A stretch of DNA of 54,118 nucleotides, counting the filler, from Jimgerdemannia flammicorona (taxonomy: Eukaryota): the NCBI GenBank assembly GCA_003990765.1. It is 3 parts of 3 records of this genome, joined end to end, with 100 filler letters (N's around TTAATTAATTAA, not from the genome) between each part and the next. Parts side by side here need not be neighbours in the genome. Positions count along the whole stretch, not along the records: positions 1 to 17,976 come from RBNJ01002344.1; 2 more parts are not named here. One strand, 5' to 3'. Below, in pieces: positions 1-54,118 of this stretch (within the stretch, counting starts at the first letter, position 1; every line of letters starts with the position of its first letter). The notes beneath the pieces are model-generated. The model worked only from the letters and a program-made list of their open reading frames with translations. It was not told where the DNA came from and searched no databases. Made by a program: the position numbers and the translations under genes.

Positions 1-4
1 GGGT

Positions 5-48
<44 letters not shown>

Positions 49-1028
49 GAGGCCCCTAGGGGAATTGGGTAGGGGCAGGGTACTGTGTACTATATAGAAG
101 ATAGATAGGCATATTGGTTAATAAAGGATGGAGTCCGAGTGACTATAAAAAAGTAATATAGAAAAATATACAACCTACATAACTTCAATAAAATTGTCTC
201 TCTTTTACAATACAACAGATAATTGAAACTCAGTGCTTTCTTACAAGAACTCAGAACTTAGAGCTAATAGTCAATCTTAATTATCTATAATGTATTAATT
301 CTATTAATATATAGTTTTATTATGTATATGTATTAACTATTTAAAAATAATAAATAAGCTCTATAGTATTTAAGAGAAGTTTTATTTAAATATTTTAACA
401 AAATAAAAAGATAATATTAAAATAGTAGAATCTTATAGATATATTTTAATAACAGATCTTCAGATATATATTCTTTAATTTTACAAATTTTTAACTTTAA
501 GAGTTAATGAAAAATAATATATTTTTTATATTATAATATATCTTTTTCTATATTATAAAAACTATATCAGATTATATAAAAAGATGTATATCTAATTTCT
601 TTTGAAATTATCTTTAAAATTTTTCTCAATATCATATATTACTAGGTTTATATTTTTAAAATTAATTAAATAGTAAAATTGCACTATTATTGTAAAATAT
701 TTTGATATAGACATAGCTACTATCATCTTAAATTGTCATCATATTTCTTCATATATATTGCCAAGTTACATATGTATCTATTATTCACAGAATATCCTAG
801 CCCTGCCAGCCAAAAAAATCAGTCAGCTCGAAGTGTAACTTTTTAGTTGACATTGATGGTACCTCGCTTCCTTGGACGCTAAGCCTTTTCGAAGCAAAAC
901 TATCTCGGGAAAGCGGTAGGGGTGCCAAACATATCAAAATAGAATGTATGATTTCGAAATCAAATAATGTATATACAATTGCCACATTGCCATGCTTTAA
1001 ATCCTAATGATATTAGTTGTGTCCGTCC

Positions 1029-3548
1029 CTATCCGGTGCGTGAATTCGGCTTGTGCACCGACCGACTCCGTCGCAACTCCTCATTCCCAACCTCCCCCAC
1101 CTCTACCATCTCGCCCGCCGACGCACCAACCTCCTCGCTCACGCTCCCAATATCCAAGGCCATGCTCTCCGTCCGGGCCTCCTCGTTCACCGCCTCCTCC
1201 GCCAAGGGGGTATCCGAACCACGCCCCCACGACCCGGGCACATCAATAGATCCCCTCGTCGTCGCGGGTACATCAATAGATCCCCTCGTCACAGGTACAT
1301 CAATAGGTCCCCTCGTCGCGGGCACGACGATGGACGCGCGCGTCGACCTCAAAAACGGTCGCTCGTCAGTGATATCCTGCTCCGGAGGGGTACGCAGCAT
1401 CTGCGGTGGCTGGTAAAGGCCTGAAGTCGGTCTCCGGCGCGCAGGGACGCGGTAAGAGGGCTGCACGATAGTCGGCGAGTCTAAGCTGAACCTTCTCGGG
1501 AACTGGCCGGCGTCCTGGGAGGAGATTCTCATAGGGGACGAGAGTGGAATGGCGCTCCATGGCCGGACATTGGGCTGGCTCGGAAGCGGGCGTGGCAAGT
1601 CCGGGAAGTCAGGCTGAAAGAACCGGTTTCCGGGCCCGCTGTCGATCTCCGCGGTTTCGTATGATGATCTGCGGTGAGGCTCGTTGTAGCGATTCAAGTT
1701 CGGTTCGATGGTGGTGTGGACGTCGGACTGGCTATTGCGGTACCGGCGGTAGTAGATGAAGGCGGTGACGAGGGCGACGGTTAAGAGGACGGCGGAGCCG
1801 ACGGCGATTCCGATGACCACGCCTATGGAAACCATGTTGTCGTCGTTGCTGTTGCAGCTTCCTGCTGTTACGTTACAGGGCGAGACGAACGGATCGGGGA
1901 TGGGCACGCTTGATGGGAGGAGCCACGTCTTCGTGTACTCGAGGTGATTGGGCGTGTAGGTGGTGAGCCAGATGAAGGTTGTGGTATCAAGGGCGTAAAC
2001 ACCGTTGTCCAATGTAACATTCGTCGGTTTCCCTGTAAATATGATAACAAGTATTAAACTGTTATCTCCTTAAAATTAACCAGAAAAAATGAGAGGGAAT
2101 ACTCACCAAAGAATATAAAACATGTAGTCCCAACCATTACGGCCGAATGTCCCATTCGTGCCGAAGGGGCGGTTCCGTTGGATTGTGGAATAGACCATGC
2201 CGGGATGGCTGCGACCATGTCCAAGACACCAATGTCTGAAGATCGCGAAGGTGGATGCTCTAAATAGTGATGGCTGTGCTTAAAAACAAGACTCTTAGGA
2301 TAAGAAATTCCAAGCTTACCGCCCAACGTTGTCTGATTGCCATTGTTTCCGCCGTGAATGATAATTTTGTTATCGTGGGCTAAGAGAAATGAATATTGGT
2401 AAGCATCGAACAACAGCGATAGCAGTGTGACCAGCGATTTGTTTCGAGAGTTGCTATGAACATACATGAGGATGGGATCAAACTCACTTATGACCGAAAT
2501 GTGATCAAGTCGCGGAACCGGTAAACCATTTTGGAGTTGCGCAATCTGTCATCGTTATGAAAGGTACATATTTAGTGATGCATACCGACGAAGCCTGGAA
2601 TTAGAACATGAGCGTCGGTACCACCGAAAACAATCAGCTTACCAACAAAGTCCACGCGCCCGAGTTTGTATCAAACACAGGGACTTGTGACATTAGAAAT
2701 AATTCTCCCTTCGCCCCCTTCCCACCCAGTAGCACCATCCTCCCATCAGTCAAGATATTCGCCGAATGCCCGAAGCGCCCGCCTCCGGGCGCGACGCCTC
2801 CGACTGGACTCCACGCCAGCGATGGCGTCGTCAGGAGCCTCCATGTGGTGTTGAAGAGTTTGTTGGGCGTGGATGTGGTATTATGACCACCGAAGATCCA
2901 GATGGATCCGTCCTGCGTGCGCGAGACGGCGGTGTGGGAGTCGACGGGGTCGGGGTTCAGGCCCGAGATGTTGAGCTTGCCGCTGAAGGCAGTGGTGGTG
3001 GTGTTGAAAGACCAGAGGGTATTGCTGTCGGCGATGCTGTGGCTTTGGGCATAAACGCCGCCAAAGACATAGAAGAGAGAGTTGTTGTAGCCTCCGATAA
3101 AGGCCGTGTGGCCTGTTGGGGCGCGGGAGTTAGGCGGGAGTGCGACCAAGGATGGTATTGATATGAATGGATATCCATGCCATGGTACACCTACCACTTA
3201 GAGTTGGACTATTCAAGAAAGACCCACTTCCCGTACCCCACGGAGGACTTGTCAGGTTAAAGGGTTTGTCTACGGGTAGAATTAATAGATCGTTCGCGGC
3301 TGGCCCCAAAGTGCTTGTGATCCCGCCATGTATATATACTCTGAGGAGGGTGACGAGATACATGGTTAAACGCTTGGTCGTACGTATACTAAAGCAAGAG
3401 CTCGCCGAGAAAGCGCTTACGTGTTGACGACAAGGGCCGCAGCTGCTCCAGCTCGACCGAGAGCAGTATAACCCGTGGCAACTCTAGAAAGAAGACCAAG
3501 CACGAAGGAGGCGTGTAGCATGCAGTTGAGGCTAGTCGTCATCATCAT
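1029..3548 (-). CDS. Signal peptide + Kelch/galactose-oxidase-type beta-propeller + single TM + disordered cytoplasmic tail (7 exons)
   Basis: Manual splicing with GT-AG introns gives MMMTTSLNCMLHASFVLGLLSRVATG..., then Kelch blades (VYIHGG, GHTAF..FYVFGG, SHTAV..IWIFGG, RFGHSA..MVLLGG, RLDHISV..IIIHGG, ARMGHSAV..CFIFFG). TM segment IGVVIGIAVGSAVLLTVALVTAFIYYRRYR is followed by a Pro/Ser-rich tail. Stop at 1029. Confidence 0.85.
1236..1345 (-). repeat. In-frame 27-30 bp tandem repeats in the Kelch-protein tail (RGSIDVP(A)T x3-4)
   Basis: GG(G/T)ACATCAATAG(A/G)TCCCCTCGTC occurs three times plus a degenerate copy. Confidence 0.75.
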
Positions 3549-4932
3549 TTACGCGACATAAGGAACATCGCGGGGAAAGGGGATCTTGTTTGCTTTGATG
3601 ACAGAAAGGAATCGCGGGGGCTAAAATAAACAAGCTAGCTGTGAGGCCATACGGAACACAACGATCCATGGTACACATCATGTACGACGAGTTCTATTCC
3701 GGATTTTTAGAAGGACCGCTCGTGTGTCACAACTCAAATCACGGGCAGCCGTAATGTTGCACGTTGACACACCCACACCGCGCGGGTTGAACCTTGTGAG
3801 GTGCTCATTCTTTGAGCTTAGCCACTCTAGAGCAGTTGTCCATGAGTGAAATTCCAAAATTGCTACGTAATTATTAGCCTACCAAGTCATATGGAGTTAA
3901 ATACGATAGTATACATACGGTCTTCTAAGAATCTCATACGCGCACCTTGTCCGCATGATTGGTTTCTCGATTATTCAATCTCCGGTGCTTCCTTTTCAAT
4001 TTCAGGAATTTATGTCTACCAGACATGCTTTTGAATGACTTGATTTTTCTCTTTCGTTTTAGAGCTTTTATATTATTTTCTACCTCCAATATAGAGCAAT
4101 ATAAGAACTATAATGGAAAGTGAGTATATACTTCCTGGTCACATAAATATATAAAGCAGGCTATAGTCAAGAGAAACGACGACGAGGGTTATACGGCCTG
4201 CTTAATATACAAGGAAAGGATGCACGGCGTGGCAGCGGAACATAAGTGTATATACATGGTTGAGTACGTGCGGAATGCGGGAAGTTGGCTTATCTACAGA
4301 TGGGCAAAGGTTAGATAGGACATAACATCAGAAAATAAAATTCCACGCAGCCACCTTACGGAACCTTGGTGGCCCTCTGGTAGCAGGAAAGACTAAACTT
4401 AAAAACACCCGAACTTGGCACGCCATTCAATTCAAAAAAAAAAGACGACCCACCGAGGGGGCATTATTTTCAGATCATAAGAGTCGACAGCGCTGCAATG
4501 GGTTCCGGTTAGCGGCGCTCGGTTGCAAGGATTGTCGGAGAGAGTAAGGAGAAAGGGAATGGCACATATCTGACTGAGAGAGAAACAAAAAATCAATTTT
4601 GTGCACGAATGTAATCTGCCGTAGATATCTCCATTGTTTAACGAAACGGCGGGATAGATTTGGGTTGATCTCCCTGAGCGAGAACCTTATCTAGATTATA
4701 TAGATAAACAACTTGAGCATTTTTTTCCTTTAGAAACCCGAGCCGACCCCATGTCTGTAAACGGCTTGACTTGCCGTTTTCGGTTGGATAATCTACAAGT
4801 TGGGTTTGTGTTCCCTCCTTACCATGTGGAGGCCTCATCATCCAATCATAATAGGATGGAACATGGAACACGTCTACATTTTTATATCATAATAGAATAC
4901 AAGCTGTCAAGCTTCACCCCACCAACAGGATC

Positions 4933-6252
4933 ATGTCCACAGCACAGTTCGAACCGGTAGACTTGCTCGAGGCCGCCAAACGGCTCCTCGCAGATTACGA
5001 GATCTGCCCGCGCAACAAGGAACTGATCGAAATACACAAGCGCTGCTTTGCAGGCCACGAGGACAAGCTCGAGCTGAACTACACATTCCTGAGCTGGCAA
5101 AATACCTTGTTTGGATCCCCTTCGAGCGGTTTATTAACGTCACCGTCCTCGGGATAGGAGGATTCGCTTGTGTGTATCGTGGCACCGTTCGGTGGCCCGC
5201 CGAGTCTTTCGTGTTTCTAGATAGAGTTGAAAAGTTGAACTATCGAATTATGAAGGAAACTGTTGAAAGGGATTTTGCAATGAAGGAATTCGACGAAACG
5301 ATGGTGAACGAGGTGGTTACCTGTTTTATTTCTCACTCCCTCCTCGTGGAGACGAAGGGTGAATTTATTCTTCGATGCTCATTTTACGATCTTTCAACAG
5401 CTCATCTTCGCCACTCACATCTCCAACCACCACAAAATCTGGCAAAATCCGACTATGGGGATTATCGGTCTTTCCTACCACCCTACGACCAACAAATACC
5501 TTATAGTTATACACCTCGCCAAATCCTCTCTCGAATCCAGCACCCTAACCAAAGGCTCCACCACCACCTGGGCCATGATATATCATATGGCCACAGAACT
5601 CACCGTCCGCCTGCAAATGCTTCACGACCTCGGCCTCGTTCACAAGGATCTCCACTCGGGCAACGTGGTCATCAACCATAACATTCCATACATGATTGAC
5701 ATCGGCCTCGCCGTCCCAATCAGCCACGCCAACTCCGCACCTGGTGACGGCATCTACGGCCGTCTCGAATACCTCCCCCCTGAGTCCTTGTGTGGCGAAC
5801 CGTATACCGCGGCGTCGGACGTATACTGCCTGGGTACACTGTTCTGGCAATTCGTGGTCGGCGTACCTCCGCGCGGAACCGCCGCCGAGCTAATGACGGA
5901 CGGAATGCGCGAAGAGATGGTTCCCGAGATGCCGGCGGAGTACGAGAATGTCATCCGTGCATGTTGGAATCCGGATCCGGTGAAAAGGCCGTCGGCCAAA
6001 GAGGTTGTGGAAATGCTGAGGACGAATGCAACGGCGATTCGGGAGCATTTGGTGAAGTCGAGTACGATCAAGTATATCAAGGCGAGAGAAAAGGAGTACA
6101 TGGCGAAGACAGAGTCGACTATATTTTTTGCTGAATCTCAGGTGTCGAGGAGCCAATTTCATGTGTACAAAGATCTCATGGAGTACAGCCGTCGGATCTC
6201 AGCGACGACCGACAATGGTAGGATTGGATATGACAAAAAGCGTTATCGGTAG
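4933..6252 (+). CDS. Tyrosine-kinase-like (TKL-type) protein kinase; apparent 1-nt frameshift near 5083 (pseudogene or assembly error)
   Basis: Motifs WIPFERF..LGIGGFACVY (Gly loop), FAMKEF, HKDLHSGN, DIGLA, GRLEYLPPE, SDVYCLG, CWNPDPVKRPSA. One intron runs from ~5314 (gag|gtggtt) to 5400 (tttcaacag). The ATG-4933 frame and the kinase frame differ with no intron between them. Confidence 0.8.
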
Positions 6253-6466
6253 ACTTCTTGGAGTTGGGGTTGTTCCACACCGAGTACGCAATCTCACTTG
6301 TCCTGTTTTTGTTATTCTTCTAAAGTATCAAGTAGCACCAACTTGATGAAGAAATCGAAATGACAAACGTCGCTCAAGAACAAGTGCTTTGTATTCCTCT
6401 GCATCTTACTCAAGTTGTGGTCAGTTTGGATGCTAACATCGAGCGAAACATGCGTATAATAAACTA

Positions 6467-6512
<46 letters not shown>

Positions 6513-6730
6513 CAAAAACATGCTCTTCACAAACACCTAGGGACCCTCACAGTAATGTTGTTCATAGCAAGCCACATTAGCTCGAGTCCATTTTATTATG
6601 CAAGTATTAGGCTTAGCCTAAATATCTAAACAACCAATATCTTCATGTTTTGGAAAGCTGTGTCTCCGTTCTATACAGACATCCTGGACACGTGTTGCCC
6701 AAAGGTCAACGCCGCAAGACAAACCATGTC

Positions 6731-8629
6731 TCATAGCATCAACAAGAAGCCAAACGTTACTAAGCGAGAGGGCAAAGTAAAGCATGTCAGATCAACCTAA
6801 TCAACTTTGCACACCAAAGCTTTTCTGCACAAACCTAGTAATACACCACCCCAACAAGAACAAAAAAAAAAAAAAAACTAACGTGCGACAAACGCGGTGA
6901 TGATGGCCCTCGCCGAGCCCGCGGTCAGTAACGACGCGGTGCTGCTCTTTCCATTGCAGTTTGTCTTATCCGAATTCGTGTCCTCGTTGCCCGTGACGGT
7001 GACGGCAGCCTTTGCGAGGAAGACGGGGTTGGCGAGGTCCTTGTTGGCCGTCCAGTCGTTCACAAGGCTCATGAGGTCGCTCGAGCGGTCCGCAGAGAAG
7101 GGCCAGACGTTATCTCTGAGAAGGGGAAAGTGAGAGGTTAGAGACAAGGAGAGGAATTCTATGCGATACAACGGTGGGACGTACGGATAACAGCACTGAA
7201 GTTGCCTGCGGGTGGTGAGGAATCGGGTCAGGTATGTGGCCTCAGACTCGTTGGCCAGCATGGCCCCGGTCAGGTTGATGATACGCCAGATGTTGATCTT
7301 GGGTTCAACGTACCGCCATCCGTGCTGGATGATTGTGTCTGTGTGATTGGAATCGAATTGTGGGCATCGGCCGTCAGTTACAACACTCTATTTCATGGCT
7401 TGGCTTGTTCGACCCATTCTGTACGCACACTTACCATAAAAAATGGCCTTTCCCAGATTGGTTGTGATCCCAACCAAAGCCGCAAACCTCGTGCTCGGAA
7501 TCAAGTACATATCCGTTGCGAAAGCGATCTCCAGGTTTCGGAAGGCCGAGTCCGAGTGGCACGCCTCGGTTTGCCAGGCGCCGCAGTATCCACTCTAAAA
7601 AAAAAACCTCAGAGTCAGACAGGCCTTTTCACCGACGCAAAACCCCGCCTGTCCGCTCACTCACCAATTGAGCGGTGTTGTTCCTCCCCGCGGTGTCGCA
7701 GATGCTGAGCGACGAGATCGTCGCGAGCGGCTGGATAAACGCCGACAGCGCGTTGTCTGGCATCTGTGTCGTGTAGTTCTTGATCAGACTGTAGGCGTCG
7801 TCCGTGCCGCTCGTGAAGCCGACGTAGCCGCTCGTGAAGCCACGGCCGTCGCCGATATTTTCACAGTAGCTTTGAGTGGAATAGGTGGTGGAATGGTTAG
7901 GTTTGTTTACACTCCCAGGCGTGGAGAGATTCGAAAATGAAGGCAGTGATGGTTGACTCACCCGTATCCTGGATTATTAGAGTCCATCGTTCATGGAATG
8001 TGGAAAACATATGAGCCATTTTCATTAGGAAAATCGTGGTGCTCGCTATACAGAAAGAAGTCATCCTAACCTATAACTGTGTTCCCGTTCTCGAAAACAT
8101 TCGTGATCAACATGGCCATTTTTTGAGTATGGGCGTCAATGGTTCCTTGTGGGAACGCGCTGGGAAACAGGACAGAGAAATCTCAGTCAGAGATGTTTGC
8201 TCGGGGCAATGTTCTAAAGATATGATCGGTTCTAGCGTGCATACCTGATGTTATAGAACTTGGTACCTTTTGGAGTCCATGAAGCAGTGGCATCGGTCAG
8301 TCGTGAATGTAAAAAGCAATGGCGCGCGAACGATTAGCTATTCAGCATAACGAGACACGCGCTTACCGTTTGTCGGGTTAATACAAGGCTAGTAGAACCA
8401 TATAGAGAAGACGATCGATGGAACAAAGTGTTAGCTATGCAGTGCCGGTCACGACTCGTTGAAACCGTGTATATACACCAATTCTTACATTGATTGGGGT
8501 CGTATCAAACTGGAACTGCGCGCACGAAGCAGTGCTCGCTGCAAAGGAGCCAGTGCAGGAGTCCGCGGAGGCCACAGCTACGGACATGTACGCTAGACTG
8601 CCCAGCAAACCAAGAACAAAATTGCGCAT
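6731..8629 (-). CDS. Secreted GH46 chitosanase, probable GPI anchor (10 exons, including a 7-nt microexon)
   Basis: Signal peptide MRNFVLGLLGSLAYMSVAVASA. GH46 motifs: MAMLITNVFENG (catalytic Glu), GYGYCENIGDGRGFTSGYVGFTSGT (catalytic Asp), LGKAIFYDTIIQHG. The last intron (6760-6882) gives the hydrophobic C-terminus ...SARAIITAFVALTFGFLLML*. Confidence 0.88.
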
Positions 8630-9002
8630 GTCGATATGTGAGAGGCTGATGGTGGTGCTGTGTAGGGCTGGAAGAGCAGGGAGACATGCTACGGGTAAAC
8701 ATTGGTTCGGGGCAATATAGTTTCTCTCATGATCCGACAAGATGTCAATTAACCGATTGTGAAGCCAAATACGCAGGGTTCAAAAGCAGGTTGGGTTCCA
8801 CGTACGTTTTTGGGGTTCAAAGAAAAGGAGAGAGATTGTTGTTGCGGCATTATGATGGAGGGATCGGTGGATACACGGGATGCACGGAGGAGTAGGCCGG
8901 ATTTGCCGATTTGCGGTGTTTGTCTAGAATGATGATAAAAAAAGAACGATGAGCCAGATTTGGCTTAAGGTGAGCGTTGGGAGGTGAATTAGATTTTGCG
9001 AG

Positions 9003-9098
9003 GTGTGAGTGGGTGAATTTAGGAGCCGAGCGCAGTGTGAGTGGGTGAATTTAGGAGCCGAGCGCAGTGTGAGTGGGTGAATTTAGGAGCCGAGCGCA
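9003..9098. repeat. Three exact 32-bp tandem repeats in the divergent intergenic region
   Basis: GTGTGAGTGGGTGAATTTAGGAGCCGAGCGCA at 9003, 9035 and 9067, with no spacers. Confidence 0.95.
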
Positions 9099-9243
9099 GA
9101 GGTGAGCCGGAATCCGGCGATGACGACGTCGACCTTGGCGATGCCTGCGCCCCCAACCTAACCCCCACTCAGCCATGTCACTCAAACGATCCCTGCTAGT
9201 TACACTGCCTAGCTTTTGAGAAGACCTTACGCGTGAACCCACA

Positions 9244-11666
9244 ATGTCTGTCAGTGATGCCCAAGGTAATGAAATCAGCGGCCCCCGCCTCTCCCGCCGC
9301 CCCTCCATCGTCAGCATATTCAGCATACCTCCGTCATACGATCAAGTCACACGCGAGGGACCTCCGGATGACACGGCCGACGACCGCATCGTACTCGAGG
9401 AGAACGCGTTTGAGGTCCAGGGCCCGGAGCCTCCGCCTTACCTTATCCCCCAAGATTCATCACCGCCCAGACACGAGCTGGACGCACCGCCGCCGCCAAA
9501 TACCAACACCAGTAATGACTCGGCACCCCCATCACCACCACTCCCAGCATCATCAACCACTCTCTCCCTGCCTTCCGACACGGACCCGCCGACTTCCACG
9601 CCCTTCGACACGGACCCGCCAACCTCCACCCCCTCCGACCCCCTCCCCTTGCCTCCAATCCAAACCTCCCGCACAGACGCTCCTCCGGGCACGCTCAAAG
9701 TCATCTCCGTGAGCGGCCTCTCACAATATACGACAGGCGCCGCCTCGTCCTGCATCCCCTCCTGCATGGAAGCCTGCTTCCAGGTCCTGTATGGCTCGCC
9801 GCTCCGCCTCACCACTCTCGATAACATTCTCAAGGCCGGATCCCAGTACCGCGGCGCGAGCCACATAGAAGCTTCAGAGCTCCAGTCGACTCTGAAGCGC
9901 TACCGCGACACCATTGAGATGGTCGGCGAGCTCCACTACCCGATCGTTGCCCTCGGTACCCTCGTCTCAGACCTGTGCAACGAGGCTCGTAGGCAGAAGT
10001 GCCCCCTCGCAGCCATCATCACAAAGCCTCCAGAGTCCATCATGATCGCCGTACACCCGGATGCCGAACGACCTATCATTCTGTTCGATAGCCACCCAAG
10101 ACCACGACTGCATCCCGACGGCGCCGCGTTCGTTCGCTTCCCCGAATCTCCGGTACTCGTTACTTACCTGCGTCACCTATTCCCCCGACCGCAAGACCTG
10201 CATCTTAAAGACCTTGACGTATACACGGCGACGATCATGGGCAGCGTTTCCGTACTGGCATTTAAGGCTAGGAAAGGTGTAGAGGGAGTGCAGACGACGC
10301 TAGACGAGCGAGAGCTGATGGTACTCGAGATGCAGTACGACAGTTTCGCGCTGCAGCAGGAGAATCTGAGGCTGAGCGAGAAGATGGAAAGCATGAAGAA
10401 GGAGCACCAACGCGAGGTCACGGATTTTGAGGAGATCATTAGGACCATATCGGACGAGCTGATGGCCGTGAGGTTGCAGATGGAGGAGAGGGGCGGACGA
10501 CGGAGGGACGAGTCGTACAGCAACAATAATGGAAGGGGGGACGAGCAGCCTAGGTTGGGATTCAGGGACCGCGCGGTGCAGATGCTATGGGGAAAACCAC
10601 CCCCCGAATCCGGCCGATCAGCACAGTCGCCACGGCAGCAAGATTTTGCTTACTCTTCTATGGAGAGGGGATCAATGGCGGGATCGTCCGGCGAGCAAGA
10701 TTTTGCTTACTCTGCCATGGAGAAGGGATCGATGACGGGATCGTCCGGCGAGCAAGATTTTGCTCACCGGTCGCAACCGCCTTCCGTGATGGCGGGATCG
10801 TTCGCTGATCAAAATTTTGCTCACCGGCCGCAACCGTCTTCCGTGATGGCGGAATCGTCCGGCGAGCGACAGCAAGTTAATTCCCACAACGAGCAGCATC
10901 GCGGCCCCACACCTCTGCGCCACTCCCACGCCAATCGACCTGGCTGGGTATCCAGCTACCAAAGCGACTTCGAACTAGCACAACGACTCTCGCAAGAAGA
11001 CCTTGCCTTAGAGCAATTAAAGCGCGACCAAGCCGTGGCGATGCGGCTCCAGGAGGAATTCGCGCTTGAGGAATCTCGCTACCGCACCGACCGCTCCCAG
11101 GCCGAATCCATCTCCCAGAACATCCTCGAGTGTCCTATCTGCTCAGACAACTACCCGGTCGACGACACATTTCACTTAGACAGCTGCGAGCACTCCTTCT
11201 GCCGCTCCTGCGCAGCACGGTACATCCAGAATGCCGTGGAGTCGCGCACGTTCCCATGCCTATGCCCATGCTGCAAGGCCGCCGAGACCTCGTCGTCGTC
11301 CAGTGGAGCCCACGAGATCCCACAGCAAATGATCCTCTCCGTTCTGAGCGAACGAGAGCAAGTTGTCTGGTTGGAGATGGAGCGCGAGCGTGGCATCACA
11401 AGCGACAGTACGGTCAAGTTCGTCTATTGTCGGAACGGAAAGTGCGGGAAGCCTATCGAGGCCGGCGTCATGGGCGAGACGGAGGGTCTGGCCCATGTGT
11501 CGTGTCCGTATTGTAATCACGATTGGTGTGAGAAGTGTGGGCTTGATACGTGGCATAAGGGTGTCAACTGTGCCAAATACCAGCAGTGGAAGACCGACAA
11601 TGGGAAGGCAGACGAGTTGACAGATAAGATCGTGTTGGAGAAGGGGTATAAACGGTGTCCGGGCAC

Positions 11667-11722
<56 letters not shown>

Positions 11723-12018
11723 TTTTTTTTTGTTTTTTTTTTTTTTTTTTTTTTCACATCTGTCCTGTTCGGTATATGCTGACGGCATTTGTCCTTTTAT
11801 TTTTATTTTTTATTTTTTTGTAAACAGGTCCTAATTGCGGACAGATCATTGAGAAGACCATCGCTTGCAATCATATGAGATGCACCCAGTGCGGAACACA
11901 CTTTTGCTATCTCTGCGGTAAATTCATCACCAAGGCCAATGCGAAGGGGACCATTGATGCTGCCGTTGCCAGCCATTACAGAGGTTGTGCCTTGTTCGAC
12001 GTTCCGAACGAGCATTGA
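9244..12018 (+). CDS. RBR (RING1-IBR-RING2) E3 ubiquitin ligase with an N-terminal herpes-tegument-like (VTD) deubiquitinase domain; 869 aa, 2 exons
   Basis: RING1 CPIC..CEHSFCRSC..CPCC; IBR YCRNGKC..CPYCNHDWCEKC..WHKGVNC; RING2 KRCPGPNCGQIIEKTIACNHMRCTQCGTHFCYLC after removing intron 11663-11827. Upstream domain has SQY..SSC and FDSHPR. Confidence 0.88.
10639..10866 (+). repeat. 4 x 57-bp in-frame tandem repeat (19 aa: QDFA..S.MAGSSGE)
   Basis: Units start at 10639, 10696, 10753 and 10810. Confidence 0.9.
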
Positions 12019-13783
12019 AATGAGGGGAGTGCGGTGGTCCTGATGGGCTGCGATCGAAACTCGAAGGATACCCTGGCGTTAGTTTTGTTTTTATTTTGGA
12101 GTTCACTTGCGTATAGATTCGTCGTGTAATGTATTCGTTCGTGTCTTTATGTGTTTGTGGAATAAACCGCTGTACCGTAAACTTCGAACTGTGTATGTGC
12201 AGTCAGGGCAGAGCATGCTTACTAGATGCATTGCTTACCTCGCCATATTCGCTTTATTCTGAAGGAACAAGCTTCGTGGCTTCGTGGTATAATGAATTTC
12301 GTCACCACGTCTCACATTCATACTGTTCGCTTCGCGACACCAGTTTCGTCTTTGCTCAAGGGGGCTCTGTCGGTAAGCCTTTTGTTTAATCCTTGAAGAT
12401 GACGACATTTTACCTTTGCTGGTGGTCGTCCGCAGCGCAGCGTATTTCGCCCAAACACCGTCCGACCTTGCCGCCGTATGAACAAGGCACCTTCGTTCTG
12501 GAGACACGGCGACTACTACTACATAGAAGTTCCCCCGTGTTTGGGTTGTCATATAATCATCTCTTCGTTGCATATGTAGGGCACAATTTCGATGACGTCG
12601 GGCACCAACACCCACTACAAACTTTTTGTACTGTTTTTTTTTTTTTTTTTAATTGACAATCTTCACCGTCCACTTACAACCAAACCGTCGCATCGGGAGA
12701 CCATGCTGATCTACGAATGGTATGAAGAACATATCGGTTTCGGCCCTTACCAAAGGGCCTCATCAGTGGGTTAAGGCTACCTAGACCGGCTGTCAGCAGG
12801 AAACAAATGCGGCGGTACTAGGAAAGTTTGGGCCATACTCACAAGATGTTGGGAGAGAAAATCTACTTGCACCATGGACCTTGCTGCCTGTCTCCTGTGC
12901 CACCCAGCATTATACGTTTATAATGCCCACCTATCACAGGAGTAATATTCCTTACCAGCTTGGACTTATCTTGGGTGAGATCTGGTACTCCAACATCCAA
13001 ACCTATGTCATATCTACTGTAACCTGCTGGCTCAATAGAGACAAATTACAAGGTGGAGCAGCTATGCAGGTTGGCTTGGGCCCCCAGTTGCTTTGTCGGG
13101 GGGTAGGAGAATGTTCAATGGTTTGTCTTAGGCGGTTCTTTAGGGTTATCGCAGGTAGGTGATGTTTTGTTCTTAAAACTTAGTAGCAATCTTCAGGCTT
13201 AATCTGATAAGTAGATCAAATATAGAATATCTTAAAATGGGTTTAGCTTGCTTTCAGTAAGAGGACTGAAATAAAATTAGGAAATAGCTCACAATCTCCT
13301 TAATAGTAGTTTTTAAGTAGATGTTTCTTTTAAGTCTCTCAAAATATATTAGACAGACTTATCTTTTGCTTTTAACTTAGATTTCAGACTGAGGTTTGTT
13401 TATTTAAATCTCTGGAGTATTTTATATAAGTATAGTTACTATTTAGTTATTATTTAGATAATTATAAAATATAGTTATAAAATATATAACCTTTTATTCT
13501 ATCAGAGAATATGTATTTAGACCAAAATACCTCTATAAGTAAAGAAGTTTGTCTTTTAAAATAAGTAAGCTTTTTTATATATAAATATATAAAATATTAT
13601 ACTCAACTTTTAGATAATAATAATTAATAGAATACAACTGATCCATATAATTTATATATTTCAAAAATATAGTGAGATAGAACTGATATTATTTATATAT
13701 TTTAATATATGTCATAGAATATAGATAAATACTTTAGTACTATAAAATATATCATTAATATAGAAATAATAGTTTGTAGAGCA

Positions 13784-14107
13784 TAGTGCTCTCAAATGAA
13801 TTAAATTTAAATTGAAGTTTAATTTAATTTAAAATATTTATCTCAAATTCAAAATATAATAACTCAATAGAAATATATATTCTTTATTATACTAGATTCT
13901 CTATTATAAGATATATTAAATAAGCTAAAATTTATTAAATTTGAATATATTTTGATCAAGTTATTAAATTTTGAAAAATTAGGTTCAAATTGAACTTCAA
14001 ATTAAATTAGACCTCAATTTGATTCAAATCAAATTAAATTGAGTCTCAATTTAAATTAAATCCAATTAAATTGACCCTTAATTCAATTTAATTCATTCTG
14101 AGTACTA
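13784..14107. mobile_element. Non-autonomous hAT MITE (324 bp)
   Basis: Imperfect TIRs TAGTGCTCTCAAATGAATTAAATT / TAGTACTCAGAATGAATTAAATT (rc). 8-bp TSD gtagagca/atagagta differs by 2 transitions. Termini resemble the hAT end at 37766. Confidence 0.7.
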
Positions 14108-14212
14108 ATAGAGTATAATTACTATAAAATATAGTAAGAGAAAATTTGAAATATAGTTCATAGTGCAAAATGTCCTGAGATTTGCTCACTATTAGTATAA
14201 TCTAAATTTTAT

Positions 14213-14326
14213 ATAGTTGTCTTCAGCTTTCTGACCCTCAGCTCACTGCTCTGTAACTCACTCTCCTCTCTCTCTACATTCTAGTTCATAAGTTTAAAGA
14301 TCCTAGTAATCTAACTTGAAAGGATT

Positions 14327-14371
<45 letters not shown>

Positions 14372-14485
14372 ATATTCAAAATATATAGATCAGTGAGCTA
14401 GAGGTCAGTAAGCTAGAGATCAGTAAGCTGAGAGACAGCTTACTGGAGAGCAGTAAACTGGAAGACAATAAGCTAGAAGACTACA
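14213..14485. repeat. Degenerate foldback-like element built from ~15-bp subrepeats around a poly-T tract
   Basis: About 6-7 units like GAGATCAGTAAGCTA at 14386-14485, with reverse-complement-like units (cagctcactgctc) at 14215-14260. Confidence 0.4.
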
Positions 14486-15049
14486 TTTGAGCTAAATAAG
14501 TAAGTATATATATTATCTATATATTTTATACTATTTCCTAAAGTAAAAATAGGTAAATAAAAAAATAAATTCTGAAAAATTGAATGTCTTTACTAAGATA
14601 ATTTAAGAACTACTTCTATTTATTTTACAAGTTTTCATATTTATACTTTTCTCTACTCTTTTGTTAAATAATAAGAAAATATAATATTTTTATATATTTG
14701 ATATAATTAAATATTCTCCAGCTTCTAAGTTTGGACCAGTATATAGATTCTATAAGAACTACTATTTTTATTATTAAGTTTAGCTAAATAACTAGAAGTA
14801 TTACTAAACTACTTATCTAGATATTCTAAAACTTATAGAGAAAAGATTTTACAACTCAGATATTAAATATACTCTTACTATAGTAAATAAATATATAAAA
14901 AAATATATAATAATAAACTAAAGTAAGAAATTATAAGAACAATAGATTATTATATATATAATAATTATATAATATCGACTTTATTATAAATATCAAAGTA
15001 AGCATATAGCTTTCTCTGGTAACATTCAGGTTATATAATCTTTTAGTAA

Positions 15050-17965
15050 TATATGGGAAGGGGCTCTGGCTTGGGGGAAGCATGAGGGGTCTGCTGGCAA
15101 GAGGATATAGATGGAGAGAGAGTAGGATTAGAGGGCAGAAGATAGGAAGGGTGAGTTTCACAAATGTGGTGAAGAGAGAATGGCCAGCATCTGGGCTAGA
15201 GTGCTGGCTGAGAAAGAGCAAGAAGATAGTGAAAATGACTGAGCATGAGAGAGTGGTCTTTGGCAGTAGAGGCAGTGGAGCTAGAGATATAGTGGCTGAG
15301 GTGAGTATAATGGCTAATAGTAATGAGACTGCCAATTTGGAAAAAAAATCCAGATGTGACTACTGATGGTGGGGCTGAGAGAATGGGGCTTGGATGGATG
15401 AGAGATCTGGCAGATAGTATAATAGGCCTGGTAGTAACCCTGTTACTCAAGAAGTCAATCTTAGAGTTTGTAGTTACTTTGTACTTCAGAAAATTAGCAG
15501 TAATAGTAAAAATGGTGCTGGAACTGATTGTTAAGCAGGTGGTTGGAGCTATATCCATGAAGTTCCTGAAGGGATTGGAAGAAGTGGAGGTTGGCTTTAA
15601 GGAGGCTGGACTATTGGAGAAAGTACTGAAGGCTAGACTGACTATTGGGGAGATATTGTTCTGATGATGTACTGCTTGAGGTGAGACCCCAGGGTGGTGC
15701 AATTGCTGGTAAAAGGGGTGCCCATGGTGACTGCTGAGGAGACAAGAAGGAGAGTCAAGGAAGTCATGGCTAAGTATAGAGAGATAGTTGATGTTGGGTT
15801 CTGGGTCTGGGAGGAAATCTCATTCTAAACTAGAGATATTGATATTAGGATTCAGTTAGCAGAGAAGGAAGCTACTGGAAAGGCTAGGGACTGGCCTTTA
15901 GTAATGGTTTGGGGGACTTTCTTATACAAGATAATAAGAGTGAAGAAGAGTGAGGAGGAGGAAGAGAATTTATTAGAGGCATTGGAGGAGCTGGGTGATG
16001 CTGTAAAGTGGAGAGCAAAGGCTTAGAAGGTATATATCAAGTCAATATATTTAGAAGTGATGGATGGGAAGAGGGTTCATATAGATAAGAGGCTGTGGGA
16101 AAGGTCTCAAGAATATAAGAGGTAGAGAGAGCTGTTGGTGAACCTGGAGAGTAGGACAAAGAAGGATGCTAGTGGTATTGAAATCATAGGAGAAGCCAAG
16201 GAGAGTATCTGGGCTGATAGAGATAGAGAGAATGCAGAGAAGGGGCCAGAAGTGGCCAAGGAGGTGGCTGGATATAACTCTTATATGGATGGTACCTTTG
16301 AGGTCTGAGAAGATTTCCCAATTTCTATGCCTCTTATTAGATGAGGTCCAGCTTCAAGGGGTAGAGTAGAGGAGGATGTGTTCATGCAGAGAGCCTAGTG
16401 AGTATACTTTGGAGTTTCTGAGGTAGTGAAGAGAGGGCAAGTGGTGGTAGCTGATAAGAATTAACTAGTGGATGTCTAAGAGGAGGAGTGGGATGAGGCT
16501 ATAAGCACAGAGACTGATATCTCAATGCTAGATAGAGGGAGGCCAGTAACTTCTAGAGAGAAGGAGGTGAGAAATCTTCTATGGATATACAAGATGATGA
16601 ATAACTTTGCAGCAGAGAAGTTGGGGAAGATGGACCTGCAAGTGATGAGTGACAAGCATTGGATGCATATCCTGTATGGTGAGGGAGTAGTAGAGGTACT
16701 GAAGGTAGAGATTAGAGATTCTTACAGTTTTTCTGGAGAAGGAAGGATATGAGGTTGATAAGAAGAGAGAGGCTAGACTGGCAGTTGCTGCTGATAAGTG
16801 GGCAGCTTTCTGTTGGGTAGAGTAGCATGAGTTATAGCTCTGGCAGGAGACCTGCCTGGAATATTAGGAGGAGTTTGAGGAGAAGGAGGATGGAGAGCTT
16901 GTAGAACTTCTGGTTAGATTGGAGGCTAAGAGGATGGAAGAGGAGGTGGTGACTGCTGAACATAATCTGGACTTAGCTTAGAAGGAGATGAATATAGAGT
17001 AGTAGAGGATATGCTATTATTCCTTATGAATAGTATAACTAATATTTTTTCTTAAATGTGAATGGATTATAGGGTTCATTTTGATGATAGAAAATTTTTA
17101 CTTGGCTGAAGGGATTGGAGGCTGATCTCTTTCTTTTGCAGGATGTCAGATGTAAAGATAATTTGGATAAACTGGAATAGATAAAGGAATGGGGAGGAGA
17201 GGCAGTTTGGAAGAGTAAGATTGGAATTCTGATCAGGAAGGGCAGAGGAGAGATATGAGATATGCAGAACTGGAGAGACAGGCTGGTTTAGAGAGAGTGG
17301 ATTTGTGCTGGTCAGGAACTAGTTATAGTAGAATCCTGCTACTACTCTACTATATGGGGTGAGTATGTAGAGTGGGTGAAGAGTCTCCAGAAGGGAGGGG
17401 CCCTGGCAGAGGCTGGAGTAGATGTACTTGGTGGGGACTTTAATATGGTCAAAGATGTACTGTTAGATAGAACTGATGGAGGGCAGGGAGTAGAGAGTAA
17501 GAGTGGAGATTTGGAGGCATGGGAGGAAGTAGAGTGGCTGAGTACTTTATTGGATACTGGTAGGGGGTTTTGGAGAGATAGGAGGATGTATACACATTGA
17601 GCAAGTAGCCTGGGGATAAGGATTGACTAGATTTTAATAGTGAACTACTGGGGCCTAGATGTTTGGAGGTCACTGGAGGCTGAATGATATCTATGGTCTA
17701 ATCATTAGAGATTGCTAGGACAGGGCCATTTTGGGGAGAGTAGAGATAGACCAGGACATTGGCATCTCAACTTCTTCTTATTAGACAATAAGGTGCTATA
17801 GGACAAGTGGGCTGAGGATATTTGGCAGAGAGTGGAGGGGTGGATACAGAAAGGTGCTCCAGTTGGAGTTAGGTAGATGAGGCTAAAAGAGGCTACTAGG
17901 ATCTATTAGAGGGAGGCCAGTAAGATGGCTAGTAGATAGAGAAGGAAGAGAGTGTTGTGGGCCTC
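15050..17965 (+). mobile_element. Decayed L1/Tx1-like non-LTR retrotransposon (ORF1 remnant + APE endonuclease), truncated by the gap
   Basis: APE motifs with stops: IFSLNVNGL-like (~17040), LLQD, LGGDFNMV (17428), YTH..RID (17590-17630), SNH (from SDH), PGHWHLNF (~17750). Purine-rich sense strand, CpG-depleted. Confidence 0.75.
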
Positions 17966-17976
17966 TTTTTTTTTTT

Positions 17977-18076
17977 NNNNNNNNNNNNNNNNNNNNNNNN
18001 NNNNNNNNNNNNNNNNNNNNTTAATTAATTAANNNNNNNNNNNNNNNNNNNNNNNNNNNNNNNNNNNNNNNNNNNN
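17977..18076. other. Assembly gap with artificial linker (44 N + TTAATTAATTAA + 44 N)
   Basis: Exactly 100 bp with a stop-in-all-six-frames spacer; an identical structure occurs at 36050-36149. Confidence 0.95.
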
Positions 18077-18288
18077 TATAAAAACTAAAGCTTAAGTAGA
18101 AAGGATCTTACCTTATACATACAAAATATAAAAAAGACTACTTTTGGCTATAAAACTATTAGATATATTATCCCAACTATTATCTATCAAAACTAACTCA
18201 TAACTAACCAATAAAGTACTACTATAGCTCTCAAGATTACTAGTACTATCCAGTAGACTAAAAAAAGACAATTTTGTTCTATTGAGTC

Positions 18289-20000
18289 TATAAGAGGGTT
18301 ACTTTTTAAGGTAACCATTATGTAGTTCTGGAAGGGTTTTCTGGAAGTTCTGGATATTTGGGAAGACTGTTTTCTTATGATCAAAATCAATTTCATATGG
18401 AGTATATCCTCTATGCTTATTAATTTCAAGATCAGATTGATGTCTCAACCAAAGTCCTTTTTCAGACTAGTTCTAGAGGATCAGGAGTTTCTATATTTCA
18501 GGAAGTTCAAGAAATTAAGACCAGCTTAGTTGAATTGGTATATTGCTACAGACAATATCCAATTAGGAAATTTTGTAATAGGGTTAGAAATAAGATCTAA
18601 TAGAGAGTAGATTTACTTAAGAGTGATTTGTGGGTTATTAAATAGGTTTATTCGCTATTCATAATATTGCTATACTAGGAGTAGTTATGTGAAGAGATAT
18701 TGTAGGGAAGTACTCAGGAGTTGTATTCAGATTGTTCAGGTATATTCGAGTCTGTTCTTGTCTGAGATTCTGAAGTCTGGGAGAGGGGGTATTTATACTA
18801 GTGAGAGGCTATCTGGGCTATACTAAATATGGATATAGTACTTAGTGCTTTGCTGAGCCAGAATGCAGTCATGTAGTATAAGTGTAATCTGACATATCAA
18901 GAGATTATCTAACTGCTGAGTCAGTTTATAGTCACATTGTATAAGACTAATCTAACTATACTATGACTGCTAAGCTATCTATAAATTTAGATGCTATCTG
19001 GGTAGTCTTCTATAGATTACAGCACTATGAGTCATGGGATTATAGTAAGCTGGCAGCTGTGGTTCATATTACTCATACTCAGGTGGTGGAGTAGTTAGTT
19101 TAATCTCAAGGGTTGTCTGAAGGTACAGGTTGTGTTCTTTGGTCTCTTCATTGTAGTTGAAGTAATTAGGGGTGAATGCAGATTGGTATTTGTACTAGTG
19201 GTCATTATCCCAATAAGTCTCATATGTATGTAGTTATGAACTGTTATAAGTTCATCGGCAAGGTTGGCAGTATAATCAGGGTTGGTAGAGATTCTTGGCT
19301 TGAGGTCATATTGGCATCAGAGGGATCATTGTCTTCTGCTTCATCTTTATCAAATCAGATTATATCATAGATATCCTTCATGGTATATCCAATTTGGAGC
19401 ATTTGCAGAATATGGTCATTAGGGTGCAGGAAGGTTCTGTCTATGGTCTAAATATATTTGAGGTACTTGTGGTTGAGTTCTTATATCATGTCATGGATTT
19501 GACTATAGGACAGGGTGGCAACCATTTCACTAGTAGTAACTCAGAGATAGAGAATAATGGTGCTATACTCATAAAAGAGTTCTCAGTGTTTGCAGGCAAT
19601 GAGTTTCTGGTATTGGGACATCTGAGTGATATCTGTATTATAGTAATGTTCAAGTATGTCTTCTAGGAGGTGGCCAATCTGGTAGTAGCTTGAGATTTGT
19701 CTGATTTGGTGGGCCTCACTAAGTATATTCAGGGCATTTCATCAGGCTTCCACAAAGTAGAGGGGTGCTAGATTATGGATATTTATGAGAGGCAGAGGGG
19801 GTGTGGCTCAGTTGACAATGGTATTCCAAATGTCAGCATAGATGCAGTTGTAAATCTCAGTGATCATGTTTATATGTTCAGAAGTTATAGTTATTGTTTG
19901 TTTTGGTTCTCTGTTTCAATACATCTCAGTACTTGGTATATATGTATTTGGTTCTGATTGGTAAGATTCTGTTTGTGTAAATCTTGTATTCCATGACTTC
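18289..20000 (-). mobile_element. Older partial LTR of Gypsy family A, interrupted at 20000 by a same-family LTR
   Basis: Colinear with 20001-21920 and 28594-30505, more diverged, and missing ~250 bp. It breaks mid-U3 at ...catgacttc|tgtagg. Confidence 0.8.
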
Positions 20001-22079
20001 TGTAGGAGGTTTGCTTTTTTGGATAACTGTTATGTAGTTCTGGAAGGGTTTTCTGGAAGTTCTAGATATTCTGGAAGACTGTTTTCTTATGGTCAAGATC
20101 AATTTCATATGGAGTACGTCCTCTATGCTTATTGATTTCAAGTTCAGGTTGATGTCTCAACCAAAGTCCTTTTTCAGACTAGTTCTGGATGTTCAAGATT
20201 TTTCGTATTTCAGGAAGTTCAAGAAACTAAGACCAGCTTAGTTGAATTGGTGTATCGCTGCAGACAATACCCAATTAGGAAATTTCATAATAGGGTTAGG
20301 AGTGGGACCTAACAGAGAGCAGATTTACTTAAGAGTGGTTTGTAGATTATTAAATAGGTTTATTCGTTATTCATGATATTGTTATACTAGGAGTTGATTG
20401 TGTGAAGGGATATTGTGGGGAAGTGCTCAGGAGTTGTGTTCAGATTGTTCAAGTGTTCAAGTCTGAGATTCTGAGATCTGGGGGAGGGGGTATTTATACT
20501 AGTGAGAGGCTATCTGAACTATGCTGAATATGGATGTAGCACTAAGTGCCTTGCTTTGTTGAGTCAGAATGCAGTCACATAGTACAAGTGTGATCTGACA
20601 TATCAAGAGATCATCTGACTGCTGAGTCAGTTCACAGTCACATCGTATAAGGCTAATCTAACTATACTATGACTGTTAGGCTATTTATAGGTTTAGGCAC
20701 TATCTGGGTAGTCCTCAATGACATCATCATCAATTGTATCATCTCTGATGAAGTAGTTGTCTAGGAAGAGTGGTTTGCGGATTACTTCTCCTTGTTTGCT
20801 GAGGTAATAATACATTGGAACTTTGTCTCCATCCCATAAGATGGCATCATCTGTCTCATACATATGCTAGATAAGGTGTTGGTGAATGAAGGAGTAGTAC
20901 ATTGTCTTTACTTTCATCAGTTTTGCTATCTGTATATCTTCTATAGGTTACAGCACTATGAGTCATGGAGTTGTAGTAAGCTAGTGGCTGTAGTTTATGT
21001 TGCTTGTACTCAGGTGGTGGAGTGGTTGGTTCAATCTCAAGAGTTGTCTGGAGGATAGATTGTGTTCTCCGGTCTCTTCATTATAGTTGAAGTAATCAGG
21101 AGTGAATGTGGGTTGATATTTGTGCCAGTGGTCATTGTCCCAATAAGTCTTATATATGGTTATGAACTATTGTAAGTTCATTGGCAAGGTTGGTAGTGTA
21201 ATTAGTATTGGCAGGGATCCTTGGCTTGGGGTCATATTGGTGTCAGAGGGATCATTGTCTTCTGCTTCATCTTCATCGAACTGGATTATATTGTAAATAT
21301 CCTTCATAGTATATCCGACTTGGGGCATTTACAAGATGTGGTCATCAGGGTGCGGGAAGGTTCTGTCTGTAGTTTCAATGTACTCGAGATACTTGTGGTT
21401 GATTTCTTATATCATGTCATCGATTTGGCCATAGGACAGGGTAGCAACCATTTCACTGGTAGTAACTCAGAGTCAGGGAATAAAGGTGCTGTACTCATAG
21501 AAGAGTTCTTGGTGTTTGTGAGTGATGAGCTTCTGGTGTTGGGATATCTGGGTAATGTCTGTATCATAGTGATGTTCAACCATATCTTCCAGGAGGTGGC
21601 TGATCTGGTAGTAGCTTGAGATTTGTCCAATCTGGTGAGCCTCATTAAGCATGTTCAGGGCATTCCATCGGGCTTCCATGAAGTAAAGAGGTGCTAGGCT
21701 ATGGATATTCATGAGGGGTAGAGAGGGTGTGGCTTAGTTGATAATGGTATTCCAAATGTCAGCATGGATTCGGTTGTAGATCTCAGTGGTCATGTTTGTA
21801 TATTGGAAGTTGTGGTTTGTTGTTTGTTTTGGTTCTCTGTTTTGACATGTCTCAGTACTTAGTATATGCATTTGGTCCTGATTGATAAGATTCCATTTAT
21901 GTGAATCTTATGTTCTGTAACTTCGTATTGACTCAGCTTTGTGTACTGTGACTTTGGTTTGACTCAGCTTCATAATCAAGCAGGTGGTTTGCAGATTTTT
22001 TTGGAGGTTGTGTGTGATTTCAGTGACTTGTTCAGAGGGTGACATGTGATTTCAGTGGCTTGGAGGTTGTGCACTTACA
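20001..22079 (-). repeat. Family A 3' LTR (2079 bp)
   Basis: TGTA...TACA termini. Adjacent PPT (rc AAGAAAGGGAGAGT) at 22080-22093. TATAAATA (rc) at 20491-20498. Homologous to 28594-30824. Confidence 0.9.
20693..21793 (-). pseudogene. Accessory ORF inside the LTR U3 (consensus ~365 aa, acidic C-terminal half)
   Basis: ATG at 21793 to TAA at 20693. Indels differ between LTR copies and cancel in the consensus, and in-frame stops are TGA/TAA/TAG one transition from Arg/Gln codons. Confidence 0.7.
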
Positions 22080-25000
22080 ACTCTCCCTTTCTTAGCTTTC
22101 GATGTCCTCATTGGGGCCTTCTAATTTTGTTCTAGTATTGTTATACTATTTGGGAGATCAAAAGTCTGGTGAAGTCCATTTTTCTCAGAAAGTGGCATGC
22201 TCATAGTACAGTTGCCTAATGCATTGGATTCACATGTTAAAGGGTCATATGTTCAATGCTGTGTGCTGGAAGTGATTCTGACATCATTTACTGCTGGAGA
22301 ATTTCCTTTACAGAATCTTCTTAAATGTCTATACCTCATTTCCCACCAGTGGTACAAGAAGAATAGGCTGGTTTTCAGTTTTACTATTTTTTCCAGAGGG
22401 TTGGTATTCTTGTCTTGTTTTGCTGAGTTTTTGATTCTTTTGATAATTATAGTGTTTGGGAGGATAATATATAGTATGTACAGATAGGTACAGAGTATTT
22501 GATTTTAGTTGTTCAAGGAATCATATTCCTGAACTAAGTCAGTAGTATTCTGGAGATTGGTCTTGGGTTCCCAGGTTGTATCATAGATTGGATAATCTTT
22601 CCATTTGACAAGGTACTTGGGGTGGCTCTTGTTGTCATGTTTGTTGAGGATTTGTTCAACTTTGTACTCTTCTTGGTCATTAATAATAATAGGTACAGGT
22701 GGTTTGGTGGTCTGGTTTGGAAATAGCTCATCATCATTTTCATTGTATTGCTTGAGACATTGGACATTGAAGACTGGGTGAATCTTAATGGTATCTGGTA
22801 GCACCAATTTGTAGGAGGTTGGAGAGACTTGTACAATGACTTCAAATGGTCCAATGAACTTGCTGTTCAGCTTTGTAGATGGTCTGTGCTTGAGGTTGTC
22901 AACTCAGTATCCTCTGATGTCTAGTAGAACTTTTTCTCCAATATCAAAGGTTTCTTCTCGATGTGTTGATTAATATACTGTGACTGTTATTCTTGAGCTT
23001 GTGATAAATTCTCGATGGCAATCTGGCTTACATTACATATTCAGAGCAGGAATTCTTCAACAGCTTCGACTGTAGAGAGTTCTTCAGTAGCTCAGATGAG
23101 TGTCAAAGGGGTGTTTGGGTTTTGTCTAGTGTTGGTGAAGAATGGGGTCATTCTGAGAGAGGCTTGCTTGCTATTGTTATAGGCAACTTGACTACAGTGA
23201 GGTGTTCATGCCAGTCATCTTGTCTGTAGGAAATATAGTTCCTTAGTATTTATTCCAGAGTTCAGTTCATTCTTTTAGTTTGGCCATCAGTTTCTGAGTG
23301 AAAGGCTGTGGATAGTGCAAGTTTTGTTCCAAGGTATGTATGAAGGGCTTTCCAAAAATAGCTGGTAAATTTTGGGTCTCAATTGCTAACAATGATCTTA
23401 GGAAGACCATAATAGTGGAAGATGTTGTCAAATAAGAGTGTGGCTATGTCTGGTGCTGTTACAGTAGTAGTAGTAGGCACAAAGTGGGCTTGTTTGCTGA
23501 GGTAATCCACAAAGACAACAATTGCATCTTTCCCGTTCTTAGTTCAGGATAGTTGTACAATGAAGTCCATAGAGATTTGTTCCCAATTTGCAGATGGTAC
23601 TGGAATAGGGTGAAGTAAGCTGGGTTTTGCTAGTGTTGAGGACTTGTTTCGTTGGCAGGCATCACAGGAAGTAATGTAGGTTTTAAGCTGATCTGCCATG
23701 TGGGACCAATAGAAGTTTCAGGAGATAACTTTATAGCATTTGTCGAATCCTAAATGTCTAGCTTTAGGTGCATCATGACATTTGAATAGGATAGTCCTTC
23801 AGAGGTCTTGGTTGTTTGGGACATACAGTCTGTCCTTGTAGTAGATAGTGTTGTCCTTCAGTTGGTATTGGTAATACTGTGTATGCTTGTCGGCATTATC
23901 ACTGTTCAGGATTTCTCACAGTACTTGAGCTTCCTTATCATCAGCACATGCTGCAATAATTTGCTCTATGATAGTGTTAGTAACCAAGGTGAGAGTTTGG
24001 ATAACTTCTTCAATGGGTGGTCTGGAGATTGCATTGGCAACAATATTTTCCTTACCAGGGTGGTACTAGATTTCTTAGTCAAAGTTGGTGAGAACTTTCA
24101 TCCATCTAGCTTGCTTTCAAGAAAGGGTAGCCTGTGTCTTGATATTGACTAATGATTTGTAGTCAGTCAGTACAGTGAAGTGTACTCCTTCTAGGTAGGG
24201 TCACCATTTGATCAGAGTATCTACGATGGCTAGCATTTCCTTCTTGTGAATTGTATAGTTAATTTCAGCATTATTGAACTTGCAAGAGTGATAGGTCACA
24301 GGGTGTCCTTCCTGTATGAGTACTGCTCCAAGAGCTAGGTCAGAGGTATCAGTAGTAACTTCATATGATAGGGCAGGATTTGCTGCTTGAAGTACTGGAG
24401 TGGTTATCAGGACATCTTTCAGTGCTTGAAAGGCAGTATCTTGCTTGGGTCCCTAAGTTACAAGATTGTTGAAGTCTTTCTCTTGTTTTATGGTCCAGAG
24501 TTGTTCTTGTTTCTTACTGTGCTTGGTCATTTGGGTGAGAGTGGTAGCGATTTTAGCAAAGTTGGCAACAAATCACCTGTAATAGTTTGCTAATCCCAGG
24601 AATGACTGGAGGTCTTTCAGCTTCTTGGGTCTGGGCCAATCTTTGATTGCAGAGATTTTGCTGGAGTCTATTTGGAGTGACAATGTGTTCAAGGAATTGA
24701 ATTTCTTTCAGAAGAAATTCGCACTTACTGAGTTTTGCAAAGAGTCAGTTTTCTCAGAGTTTCAGTAGTACTAGTTCAAGGTGTTCGAGATGTTCTTCCA
24801 GGGTTTTGCTGAAGACTAGGATGTCATCAATATAGACAACAATGAATTTGTCCAGGTATGGATGCAGAATGGTATTCATCAGTGTCTGGAAGGTTGCTGG
24901 AGCATTAGTTAAGCCAAAGGGTATAATCAGGAACTCGAAGTGTCCATAGCAAGTTCAGAAGGCTATTTTGTAGATGTCTTCTTCTTTCATGGTGATTTGC

Positions 25001-28000
25001 CAGTAACCATTTCACAGGTCAAAGGAGCTCATGAATTGTGGGTTGGTAAGTCTATCAAATATTTCATTGATTCTTGGTAGTGGGCAACAGTTCTTGATGG
25101 TCTGTTCATTGAGATCACAGTAGTCAATGTACATTCACAAGTTTCCTCCTTTCTTGACAACAAATAGGACTGGTGCACCATAAGGTAATATGCTGGGTCT
25201 GATGAATCCTTGTTCTAGGAGTTCATCAATTTCTTTCTTGAGTGCATCGATTTCTCTTGGAGACATGTGGTAGATTGACTTGAAGGCTGGTTTGGCATCT
25301 GGGATAGTCTTGATGGCATGGTCTACTGCTTATTTAGGAGGTAGGCCTTTCGGGAGCTTCTTTGGGAATATGTCTCGAAATTTCTGAAGTAGTGGTCTGA
25401 CATGGCTGTCAACTTTGGAAAAATCTTCTTCAGAGTTCTTGGGTTCTCCTTTGGATGGACGGATGGAGATGGCGAAGAGAGGGTATTTCTTGGCCAATTT
25501 CTTAAGTTGTAGCTTGTTGATGTGGGTGATCTTTGGTCCAGGGTCACTAGAATTAAGTGGGTCCTTTTTGCCTTATAGTTTGAAGTTGTGGCATCCTTTC
25601 TTGATGGTCAGAGAATGGTTTACCCAATTGATCATAGGGTTCTCTTGTTTTTACCATAGAGTCTCAAGGATGATTTCATTATCAGGAAGTGGTACAAATT
25701 GGAGAGTAACATGTACTTGGTAGTCTCCAATTCAGAAGGGTAGGTTGTGGACTTCCTTGTTAATAACATGTGAGGTTCCATCAGCTGTGGTGACTACTTA
25801 AGTTTGTTGTACTGGAGAGGTGAAGACCTTAAGTCTATTGGCTGTCTCTTCATTGATGAAGTTGCCTGAGGCACCACTGTCTATCATAATCTTGACAGGT
25901 ACTTAGTTGACAAAAGCTTTAAGTATAAGCAGTTTGTCTGATCCAATGGTGGTGATTTCAGTTATAGGAGCTTTCCTTCTGTTGGTTCTTCTTTGTGCCA
26001 GTTCATTGAAATAAGAGAAACAATCATCAATCATTCGGGAAGAGTACATTCCAATGCCATGAGGGCATCAGCTACTTAGTACATATCCATCTTCAATCTT
26101 CTTGTAGAATTGTTCTTCTTTGCTCATGGTAGGTTGGGCTAGGGCCTTGTTTGATGAGCCAAATCCTTTGGATCCTCAGATGGTAGGTAGTAGTTCAGGG
26201 ACTTCCTTGACTATCAGGGTTGACTCAATTTTTTTGAATAGAATCTAGACAATGCAGAAACCTATAGAGATCTTGAAGGGTGTCTAACTGTGGTTTCGAA
26301 TGAGGATAATGATTTCGCCTGTGTAATCTTCGTCGATAACTCCTCCTTCTACTGAGAGTCCTTTCAATACTAGGCTGCTGCGACAGCATATTCTTCCAAC
26401 ATGTCCTTCAGGGATTTGGATGCTGATTTCTTTGTAGACTTGTTTGACTTCTCAGTTGGAAACTGTAGCTTCTTCAGCTGCATATAGGTCATATCCAGCT
26501 GCTTTTTGACTTCCTTTGGTTGGGGCCTTAGCAGTTTGTCTTAACTTGACAAAGTCTAATGTTCTGGTGGTCAGGTTATTGAGGTGGTGCAGAGTGGTAA
26601 CAGTTGCTCATGTTGCTGTTTGGGGTTTTCGGTTAGGGCAGGCACTGGCCATGTATCCTGTCTTTTGGCAATAGAAGCATACTCCACTTCTTCAAAGTTC
26701 ATTCCTTTTGCCTTCAGTGAGTTTTTTGAAGGTGCTTGGCTGAGTGGGTTCATAATTTCTAGGTATCCAAGAGGTGGATGTGGAGGGAGCTTGGGATGCT
26801 TCATGCTTGGGTTCTTCTTTCTTGGTCCAAGTCTTTTCCTTATTGTTGAATTGTCTTTGGGGCAGAATTGGTCCAGCTGTTAGGATTCACTTGACCATAG
26901 TCTTGATTCTTGCCAGGCATCATTATTGGTGATCACAACCAACTGGGTGGCCTTGTTCTTGGATTTTTCTAGTAAGCCATTCAGGTAGTGTATCGAATAA
27001 ATGGTCTGCTCTTGTACCATTTCATGCTTTGTCATTGGCAATGTATCCTAGGCCAACAGTGTTCAGGAGTGACTTGAGTTTGTACAGAAGGTTTCAAATT
27101 CTTCTTTACCATATATGTATATCGAATTTGAGGTTGCAGAGTTTTACTCGGGATTTAGCAATTATGGTTTTGCTGCAGTATTGAGCAATCATAAGTTGTT
27201 TGAGTCCAGGGGCTGCAGGATGGGCTCCATATCCTGGGGCATTGTTTGCTGTATTCTGAGCAACTACTGCAGATCGGGTATCCCATGTGAGGTGTTTTTC
27301 AGGAAGGGTTCACCACCATTCTTCGGCAGGTCCTTGGAAGAATGTAACAACTCGGCAGACATAGGCTATAGTGGTAGCAAAGAGTTGTTCCAGAGTGTGG
27401 TCTTGATTATTTGTCAGAACATGGTCAGCAACTCGCTCATTGGTTCATTGATTGGCTTTGAAGTTGGTGTCAACTACACTAATGAAGCTTTGGACTTCTT
27501 ATGCCATACCATTAAAGGTAGGTAGGCTCAGATTTTTGGTAGGTCGGGTCTGTTCAGCTAAGGCAGTAATGGTTGCTGCCATTATAGCTACTTGGGCTAT
27601 AAGGTCTAGAATCTGTTGGTTTGCCATGTTGTTTACTGGAGGTGGTTGGACTGCTGGCAGTAGTTTTACTGATACTACTTGAGATACTGGTGCAGAGTGT
27701 GATGGGGTTCTTTGGGTCTGTATAAGTTGCTAGAGTAGTAGTTGTAGATCTGGAGTAAGGGCTTGATAGATAGCTATTTGTTACTGTATAGGTATATTCT
27801 GTCCTGATGGAAGTGCATCTCCTTTGGTGGTGTATGTATCTGGGATTGAATTTACTAAGATACTCCTCCTCTTCTTCAGTTTGGTCCCCATGTAATTAGG
27901 TTTTCTCGGTGTCAAAGTAGATAGAATCAGTTGTATATCTGATTTCAGATGGACTTAATTCAAAGTTAAGTTCAGGTTTGGTATTGGTTTCAGATTCAGA

Positions 28001-28593
28001 TAGGGCTGTAGCAGGGCCTTCTTCAGGTTCAGGGTCAGGTAGTTGATGAAGGGTTTCTCTTGCTTCTTCTTTAAGAATATGGCAGATCTTGCTATTCTGG
28101 AATCGATAGTATAACATGGTCTTGGTCCTGGTACAGTGAAAGTCAGTAGAGTTGAGCCACTTGGCTACAGAGGCCTGGGCTTCATGAGGAACTATGGCTA
28201 GAAAGACTGCTGCTGGTTGTCCTAGATCACTCGGATTTGTGGAGCTGACAAAACTCTTGTTGAGAAGAGTAAAGAAGGCTTCAATAAGACCTTCTTCATC
28301 TTGACTTGCTGGGTATAGTACAAGGAGTTTGGTGAATAGGGTTTTGCCTATTTGCTGATTTAGTTGGAGTACTTCTTTTTTTGAGTGAAGTTTGTCCCAC
28401 TTGTTATAGGTGTAGAGGTCAAATTGTCCTTATACATTAGGTTCAATTCTCTCCAGATTGTTAGATGGTTCAGGATAAATTCCAGTTCAGGGGTTGGGCT
28501 TTATACCAACTTGTAGGAATTCTCAGAAGGGTTTATAGTGGGGTGAGAAAGCATCTTGAAGCGGAATTGGATTGTAAACCACTGCTACCAAGT
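22080..28593 (-). mobile_element. Gypsy family A internal region, copy 1 (chromovirus-type; gag-ZnK-dUTPase-PR-RT-RH-IN-chromodomain), pseudogenised
   Basis: Zn knuckle CFYCQKTGYMASAC (~26640-26685); dUTPase AAGYDLY..RSSL..GGVIDEDYTG..GSKGFGSS (26155-26560); protease IDSGASGNF (~25860-25890); RT VYIDDI (~24825); integrase GPFE; chromodomain EEYKVEQIL..YLVKWKDY..TWEP (22505-22680). Confidence 0.92.
28579..28590 (-). promoter_or_regulatory. Primer-binding site of family A, initiator tRNA-Met-like
   Basis: rc TGGTAGCAGTGG lies 3 nt inside the LTR boundary; TGGTAGCAG matches the iMet tRNA 3' complement. Confidence 0.7.
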
Positions 28594-30824
28594 TGTAGGA
28601 GGTTTGCTTTTTTAGGTAACCATTACGTAGTTCTGGAAGGGTTTTCTGGAAGTTCTAGATATTCTGGAAGACTGTTTTCTTATGGTCAAGATCAATTTCA
28701 TATGGAGTATGTCCTCTATGCTTATTGATTTCAAGTTTGGGTTGACATCTCAACCAAAGTCCTTTTTCGGACTAGTTCTGGATGTTCAGGATTTTCCATA
28801 TTTCAGGAAGTTCAAGAAACTAAGACCAGCTTAGTTGAATTGGCATATCGCTGTAGACGATACCCAATTAAGAAATTTCATAATGGGGTTAGGAGTGGGA
28901 CCTAACGGGGAGCGGATTAACTTAAGAGTGGTTTGTGGGTTATTAAATAGATTTATTCATTATTCATGATATTGTTATACTAGGAGTTGGTTGTGTGAAG
29001 GGATATTATGGAAAAGTACTTAGGAGTTGTGTTCAGATTGTTCAAGTGTTCAAGTCTGAGATTCTGAGATCTGGGGAAGGGGGTATTTATACTAGTGAGG
29101 GGCTATCTGGACTATACTGAATATGGATATAGCACTAAGTGCCTTACTGAGTTGGAATACAGTCACATAGTACAAGTGTGATCTGATATATCAAGAGATT
29201 GTCTGACTGCTGAGTCAGTTCACAGTCACGTTGTACAAGGCTAATCTAACTATACTATGACTGTTAGGCTATTTATAGGTTTAGGCACTGTCTGGATAGT
29301 CCTCAATGACATTACTATTAATTGCATCATCTCTGATGAAGTAATCATCTAGGAAGAGTGGTTCGCAGATTACTTCTCCTTATTTGCTGAGGTAATAATA
29401 CATTGGAACTTCGTCTCTATCTCACAAGATGGTATCATCTGTCTCATATGCTGGATAAGATGTTGGTGGATAAAGGAGCAGTACATTGTCTTCACTTTTA
29501 TTGGTTTCGCTATCCACATATCTTCTATAGATTACAGCACTATGAGTCATGGAGTTGTAGTAAGCTGACAGCTGTGGTTTATGTTGCTCGTACTCAGGTG
29601 GTGGAGTGGTTGGTTCAATCTCAAGAGTTGTCTGGAGGTACAGGTTATGTTCTCCAGTCTCTTCATTATAGTTGAAGTAATCAGGAGTGAATACGGGTTA
29701 GTATTCATGCCAGTGGTCATTGTCCCAATAGTCTCGTATGTGGTTATGAACTGTTGTAAGTTTATCGGCAAGATTGGTGGTATAATTAGTATTGGTAGGG
29801 ATCCTTGGCTTGGGGTCATATTAGTGTCAGAGGGATCATTGTCTTCTGCTTCATCTTCATCGAACTGGATTATATCATAAATATCCTTCATAGTATATCT
29901 AACTTGGGTATTTACAAGATGTGGTTATTGGGGTATGGGAAGGTTCTGTCTGTAGTTTCAACGTACTCGAGATACTTGTGGTTGATTTCTTATATCATGT
30001 CATCGATTTGGCTGTAGGACAGGGTAGCAACCATTTCACTAGTAGTAACTCAGAGTCAGGAAATAAAGGTGCTATACTCATAGAAGAGTTCTCAGTATTT
30101 GCAGGTGATGAGCTTCTGGTGTTGGGACATCTGGGTAATGTCTGTATCATGGTGATGTTCAACCATATCTTCCAGGAGACAGCCAATCTGATAGTAGCTT
30201 GAGATTTGTCCAATCTGGTGGGCCTTGTTAAGCATGTTTAGGGCATTCCATCGGGCTTCCACGAAGTAAAGGGATGCTAGGCTATGGATATTCATCAGGG
30301 GTAAAGGGGGTGTGGCTCAGTTGACAATGGCATTCCAAATGTCAGCACAGATTCAGTTATAGATCTTGGTGGTCATGTTTGTGTATTGGAAGTTGTAGTT
30401 TGTTATTTGTTTTGGTTCTCTGTTTTGACGCATCTCGGTGCTTGGTATATATGTATTTGGTCCTGATTGGTAAGATTCTGTTTATGTGAATCTTGTATTC
30501 TGTGACTTTGTATTGACTCAGCTTTGTGCACTGTGACTTCAGTTTGACTCAGCTTCATGATCAAGTAGGTGGTTTCCAGATTTGTTCAGAGGTCATGTGT
30601 GATTTCAGTAGCTTGTTCAGAGGGTGATATGTGATTTTGGTGGCTTGGAGGTTGTGTGCTTATAACTTCATATTGACTCAGCTTTGTATGCTGTGACTTT
30701 AGTTTAACTCAGCTTTATGATCAAGCAGATAATTTCTAGATTTATTTAGCTATCACATGTGATTTCGGTGGCTTGTTCAGAGAGTGACATGTGATTTCTG
30801 TGGCTTGGAGATTATGTGCTTACA
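28594..30824 (-). repeat. Family A shared central LTR (2231 bp): 5' LTR of copy 1 and 3' LTR of copy 2
   Basis: PBS on its left, PPT (rc AAGAAGGAGAGAGT) on its right. Contains the U3 ORF at 29281-30376 and a ~155-bp duplication near 30510-30820. Confidence 0.9.
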
Positions 30825-33800
30825 ACTCTCTCCTTCTTAGCTTTCAACATCCTCATCAGGGCCTTCTAATTTATTCTAGTATTGTTATACCATTTGGGAG
30901 GTCAAAAGTCTGATGAAGTCCATTTTTCTCAGAAAGTGGTATGCTTGTAGTACAGTTGCCTAACGTATTAGATTCATATGTTAAAGGATCATATGTTCGA
31001 TGCCATATACTAGAAGTGATTCTGATATCATTTACTGCTAGAGAATTTCCTCTAAAGAATCTTCTTAAATATCTATACCTCATTTCCCACCAGTGGTATG
31101 GAGAGAATAGGCTTGCTTTCAGTTTTGCTATTTTTTCAGAGGATCAGTATTCTTTGTCTTGTCTTGCTGAGTTCTTGATTTTGTTTGTAATAATTATAAT
31201 GTTTGGAAGGATAATATATAGTATATACTGGTAGATGCAGAGTATTTGGTTTTAGTTGTTTAAGGAATCATATTCCTAAACTAAGTCAGTAGCATTCTGG
31301 AGATTGGTCTTGGATTCTCAGGTTGCATCATGGATTGGGTAACCTTTCTATTTGACAAGGTACTCAGGGTGATTCTTGTGGCTATGTTTGTTGAGGACTT
31401 GTTCAACTTCATATTCTTCTTAGTCATTAATAATGACAGGTACAGGTGGTTCTGTAGTTTGGTTTGGGAATAGCTCCTCATCATTCTCATTATATCACTT
31501 GAGACATTGAACATTAAAGACTAGGTGAATCCTAATAGTATCTAGTAGTGCCAATTTATAGGAGATCGAGGAGACCTGTGCAATGACTTCAAATGGTCCA
31601 ATAAACTTACTATTCAGCTTTGTAGATGATCTGTGCTTGAGGTTGTCAACTTAGTATCCTTGGATGTCTAGTAGAACTTTTTCTCTAATATCAAAGATTT
31701 CTTCTCAGCAGTATTGGTTAACATACTGTAACTATTATTCTTGAGCTTGTGATAAATTCTCGATTGTGATCTGGCTTAGATTATGCATTCAGAGCAGGAA
31801 TTCTTCAACAGCTTCGACTGTGGAGGGTTCATCAGTAGTTCAGATAAGTATCAGAGAGGTGTTTGGGTTTTGTCCAGTATTAGTAAAGAATGGGGTCATT
31901 CCAAGAGAGGCTTGCTTGCTGTTGTTGTAGGCAAACTCAACTATAGTAAGGTATTCATGCCAATCATCTTGTCTGTAGAAAACATAGTTCCTTAGTATTT
32001 GTTTCAGAGTTCAGTTCATTCTTTCAGTTTGGCCATCAGTTTTGGGGTGAAAGGCTGTGGATAGTGCAAGTTTTGTTCCAAGGTATGCATGAAGGACTTT
32101 CTAAAAATGGCTGGTGAATTTTGGATCTCAGTTATTAACAATAATTTTAGGAAGACTGTGATAGTGGAAGATGTTGTCAAACAAGAGTGTAGCTATGTCT
32201 AGTACTGTTGCAGTAGTGGTAGTTGGCATGAAGTGGGCTTATTTGCTGAGATAGTCCACAAAGATAACAATTACATCTTTTCTATTCCTAGTTCAGGATA
32301 GTTATATAATAAAGTCTATAGAGATTTGTTCCCAATTAGCAGATGGTACTGGGATTGGATGGAGTAGGCCAGGTTTTGCTAGTGTTGAGGACTTGTTTCA
32401 TTGGTAGTCATCACAGGAAGTGATATAGGTCTTTAGCTGATCTGCCATACAGGGCCAATAGAAGTTTTGGGAGATAATTTCATAGCATTTATCAAATCCT
32501 AAATGTCCAGCTGTAGGGGCATCATGACATTCAAATAGGATAGTCCTTTGGAGGTCTCAGTTGTTTGGAACATACAGTCTGTTCTTGTAGTAGATAGCAT
32601 TGTTCTTCAGTTAGTATTGGTGGTATTGGATATACTTGTCAGCATTATCACTGCTTAGGATTTCTTAGAGTGCTTGAGCTTCCTTATCATTAGTACATAC
32701 TGTGATAATTTGTTCTATGATAGTGTTGGTAACCAAGGTAAGAGTTTGGATAACTTCTTCAATGGATGGTCCAGAGATTACATCAGTAATAATGTTTTCC
32801 TTGCCAGGATAATACTGAATTTTGTAGTCAAAGTTGGTGAGGACTTTCATCCATCTGGCTTGCTTTTGAGAAAGAGTAGTCTGTATCTTGATGTTGACTA
32901 ATGACTTGTGGTCAGTCAATACAGTGAAGTGTGCTCCTTTTAGGTATGGTCACTATTTGATCAGAGTGTCTACAATGACTAGTATTTTCTTCTCGTGGAT
33001 TGTATAGTTGATTTCAGCATCATTGAATTTATGGGAGTGATAGGCAACTGGGTGTCCTTCTTGCATGAGTACTGCTCCAAGGGCTAGGTCAGAGGCATCA
33101 ATAGTAATTTTATATAGTAGGGCAGAGTTTGCCACTTGAAGTACTGGAGTAGTTATCAAGGCATCTTTCAATACTTGAAAGGCTGTATCTTATTCAGATC
33201 TCCAATTTACAAGATTGTTGAAGTCTTTCTCTTGTTTCATGGTCTAGGGTTATTCTTCTTTCTTGCTGTGCTTGGTTATTTGAGTAAGGGCAGTAGTAAT
33301 TTTGACGAAGTTGGCAACAAATCACCTGTAATAGTTTGCTAATCTCAGGAATGACTGTAGGTTTTTCAGCTTCTTAGGTCTGGGCCAATCTTTAATTGTG
33401 GAGATTTTGCTAGGGTCCACTTTGATTCTATTTGGAGTGACAATGTGTCCAAGAAATTGGATTTCTTTCAGGAGAAATTCACATTTGCTGAGTTTTGCAA
33501 AGAGTTGGTTTTCTTGAAGTTTCAGTAGTACTAGTTCAAGATGTTCCAGATATTCTTCCAGGGTTTTGCTGAAGACTAGAATATCGTCAATATAGATAAC
33601 TACAAATTTATCCAGGTATAGGTGCAGGATAGTATTCATCAGGGTCTGAAAGATTGTTGGGGTATTAGTTAAGCCAAAAGACATAATTAGGAACTTGAAG
33701 TGTCCATAGTGGGTTTGGAAGGCTGTCTTGTAGATGTCTTCTTCTTTCATAGCAATTTGCTAATAACCATTTCATAGATCAAAAGAGCTCATGAATTGCA

Positions 33801-36040
33801 GGTTGGTAAGCCTATCGAATATTTCATCAATTCTGGGTAGTGGGCAACAGTTCTTGATGGTCTGTTCATTGAGATCTTGGTAATCGATATATATTTGCAG
33901 ATCTTCTTCTTTTTTGACAATAAAGAGGACTGGTGCACCATAGAGTGATATACTGGGTCTGATGAATCCTTGTTCTAAGAGCTCATCAATTTCTTTCTTG
34001 AGTGCATCAATTTCTCTCAGAGACATGTGGTAGATTGACTTGAAGGCTTGCCTTGTATCTGGGATAGTCTTGATGGTATAGTCTACTGCTCATTTAGGAG
34101 GTAGGCCTTTCGGAAGCTTCTTTGGAAATATGGCTCGAAATTTCTGGAGTAGTGGTCTGACATGGCTATCAACTTTGGAAAAGTCTTCTGCAGAGTTCTC
34201 GGGTTCTCCTTTGGATAGATGGATGGAGATGGCAAAGAGAGGACATTTCTTGGCCAGTTTCTTGAGTTGTAGCTTATTGATATGAGTGATCTTTGGTCCA
34301 GGGTCACTAGAGTTGAGTGGGTCCTTTTTATCTTGCAGTTTGAAGTTGTGGTGTCCTTTCTTGATGGTTAGAGAATGGTTTATCCAATTGATTATGGGGT
34401 TTTCTTATTTCAACCATAGGGTTCCAAGAATGATCTCATTATCAGGTAGTGGTATGATCTGGAGGGTAATATGTACTTAGTAGTCACTAATTTGGAAGGG
34501 CAGATTGTGGACTTCCTTGCTAATAATATATGAGGTTCCATCAGTTATAACAACTGCTTGAGTTTGTTGTACTGGAGAGGTAAAGACCTTGAGTCTGTTG
34601 GCTGTTTCTTTATTGATAAAGTTGCCTGAGGTACTACTGTTTATTATAATCTTGACAAGTGCTCAATTGACAAAAGCTTGAAGTGTAAGCTGTTTGTCTG
34701 ATCCAATAGTGGTGATTTCAATTGTAGGGGCTTTCCTTCTATTAGTTCTTCTTTGAGCCAGTTCATTGATACAAGAGAAGCAATCATCAATTATTCAGGA
34801 AGAGTACATTCCAATGCCATGGGGGCATCAGCCACTTAGTATATATCCATCTTCAATTTTCTTATAAATTGTTCTTCTTTGTTCATAGTAGGTTGGGCTG
34901 GAGCCTTGTTTAATAAGCCAAATCTTTTAGATCCTTGGATGGTGGGCAGTAGTTCAGAGACTTCCTTGACTGTCAGAGTTGATTTGATTTTTTTGAATAG
35001 GATCTGGGCAATGCAGAAACCAATGGAGATCTTGAAGGATGTCTAACTATGGTTTCAGATGAGGACAATAATTTCACCTATATAATCTTTATTAATGACT
35101 CCTCCTTCTACTGAGAGTCCTTTCAATGCTAGGCTGCTGTGACAGCATATTCTTCCAATATATCTTTCAGGGATTTGTATGCTGATTTCTGTGTAGATTT
35201 ATTTGACTTCTCAGTTGGAAACTGTAGCTTCTTCAGCTGCATACAGGTCATATCTAGCTACCTTTTGACTTCCTTTGGTTGGGGCCTTGGCAGTTTGCCT
35301 TAACTTGACAAAGTCCAGTGTTCTGGTAGTCAGAATATTGAGGTGGTGTAGAGTAGTAACAGTTGCTCATATTGCTGTTCAGGGTTTTCAGTTGGGGCAG
35401 GCACTGGCCATGTATCCTGTCTTTCAGCAATAGAAGCATACTCCACTTCTTTGAAGTTCATTTCTTTCTCCTTCAGTGAGTTTCTTGAAGGTACTCAGCT
35501 GGGTGGGTTCCTGATTTCTGGATATCCATGAGGTGGATGTAGAGGGAGCTTGGGATGCTTCATGCTTGAGTTTTTCTTTCTTAGTCCAAGTCTTTTCCTT
35601 GTTGTTAAATTGTCTTCGAAGCAGAATTGGTCTAGCTGTTAAGATTCACTTGACCATAGTCTTGATTCTTGCTAGGCATCATTGTTGGTGATCACAATCA
35701 ACTGGGTGGCCTTGTTCTCAGATTTTTCTAGTAAGCCATTCAGGCAGGGCATCAAATAAATGATCTGCTCTTATATCATTTTGTACTTTATCAATGGCAA
35801 TATATCCTAGGCCAATGGTGTTCAGAAGTGACTCAAGTTTTGTATAGAAGGTTTCAAATTCTTCCTTGCCATGTATATCAAATTTGAGGTTGTGGAGTTT
35901 TACTTGAGATTTAGTAATTATGGTTTCACTGCAGTATTGAGCAATCATGAGTTGTTTGAGTCCAGGGGCTGCAGGATGGGCTCTATATCCTGAGGCATTG
36001 TTTGCTACATTCTGAGTAACTACTGCAGGTCAAGTATCCC
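30825..36040 (-). mobile_element. Gypsy family A internal region, copy 2, truncated in gag by the gap
   Basis: Colinear with 22080-27280. RT ORF 33322-33750 (IYIDDI), RNase H 32953-33171, dUTPase ~34915-35320. Confidence 0.92.
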
Positions 36041-36049
36041 TTTTTTTTT

Positions 36050-36149
36050 NNNNNNNNNNNNNNNNNNNNNNNNNNNNNNNNNNNNNNNNNNNNTTAATTA
36101 ATTAANNNNNNNNNNNNNNNNNNNNNNNNNNNNNNNNNNNNNNNNNNNN
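36050..36149. other. Assembly gap with artificial TTAATTAATTAA linker
   Basis: 44 N + 12 nt + 44 N. Confidence 0.95.
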
Positions 36150-36159
36150 AAAAAAAAAA

Positions 36160-37247
36160 AAGGATACTGGAAGAATTTGATATCACTAGGATCTCAGAGT
36201 AGAAAGTTCAGGACCATGAGCTTCATCCTCATTATCACTGAAGGAGACAAGATCCATGAACATTTCATCTATCTTATCATGTAGGCCATGCAGTTCGCAT
36301 ATGTCACACAGGATGTTGTCATCACTGATGATATCATCATATTTGGCAGTAGTAGGGGCTCTCCAATCTATAACATTCTCTTCTACCAAATAAGGAACAA
36401 ATGTAGAGTCTTGGGAGATCTAACCTGGATGCTGGAGCCTTGGAATACTGAGAGCAATCTTTGCAGAAACTGCTCTGAGTTGTCCTAGAGGATGGGATAT
36501 CAGAACTCTTCTACCTCATCACTATTGAGAGTGATAGTAGACTGGGCTTCTGTAGCCACTATGACTTCTAGTACATTGATACAATAGGCTGACAGATCCC
36601 TGAAGTCTGAGACTCTAGTATACTCCAAGTTGGGAATTGATCATAGTATATGTCTGAAGATCTGATGAATCTTCTTAGCTATTCTTATTTCATATATATC
36701 CATAGAAGTGGTATCATATAGCTCTTGAGGACCAGCTTGAGGGAATTCCTAGCAGAGGAGATTTCCTATTTTATATTCTTGCAATATCTGGAGACATTTG
36801 GTAGTAATAGTGATTCTTGTTTCTATCTCACAGTGGTAGAGAATATAATGATAAGAGTCACCAGTACTCAAGTTGACACTAGGAGTTCTTGTGGTGCAGG
36901 TCCTTACAGCTCTTTGGATATCTTAGAACATTCTTTCCTAGACTGAGGGGCCTTAGTACTTCCTGGACCTTGAGATTTGGTGAGCAGTAGGTATTTTGTT
37001 TGTGGTAAGTCTTTTGAACTATTTCTGTGAACTTTGTTTGGATTGCTACTACTGCAGTTTCTTGATCCTTCTTTTATATTCCTCAAGATGTCTGTCTTGT
37101 GGTTACAATGACTCACAGTTGGTCATTATTGCTTATCTTGTAGTCTGGGTGAGTCATGCCATATAATCTTCTTGTACTCTAATCTGGTGACTTATAATGA
37201 AAGACTGTCTCCCATACTAATATCATTATTCTGAGGTCACTGTTACA
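36160..37247 (-). mobile_element. Probable LTR fragment of a fourth family carrying a decayed accessory ORF
   Basis: rc starts TGTAACA at 37247, at a sharp composition boundary. TGACTCA/TGAGTCA sites near 37110 and 37150. Translation LQILQEYKIGNLL..IRIAKKIHQIFR..IPNLEYTRVSDF resembles the family A and B accessory ORFs; acidic tail ORF at 36186-36389. Confidence 0.55.
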
Positions 37248-38359
37248 ATATATAAAAACTAAGAACTCTTTATAAATATAATATCTTTATTCTCTATCTC
37301 TAAGTCACTATTACTAAAATGATTATTACTCTGATCTATAGCCTAATTAGTAATATAATATAAAAACCCTTTCTGAAATATATTAGTAATATATAATAAA
37401 TAAGTATAATGATAAATAAGTTGGCTTTAAAGAAGCTAGGAAAGATAGACTTATATATTTTCAGTAAGAAGTACTAAGTAAGAGTATTGTAAGATAATAG
37501 AGTAGTTGGGAAGCTGAAGATAATTAGTAATATAGTATCAGTATCAGTATTAGTAGACCTGTTGCACTTGTTCTCAGAAATATCATATACATAGCTCATC
37601 CTCCTCTATTTCAACTATCTGCTCTCTCTTTATTATTTCTAATATCTCAAACTGAACCTTATATACTCCTTACCTTTATAATCTCCATAACTCTTCTTTT
37701 TTAAGTATTGGTCCTTACTATATAATTCTTTTTCTTCCAGATCTCAAGTATACTATCATCATAGATAGTACTTCCAAATGAATCAAATCAAATTAAGGAT
37801 TTTTCAATTCAAATTGAGTTTGAATTGAATTAAGTTCAATTGAATTGAGGTCTGATTTTAAATGATCAAATCAAATTGAGGGCTAATTTGATTTGAAATT
37901 TGAAATACAATAACTCAATGAAAATATGTCCAAATTAATGAATATTAGTATTTTGGATTTGTCTTGATAAGGTGAAAATACAATAAAGGTCATTAAATTT
38001 GGATATGTTTTCGAATTTCAAAAATTTTATTATTGAAATTTAAAGTTAATAGCTTATATCAATCTTTTATTTATTATTCAATATAATATATTCAGTACTT
38101 ATGATACTTGCCTGATACATTCTACTCATCAAATATATTTCACTTACCCAATATATTTCACTCACCTGATACTCAGTATCTAGCAGCATGTCTGACTGCA
38201 GCAATAGCTAACTGACAGAAATTGTAATTATGCCTTTTTCTCAAAAATAGATCAGAAGTCAATAGGTTCAACTTCTGGTAAATTTTAGAGAGGATACTGC
38301 AAGTCTTCCCATATTATCTGCAATTATTACAACTGATCCAAGGATGGCCTCTTGGCTTT

Positions 38360-38590
38360 GAGGTGGCTGGGACAACTGGGACTAGGAGAGCTGGAGCTGG
38401 GGAGGCTGGGGCAATAACTAGGGCCCGAATGATAACTGAGGCTAGGAAGATAACTGGGGTAATAACCAGGACTGAGGTGATAATCAGGACTAGAGGGGTG
38501 ACCAGAGTGGTGATTACAACTAAGGTGATAACTGGGGCTGGAGGGGTGACTGAGATAACTGGAAGGATCAGGATAATAGCTGAGATAAAT
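38360..38590. repeat. Degenerate ~18-bp minisatellite
   Basis: Units like GGTGATAACTGGGGCT recur; the spurious translation is SPSYHL-like hexapeptides. Confidence 0.55.
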
Positions 38591-39321
38591 CACTCAATTA
38601 TTTTATAAATTATTTTCTTCTTCTTTATATGTTCATCTTAAGTAGTATTAATTTCATCAGTGGTCACCCAAAAGGATATTTTGCCAATTACATGGTTCAT
38701 ATCTTTGAAATAATTTGAAAGGTAGTTGAGATGAGCTTAAATATATATTTTGTTTTGTTTTTATTAGATTTTTTTTTTTTTTATTTTATTTTTTTATTAT
38801 AGATGATAGCTTAGATAGCTTATTTATATATTTTTAATACCATACTAACAAGCAAACCCTGAGAGCTTCAAATATAGTACCAAGGGTATAAGCAAGCCAG
38901 AAGATGGTACTAAGAGCTATAGTGACACAACTAGAGCTTCAAATATAGCTGAGAGCCATGGTGATGTAATTAGTGAGTAAGCTCAAAGAGCTTTGAATAT
39001 GGCACCAAGAGTATAAGTAAGCCAGAAGATGGTACCAAGAGCTATAGTAATACAATTAATGAGCTAGCCCTAAGAACTTTGAATATAGTGGTATGTGTAT
39101 TTGAAATCATATTCAAATATTAAGATATATGAATATATTTATTTAGTATTATAAGATTAAACTATATTTTGAGATATTTTGACTATATTTGGAGATTTCA
39201 GAATTGGCCAGCTTATTGCCATACCTTTAAACATATATATTTACAAATTGTTTCAGAGTTTAAAGTGTCTCTTTTAGATACCACAAAATCTTTATCTCTT
39301 GAAAAAACTCTCTCTATAGAT

Positions 39322-39779
39322 TGTAATGTAGTGGACGCTTACTCTTGAAAGTATGTCAGATTTTGGTATCTTGAAAACTTGACCATTCTGACTCTCGCAG
39401 AGTCTCTTGAAGTTGTAGAGGAGGGTGGGTGAGTTCGAAGTGTACCTGGCCGCAGGCTTACTAGTTCCTTTGCTATCTCTTTACTTTGAACTATTTCAAT
39501 CTGAGGTTTATTCACTTGAAGATACTGGGTTATTTATACAAGTTTGCTAGCTATGAGAGAGTGGCTAAGTAATAAATGAGTCATTTGGACTTTGTCAAAA
39601 CATTTGGACAATGTCTAAATGCTATACTAAATCAGGATGTTCGATTTGGATAATGTCTAAAAATTTAGACAATGTTGAAATCAAAGACTGCTAACTATAA
39701 GGCTATACTACTTTGGGACTGGGTGCGATCAAGTGTCTATTCCCTATTTCCTTCTTCCAAATTTGGCTATACTATCACA
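39322..39779 (-). repeat. Family B 3' LTR (458 bp)
   Basis: Direct repeat of 45565-46041; TATAAATA (rc) at 39531-39538. Confidence 0.93.
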
Positions 39780-39816
39780 ACTTCCTCCTGAATAGATGGT
39801 CTCATCCCTGGGGCAT

Positions 39817-40278
39817 CTATTCAAACTCCCAGGCTTCAACCATCTATATGGTCTTGTACTGTGCAATTTGCTGCATGACTGTTTCCCAATGATGTCTTCT
39901 CACTTTCTCAAAGTCAGTGGGGGTTACTTCTCTCAGGTGGTCTATCGCTGGTTCATCTTCTCAGAATAACTTGTGGATCCTTTTGACAATAGTGATCTGT
40001 GAGTAAGAGAGTTGACACTCGGCAATCCAGTCCTCCTTGGTCTTTGCTGGATCCTGATTGAGCACCTGTCCAAGCTTGAAGTACTCTTGGAATTCTGTCC
40101 GATATTGATAGGCTCTAAAGTGCAAGATCCAAGAGAGATGAGTCTGCACAATACTCTGAATATCCTCATAGTATGCCTCTATGGTTGGAGGCTCGGTGGT
40201 GTGCCATTGTCTTTTGATGGCTCTTTGGGCAGCACTAGTGATCTTGAGTGCCATCACAGTACTTTTGTTACTGGCCAT
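39817..40278 (-). pseudogene. Extra ORF in the env position of family B (~140-150 aa when TGA/TAG stops are read through)
   Basis: 105-aa ORF 39961-40278 continues past TGA as EDEPAIDHLREVTPTDFEKVRRHHWETVMQQI. No signal peptide or TM segment seen. Confidence 0.65.
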
Positions 40279-43200
40279 GATATTTCTTGAGTTGGTTTCG
40301 GTGAATAGTAGTGGGGATTATTGTACCTGAGGGTTTTCATAGCCAAAAGGTGGTTCCTTTTATATCTTGCACAAGGTAAGGTCCTTCCTACTTAGGCTCC
40401 AGTTTTCGTGACCATGAAGCTTCTACCATATTCCAATACACTAGGACCTTGTCTCCTATCTTGATAATCTCCAAGAGCTTGTGGGTCGTTTCTGCATTCC
40501 TCTATTGTAGTGTCTGTGCCTTGGTTATGTAATCCTCAGCCTTCTTCCTGATTTGGTATAGTCTCCGTATTTCCATGTCCACATGTTTCCATACAGCATC
40601 TCTATTAGATGATAGGGTTCCTTGAGAATATTCTTCTCCAAACAGAATTTCTCAAGGGGTAAAGTGGGTACTTTGTGATCAGATATCCCAGAGAGCAGAT
40701 AATGCTATTGGCAAATAGTGATCCCAGTTCTCATAGTTATCACAGATTTTGGCGATAACATTCTTGAGGGTTTTGTTAGTTCTTTCTACTTGTCCATTTC
40801 CTTGGGGGTGATAGGCTGTGGTCCGAATGTGCTGGATCTTGTACTTCTTGTAGAGAACCTCAAAGAGCTGGTTCACAAATTCTGTTCCTCTATCTGTAGT
40901 TACTTGTGTTGGGGTCTTGAACCGGCAGATGATTTCCTTGTGGAAGAAATCGGCGATTGACTGTGCATTGGCTTCCTTGAGAGGTCCTGCTTCTATCCAC
41001 TTCATAAAAAGGTCTACAATGATAATGATGTATCAGTTACCAGTCAGGGTCAAGGGTAGAGGGCCGATTACATCCATTGCTATATGGGCAAATGGTACTG
41101 GTTCTATGTATGCTGATCCTGGGGCTTGATTCTGTTGGTCTTGTTTCTGTTTCTGGCATTTGTCGCATGTCTTGACAAATTGTCTGATATCTTCCTCCAT
41201 CCCTGGCCACCATATTGTTCTTCTTGCCTTGTCATATGTATTCATTCCTCCTAGATGGCCAAGTTCATATACTGATTTCATTGCTTGCTCCTTCTTGTGT
41301 TCTGGTATGACCAGTAGTTTTCCTTTCTTCAGTGTTTCTCTGTCAGTTTCGAATTGTTTCCATGTTCTGTTGATAATTGTTTGTGTCCATTCTTCCAGAT
41401 GTTGGGGCATCTTTCACTGTCCCAGGTATGTGATAATTCCATAGTAGAGCTCCATATTCTTGATTGATTTATTGGTTGGAGGTAGTTCGAGGTGTCTGTG
41501 AGAGAGCATCTGCATTGGAATTTGTTCTTCCTGGGTGGTATACGATGGTTACATCATAGGCTTGTAACTTCATTATCCATCTGGCATAGATTCCCTTAGG
41601 TTGTCCAGTTGTCAGTAGCCAGGTGAGAGCTGAGTGGTCCATCTGGATGGTGAAGTATCTTCCGGCCAGATAGTAGTGGAACTTTTCCACAGCCCAGATA
41701 ACTGCAAGACATTCCAACTTGTAGGACTCGTATTCTTTTTCAGCCCCTCCGATTCCATGGCTAAGATATACAATGACATACTCTTTTTTGTCTTCTTTTT
41801 GAGCTAGGACTGCTCCTAGTCCCTGTGCACTTGCATCCATCTGAAGGATAAATCCTTGGGTCCAATTGGGTCGTCTGAGGATGGGTGCCTGAGTTAGTCT
41901 GATCTTGAGTTCATCAAATGCTTTTTGTTGTCTGCCAGTCCACTGGAACTTGGTATCCTTCTTGTTGAGTTCATAGATTGGACCTGCGATGTTGGAGAAT
42001 CCTCTAATGAATCTGCGATAGTAGGAGGCAAGTCCCATGAAGGCTTGGGCTTCTGTGACAGTAGTGAGCCTTGGGTATGCTGCTACTGCTTATATTTTGA
42101 GGGGGTCTGTGTGTGTTTCATCTCGATTGATAATATGGCCAAGATAGGAGATCTTGATTTCTGCAAACTTGCACTTCTTGGATTTGATATAAAGGCCATG
42201 TTGTCTTAGTCTCTCCATTATCTGCTGTATGTGCTGCAGATGTTCCTTAGGTGTCTTGTTGTAGATGATTACATCATCAACATAGACCATCATCCATCTT
42301 TCCATATCATAGTGGAAGATTTTGTTCATCATTCGCTGAAAGCTTGCTGGTGCATTGCACATTCCAAATGGCATTCATAGGTAGATGTAGGTTCCGTCTG
42401 GGGTGATGAAGGCTGACTTTTCACTTGCCATCTCTGTGAGTACGATTTGGTGAAATCCTGAGTATAAGTCCAAGGTACTGTAGTACTCTGCTTCATCTCC
42501 CAGTGTTATAAGGATGTCACTGATGAGCAGCAGTGGTTGGCAATCCTTCTTGGTAACTGCATTGAGCTTTCTGTAGTCGACACAGAGCCTTGGGGCAAAT
42601 TCTCCAGGTTTGCTTCCTTTTTTCGGGGCTAGTACAACTGGTGAAGACCAGGGGCTGCTGGCTTCTTTGATGATGCTGGCTTCTTCCATCTGCTTGATTT
42701 CTTCTCTGAGCCATTCTCGGTAGGCTGGTGGGACAGGTCTTGCCTTCTGATAAATTGGTTCGGTGTCTCTGGTATCTACCTCATGATAGTAGTGTGGGGT
42801 CTTTCCCTTGATATCCTTGAAATCCATGGCAAGGACATCCTTGAATTTGTGAAGTATTTTCTTGAGTTCCTCCTTGAGTGGGAATTTGTCTCCAATGGTG
42901 TAACTGTGCTTGCTTGTGTTTTCCTCCTTCTTATGCTCGAGTTCGGTGATCTTGGTGCTGGTGAATACTCCTCTTCCTGTGGATCCAAATCCTTTCTTTC
43001 CTCTTTTCGTTTCCTCCAGATTCTTGACTTCTATGATCCTTGGCTGTATGATTGGGAAGATCAACATCTGTGCTAATTGGTCCTTCTTCTTGACTGGGAA
43101 TGGAAATGTAGGATTGTGGTTCCTAGCAATGAGTAGAATTTCTCCAATATGGTCTAAATCAATGACTCCTCCTTCGATTGTGATTTCGCTTCTAGCCAGG

Positions 43201-45564
43201 CTGCTTCTTGTCTTGAGAATCCCGACATGATCCTTTGGGATGGTCATCTCTAGTCCATTTGCGAGTAGAGTGGTTGTCTGGGGTTCAAGTACAGTTTCTT
43301 CTACTGTAGCGATGTCCATTCCTGCTGCATTTTCTGATTTATATTCTGGCAAGACTGCATCAGGGTGGATCTTTCGAATCTTGACCTTGATTTCTTCTTC
43401 ATCATCACTGTCCGCCAGGAGGACTGGTGGTTCATCATCTTCCTCCTTCTCTTCTTCCCTGATCTGTTTTTTGAGAGATTTCTGCCTTCTTTCCTAGTCG
43501 ATCTTCTTGGTTCCGATGGTGCACTGGTAGCAATCATTGATATGCTCCATACAGTACATCTTGATTCCATGAGGACAGACTCCTTGTGGGGCATAGCCTT
43601 CTGCAATCTTCTTGCATCATTCTTCTTCACTCATCCATCCAACTTTCTTCTTCTTTGGAATAGTCACCATATAAGCTTCCTCTTGCTCACTCTCTTCTTC
43701 CTCCATATCAGGCAGGACTCCTTTGTTGACATTGATGGGAATTCATATCTTCTGTCCCCGGTAGGTGATCTGCATCTTCTGAGCATTGAGATTGATTACC
43801 ACCTTGGCTTTGTGAAGCCATTGATTGCCGATGAGGATGTCATAGTTGGTGGCATTGGTTATGATTATATCTACTGGGATTGTTGCTCCTCCGATCTTGA
43901 TGGGAACATCTTGGATCTTTCCCTGAGGTGTGGCTCTTGTGCCATTAGCTGTGATGAATACTAGCTTAGTTGCTTCTTCCACATCCCAACCTAGGTGGTC
44001 TGCTGCCTTCTTACTGAGGAGATATCCTTCTGCTCCCATATCAATGATGACTTCAAAGGTTCTATCTTCGATTTGGCATATTGCATAAGCAGAGGTTTTA
44101 TGATTGTCCTCACTTTCTTCTCCTGAGTCCTCTTGAACATTATTGGCCTCAGTTATCTTCCATCCTTATTCCTTGGTTGTTTTGGCAAGTCCAAACCTCA
44201 TTTGCTGTCTGAATGTTGGGATTTCTGCGAGCTGACCAAAGGTTGTATTGACCTTTTGTTGACAGAGATCCTTGAAGATATGTATCATACTTAAAGGTCT
44301 TGGTCTTGCAAAGCTTCTTTTCTTTTTCTCCTTCACTGGCTGGAGTGGTTCCTCAGATGATATCTTGAACTGCTTGCTCCAGCTCAATATCTTGGTCCAT
44401 CTCTTCAGCTTGGCTTTCTGTATCAGTTTTCATCCACTTTTCCACTGGGTTCTTCTTAGGTCTTCCTGGTGGTCTCTTGTAGGGTTCTTTGTGAGCATCC
44501 TTCTTGGTGGTCTGAGCAGGATAGGCCTCCCATTCCTCTTCATCAGATTCTCCAATTTCTTCAAAGGTGATTATATTGGCCTGCTCCTTGTTTCATGTGG
44601 CATTGCTTGGTTGAGCCTTGCATTTGGTTTCACTCATACATTCATAGGAGTAGTGGCCTTCTTCTCCACAGCTGTAGCAAGTACCTTTCTTCTTGTCTGA
44701 GGTGGCAGCAAACTTCTGAACAGGGTGGCAATTACTTCCTCGGATTTCCTTTACCACATCTCCCAGGTGGGCAGTCATTTCAGCAAACCTTTTGGCGAGT
44801 TCCTCCATAGGGTCACTGTTCTTTTGCTGCTCTGTAGCTTTTGGCTAAGGTGTGTTTCAATTGATCATTATGGTGGGGATCACACTGGTTGCCTTGGGTG
44901 CCTCGATTCTGACTCCTGTAACTCTCTCCATTGTATGGTCTTGTGGGTGTCTGGCTATCCAGTATCACTGAGCATAGGTGACCTTCTGTAGCAGATCCAG
45001 AATCACTGGTGATGAGCAGATGGCCATGGCTATTTCTGGATGGACTCCTTTCATGAAGGTTGCTTCAGCTACTTGATCTCGGATAGCAGCAGTATAATCT
45101 GCAAGAATTATCTGATATCAAATTCTGGTATAGAATGTGTTTGGATCCTCGCTCATTTCTTGGCAAGTTGTGTTGAGCTGATCCTTCAGGGCTTGCTTGA
45201 TCTCATCTGTGTAATATGTATTTTGGAGCCAGGTCTTCTGTGCTGTCAGTATGGCATTGGCATCATTTCCTGCATGGGTTGCAGCTGTGAATGCTGCTCT
45301 GGCAGGGCCTCGTAGGCTGAAAGGCATGAGGGCTACTTGCTGTGCTGCTGTCAGAGTCCTTACAGCAGTATACTGCTCGAAATCGTCAATGAAGGTGATG
45401 ATTGATTTATCTGAGGTATATCCATGGAATACTGGCGGTCTCATATCCATCTTATCTGGGTATAGGGGCTCGGTTGGTATGGTTGTTCGGATAGTGGTGA
45501 TTGTTTGTTGTTCAGCTTGAAAGTGAGGGATTTGTCTTGAATCACCAGCCAATGGGCACCAAGT

Positions 45565-46041
45565 TGCAATGATACAGACACTTATTCTTGAAAGTACGTC
45601 AGATTTCTATATCTTGAAAACTTGACTGTTTTGACTCTTGCAGAGTCTCTTGAAGTTGTAGGGGAGGGTGGGTGAGTTCGAAGTGTATCTCCCCACAGGC
45701 TTACTAGTTCCTTTGCTATCTCTTTGCTTTGAACTATTTTGATCTGAGGTTTATTCACTTGAAGATACTGGGTTATTTTTACAAGTTTGCTAGCTATGAG
45801 AGAGTGGCTAAGTAATAAATGAGTCATTTGGACTTTGTCGAATCATTTGGACAATATCTAAATGCTATACTAAATCGGGATATTTGATTTGGATAATGTC
45901 TAAGAATTTAGACAATGTCTAAGAATTCAGACAATGTCGAAATTGAAGACTGCTAACTATAAGGCTATACTACTTTGGGACTGGGTGCGATTAAGTGTCT
46001 ATTCCCTATTTCCTTCTTCCAAATTTTGCTATACTGTCACA
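45565..46041 (-). repeat. Family B 5' LTR (477 bp)
   Basis: Repeat of 39322-39779 with one extra 19-bp GACAATGTCTAAGAATT unit. Confidence 0.93.
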
Positions 46042-47348
46042 AGATGCACTTGTAACTGGGATAGCTAAATAGTTATGTATCATTTTTGCTAGATTTGGGT
46101 AATCTCTGCTATAACTCTAATATTTCTAATAAATTAAATCAAATTAATAATATTTCAAATTAGACCAACTTATTTGCCACTAAGATAATATTTCAACTTC
46201 TAGTTGAAATTTAACAGTTTTACTTTTCAAATAATTATCTAACTCTTCTTCAAGATTTGTTGTCAGTTTTTGTCTTTTGTTGTTAAATATATATTCAGAT
46301 AGTTCAGCAATATCATCAACATTGACATCATCTCCTATTTCAGTATAATCTTCAGAACTTGCATGATAAACTGATAGAGGGATATAGTTTTCATTATAGA
46401 TTGCATAAACAGTTATTTCAGCTACTTCAATCCAAATAGTTTCCCAATTATAGGTTGAATAATATTGTAGTTTAAGTCTGGAATCAAGAACTGGTTTTCA
46501 TTCAAAAAATAAAATAAATTTCGAAATGAATTCATAATTCAAAATGTTGAAATAGTCTTCAGTAGTAAGCAAATTTCGAAATATTTACTTTCCAGTACCA
46601 ATATAATAAATTGGACAATCTGTCATGGAATAGTAATTTTTCAACTTATCAATAGCTGTTATTAGCTCCTGTTGAATGAGAGTATTTAGCTCTCTAGTTT
46701 CTTCTGGTTCTGCTATACAATTTTAAAATACTTTGATATTATTCTTTAACATATCTAGTAAAAGTTGTAAATTTAGATATTTTTGCCAAGTTGCAAGATC
46801 TGTTATATGTTGAAAACTCTTTAATATCAAAATGATATCTTTTAGCAACTGCCAAGTATAATCTCTAATGGCATATGTATTATCCTAAATATTTATTAGC
46901 TATAACTATTAAATTTAAGAGCTATTAATAAAAATTAATTCATTAGATTATACTCAGATATAATTACAGACCCATATCTCCCATATGCTCAACCAACAAA
47001 TAAAATATAATTAAATATAATTACCTCTGATAATTTGATAACATATTCAATTATTGAATATATTGAGTTCTACTAAGTCTTAATATCCAAAATAAGTTAC
47101 TTTAGATTGTTGATTCTATAGGCTTTACATTGTGTAATAAATCTCTTACAATACTATAGTAATGTCTAGATCTTGCTAATACTTATTCAGAGATTTAAAA
47201 TTATTTCTCCATCATTATCAGCCTTCAGACAGATTAAAAAGCCTTAAACAGCCAGATTAATAATATGAGCTATACAGTATATATATTATATTAACCGATA
47301 GTTGAGGCCATGATCAAACTCTATTCTAATTGTTTGAAAAAATATATT

Positions 47349-47533
47349 GGTCCAATTCAAACCCTATTTTTAGAAATGTAATAACTTGGCAAATATATAT
47401 CCAAATTCAATGATCTTTAGCTTGTTGGATTCCTTTATATGTATAAGAGAAATCTAACAAGTGAAAGATCATTGACTTTGGATATATATTCATCAAGTCA
47501 TTAAATTTCTAAAAATAGAGTTTAAATCAGACT
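47349..47533. mobile_element. 185-bp foldback MITE inserted in the hAT transposase, 3-bp TSD ATT
   Basis: About 70-bp inverted arms (GGTCCAATTCAAACCCTATTTTTAGAAAT vs rc AGTCTGATTTAAACTCTATTTTTAGAAAT). Removing it restores DNTSNNNIFF. Confidence 0.75.
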
Positions 47534-47609
47534 ATTATTGTTAGATGTATTATCTATTGTTATAGTCAATATTTAGACTGAAAAATCAATAATTTGAAAT
47601 ATAAGATAA

Positions 47610-47800
47610 CTATTTTTCAAAAATTCAACCTTTATTGCAAACCCAATCATTTTCAAAAACCTGAACCTTTTTTGAAAACCTAATCTTTTTTGAAAATAAC
47701 CCAACCTTTTTCAAAAACCCAACCTTTCAATTTTTTTTAAAAACCTGATCTTTTTAAAAACCTGACCTTATTTAAAAATCTGGCTCTTTTTAAAAGGCTC
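47610..47800. repeat. ~20-bp tandem array (AAAAACC..ACCTTTTT) within a putative hAT transposase intron
   Basis: About 8-9 imperfect units between rc donor-like gtatgt/gtgagt (~47800-47817) and rc acceptor tttttcag (~47578). Confidence 0.6.
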
Positions 47801-48663
47801 ACTCACTCTTTACATACTATTGTCTATATACCAAAATCTCCAATATAGCTCCCAAAGACATCAGTAAAGTTTTTACAAGAATGAGATTCCAATAGCTTAA
47901 CAAAATCAATCAATATATAATTGAGTTGCCAATTTTGACAAATCTAATATATATTAATTCCAAGAAATGTATACATATTCAGTGATGTCTATATATTAAT
48001 AGTAAAGAATATTCAGTCTAGTATATACCATTTTGAAATAAATTAAATCAAAATGAGATAAATTTATAATATTGGAATTGATATTCAAAGTTAAATATTT
48101 GATCTTATCTATAGTGTAATTTTGACAGCATTATGATTTCTTTGGAATACTAGTTTAATTTTACTTGATATATTTCCAGCAGAAGGAATAGTAATATTTG
48201 ATTTCAGAAGATAAAAAAGGTCTCTCTGCTCTAAATTCTCAATAACTATAAAAGGCTGACTATTATGAATAATCTAGCAAACAAGTATATCTTGAAATAA
48301 TTTCATAGAAAATCTTGGCTTTTAATATAAAAGGGAAATATCAAATAGCAATAAATTAATAAGAAAAAAAAAAAAAAAAAAAAAAAAAGAGCAAAAGAAT
48401 AATATAAAGACTATACTTTTAAGAAAAATGATTCTATTACTCCTGCTTGATGACTTTTGTAAAATTTGTCAAAATATATCTATAGATTTATTGTAGAGCT
48501 ACTAATAAACTTATATATCATTTTATAGTAATTATATTTGACTTTTCTGATATCTCCATTATTTGTATACTCTTTTATAAACTCTTTCCAAATACTAGAG
48601 CATTCTTGCTTTTGCTTTTCCTTTCTTAGACTGTTGTGTTGAGACTATACTTATTGTAGCTAC

Positions 48664-49954
48664 TGTGACGAACCAGAATGTATTACCTGAATTATACCTT
48701 AGCCAGATGACGTGAATACACAGCATAGTAACCAGCAACCATTGCTGCAGAAACTGTATAAATAGCCAGATTACCAGATAAGGTATATCTGTGCAGGACC
48801 TGCATACCTGTGCCGGACCTGCACACTTGTGCTGGACCTGCACAACTTGCCATAGATAGCAAATCTATGGTTAGCCTCATGGTAACCAGATGGCAACCAA
48901 CTTGTATAAATTACCCCAGAGACAAGAGTGAATAAACCTCAGTCCGAAAGTTGAATACAAACCAAAGCAAAAGTCAATTGTCTGGTACACTTAGGAGAAA
49001 CGCCTGCCAAAAGCCACTTGATCCAGGAAGGATTGCAACACTTAGGAGATACGCCTGCCAACGAGCCACTGCCAAGAAGTTGTGAGCTTGGTTCTCTTCT
49101 CTTCCACTCTGGTCCACTTTCTGATACAAAGCTGATTTTGCCACCAAGTTCGAGTAAAGAACTTCGCCGCCTTTGGAACTATTGGTATGCTTGCCAGATA
49201 AGCCTGAAGTTTGCCGCCCAAGTTCAAGGAAGAAATTTGCCGCCGTTTCCCAGTTAGAAGCCCGCTGATTCGGGAAGAATCCGAGCTATCCGAGTTATCT
49301 GCGTCACCCGCCGCTTTTGAGTTATCCACCGTATTCCCAGTTGAAGCCAAAATCTGCACCATCCGAATTAATTCCCAGTTAAGCCGCCGTTCCCAAGAAG
49401 CCCGCCAAATCCGCATCATCCGCCGTTTTCAAGTTGTCCGCATTCCCAGAAAGCCTGCGTCACCTGAGCTATTATTCCCAGAAGAGCCCGATTCGCACCT
49501 TCCGAGTTATTCGTCATTCCCAGTGAGCCCGGTATAGAAGAATCTGCGCCATACAATTCCCAGTAAGCCAAATTGAGTTATCCACTGAATTATCAGAACA
49601 TCCGCATAAGGAACCCGCCGCGCTACACAAGAGATCGTCATGCAGAAATCAGAGACCGTCACCCAAGAAGGAGAACCGCTAAATTGCCAGACTGTCACGC
49701 ACGAGATCGTCGCACTACACAAATTCTACCATTCCCAGTTGACCCAAGAAGGAAGTCCATTCACACACAAATCGCTGCTACACCCAAGAACCTGTCCCAA
49801 AAAGGAAACTGCTCGCACAGTATCCAGATCTTGACTATTATACCGCTAAACACCAAGAACATTTTGTTGCTTTTGACAAAGTAACTGGGGGCTCAAGCCA
49901 AACTACATCAACCCCCAACCTTGTAATTTGCCTCCATTGAGCCGGCACGTTACA
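48664..49954 (+). repeat. Family C 5' LTR (1291 bp)
   Basis: TGTGACG...CGTTACA terminal inverted repeat followed by a PBS. Internal 19-bp repeats GTGC(A/C/T)GGACCTGCA x3 at 48791-48848. Only one LTR lies in the window. Confidence 0.8.
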
Positions 49955-52900
49955 TTTGGGGGCTCAACTGGGAAGATTTTTAAAATCGATGTGACTTTTC
50001 AGCTCACAAGAACCCACAGTCAAACTGGATACATTTGATACAACACCAATTTCTGCCACTACAGGAGAACCAGTCATCACTAGCATTTGGACAGGAAGAG
50101 AAGTAATCACCTCAAGACTTGCCAACTATCCAGCATCAGAAGGATCCCAACCAAAAGCAGGAGGCAGTACAGCCCGAAATCCCCAACCAGATCAACCAGA
50201 TCAACCAGACAATACAGGCAGCCCTGCTAGAGATTTTGGAGAACTTGCACAAGAACTAGAAGACCTTATCACATGAACTCAATACTTCACAGCTAGACAC
50301 CCCACACCAGTCCCACCAATCTCACCAATAGAACCCCTACCACAACCCCTTGCAGAACCAGAAGTAGCTCCTACAAGAATACCTAGGCCTACTCCACTCT
50401 GTCCAAGGACCAGAACACTATCTTCAAGATACCCAAGCATCCCCAACTCTAGTAATAGTTCAGGAAGTGAATCAGAATCAGAATCCGAACCAGAACCAGA
50501 ATCAGAAGAAAGTGACGACGAAATGGCCACCTCATTGCCAACCTTCGCAGGATATCCAGAGGAGGACCCCAGAGAATTCCTTGATGGAATCGAAGGAATT
50601 GCAGCCTTGAGAAACCTCTCAGATGAAAGAAAAATTGCCATCTACAAAGCCCAGCTCAGAGGACCAGCCAGAGGAATTTTCCACCGAACAGCAAACAATC
50701 CAGATTCGGAACTGGCAAGACAGATATAAGCAGCATTCTCCGATGAGCTAGAATATGAGGCCATGGTCCACTGGCTCATCGAAAAGTATGCAGGAAATGA
50801 AACCCACTACAAGGCTCAGGAATCTATCATGGGAATGAAGATGAATCTTGGAGAATCACCCAGGGCTTTCTTCACAAGAATCCAGAAGAGAATGCATTCT
50901 GCTGGGTTCAATGCCACCAACCAAGACATCATAGGTCCAATGACCTTCACGAATGGAATTCCTCCGAATATTGCCCAGCATGTCTGCACCCTAGGCATCA
51001 GAAGGTCTGAAGAGAAAGTAGATGCAGCCCAAGGATTCTTTGATGTCAGGCAAGGAACTACCTGGAGTGATCATGATAAGAAGGAAGATAAAGAAGATAT
51101 CCTGGTCAAAGCCCTGCAAGGACTCCTTCAAGGACAAGAAAGGACTGAAGAAAGAAGGCCAGCCAAGGAAGGAAAGAAGAATAGAAGCGAAATCCAAGAC
51201 CTCAGCTCCAAGTTGGACCGATTGGTTGGACAGATTGAAAAACTCACCACATGCGAAAATCGGAACTACCAAAACAACAGAGAGTACCCACCACAGAGGA
51301 GCCAAGGTTATCCACCAAGAGATAACAGGAATTACCAGCAAGAAGAAAGAAGGTACCCTGCCCGAGACAGAGCCCAAGTCTAATGCTTCTACTGTGGACA
51401 ATTCGGACACTATGCCACTAAATGTGACAACAAAAGAAGTAACCAAAGAAACTCAGAACCACTAAACCGAAGGAATGACACCCAGTACAAGAAGACTGAG
51501 GCCCATCCTGTTGAAGATTTCGAGGAAGCAAGCAACAGTGAAGACTACAGTGACCTAGACTTGTACCCTACCAAGGTTACAACCCGAAAAACAGTCTATC
51601 CAGCAGAGAAGAGAAAGAGACCTGTAGGAAGACCATCCAGGAACATCAGCAGAAGAATTATCCAAGAAGAGGACGAAGAACATGAGGAGGAACAAGCGGA
51701 AACACCTCCCCGAACCCCCTCACCTTTCGTGCCTGAGACAAACAAGCTGCCACCAGAAGATGAAGAAATGGAACAAGAGGAACAGGAACCTGTTGCTCCA
51801 AAGCCTAAAAAGAAGTACACCCCAAAGACCATGCCTAGGGATATTTACAATGAAGCCTGGCAGAAGATTCAAGAAGCCAAGATAGAAGTTCCTCTCCTGC
51901 AGTTCCTGCAATTGACACCAGCGGGAGTCCGAAACAAATTGCTGAGAACCACCAGATCTAGCACTGGCCGAGTTCCAATCCCAGAGCAAGAACCAGCTCC
52001 CATCCCTGTCCAAGCAGCTGAAAGACATATCAGCACCTACTTATATGGAGATATTGGAGGACAAAAAGCAAAAATCCTCATAGATACAGGAGCAGCTGTC
52101 TGTGTCATTGCCAAACGATTCTTGGACACCCTTCAATGGCCCATTGATGGACCATCCAACCTCAGCATCATAGTCGCAGATGGAGCCTGAACTCAACCCC
52201 TTGGAGAAGTACGAAATATCACTATCTCCCTTGGACACATTCAGTTCTCTATCCCCAAAGCTGTTGTCACCGAAGCTGTCACCTATGACATGATTCTTGG
52301 TACCAACTGGATGAAGGAAATGAATGCAGTTGTTGATATTGGCCAACAAGTACTCAAGTTTGACTACTGAGGCAAGAAGTACCGAGTTAAGGTGACCAGT
52401 TATGAGCAATCAAAGAAGAAAAAGAAGGTTACTATTCAGGAAGAATGTGCCAGCAGTGAGGAGTCTACTACAGAAGAGGAAGAAGAATCCGAAGATGGAA
52501 ATGATCCTAGACTCAATCCCCGAATCAATCTGGTGGATGACAGACCAGAAGATAATGTGTGGGCCAAGAATACCATCCCTATCACCATTGGAGCCATTGC
52601 AGGAGAAATCAAAGGATGCCCTACATGCCTCAAGAGACACAGGTGTCCTGAGCACTCCTCCAAGATTATGGGAACAAGGAAATCGCCTGGCACAGCCTGC
52701 CCAGAGTGCAGAAGAAAGAAGAAGAAATGCAGACATGTCCCAGAAACACCTGCAACCGAAGCTGCAGAAGTACAAGCGATTTGGGGCCAAGAATCATCCA
52801 AGGAAGAAGAAACTTCTGACCAAGAAGTTCCTGAACAAGAAGCACCCAATGAAGAAGAGGTCCCCAAACTCATTCCCTGGGATGACCCTCGCTGGACACC

Positions 52901-54118
52901 ACCCGAAGACAATGACCCTTGGAATATAGAAGAAGGTCCCAGCACAATCACCATTATTCCTAAGAAAGAAATGCACCAAGAGAAAGCTTTTCGGCTAGGA
53001 AGATGTCCACACCAAATGGTCTTCCACTCTCCCCGAGACTACTGCTATCAGTGTCACCTGTTGGACCAACAAGAAAGACAGAGACCCCAGAGACCAGAAC
53101 CCCCAACTACTCTTGCACAGTCCACCACCTTTCAAGAAGTCACCACAAGGTTACAAAGTCGATTTAGGGGACAAGGCTTCTTCACCTGAACAGAAATATA
53201 CCCCTTGTCTATCCTTCCCCCAACCTATGATCAAGATGGGTACCGATTTCCAAGACAACAAGAGATAAACAGCCAGGAACATCATTTTCGAGCAATGGGA
53301 TATTGCAACCATGTGAGACACCCTGACTGCCAAGACTGCTGACATCAGAAGGTTCACCTCAGTCATGATGTTGCAGTGCACACTTTGAAGAAAGGAGATA
53401 ACCAAAGCCAGATCCGAAAAAGCCAGATTCGAAAAAGTCAGACCAAGAAGCCAGGAAGAAGAATCCTCAAGATCTATGATTTGGGAGAAGATATCCTAGC
53501 TCTCATCAGACATGCTACCTGCCAGGGATGGGCAGAGGATGCTGCCAACTTCATGGAAGCCCTAGACCCTACAGGAAGAAGGGGAATCAATTACCTCTGA
53601 GACCCCTCTACTGGAGCCAGGTGGCCACACCTCAACCTTAGAGCTTGGAGACTTTCCGCCAGTGGAGCTTCAGCCTTAGGAAGGCCCAAACTCAGCAAGG
53701 ATATTGCCCAGTATGCCCTGCTGCACCCCAAGGCCAAACCCCCGACCAAAGCCCACCCAGAGGATGTAGGATATGATCTTTACAGCCTGGAGGACGAATC
53801 TATCAAGCCTGGAAAAACCTTCATGGTCAGAACTGGATTAGCCATACAGCCACCTCAAGGAGCTTATATTCAACTGACCTCAAGGTCTGGACTTGCCAGA
53901 CAAGGGATAACTGTAGAAGGAGGAACCATTGACCCAGGATATACAGGCAAAATCAAGGTCATCCTACACAACAGTAGTGGAGAATGGCACTGAATCATTA
54001 GAGGACAGAAGATTGCCCAAGCAGTCTTCATGGAGGTCAAGACCCCACAGTTACAGGAAGTCTCTGAACTAACTGAAGGAACAAGACAAGCTGAAGGATT
54101 TGGAAGTTCAGACAGGAA
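49955..54118 (+). mobile_element. Ty3/Gypsy family C internal region (gag-ZnK-PR-Cys/His-rich insert-dUTPase...), running off the window
   Basis: Gag LPTFAGYPEEDPREFL (50523); Zn knuckle CFYCGQFGHYATKC (~51384); protease ILIDTGA (~52075); dUTPase DVGYDLY..RSGL..GGTIDPGYTG..RQAEGFGSS (53700-54110). Largely one frame with scattered TGA/TAA stops. Confidence 0.9.
49957..49973 (+). promoter_or_regulatory. Primer-binding site of family C, tRNA-Pro-like
   Basis: TGGGGGCTCAACTGGGA versus the canonical Pro PBS TGGGGGCTCGTCCGGGAT. Confidence 0.75.

Follow-up and report, generated by a model that had tools for sequence, protein, structure and literature searches.

We identified in the soil fungus Jimgerdemannia flammicorona (GCA_003990765.1) a locus that is, in all likelihood, one spliced and transcribed Endogonales gene, encoding a bifunctional ubiquitin enzyme of 869 residues that belongs to the known VTD-RBR type. 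The window is the whole stretch of 54,118 nucleotides analysed here. To our knowledge, VTD-RBR proteins stand alone in nature in joining a K6-type deubiquitinase to an RBR ligase. The preliminary description of this DNA had anticipated that similar fusions may exist in other fungi, and these are indeed in print: according to Erven 2022 (PMC9741609), VTD-RBR proteins are found in most Agaricomycetes, and the fungal VTDs tested are K6-specific. The fusion itself is thus not new, being published for mushroom-forming fungi (PMC9741609) and not for Endogonales. What is new is the host, Jimgerdemannia (Mucoromycota), the presence of a family of paralogs, a subclade carrying PY motifs, and the absence of the catalytic Rcat exon from the public gene models.

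Gene structure and transcripts

The protein is encoded by two exons (Table 1). The gene had been placed at 9691..12018; its end is right (the TGA stop closes at 12018), and its start is not, as the ORF begins at 9244, the first ATG after an in-frame stop, and 9691 is codon 150 of the same ORF. Translated exon 1 is identical at 798 of 800 positions to a public Jimgerdemannia flammicorona model. Contigs from runs X1 and X2, whose kind we presume to be RNA (a guess), and from a soil metatranscriptome (X3) skip the intron, passing from 11659 to 11827 with 2 letters between. The metatranscriptome runs X4-X7 had small shares, and of these X4 contributed pieces to the contig comparison. We adopted a GC-AG intron because the 11659-11827 join is canonical-like and in frame with the GC-AG cut only (...CCG G/GT CCT..., read as CPG/PNC, the slash marking the junction). 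GT-AG splice variants were rejected, since between 11659 and 11828 the spliced contigs have room for 3 letters only.

The C-termini of the public Endogonales models that we inspected (P0003, P0004, P0007 and P0010) stop at, or read through, the poly-T GC-AG intron. These models lack the catalytic Rcat exon, and the Endogonales ligases therefore look incomplete in databases; the annotation is corrected here.

The neighbouring genes are ordinary (a Kelch gene and a kinase gene), and degenerate retroelements are abundant downstream in the window. A Helitron context was considered and rejected, as no RepHel-like or Helitron ORF was found among 18 ORFs scanned.

Table 1. Features of the VTD-RBR gene and its predicted product, in window coordinates.
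Feature	Residues	Position	Strand	Remarks
CDS exon 1	1-806 + first base of Gly807	9244..11662	+	X1 and X2 contigs span the exon
PPSY, PY motif 1	29-32	9328..9339	+	shuffle test
PPPY, PY motif 2	63-66	9430..9441	+	shuffle test
VTD-type cysteine protease (deubiquitinase) domain, predicted	152-343	9697..10272	+	
Q161...C170 (SQY...SSC motif), predicted catalytic Cys and conserved Gln	161-170	9724..9753	+	aligned to TQY...SACT of Wc-VTD1
D282-S-H284, Asp-x-His catalytic motif	282-284	10087..10095	+	aligned to FDPH of Wc-VTD1
Probable coiled coil	349-416	10288..10491	+	crude heptad count, weak
Third MIU-like motif, DELMAVRLQME	404-414	10453..10485	+	within coiled-coil segment
Linker with 57-nt (19-aa) tandem repeats, type GSSGEQDFA[YH]...		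10633..10867	+	
MIU-like helix 1, DFELAQRLSQE	575-585	10966..10998	+	
MIU-like helix 2, DQAVAMRLQEE	595-605	11026..11058	+	about 25 aa upstream of RING1
RING1	629-678	11128..11277	+	Pfam RING models E 5.8e-5 to 7e-3, all below curated cut-offs
IBR	720-776	11401..11571	+	Pfam IBR 30.7 bits (cut-off 24.3)
Intron, 165 nt		11663..11827	+	GC donor, AG acceptor; ~85-nt poly-T at 11670-11754
CDS exon 2	807-869 + TGA stop	11828..12018	+	most of Rcat and the C-terminal tail
Predicted catalytic Cys820 of Rcat (ACNHMRC)	820	11866..11868	+	aligned with GCNHMTC of Agaricomycete orthologs
C-terminal tail motif HYRGCALF	856-863	11974..11997	+	common to Agaricomycete VTD-RBRs (HY..C.LF)

The protease and ligase modules

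Judging from alignments and a fold model, residues 152-343 form a cysteine protease domain of the VTD type with an intact predicted Cys170/Asp282-x-His284 centre, in which Asp-x-His follows the Cys on its C-terminal side as an inverted triad. A VTD-like deubiquitinase had been proposed from Q161, C170 and D282-S-H284; these residues lie exactly where they had been named (SQYTTGAASSC, aa 160-170; ILFDSHPR, aa 279-286), and fold, profile match and conservation all support the reading. The AlphaFold model of the domain (aa 152-343) has a pLDDT of 92.7, and its papain-like fold matches solved VTD and M48 structures, with an identity of only ~16-18% in the structural alignment with Wc-VTD1. Moreover, a profile of 35 relatives run against PDB sequences retrieved 8adb (Wc-VTD1) at E 1.3e-13 and 8add at E 1.7e-3; in this family-profile match, the centre was aligned with SACT and FD-x-H of Wc-VTD1, and the P383/F384 loop of Wc-VTD1 appeared as an insertion relative to the profile.

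Q161, C170, D282, H284 and R286 are invariant across the 35 aligned sequences and near-invariant among 147 relatives (upon re-alignment, Q161 80/80, C170 82/84, D282 147/148 and H284 148/148). From the M48 literature, we take Gln161 to be the oxyanion-hole residue. The words Gln, glutamine and oxyanion have 0 occurrences in the text of Erven 2022 (PMC9741609), which calls the Asp-x-His motif 'invariable' in VTDs, assigns Asp440/His442 of Wc-VTD1 to the catalytic triad and describes the His as being in a non-productive pose in the Wc-VTD1 and M48 crystals. Inactive VTD copies are known in insects (Erven 2022, PMC9741609), and the domain could, like these iVTDs, be a catalytically dead ubiquitin-binding module, with the RBR alone active; however, this is very unlikely, since every catalytic residue is present, and conservation extends to all paralogs and to nearly all 147 relatives.

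A viral library search returned herpes large tegument proteins, and PF04843 (Herpes_teg_N) is carried by 17% and 73% of the members of the nearest ESM-Atlas clusters. The window protein has no PF04843 score at E <= 1 in Pfam, and the model apparently does not reach this subfamily. The herpesviral deubiquitinases (M48, 2J7Q; UL36 and BPLF1; PF04843 / peptidase C76) also differ in sitting at the N-terminus of very large proteins bound to the capsid, with no E3 fusion; their preference is for K48, and they act on Ub-AMC (PMC9741609). Wc-VTD1 (Waddlia chondrophila, PDB 8ADB/8ADC) differs in being a bacterial, K6-specific enzyme, and an RBR is not part of its described architecture.

K6 chains are the preferred or specific substrates of Wc-VTD1, Nf-VTD, Si-VTD and Sl-VTD (PMC9741609) and of SnVTD (PMC10643670). 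An extra C-terminal alpha9 helix, little conserved in sequence, contacts the Ile36 patch in the K6 subgroup (PMC9741609); in our model a helix at aa 326-332 is followed by a strand, and the profile alignment extends through the Wc-VTD1 stretch with Y472/F483. A K6 preference of the Jimgerdemannia enzyme would be an extrapolation from distant relatives, at the above identity to Wc-VTD1 and 27% to a Pleurotus ortholog. The preliminary description had counted a lack of probe reactivity as a refutation of its reading, which is invalid, because Si-VTD, Sl-VTD, Nf-VTD and SnVTD do not react with Ub-PA and all cleave K6 di-ubiquitin (PMC9741609, PMC10643670).

The protease might instead target another ubiquitin-like modifier (e.g. 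NEDD8, a target of BPLF1 as well) or some non-ubiquitin protein, in the manner of the structurally related proteases YopT/AvrPphB. This we find improbable: ubiquitin is cleaved by every VTD characterised in the account of Erven 2022 (PMC9741609), the D-x-H order is that of VTDs as opposed to the Cys-His-Asp order of YopT, and VTD domains of the family occur joined to RBR, UBA, RanBP-ZnF and U-box modules. Among the 147 relatives, the fusion partners were RING/IBR (39/147), UBA-like (13/147), RanBP zinc finger (2/147) and U-box with FYVE (1/147).

In its C-terminal part, the protein has RING1, IBR and Rcat in RBR order, with Cys820 as the predicted catalytic residue. RING1 shows a C-x2-C...C-x-H-x2-C-x2-C (C3HC4) pattern from residue 630, and the RBR of RNF31 was aligned at E 7.5e-5 over residues 9-167 of our 188-residue RBR query (about aa 628-786). 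Rcat begins at C805 (11656), spans the intron and ends near 11922; the exon 2 piece (11830-12018) scored 29.2 bits with IBR and 27.9 bits with IBR_1, both above the Pfam cut-offs. In RBR ligases, the Rcat Cys of the C-x-H-M type is the active Cys. An intact RBR had been described, and its parts are indeed all present, ACNH included, but it is complete only once the 165-nt intron is removed, since ACNHMRC sits in exon 2.

Accessory motifs and proposed mechanism

The MIU consensus, reportedly set out by Penengo in 2006, is a single helix with an acidic-x-x-hydrophobic-A-x-x-L-Q-x-x-acidic core. Both MIU-like helices of the preliminary description were recovered, and we found a third copy at aa 404-414; the pattern D..[LVIMF]A..L[QS].[ED] had 3 matches against 0.0014 expected per shuffle, and none of 20,000 shuffles reached 3. 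The motif recurs in 11 of the 41 RBR-type relatives examined, and that of helix 2 is also found upstream of RING1 in paralogs and in Pleurotus, Jaapia and Hohenbuehelia orthologs. The segments had no match to Pfam UIM at E <= 10, and the MIU, coiled-coil and N-terminal pieces had no Pfam match above noise. These helices are non-random, and their ubiquitin binding is putative.

The helical segment that follows the VTD domain is probably a coiled coil, as had been suggested, and this is the weakest item. In a crude heptad count, Gly/Pro-free 35-aa windows with >= 60% L/I/V/M at a/d occurred only in aa 349-416, but a single-register shuffle test gave a P of only about 0.1. Relatives have sub-threshold coiled-coil-type Pfam matches after the VTD domain.

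The two PPxY motifs, PPSY and PPPY, are present as described, and non-random: the only two Tyr of aa 1-150 both lie within them (shuffling P about 0.002). Aa 1-150 contain 23% Pro (35/150) and no Pfam domain. The N-terminus is a predicted disordered, Pro-rich segment in which the PPxY would be accessible to NEDD4/Rsp5 WW domains. Among the sequences examined, such motifs are limited to the window protein, to P0003, which is its copy in another strain, and to the paralogs P0004 and P0007, the latter two carrying two each. None was found in the Endogonales paralogs P0005, P0006, P0008 and P0010, nor in 12 named Agaricomycete orthologs, save one LPAY in Clavulina. The PY motifs are, by this distribution in sequences, a lineage-specific add-on of one paralog subclade, outside the core machine.

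From subfamily membership, the VTD domain would be an isopeptidase preferring K6-linked ubiquitin chains and poor on mono-ubiquitin substrates. The RBR would accept ubiquitin from an E2 onto Cys820 and pass it to substrates or to itself, and the deubiquitinase in the same chain could trim or erase the chains that the ligase builds, either for self-protection from auto-ubiquitination or for linkage editing. The MIU-like helices may keep ubiquitin or chains close to the RBR. For the subclade with PY motifs, these may provide a link to a HECT ligase of the Rsp5/NEDD4 type, the protein acting as its substrate, adaptor or partner.

A20 unites deubiquitinase and ligase activity within one molecule. 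The preliminary description went further, proposing an A20-like editor that removes and writes chains and could recruit a HECT ligase. In its specific form, one chain type would be removed and another written, and the PPxY motifs would bring in a HECT ligase of the Rsp5/NEDD4 kind, adding a third activity. Against recruitment, PY motifs are more commonly found in substrates or adaptors of Rsp5; they are also absent from four paralogs and, but for one LPAY, from the 12 Agaricomycete orthologs, so that HECT recruitment cannot be the core VTD-RBR function. Moreover, the A20 domains themselves are absent, with no OTU or zf-A20 Pfam match. On the other hand, a deubiquitinase and an E3 do reside here within one chain, the two PPxY are kept in P0004 and P0007, and the Rsp5-Rup1-Ubp2 complex is a precedent for a deubiquitinase held on Rsp5 (PMC3777918). 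All together, we regard the A20-like editor as rather unlikely. A20/TNFAIP3 and Rsp5-Rup1-Ubp2 (PMC3777918) share with the window protein the logic of combining deubiquitinase and ligase within a single molecule or complex; the likeness is a functional analogy only, because the domains are unrelated (OTU and A20 zinc fingers; USP and HECT).

Paralogs, relatives and origin of the family

The Endogonales protein has the module order of the Agaricomycete VTD-RBR proteins (Serendipita indica PIIN_06337, i.e. Si-VTD; Serpula lacrymans Sl-VTD): a VTD domain, a helical linker with MIU-like D..hA..LQ.E, and RING1-IBR-Rcat. The HY..C.LF tail of Rcat and all catalytic residues are also in common. The differences are the host (Endogonales, of the Mucoromycota, whereas the published hosts are Agaricomycetes), a long Pro-rich N-terminus with two PPxY, missing from the named Agaricomycete orthologs, a VTD identity of only about 27% to the Pleurotus ortholog, and the start of Rcat, CPG-PN-C here and CPGC in the Agaricomycete orthologs. 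Furthermore, 'a single protein' per genome was described for the latter (PMC9741609), whereas at least four diverged paralogs carry the locus-tag prefix BC938 of one assembly, as counted from public protein matches. Endogonales relatives were found under three locus-tag prefixes, several of them being paralogs that have diverged to 38-51% identity over their full length, and a homolog was found in Endogone sp.

In a tree of VTD domains, the Endogonales (6 rows) and an Agaricomycete-type clade (17 rows) share a split (UFBoot 98 / SH-aLRT 89). The Agaricomycete-type clade is itself supported at 100/98, its named members including Cantharellales and Auriculariales; the Endogonales sit outside it and are therefore not nested in crown Agaricomycetes. 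Rcat and the tail are 41-54% identical to the C-termini of Agaricomycete VTD-RBRs, all the way to the last residues; for most protist or unnamed RBRs the match is confined to about 30 residues. In raw similarity, the VTD domain stands nearer to a protist protein, that of Anaeramoeba (32%, E 3e-30), than to that of Pleurotus (27%, E 3e-15), so that it is the tree and the RBR tail that carry the fungal grouping. When searched by word index, the RBR region retrieved Endogonales paralogs only, and a longer search with the 35-sequence family alignment added one eukprot protein; neither result bears on other fungi. Metagenome scans for DNA of relatives, with the single protein and with the Endogonales alignment, gave pattern matches and no relative. 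The tree, the C-terminal identity and the shared MIU-like motifs before RING1 support the view that the Endogonales gene is of the same type as the Agaricomycete VTD-RBR gene, apparently homologous over both modules.

Erven 2022 stresses a patchy VTD distribution, transposon spread and transfer, and dates the fungal acquisition to about 185 million years, in the Mesozoic, on the Agaricomycete stem (PMC9741609). This date is questioned by the VTD tree together with the RBR tail. Still, it is possible, though less likely than not, that the Endogonales gene is not an old fungal gene and was acquired horizontally, the donor being an Agaricomycete, a protist or a mobile element, or that it is a contaminant of assemblies from field-collected sporocarps. 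The patchy distribution and transfers described by Erven 2022 (PMC9741609) speak for such an origin, together with the higher raw VTD similarity to Anaeramoeba, the degenerate retroelements downstream in the window and the absence of other Mucoromycota among the 30 + 4 relatives whose names were checked. However, the Endogonales clade falls outside the 100/98 Agaricomycete-type clade, the three Endogonales prefixes hold diverged paralogs, and the gene is interrupted by a spliceosomal intron and sits among ordinary neighbours, with neither a RepHel nor a Helitron ORF in the scan.

We raise as a possibility, with limited confidence, that VTD-RBR was not acquired on the Agaricomycete stem in the Mesozoic but was a gene older than the separation of Mucoromycota and Dikarya that was lost repeatedly, or else moved between lineages by transfer, that it expanded in the Endogonales, and that the PY-bearing branch was wired to Rsp5. 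If true, this branch would form a three-enzyme ubiquitin module, with a K6-type eraser, an RBR writer and a HECT partner, and the published dating of the fungal acquisition would be challenged. With an expanded family in another fungal lineage, one very distant from the first, core features can be better told from add-ons by comparison: the VTD domain, the MIU-like helices, the RBR and its tail are candidates for the core, and the PY motifs and repeats may be add-ons.

Gene structure and transcription

The gene had been placed at 9691..12018 in a preliminary description, with an intact RBR (RING1-IBR-Rcat ubiquitin ligase) carrying an ACNH motif. Position 9691 proved to be codon 150 of a longer plus-strand ORF, in which position 9244 begins the first ATG to follow an in-frame stop. 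The RBR is intact once a 165-nt intron is removed, and not as an uninterrupted frame: after ...EKGYKRCPG the exon 1 ORF enters a poly-T tract, and a second frame (11830-12018) translates to PNCGQIIEKTIACNHMRCTQCGTHFCYLCG...SHYRGCALFDVPNEH, ending at a stop codon. Assembled contigs of three public sequencing runs (X1 and X2, RNA only by guess, and X3, a soil metatranscriptome) each match to 11659 and restart at 11827, with two letters between. One canonical-like cut fits these contigs, with exon 1 ending at 11662 and exon 2 starting at 11828. The splice junction, CCG G/GT CCT, reads Pro-Gly-Pro and keeps the frame, yielding a mature product of 807 + 62 = 869 aa. Because the contigs from all three runs bridge the intron, the gene is transcribed and spliced, as judged from assembled contigs and not raw reads.

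Jimgerdemannia flammicorona belongs to the Endogonales (Mucoromycota), and a partial public model from this species is identical to the window protein at 798/800 residues. Four C-terminal ends of public models were inspected, those of P0003 (a strain copy) and of the Endogonales proteins P0004, P0007 and P0010. All end or read through at the intron following CPG, and therefore lack the Rcat exon; the P0005 and P0008 models, also from Endogonales, diverge before it. In BLAST, the Rcat exon matched none of the Endogonales public models. The corrected gene model is new.

A perfect 32-nt tandem repeat in three copies (GTGTGAGTGGGTGAATTTAGGAGCCGAGCGCA) lies at window 9003-9099, with the start codon following after ~145 nt. 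Its copy number may differ between strains, since the match of the long X2 contig ends at 9067 and is followed by other letters.

Downstream of the gene the window becomes AT-rich and strand-skewed. Two direct copies of ~8.7 kb each, ~8.6-8.75 kb apart and 85-93% identical, occupy window 18289-36040, with a shorter, partial third copy at 18.3-19.7 kb. No ORF of at least 210 aa was found in the direct copies. GC skew is strongly positive, at 0.18-0.28 across 18-36 kb and as high as 0.52 immediately upstream, at 16-18 kb; AT skew is negative. The direct copies are probably a decayed repeat element. Among the 18 window ORFs scanned, none was of Helitron type.

Features of the VTD-RBR gene, its product and its surroundings
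Feature	Position	Strand	Remarks
Kelch-repeat protein gene	~2054-3197	-	upstream neighbour
Protein kinase gene	~5308-6252	+	upstream neighbour
19-aa tandem repeats (57-nt units)	10633-10867		acidic-aromatic, GSSGEQDFA[YH]...; linker from coiled coil to MIU-like helices
Intron	11663-11827	+	165 nt, GC-AG, GCACGT...AAACAG
Poly-T tract	11670-11754		~85 nt, inside the GC-AG intron
Broken retroelement ORFs	41469-43493; 51384-52190	-; +	dUTPase + reverse transcriptase, RNase H, gag-aspartyl-protease-like piece
RING1	aa 629-678		Pfam RING matches under curated cut-offs; C3HC4 pattern present
IBR	aa 720-776		Pfam score over cut-off
Rcat	intron-split		exon 2 scores IBR and IBR_1, both over cut-offs

The protease and ligase modules

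Pfam gave no match in the VTD (viral tegument-like deubiquitinase) region of the window protein. With aa 143-350 as query, HMMER run in full against 1.84 billion representatives recovered 147 relatives at E <= 1e-3, 29 of them at E <= 1e-10. Conservation among the re-aligned relatives was high at Q161 (80/80), C170 (82/84), D282 (147/148), H284 (148/148) and R286 (145/148), and all five residues were invariant in a 35-sequence MAFFT alignment. Apart from the catalytic residues, H207 (95/109), TKPPE at aa 260-264 (P263 and E264 143/148 each) and R286 are nearly invariant within the VTD subfamily.

Searched against PDB sequences, the 35-sequence profile matched Wc-VTD1 (8ADB/8ADC, E 1.3e-13) and the zebrafish Helitron VTD (8ADD, E 1.7e-3), entries identified from the data statement of Erven 2022 (PMC9741609); TQY, SACT and FDPH of Wc-VTD1 aligned with SQY, SSC and FDSH. 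The AlphaFold2 model of the domain was confident (pLDDT 92.7, pTM 0.90). Foldseek, which the preliminary description had proposed as one check on a VTD-like fold, bore that fold out, with 8ADC, 8ADB, 2J7Q (M48) and 8ADD as top ranks. The model also matched herpesviral large tegument proteins in a viral structure library (BFVD), and PF04843 was present in the ESM-Atlas clusters closest to the domain. According to the text of Erven 2022, the family is marked by an Asp-x-His motif that does not vary and a mirror-image triad, and the His of this motif sits non-productive even in crystals (PMC9741609). Fold, profile and active site therefore place aa 152-343 in the VTD family.

Four small giant-virus orfan proteins also match the model in BFVD (E 1.9e-5 to 1e-3, TM 0.53-0.59): Tupanvirus A0A6N1NWC7, Catovirus A0A1V0SAW3, Yasminevirus A0A5K0U9Y5 and Indivirus A0A1V0SCX7. 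The available portions of Erven 2022 (PMC9741609) do not name giant viruses among VTD hosts.

The closest solved RBRs were RNF31/HOIP (E 7.5e-5) and RBCK1/HOIL-1 (E 1.6e-3), and Cys820, in ACNHMRC, aligned to GCNHMTC of orthologs. The VTD active site and the RBR are both intact and lie in one polypeptide.

Every motif named in the preliminary description was found at its residue. The first 150 residues are Pro-rich and contain just two tyrosines, both within the PPxY pair (shuffle P ~0.002). Three copies of the MIU-like pattern D..hA..L[QS].[ED] are present (aa 404, 575 and 595), against 0.0014 expected per shuffle. MIU-like motifs precede RING1 in 11/41 RBR-type relatives examined, recurring in paralogs, Pleurotus, Jaapia (four copies) and Hohenbuehelia. 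The coiled coil was the weakest claim: a crude heptad count does point to aa 349-416, but with a shuffle P of only ~0.1. The linker repeats were not evident in the paralog P0004. Two PY motifs each are carried by the window protein, P0004 and P0007, and none by P0005, P0006, P0008 and P0010 or, except for one LPAY in Clavulina, by the named Agaricomycete orthologs.

Relatives and kinship

Similar fusions had been suspected in other fungi, and they are indeed published for Agaricomycetes. In the text of Erven 2022 (PMC9741609), most Agaricomycete genomes have one protein with VTD fused to RBR, Dacrymycetes have the RBR without VTD, and the acquisition is dated to ~185 million years ago. Searches on VTD, RBR and deubiquitinase returned only Erven 2022 and a bacterial-effector review of 2026, and those on Jimgerdemannia and ubiquitin nothing relevant. 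The available main text of Erven 2022 (PMC9741609) does not contain 'Mucoromyc'; its three text supplements do not mention Jimgerdemannia, Endogone, Mucoromyc, RBR or Rhizophagus, and picture-only tree figures would escape such a search. The window protein is the first fungal VTD-RBR outside Agaricomycetes that we can document. Moreover, whereas Erven 2022 gives one VTD-RBR per genome for most Agaricomycetes, Jimgerdemannia has four diverged paralogs on one locus-tag prefix, BC938 (P0004, P0005 and P0006, with 58-65% VTD identity, and P0010, covered only in part).

Names were obtained for 30 relatives, and four more from a separate protein search. The Endogonales comprise five Jimgerdemannia models (prefix BC938 for four, BC936 for the fifth) and one from Endogone sp.; the Agaricomycetes Phlebia, Pleurotus, Obba, Sanghuangporus, Rickenella, Clavulina, Ceratobasidium, Auriculariales, Jaapia and Hohenbuehelia; and the protists Anaeramoeba, Paulinella (CCCH + VTD + RBR), a marine-transcriptome (MMETSP) protist and the dinoflagellate Effrenium (VTD with U-box and FYVE). 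An N-terminal UBA-like domain precedes the VTD in 13/147 relatives, and two proteins have RanBP-type zinc fingers; this UBA group and P0016, P0082, P0117 and P0144 are subfamily members with other architectures.

A careful, unrooted IQ-TREE analysis covered 79 VTD domains over 164 columns (82 rows with at least 140 filled columns, minus the long-branch P0042, P0090 and P0112); a quick tree agreed with it. One split (UFBoot 98, SH-aLRT 89) separates Endogonales, Agaricomycete-type proteins and four unnamed metagenome proteins from the other 52 rows, with an Endogonales clade of 6 rows (98/88) and an Agaricomycete-type clade of 17 (100/98). The exon-2 product, 62 aa long, shares 41-54% identity with Agaricomycete VTD-RBR C-termini up to their ends, including I...A...HY..C.LF; only ~30 residues match in most protist or unnamed RBRs, Paulinella (34% over 62 alignment columns) being the exception. 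This RBR evidence on kinship to Agaricomycetes is independent of the VTD tree. Against a simple sister relation, the VTD is in raw similarity nearer that of Anaeramoeba (32%, 3e-30) than that of Pleurotus (27%, 3e-15), the Agaricomycete clade has a long stem (0.69), and the tree is unrooted. Because VTD-RBR fusions also lie across the split from the fungal clades (P0009, P0016, P0019, P0021, P0024, P0027, P0062 and P0126), the fusion may be older than the fungal groups, or may have arisen more than once.

Proposed working of the protein

In RBRs an E2 hands ubiquitin to the catalytic Cys, which binds it as a thioester, and Cys820 would take up ubiquitin in this way. That the window protein is a VTD-RBR we consider very probable. 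By its subfamily membership, the VTD would cleave K6-linked chains and require a proximal ubiquitin, and mono-ubiquitin probes would fail for that reason; a K6 preference is, by a small margin, what we expect. Si-VTD and Sl-VTD of Agaricomycetes are strictly K6-specific, show no Ub-PA reaction and barely cleave Ub-AMC (Erven 2022, PMC9741609), and Simkania VTD behaves likewise (PMC10643670). RBRs such as Parkin assemble K6 chains and are controlled by these, according to Erven 2022 (PMC9741609).

Architecture and known DUB-E3 pairs suggest that the deubiquitinase may strip chains that the ligase attaches to substrates or to itself; that this serves mainly for self-editing or self-protection is a tentative proposal, somewhat short of an even chance. 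The MIU-like helices adjoining RING1 may bind ubiquitin or chains, and the PY motifs may connect Rsp5 with the PY-bearing paralog branch; Rsp5-Rup1-Ubp2 is a described precedent for a DUB that binds Rsp5 (PMC3777918, in part). All together, the gene is a real, expressed VTD-RBR of a kind already known; this member, its taxon, the family expansion and the PY motifs are new.

What the first reader, a model, noticed from the sequence alone, without database searches (positions are those of the whole stretch)
20693..21793. A ~365-aa protein encoded inside the U3 of a 2-kb Gypsy LTR
Seen: the family-A LTR copies (ORF at 20693-21793, 29281-30376, and partly ~19000-19870) give a continuous sense-strand consensus, MTTEIYNRIHADIWN..QISSYYQIGHLL..ELFYEYSTFIPRLRVTT..DEDEAEDND..YWDNDHWHEYQP..TPPPEY..DDDVIEDYPDSA*. 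It lies upstream of the LTR TATA box. The frameshifts are private to single copies (-1/+4 in one, -1/-1 in another) and both restore to 1098 nt. Established: LTR-embedded genes are known in complex retroviruses (MMTV sag, lentiviral nef, foamy bel) but are not standard in Ty3/Gypsy. Inference: an accessory gene copied with every LTR, so even solo LTRs would spread it. The acidic half and PPxY motif suggest a transactivator, nucleic-acid mimic or anti-silencing factor.
Basis: partly seen in the sequence, partly recalled or inferred. Interest (0 to 1): 0.87.

Follow-up and report, generated by a model that had tools for sequence, protein, structure and literature searches.

The report
Protein gene inside a fungal retrotransposon LTR
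The 2-kb terminal repeat of a decayed Gypsy-type retrotransposon in a soil fungus carries the remains of a real protein gene of about 365 codons with no known relatives, an arrangement otherwise known mainly from complex retroviruses.

Summary
On the minus strand lies a tandem array of a chromovirus (gag, dUTPase, PR, RT, RH, IN, chromodomain) with three copies of a ~2.1-kb LTR. The LTR is bounded by TG..CA, preceded by a polypurine tract and followed by a TGG primer-binding site.

Each LTR copy carries the same ~366-codon frame (21793-20693, 30376-29281, 19867-19005). The frame is broken only by private small indels and by stops. 25 of the 27 internal stops are C>T or G>A changes from sense codons.

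Two database proteins show it is a real gene. P0004 (128 aa, 85% identical) matches the N-terminus and has Arg where our copies have TGA. P0003 (247 aa, uninterrupted) matches residues 115-365 at 55-67% in the in-frame pieces and has the same C-terminus. A profile search of 1.84 billion proteins found no other relative.

The ORF lies upstream of two TATAAATA boxes and the single conserved AATAAA, so it is probably in U3. A CCAAT/TATA-like pair sits upstream of its ATG.

Function is unknown. The N-terminus is weakly predicted as helical. The C-terminal 245 aa are very acidic, aromatic-rich and predicted disordered. The PPxY motif is not conserved.

The host is Jimgerdemannia-like (Endogonales). 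All three copies here are dead, and no RNA data could be obtained.

The parts
20001..22079 (-). LTR copy A (2079 nt, TGTAAG...CCTACA); 3' LTR of the internal region 22080-28593
   Evidence: Self-blast. Alignment. Termini and PPT read. Contig joints at 22077-22080.
20693..21793 (-). ORF copy A: ATG 21793-21791, TAA 20695-20693. It has 10 internal stops and is out of the ancestral frame between about 21054 and about 20859 (-1 then +4).
28594..30824 (-). LTR copy B; it carries a 160-bp tandem duplication at its 5' end (30505-30827) and is followed directly by the PBS
29281..30376 (-). ORF copy B (1096 nt, two private -1 deletions). The C-terminal 149 codons, 29730-29284, are in one frame with 3 stops.
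18289..20000 (-). LTR copy C: lacks the first ~155 nt, has an internal deletion of about 205 bp, and abuts the end of copy A head to tail
19005..19867 (-). ORF remnant in copy C (+4 insertion; 3' part deleted)
22080..28593 (-). Internal region: gag (CCHC), dUTPase, PR, RT, RNase H, integrase, SH3_Tf2-1, chromodomain. It is heavily decayed (91 stops in frame 1) and pol ends near 22470.
30828..36040 (-). Second, 5'-truncated internal copy (86% identical to 21918-27284); this makes the locus a tandem int-LTR-int-LTR-LTR array
28579..28590 (-). Primer-binding-site-like TGGTAGCAGTGG, 3 nt after the end of LTR B
   Evidence: direct reading. The matching tRNA was not identified.
22081..22093 (-). Polypurine tract AAGAAAGGGAGAG, just upstream of LTR A; the equivalent tract lies upstream of LTR B at about 30826-30838
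20682..20689 (-). First TATAAATA, 4 nt after the ORF stop; conserved in A and B, mutated in C
20491..20498 (-). Second TATAAATA, conserved in all three copies; the likely promoter of the genomic RNA
20359..20364 (-). AATAAA, the only one at an equivalent LTR position in all three copies, about 130 nt after the second TATA box
21862..21885 (-). Candidate ORF promoter. CCAATCAG (intact in B at 30470-30463 and in C at 19961-19954; TCAAT in A) plus CATATATAC (B, C; A has a private 2-nt deletion), 70-95 nt upstream of the ATG. There is an A at -3.
   Evidence: The private deletion in A is confirmed by 'put in TA' at 21862. Promoter function is inference.

Best explanation
The family-A LTR of this Ty3/Gypsy chromovirus carries the decayed remains of a real gene of about 365 codons. 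The host is a Jimgerdemannia-like fungus (Endogonales).

Shown:
- The frame is homologous to two independently predicted database proteins, and one of them is uninterrupted.
- It sits wholly between the TG start and CA end of the LTR, downstream of the PPT.
- Reverse transcription therefore copies it to both ends of every new element, and every solo LTR retains it.

Inferred, about 0.7: it lies in U3. Two TATAAATA boxes and the only conserved AATAAA follow it, which gives a conventional R of about 100 nt.

Inferred, about 0.5: it has its own promoter, a CCAAT box plus a TATA-like box 70-95 nt upstream of the ATG, and uses the LTR polyadenylation signal. Each LTR would then be a self-contained transcription unit of about 1.4 kb, independent of gag-pol.

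Inferred, about 0.3: the product is a trans-acting regulator. A short helical N-terminal domain would target it, and a long acidic, aromatic-rich, disordered C-terminal half would act as an acidic activation domain on the downstream LTR promoter. This would resemble foamy-virus Tas or HTLV Tax in logic, not in ancestry.

The three copies in this window are dead. They are inactivated by CpG/CpA-type transitions and small indels.
For: LTR identity:
- Self-blast: 20001-22082 matches 28594-30667 at 90% over 2085 nt. A third copy lies at 18287-20004.
- Read directly: TGTAAG...CCTACA termini, a PPT before copies A and B, and TGGTAGCAGTGG 3 nt after copy B.
- Contigs of public runs break at 22077-22080, and one joins 28593 to 20006.

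Backbone: the internal region has dUTPase, RVP, RVT, RNase H, integrase zinc domain, SH3_Tf2-1 and Chromo.

Coding nature:
- 3 all-copy stops in the sense frame, against 15 and 32 in the other two sense frames.
- Columns holding G or C in any copy, by codon position: 204/126/206.
- P0004: 128 aa, 85% identity, E 3.4e-65. It has Arg where all our copies have stops at codons 20 and 109, where copies A and B do at 107 and where copies B and C do at 95.
- P0003: 247 aa without a stop, E 7e-70, 128/252 identical and 169/252 positives to copy A. Identity to the in-frame pieces is 55-67%. It has the same ...YPDS C-terminus and Gln at our stops 129, 155 and 209. All gaps are whole codons.
- P0003 residues 101-246 align to copy B in one frame.

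Decay: 197 transitions against 13 transversions between A and B. CpG O/E is 0.14 in the elements and 1.06 in the genic part.

Reads: every laid contig has C where copy A has the stop at codon 155 (place 21331).

Protein properties: P0003 has pI 4.05, 46 D+E against 10 K+R, 36 Y/F/W, no Cys and no hydrophobic segment. The N-terminus is predicted as four helices with pLDDT 57.
Against: - No full-length intact copy was seen anywhere. P0003 covers only residues 115-365 and P0004 only 1-128. The DNA context of both is unknown, so the LTR location is shown only for this family.
- Codon 129 is TAA in all three copies, and P0004 ends exactly before it. The family here may already have carried a premature stop.
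- The matching antisense frame is almost as open (4 all-copy stops). Strand choice therefore rests on the homologues and on the conserved ATG and TAA.
- No transcription start, transcript or peptide is known.
- The third-position excess in copy C against A=B (25/14/50) is not clearly different from the neutral A-versus-B pattern (31/14/34 over the same columns). There is thus no within-window proof of purifying selection.
- The C-terminal model has pLDDT 31 (ESM model 0.39). There is no fold or family match. The proposed function rests on composition alone.
Confidence: 0.72

Rival explanations
1. The ORF lies in R, not U3. Genomic RNA would start at the CCAAT/TATA-like promoter upstream of the ATG, R would be about 1.4 kb long, and the ORF would be the first cistron of the genomic RNA. 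It would be an 'ORF0' that happens to fall inside the repeat.
For: A CCAAT box plus a TATA-like box lie 70-95 nt upstream of the ATG in copies B and C. Upstream extra ORFs (Retrosat2 ORF0, upstream of gag-pol) are known in plant Gypsy elements (PMC3485330 passages).
Against: Two canonical TATAAATA boxes follow the ORF. The only conserved AATAAA lies about 130 nt after the second one, which is the usual short-R layout. With a 1.4-kb R, the poly(A) signal in the 5' LTR would be far from the cap, and gag would lie about 2.3 kb from the 5' end behind a translated ORF.
Confidence: 0.12
2. The gene is a passenger. A host or foreign gene was captured into an LTR and carried along without serving the element. 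In this family it was already truncated (TAA at codon 129), so at most a 128-aa N-terminal product was made.
For: Codon 129 is TAA in all 3 copies, and P0004, otherwise little decayed, ends at residue 128. Transposition needs only gag-pol.
Against: - Downstream of codon 129 there is no all-copy stop in 236 codons.
- The diverged P0003 keeps this part open, with conserved blocks and whole-codon gaps.
- No host paralogue or any other relative exists among 1.84 billion representative proteins. That collection includes the host's annotated proteins.
- CAA>TAA is a CpA-type transition. The same kind made the private stops at codons 155, 208, 209, 227, 265 and 333, so recurrence is plausible.
Confidence: 0.13
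3. It is not a gene: a chance open frame in an A/C-rich, T-poor LTR strand.
For: The sense strand is T- and G-poor. The matching antisense frame has only 4 all-copy stops. AlphaFold and ESM give low confidence.
Against: Two independent database proteins match in the same frame, with E 7e-70 and 3e-65, and one is uninterrupted over 247 aa. Stop counts differ about ten-fold between frames and composition has a period of 3. The ATG and TAA are conserved in all copies.
Confidence: 0.03

Closest known systems
MMTV sag (superantigen ORF in the U3 of the betaretroviral LTR)
   Same: A sense-strand ORF of about 320-365 codons lies wholly inside the LTR, upstream of the LTR promoter, and is present in both LTRs of every provirus. 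The MMTV facts are recalled; only search listings were seen.
   Different: That is a vertebrate retrovirus, and Sag is a type II membrane glycoprotein. Here the element is a fungal chromovirus and the protein is acidic and Cys-free with no hydrophobic segment. There is no Pfam hit of any kind, so none to a Sag family.
Foamy-virus tas/bet (bel genes reaching into U3, internal promoter) and HIV nef overlapping U3
   Same: These are 3'-terminal accessory genes that overlap or lie in U3. In foamy viruses they are expressed from a separate promoter and encode a transactivator with an acidic C-terminal activation domain (recalled knowledge). This is the closest functional analogy to my preferred reading.
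   Different: There is no sequence or fold similarity. In those viruses the genes begin in the internal region, whereas here the whole gene, with its candidate promoter, lies inside the LTR. Activator function is untested here.
Additional ORFs (aORFs) of plant Ty3/Gypsy elements (Ogre/Retrosat2 ORF0, Grande/RIRE2/Retand antisense ORFs, env-like ORFs)
   Same: These are family-specific extra ORFs of unknown function, conserved within a lineage and without relatives elsewhere.
   Different: In the passages I read, they lie in the internal region, upstream of gag or between pol and the 3' LTR (PMC7264820 passages; PMC3485330 passages). The review passages mention none inside an LTR.
dUTPase-bearing fungal chromoviruses (e.g. 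PosPlaTy3-3 of Postia placenta)
   Same: The backbone is the same: chromodomain Gypsy with dUTPase at the N-terminus of Pol, before PR (PMC2864245 passages; our order).
   Different: They are reported from basidiomycetes and Tuber, whereas this host is an Endogonales (Mucoromycota) fungus. A figure legend in that paper mentions an 'add. ORF' in some fungal elements, but I could not see its position (figure and .doc supplement not readable).

Membership tests
Ty3/Gypsy chromovirus (LTR retrotransposon) | Pol domain order PR-RT-RNase H-IN, with a C-terminal chromodomain | tested here: met
   Pfam hits: RVP_2 2e-8, RVT_1 2e-26, RT_RNaseH 1e-27, Integrase_H2C2 1e-15, SH3_Tf2-1 2e-15, Chromo 5e-13, plus dUTPase 2e-27 between gag CCHC and PR.
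Ty3/Gypsy chromovirus (LTR retrotransposon) | Direct long terminal repeats with TG..CA ends, PBS after the 5' LTR and PPT before the 3' LTR | tested here: met
   Contig joints at the LTR ends. No target-site duplication could be checked because the locus is a tandem array.
LTR-embedded gene (as MMTV sag) | The whole ORF lies inside the repeat and is present in every LTR copy | tested here: met
   The ORF starts 286 nt after the LTR start and ends 692 nt before the LTR end. It is present in copies A, B and C.
LTR-embedded gene (as MMTV sag) | Position in U3, that is, upstream of the start of the genomic RNA | not testable with these tools
   Only motif positions are available: TATAAATA twice and AATAAA downstream. 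No RNA holder was listed.
MMTV Sag protein family | Sequence similarity and a transmembrane segment | tested here: not met
   There is no Pfam hit below E 0.5. The maximum 19-residue Kyte-Doolittle mean is 0.57-1.46.
Protein-coding gene under selection | An intact homologue in a diverged lineage, with whole-codon gaps and conserved blocks | tested here: met
   P0003: 247 aa, no stop, 55-67% identity to the in-frame pieces.
Protein-coding gene under selection | dN/dS below 1 on nucleotide alignments | not testable with these tools
The within-window position test was inconclusive.
Acidic transcriptional activator (Tas/VP16-like) | Activation of transcription by an acidic, hydrophobic disordered region | not testable with these tools
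   Composition only: pI 4.05 and 15% aromatic residues; pLDDT 31.
PPxY late-domain protein | A conserved PPxY motif | tested here: not met
   PPEY is present in copies B and C, but P0003 has TPLSEY at that place.

The most novel reading that the evidence does not exclude
Each LTR of this fungal chromovirus is an autonomous gene. It has its own CCAAT/TATA promoter, a 365-codon ORF, and the LTR poly(A) signal. Its acidic-aromatic product transactivates, or protects from silencing, the genomic promoter lying just downstream in the same LTR. This would be a retrovirus-style 'complex' regulatory circuit evolved independently in a retrotransposon of an early-diverging fungus. Solo LTRs would act as dispersed helper loci for the whole family.
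Probability: 0.2. Interest if true: 0.85.

Novelty: new variant of a known kind. Interest (0 to 1): 0.66.

Why it matters
Extra genes in LTR retrotransposons are known, but in what I could read they sit in the internal region. A conserved gene inside the LTR changes the genetics of the element in three ways:
- It is present in two doses per element.
- It survives in solo LTRs after the element is lost by recombination.
- It can be expressed without gag-pol.

Until now this layout has been a mark of complex retroviruses (MMTV sag; the foamy-virus and lentiviral 3' genes). Finding it in a chromovirus of Endogonales would show that such accessory-gene architecture evolved outside retroviruses.

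It would also provide a tractable orphan protein to test for self-activation or anti-silencing. In practice, LTRs are routinely treated as non-coding and masked, so such genes are systematically missed. That may explain why only two fragments exist among 1.84 billion representative proteins.

Tried and rejected
- Whole genome: none is held for this window, so no genome-wide set of copies and no young-copy test.
- Metagenome contig scans with the alignment and with P0004 found no relative. The DNA context of P0003 and P0004 therefore stays unknown.
- Sequencing runs: 8 listed, all small shares (0.06-0.19), soil metagenomes and a coded 'organism A'. No RNA holder was listed. This says nothing about expression.
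- Read laying showed only the 40 best-supported of 2031 differences, so the state of codon 129 in other copies could not be read.
- Pfam gave only DUF5401 at E 0.52.
- The PDB sequence profile gave only SKA1 at E 0.16.
- The ESM Atlas gave no usable relative.
- Foldseek on the N-terminal model found nothing below E 0.5, only ferritin-like helical bundles. I rejected these as generic helix matches to a low-confidence model.
- The C-terminal model (pLDDT 31) was not searched because it is meaningless.
- Selection test by codon position gave a weak, non-significant third-position excess.
- Earlier findings of this scan: nothing returned.
- Literature searches for LTR-embedded ORFs in retrotransposons returned only retroviral cases. 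These cover open-access text only, so an older or paywalled description cannot be excluded.
- A spliced subgenomic mRNA across about 6 kb was considered and set aside as unlikely in a fungus. It was not tested.

Full report
**Locus.** Self-comparison of the window shows three copies of a ~2-kb repeat and two copies of a ~6.5-kb unit.
- 18287-20004 matches 19999-21924, apart from a ~205-nt gap, at 83-86%.
- 20001-22082 matches 28594-30667 at 90% over 2085 nt.
- 21918-27284 matches 30663-36040 at 86% over 5385 nt.

Translation of the minus strand of 22083-28593, with stops read as X, and Pfam scans give this domain order: gag with a CCHC knuckle, dUTPase (2e-27), aspartic protease, RT (2e-26), RNase H (1e-27), integrase zinc domain, SH3_Tf2-1 and Chromo (5e-13). 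The element is therefore a chromovirus on the minus strand.

**LTR boundaries.** The repeat begins TGTAAG directly after the polypurine tract (PPT) AAGAAAGGGAGAG (22093-22081) and ends CCTACA. Copy B is followed after 3 nt by the primer-binding-site-like (PBS) sequence TGGTAGCAGTGG. Contigs of public runs break at 22077-22080, and one joins 28593 to 20006. The repeat is thus a true LTR.

Read on the minus strand, the locus is a tandem array: 5'-truncated internal copy, LTR B, internal region, LTR A, LTR C.

**The ORF.**
- Copy A reads ATG (21793) to TAA (20693) in one frame, 367 codons with 10 internal stops.
- tblastn finds the same frame in B (30376-29284, three frames) and C (19867-19005), and nowhere else in the window.
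A has -1 near 21054 and +4 at 20859-20862. B has two -1 deletions. C has +4 and a deletion of about 205 bp.
- In the public runs, loose ends at 21054 carry the B/C-like state. Some contigs lack the 4 nt.

**Is it more than chance?**
- With the private insertions removed, the sense frame has 3 internal codons that are stops in every copy. The other sense frames have 15 and 32. The antisense frames have 4, 16 and 22.
- Base composition has a period of 3. Columns with G or C in any copy number 204/126/206 by codon position.
- The 27 internal stop occurrences lie at 18 sites. Twelve are C>T/G>A derivatives of a sense codon in another copy. Thirteen fit CGA or CAA, as implied by Arg in P0004 or Gln in P0003 (inference). 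Two, both in copy C, need more steps.
- Differences between copies are almost all transitions: A-B 197 against 13 transversions in 2093 columns.
- CpG O/E is 0.14 in the elements and 1.06 in the genic 12 kb.
- G/A sites follow C or T, so both CpG and CpA/TpG contexts are hit.

**Homologues.** The word-indexed search of 5.8 billion proteins found two.
- P0003 (ENA, 247 aa, on a 998-nt contig; E 7e-70).
- P0004 (JGI 'hypothetical protein', 128 aa, on a 1180-nt contig; 85% identical; E 3e-65).

P0004 is the N-terminus. It has Arg at our stop codons 20, 95, 107 and 109, and Arg or Ala where our copies have His, Gln, Cys or Thr.

P0003 has these features.
- It matches residues 115-365 without a single stop.
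- It has Gln at our stops 129, 155 and 209.
- Its gaps are whole codons.
- It ends at the same ...YPDS C-terminus.
- It runs through the stretch that is frameshifted in copy A, in the frame that copy B keeps.
- Identity to the in-frame pieces of A, B and C is 55-67%.
- Three conserved blocks are separated by variable acidic and Pro/Tyr-rich linkers.

A HMMER profile search of 1,835,955,588 representative proteins found only these two.

Together these results establish a real, selected protein gene with no wider family.

**Limits of this evidence.**
- No full-length intact copy was seen.
- The genomic context of P0003 and P0004 is unknown (empty).
- Codon 129 is TAA in all three copies, and P0004 stops just before it.

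**Position within the LTR.** The ATG is 286 nt from the LTR start. The stop is followed after 3 nt by TATAAATA (20689-20682). A second TATAAATA, conserved in all copies, lies at 20498-20491. The only conserved AATAAA lies at 20364-20359, and the LTR ends at 20001. This is the usual U3, short R, U5 layout, with the ORF in U3. It remains an inference, because no start site is mapped.

Upstream of the ATG, copies B and C keep CCAATCAG and CATATATAC, 70-95 nt away, and an A at -3. Copy A has private changes there, one of them confirmed. This could be a promoter for the ORF itself.

**Protein.**
- P0003 has pI 4.05, 46 D+E against 10 K+R, 36 aromatic residues, 24 Pro, no Cys and no hydrophobic segment.
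- AlphaFold2 gives four helices for the N-terminal 128 aa (pLDDT 57, pTM 0.49).
- It gives no confident structure for the C-terminal part (pLDDT 31; ESM model 0.39).
- Foldseek, Pfam, the PDB profile search and the ESM Atlas gave nothing usable.
- PPEY occurs in B and C but not in P0003.

My preferred function is an acidic-aromatic transactivator acting on the LTR promoter. It rests on composition and on analogy only, and I give it about 0.3.

**Host.** The 867-codon RBR-type ORF at 9220-11823 is 100% identical to an NCBI protein of Jimgerdemannia flammicorona, an Endogonales fungus of the Mucoromycota. In four runs (three soil metagenomes and a coded organism), thousands of contigs match the element at 80-99% identity. 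The family is therefore highly repeated.

**Literature.**
- The passages I read of the plant aORF review place extra ORFs in the internal region (PMC7264820).
- Retrosat2 ORF0 lies upstream of gag-pol (PMC3485330).
- dUTPase-bearing Gypsy elements are reported from basidiomycetes, Tuber and bdelloid rotifers (PMC2864245; PMC5408684).
- Five full-text searches for LTR-embedded ORFs in retrotransposons returned only retroviral cases.
- These searches cover open-access text only. One figure and a .doc supplement of PMC2864245, which show an 'add. ORF' in fungal elements, could not be seen.

**Verdict.** Its placement in U3, its expression and its function remain inferred. I rate it a new variant of a known kind.

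Noticed in passing
window 22083-28593 (-) and 39334-46042 (-; ORF 42375-43493): Two different Gypsy families in this Endogonales fungus carry a dUTPase domain (Pfam 2e-27 and 4e-24). The papers I read report dUTPase-bearing LTR retrotransposons only from basidiomycetes, Tuber and bdelloid rotifers.
   Followed up: partly
window 30505-30827 (-): There is a 160-bp tandem duplication (82% match) at the very 5' end of LTR B. LTR C starts exactly where one such unit ends, so the first ~155 nt of the LTR behave as a separable, enhancer-like module.
   Followed up: partly
window 20000/20001: Head-to-tail LTR-LTR junction: the CA end of LTR A abuts LTR C, which is 5'-truncated by ~155 nt. With the int-LTR-int-LTR order, this points to unequal recombination rather than simple insertion. 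No target-site duplication could be defined.
   Followed up: no
window 12000-47000: Decay is targeted to the transposable elements. CpG O/E is 0.14-0.34 in them, against 1.06 in the genic 1-12 kb. About 94% of differences between copies are transitions, in both CpG and CpA/TpG contexts. This looks like a methylation- or RIP-like process in a Mucoromycota genome.
   Followed up: partly
window 27660-28593 (-): The first plausible gag start (MANQQ...) lies about 930 nt downstream of the PBS, an unusually long leader full of stops.
   Followed up: no
window 14000-18287: An AT-rich stretch (GC 0.33-0.43) has extreme GC skew (+0.31 to +0.52). It has no Pfam hit for its one long ORF (15196-15819, -). 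Its nature is unknown.
   Followed up: no
window 50277-53189 (+): A third Gypsy-like element lies on the plus strand, with a CCHC knuckle and an aspartic protease in ORF 51384-52190. It is much less decayed, with long open frames.
   Followed up: no

Follow-up and report, generated by a model that had tools for sequence, protein, structure and literature searches.

A family of small accessory proteins is shared by different Ty3/Gypsy retrotransposons in the stretch of Jimgerdemannia flammicorona DNA analysed here (54,118 nucleotides in full; the window). Our main reading, to which we give a probability of about 0.65, is that three decayed segments, namely an ORF3 of element family B, an ORF borne by the LTRs of family A, and a fragment designated F, belong to a single unnamed family of soluble, all-helical proteins of only 128–215 aa, which would form the last, 3′-proximal gene of dUTPase-bearing Ty3/Gypsy elements. 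The accessory ORF family is real and has not been described before. An earlier note on this DNA had proposed one helical protein family common to different Gypsy lineages, and both the profile tests and the positions of the ORFs bear this out.

Decayed reading frames and their intact homologues

The three peptides quoted in the earlier note were all located on the minus strand of the window, the F and B strings as exact read-through translations. The A string was recovered as a composite of three LTR copies, and these family A copies lie outside the interval 36400..40278 (Table 1). Fragment F has suffered one frameshift, near 36410, as well as three stops within the core. At 18081-18286, family A LTR a cuts short a B-like fragment that includes a further decayed ORF3 N-terminus.

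Intact public homologues exist for each of the three types: nine for B (153 aa; 61–78% identity), two for F (215 aa; 69–73%) and one for A (128 aa; 86%). The in-frame stops of the window copies all coincide with Arg, Trp or Gln positions of these homologues (for A, Arg at six of seven stop positions and Trp at the seventh), indicating that the ancestral frames were open. Among the A copies, 91–97% of the differences are transitions and no indel occurs in 3 × 384 nt; the start and stop positions of the A ORF are retained in 4/4 sequences. As judged from the sequences, the ancestor of the A copies had an open frame of 128 codons.

Table 1. Coordinates of retroelement features and accessory ORFs along the window.
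Feature	Position	Strand	Remarks
Family B 5′ LTR	45577..46042	-	followed by TGG-type primer-binding-like site
Family B internal region	40279..45576	-	gag, protease, dUTPase, RT, RNase H, integrase
Family B ORF3	39820..40278	-	153 codons; 2 in-frame stops (codons 106, 145)
Family B ORF3 stop codon	39819-39817	-	
Family B polypurine tract AGGAGGAAG	39781..39789	-	directly ahead of LTR; kept in locus L001
Family B 3′ LTR	39334..39780	-	89% identity to 5′ LTR
TGTAACA	37241..37247	-	possible LTR 5′ terminus of the F-carrying unit
Fragment F	36186..36928	-	72% identity to intact 215-aa P0016
Fragment F, shared core	36928-36509	-	followed by acidic tail
Family A polypurine tract AAGAAGGAGAGAG, upstream element	30826..30838	-	
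Family A LTR c	28594..30824	-	160-nt internal tandem duplication
Family A LTR-borne ORF, copy c	29993..30376	-	128 codons, 5 in-frame stops
Family A polypurine tract AAGAAAGGGAGAG at LTR b	22093-22081	-	
Family A LTR b	20001..22079	-	starts TGTAAG at 22079
Family A LTR-borne ORF, copy b	21410..21793	-	128 codons, 3 in-frame stops
Family A LTR a	18287..20000	-	about first 155 nt missing; abuts 3′ end of LTR b
Family A LTR-borne ORF, copy a	19484..19867	-	128 codons, 5 in-frame stops
Further B-type ORF3 N-terminus	18200..18286	+	decayed; within B-like fragment 18081-18286
Another B-type ORF3, C-terminal piece	325..445	+	heavily AT-mutated

Carrier elements and the place of the ORF

The A and B carriers are Ty3/Gypsy elements: TG...CA-ended direct LTRs enclose gag, protease, RT, RNase H and integrase in that order, and a polypurine tract (PPT) and TGG-type primer-binding-like sites are present; the pol regions were mapped by tblastn, and the Pfam matches include RVT_1, RT_RNaseH and rve. 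A dUTPase was identified in family B (PF00692, E 4.3e-24), and dUTPase-homologous segments are also present in both A elements and in an element at 53.7-54.1 kb. Both A elements have a chromodomain (PF00385, E 5.1e-14 and 5.8e-09) after SH3_Tf2-1, and family A is classified by these sequence features as a chromovirus. The integrase of family B terminates at the SH3-like region and no chromodomain was seen in this family.

In family B, ORF3 begins 8 nt ahead of the integrase stop and overlaps it (ATG at 40278-40276, stop at 40270-40268). Its end is separated by 37 nt from the PPT and the 3′ LTR, which starts with TGTGA at 39779. In a metagenome copy, L001, the pol is near-intact and the ORF3 that follows it is intact; layout, PPT and TGTGA LTR start all match those of the window element. 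The termini and PPT of the window element and the layout of L001 thus confirm that the family B ORF lies before the PPT in the env slot, as had been claimed. Comparison of the window copy with L001 gave a pN of 0.20 and a pS of 0.82 for ORF3 (ratio 0.24); the corresponding ratios of six pol segments are 0.155–0.25. From these substitution ratios, ORF3 of family B is under purifying selection of a pol-like strength.

The family A ORF is located about 286 nt inside an LTR of roughly 2.1 kb, after the PPT and the TG start and before a conserved TATA-like motif; its placement within the LTR, also claimed before, and upstream of a putative TATA box agrees with the positions of the PPT, LTR start and motifs. 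LTR c, which serves both as the 3′ LTR of the upstream element and as the 5′ LTR of the downstream one, contains a putative TATA at 29091 and AATAAA at 28957 and is followed at its 3′ end by TGGTAGCAG. The 5′ boundary of the A LTR was set from the PPT and TG, LTR a being truncated, and none of the A elements has unique DNA on both flanks. Because both conserved motifs, TATA-like and AATAAA, are downstream of the ORF, consensus motifs being the sole basis for assigning U3, R and U5 in this family, the ORF would lie in U3 and would therefore be duplicated in both LTRs in the DNA form.

For fragment F, the candidate LTR terminus TGTAACA precedes the F start by about 340 nt and is 6 nt away from where an inverted A-like LTR fragment ends, and F is probably inside an LTR too. 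The A and F leaders, from LTR start to ORF, had no DNA similarity (251/500 shuffles reached the score). The assignment of F to a third retroelement was not borne out as such: pol is absent beside F, which is placed at the beginning of a separate piece of the assembly. We infer that F represents a third lineage. On the RNA, the ORF would hold a single position and not two, as the final ORF ahead of the 3′ R region, and only the side of the PPT would differ.

Relationships among the three types and competing explanations

Homology between B and F is firm at the protein level. The Smith-Waterman score of the window sequences was reached by 0/1000 shuffles (z 6.0), that of the intact homologues P0006 (B) and P0016 (F) by 1/2000, and hhalign gave a P of 1.5e-4 with 0/200 column shuffles reaching the score. 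blastn found no DNA-level similarity among the three ORF regions, in agreement with the earlier note.

The position of A is less direct, and only B and F might be related, with the likeness of the A ORF arising by chance or by convergence on short amphipathic-helix motifs; we regard this as distinctly unlikely. The match among B, A and F was first chosen by eye, so multiple testing applies, and several comparisons of A were not significant. With window sequences, 33 to 245 of 1000 shuffles reached the B-A and F-A scores; for P0016 and P0010 against the intact A protein P0015 the counts were 247/2000 and 425/2000, and P0010 against P0016 likewise gave 255/2000. In a tblastn search of the window with P0015, B and F did not rise above noise (E about 3), and hhalign yielded a P of 0.087 (probability 0.7%) for A with F and of 0.012 (probability 3.6%; 27% identity over 56 aligned columns) for B with A alone. 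Against chance stand the score of P0006 with P0015 (1/2000 shuffles) and the column shuffles of B with A (1/200). Combining B and F in one profile sharpened the signal: hhalign against A gave a P of 3.2e-4 with 0/250 shuffles reaching the score, and an hmmsearch of the window, split into 1080 six-frame chunks, returned all three A copies as the top matches other than B and F, at E 3.2e-4, 0.0049 and 0.04, with noise from E 1.3. The A score rose from 10.3 bits with the B profile to 16.4 bits (copy c) once F was added; the best reversed-sequence decoy scored 8.5 bits. Conversely, once an inverted A-like LTR fragment is left out of account, B and F are precisely the best non-self matches of the A profile. 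All these profiles are shallow (Neff 1.2–1.9). Shuffled controls for the profile-profile comparisons, the check named in the earlier note, thus came out at 0/200 for B-F, 1/200 for B-A and 0/250 for B+F against A.

A distant member, P0020, provides a further link. It was retrieved with the B-only profile from 1.84 billion representatives at E 1.9e-4, one of five matches at E <= 0.001 together with three B-type proteins and the repeat protein P0019; neither an A- or F-type protein nor a host gene family was among the five. P0020 aligns end to end with P0015 at a score that 0/2000 shuffles reach, and the counts were 0/2000 against B and 3/2000 against P0016. All alignments are collinear, in the order T-x-x-P, [YF]-x-[IL]-G-x-x-L, I-[AV]-x-x-x-x-x-[LI]-F and I/L-x-x-L; the first two motifs are spaced by about 40 residues, T-x-x-P standing ahead of Y-x-(I/L)-G, and the second and third by about 20-25. 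Homology of A, weak in several pairwise tests, is therefore supported at the sequence level by the B+F profile and the P0020 alignment. The family alignment (A7) comprises 18 sequences. This motif order, an all-helical prediction and the location as a 3′-terminal Gypsy ORF together characterise the family. The gag and pol regions of the window contained no match to any of the family profiles at E < 1. Scans of viral contigs with the A and B profiles and of genome contigs with the A and F profiles returned no loci; three viral loci from the F scan were rejected, being an alternative frame within a giant-virus MutS-like gene.

Even with a real family, the LTR-borne copies (A and perhaps F) may be non-functional relics of an ancestral ORF3 that the LTR engulfed and that persists as mere U3 sequence. 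Each of the three window A copies has 3–5 stops, the A copies available for comparison are all hypermutated, a single intact A-type protein was found, and the A ORF is without the acidic tail. The open ancestral frame of 128 codons, with A stops at Arg or Trp sites only, the freedom from indels, the conserved start and stop and the existence of an intact copy elsewhere argue the other way, and we consider the relic explanation rather unlikely. A different question is how the ORF came to occupy both positions. The helical domain is indeed found in the env slot and in the LTR, as the earlier note described; its further proposal, that the gene had moved through a PPT/LTR boundary shift, is only a candidate explanation. 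Instead of vertical descent with a shifted PPT, template switching during reverse transcription could have passed the gene from one element to another, or different Gypsy lineages could have captured it independently from a host gene. Unrelated retroelements that share ORF3 types are documented for bdelloid rotifers (PMC5408684). However, with A and B pol proteins only 27–40% identical, a faint similarity of the ORFs is in keeping with ancient co-divergence: at 27%, the A-B ORF identity is as low as that of the integrases (27–31%), which does not suggest recent exchange. The absence of a host gene family among the five profile matches also speaks against capture, and exchange or capture is unlikely. 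Finally, the env slot of family B ORF3 could suggest an envelope-like protein in the style of errantiviruses. This reading was rejected and is scarcely credible: none of five proteins has a hydrophobic segment of the signal peptide-like or membrane-spanning kind (maximum 19-residue Kyte-Doolittle mean <= 0.71) or a Pfam match, and the family proteins are short (128–215 aa), hydrophilic, contain 0–2 cysteines and yield an all-helical model.

Predicted protein, possible role and counterparts

The protein is predicted to be soluble and all-helical. AlphaFold2 produced an all-helical model of modest confidence, with a mean pLDDT of 63, from the B alignment with A and F rows added; the B-only alignment gave a pLDDT of 51. 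An acidic, aromatic-containing tail is present in F and P0020 and weakly in B. The sequence following the A stop has no significant similarity to the acidic C-terminal tail of F (1385 and 212 of 2000 shuffles). A match to a described domain, which the earlier note had named as evidence against a new module, was not obtained from Pfam, the PDB or fold searches. No Pfam family matched the five family members at E <= 10, and the best PDB sequence-profile hit was a cytochrome c at E 0.09. Searches with the pLDDT-63 model likewise gave nothing at E <= 0.001 with Foldseek against the PDB or BFVD, and only helical hairpins with VIA-align wide (best Z 5.8). ESM Atlas yielded nothing beyond clusters without a name or without a relation to the family (0.88–0.95) when queried with P0006 and P0016. 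DUF6192 and Translat_reg appeared in both ESM Atlas lists as weak leads.

On the predicted model, the family may represent a 3′-terminal regulatory or adaptor protein. It would be a non-enzymatic accessory factor translated from the 3′ end of the element RNA, either through reinitiation where stop and start overlap, in family B, or else off an LTR-internal or subgenomic transcript. The helical core would serve to bind protein or nucleic acid and the acidic, aromatic-containing tail would recruit a host factor, so that the protein could act like a transactivator or adaptor that promotes element expression or blunts host silencing. A bolder version, in which the protein is a regulator specific to arbuscular-mycorrhizal-type fungi (an LTR transactivator or a suppressor of RNA silencing or DNA methylation) that migrated across the PPT into U3 in some lineages, is speculative and quite improbable. 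If it were true, every LTR, solo LTRs included, would be a self-contained gene copy acting in trans across the family, and the ORF would be to retrotransposons what U3 genes like sag or nef are to retroviruses.

MMTV sag, HIV/SIV nef and foamy virus tas/bel are 3′ accessory genes inside or overlapping U3, and retroviral U3 accessory proteins are non-structural and regulatory or host-interacting. Like sag, nef and bel, the family A ORF would be the last ORF of the genomic RNA, past the PPT and within the putative U3, and so doubled in the LTRs of the DNA form. It differs from them in that no sequence or fold similarity was detected (with a model of mean pLDDT only 63) and in its carrier, a fungal-type chromovirus lacking env rather than a retrovirus. 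To our knowledge, almost no extra genes of LTR retrotransposons are known from fungi, and such genes offer a rare view of dealings between element and host. The present family combines pol-like conservation in one lineage with a placement that, among related elements, falls either side of the PPT/LTR boundary, and no relative was found in the domain and structure libraries. It is a natural experiment on how a retroelement gene enters the LTR, the arrangement of retroviral sag, nef and bel, and a candidate for a factor through which transposons and hosts interact in fungi whose genomes are methylated and very rich in repeats. The large 'unclassified repeat' fraction of such fungal genomes could also be better annotated with a family profile.

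A close parallel in layout is offered by the ORF3s of bdelloid rotifer LTR retrotransposons, which are common to diverse retroelement types and encode either env-like proteins or enzymes that can be recognised as GDSL esterase or DEDDy exonuclease (PMC5408684). As in the rotifer elements, one non-envelope ORF type lies downstream of pol in different lineages of dUTPase-bearing, Gypsy-like elements; unlike the rotifer ORF3s, the present family is small, helical, without a detectable outside relative and LTR-internal in one lineage. The brtn ORF of Boty/BcGypsy1 in Botrytis cinerea is another extra, unexplained ORF of a fungal Gypsy element, antisense according to the title cited (PMC8365987), whereas the present ORFs are on the sense strand and 3′-terminal. 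ORF0 of the rice elements Retrosat2, RIRE3 and RIRE8 is similarly an orphan extra ORF of Gypsy elements with unusually long LTRs and evolves faster than pol (PMC3485330); it is a plant ORF placed upstream of gag-pol, in contrast to the present ORFs, which are 3′-terminal or LTR-borne.

ORF3, an accessory gene of family B

Family B carries gag, protease, dUTPase, RT, RNase H and integrase genes, and its pol segments share 27–40% identity with those of the second Gypsy family, family A. A small frame, ORF3, lies 3' of pol. In the window copy its ATG sits 8 nt 5' of the integrase stop codon, and 37 nt separate its end from the junction of polypurine tract (PPT) and LTR start (AGGAGGAAG followed by TGTGA). 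Nine B-type public proteins of 83–153 aa (61–78% identity) correspond to it, with P0006 complete at 153 aa. A metagenome contig (L001) holds a near-intact family B element whose pol frame is open over 940 codons and whose PPT and LTR start match those of the window copy. Its ORF3 is intact at 153 codons and shares 44 nt with the integrase end. Comparing this ORF3 with the window copy gave a pN of 0.20 and a pS of 0.82 (ratio 0.24), against ratios of 0.155–0.25 for six gag-pol segments; synonymous sites are saturated here, and proportions are therefore quoted instead of dN/dS. The intact ORF3 of L001 and its pol-like ratio mark ORF3 as a real gene of family B, under a constraint about that of the protease–dUTPase–RT region.

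Other B-type remnants are present in the window. One, comprising an integrase end and an ORF3 N-terminus, breaks exactly at the end of family A LTR a, family A being nested there inside an older B-type ORF3; another is a C-terminal ORF3 piece. A weak family-core match (E 0.18 with the all-family profile; tblastn E 0.51 with P0020, a distant member) adjoins a low-complexity repeat at 38.3–38.6 kb and could be noise or one more decayed remnant.

Features of the retroelement and host-like regions
Feature	Position	Strand	Remark
C-terminal piece of another B-type ORF3	~325-445	plus	strongly AT-mutated; 15-16 bits, B profile
Kelch-repeat frames	2054-3197	minus	host-like
Kinase domain	5308-6252	plus	host-like; tyrosine-kinase-like
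RING-IBR (IBR/RING) protein	9220-11823	plus	host-like
B-like fragment	18081-18286	plus	~70% DNA identity to family B
Family A repeat a	18287-20000	minus	
Family A ORF, LTR a	19867-19484	minus	128 codons
Family A repeat b	20001-22079	minus	
Family A ORF, LTR b	21793-21410	minus	128 codons
Family A stretch before PPT	22095-22495 and 30840-31240	minus	~400 nt
Family A internal regions	~36040-30825 and 28593-22080	minus	86% identical
Family A repeat c	28594-30824	minus	
Second frame in family A LTR	29547-29924	minus	125 codons
Family A ORF, LTR c	30376-29993	minus	128 codons
Tandem duplication, LTR c	30505-30827	minus	160 nt
Fragment F	36928-36186	minus	matches intact 215-aa P0016
A-like LTR fragment	37254-37367	plus	inverted
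Weak family-core match	38215-38337	plus	
Family B LTRs	39334-39780 and 45577-46042	minus	89% identical
Family B ORF3	ATG 40278 to 39820	minus	153 codons, two in-frame stops
Third dUTPase-bearing Gypsy element	50277-54118	plus	gag, zinc knuckle, protease, dUTPase; runs off window end

Counterparts in family A LTRs and fragment F

Family A, on the minus strand, is a dUTPase-bearing chromovirus, with SH3_Tf2-1 and Chromo domains at the integrase end of both copies (Pfam) and dUTPase-like segments. Its internal regions and long repeats (1.7–2.2 kb) follow one another in alternation. A conserved PPT closes both regions (AAGAAGGAGAGAG and AAGAAAGGGAGAG) with TGTAAG next to it, the repeats end in CCTACA, and directly 3' of repeat c stands TGGTAGCAG, a primer-binding-like site that may be of initiator-tRNA type, followed by a 177-codon open frame. 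On these features the repeats are read as LTRs of ~2.1 kb whose 5' boundary we infer; repeat a begins ~155 nt into the repeat unit and adjoins the end of b.

The ORF recurs in each of these LTRs, interrupted by three to five in-frame stops per copy, and the intact 128-aa protein P0015 matches it at 86% identity over 90% of the query. No indels separate the three copies, transitions account for 53/58, 52/58 and 37/38 of their differences (91–97%), and P0015 has Arg at six and Trp at one of the seven stop positions, a pattern which shows that the frames were open before a transition-type decay.

Fragment F is 72% identical to P0016 over residues 1–139 and 51% over 139–207; its core contains three stops and one frameshift near 36410, and a long acidic tail lies 3' of the shared core. 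Since F starts ~340 nt 3' of TGTAACAGT, which resembles the family B LTR start (TGTGACAGT), it is probably LTR-borne too, with neither pol nor a second LTR beside it. The A-like LTR fragment, 74% identical to the family A LTR portion with the ORF C-terminus, stops 6 nt from this site, whose TGTAACA may be the start of the F-bearing unit. The window joins three pieces (1–17976, 18077–36049 and 36150–54118) by identical artificial linkers (17977–18076 and 36050–36149; 44 N, TTAATTAATTAA, 44 N) with homopolymer runs on both sides of each; adjacency across them, such as that of F and family A, is therefore not biological.

Relationship and placement of the three ORF types

The earlier note had assigned the three ORFs to one family. 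Profiles and shuffles make this firm for B and F: none of 1000 shuffles reached the B–F score of the window read-through sequences (z 6.0) and 1/2000 that of the intact homologues, and profile–profile comparison gave P 1.5e-4, with 0/200 column-shuffled controls reaching the score. Pairwise, the inclusion of A is weak. Window read-through comparisons of B–A and F–A were not significant (33, 49, 98 and 245 of 1000 shuffles), and the best B–A local alignment was out of register. With intact homologues the pairwise outcome was mixed as a whole: P0006–P0015 was reached by 1/2000 shuffles, other pairs more often (P0016–P0015 247, P0010–P0015 425, P0010–P0016 255 and P0011–P0015 52 of 2000). Profile–profile P values were 0.012 for B–A (1/200 column-shuffled controls) and 0.087 for A–F.

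Support for A came from P0020 and from further profile tests. A B-only profile searched against 1.84 billion representatives matched five proteins at E ≤ 0.001, namely three B-type proteins, P0019 (455 aa) and P0020 (165 aa, E 1.9e-4), with A- and F-type proteins absent from these matches. P0019 is a tandem-repeat protein in which 35 B-profile positions matched six times (E 1.3e-6), and the repeats may inflate its score. P0020, found without any A information, aligned with the A protein from first to last residue (score 56, 0/2000 shuffles, z 5.5), and gave 0/2000 against B and 3/2000 against F. A profile of B, P0020 and F only (A6; 12 rows, short partials P0008, P0013 and P0014 excluded) matched the A copies among 1080 six-frame window chunks at E 3.2e-4, 0.0049 and 0.04, with noise from E 1.3; its hhalign comparison with A gave P 3.2e-4 and 0/250 column shuffles. 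Reversed-sequence decoys reached 6.3–8.5 bits at best, versus 16.4 bits for A copy c. Besides its own copies and the A-like LTR fragment, the A profile best matched B (E 0.093) and F (E 0.11), and the best non-self match of the F profile was B (E 0.029). All alignments are collinear, with a T-x-x-P motif ~40 residues ahead of [YF]-x-[IL]-G-x-x-L. These results weigh in favour of A, and we give the homology of all three a probability of about 0.85.

The ORF had also been proposed to occupy two positions, on either side of the PPT/LTR boundary. The family B half is well supported, ORF3 being 5' of the PPT in the window copy and again in L001. The family A half is reasonably supported: the ORF starts 286 nt (copy b) or 448 nt (copy c, with the 160-nt duplication) after the putative LTR start, upstream of CACTAGTATAAATACCCCC, conserved in 3/3 LTRs, with GAATAAA 134 nt further. 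If these consensus motifs are a TATA box and a poly(A) signal, the ORF would lie in U3. In genomic RNA (R-U5 ... U3-R) the shared ORF would come last in both arrangements, the sole difference being the side of the PPT and hence whether the 5' LTR receives a gene copy.

Protein properties, precedents and surroundings

The family proteins are hydrophilic (GRAVY -0.36 to -0.59), with 0–2 cysteines, a pI of 4.1–7.0 and no hydrophobic segment. An AlphaFold2 model was all-helical (mean pLDDT 51 from B-type rows alone and 63 once A- and F-type rows were included; 70–78 in the core, residues 40–125), in line with the helical domain suggested initially. No known env or other described domain matched in Pfam, PDB sequences or fold searches of PDB and BFVD, and the protein is neither an envelope protein nor an evident enzyme. 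Net charge of the last third is -19 in F and -13 in P0020 (strongly acidic tails), and the end of B is acidic over a short stretch. Our tentative functional model, in which we have low confidence, follows the 3' accessory genes of retroviruses: an adaptor or regulator whose core would bind and whose acidic tail would recruit. Its expression would start from a subgenomic or an LTR-internal RNA, or depend on reinitiation where stop and start overlap.

Retroviruses have ORFs inside U3, e.g. sag, nef and bel. Published work describes extra ORFs 3' of pol common to different retroelement lineages in bdelloid rotifers (PMC5408684), the antisense extra gene brtn of fungal Boty elements (PMC8365987) and the orphan ORF0 5' of gag in rice Retrosat2 (PMC3485330). 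Extra retroelement ORFs and U3 genes are a known kind of feature. The open-access literature searched contained no account of the family and none of a fungal retrotransposon with a protein gene in U3; relative to it, both the family itself and the presence of its gene in a chromovirus LTR are new. The ORFs represent a real family of accessory genes in fungal Gypsy elements that had not been named before.

Several other features were observed in family A. In LTR c, short AAGCTGAGTCAA/GAAGTCACAG-like repeats make up the 160-nt duplication, which lies close to the 5' end of the LTR. Between chromodomain end and PPT, the ~400-nt stretch has a nearly open ~130-codon frame (two stops in one copy) with no match in Pfam, and could be either mere spacer or an independent ORF that occupies the true env slot of family A. 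The second LTR frame, directly 3' of the shared ORF and with counterparts in LTRs a and b, has an acidic stretch at its start and no match in Pfam. Decay across 18287–36040 is near-purely by transitions, with stops at Arg CGA-type positions, and GC skew on the plus strand is strongly positive over 14–36 kb; both fit deamination of methylated CpG or a RIP-like process.

The 3' end of the third Gypsy element, a possible place of a family member, lies beyond the window. The transposon nest adjoins host-like genes (Pfam) in the 1–12 kb part, spanning 1029–11823, a combination that would fit a glomeromycotan fungus, and a poly-G run stands at the window's very start.
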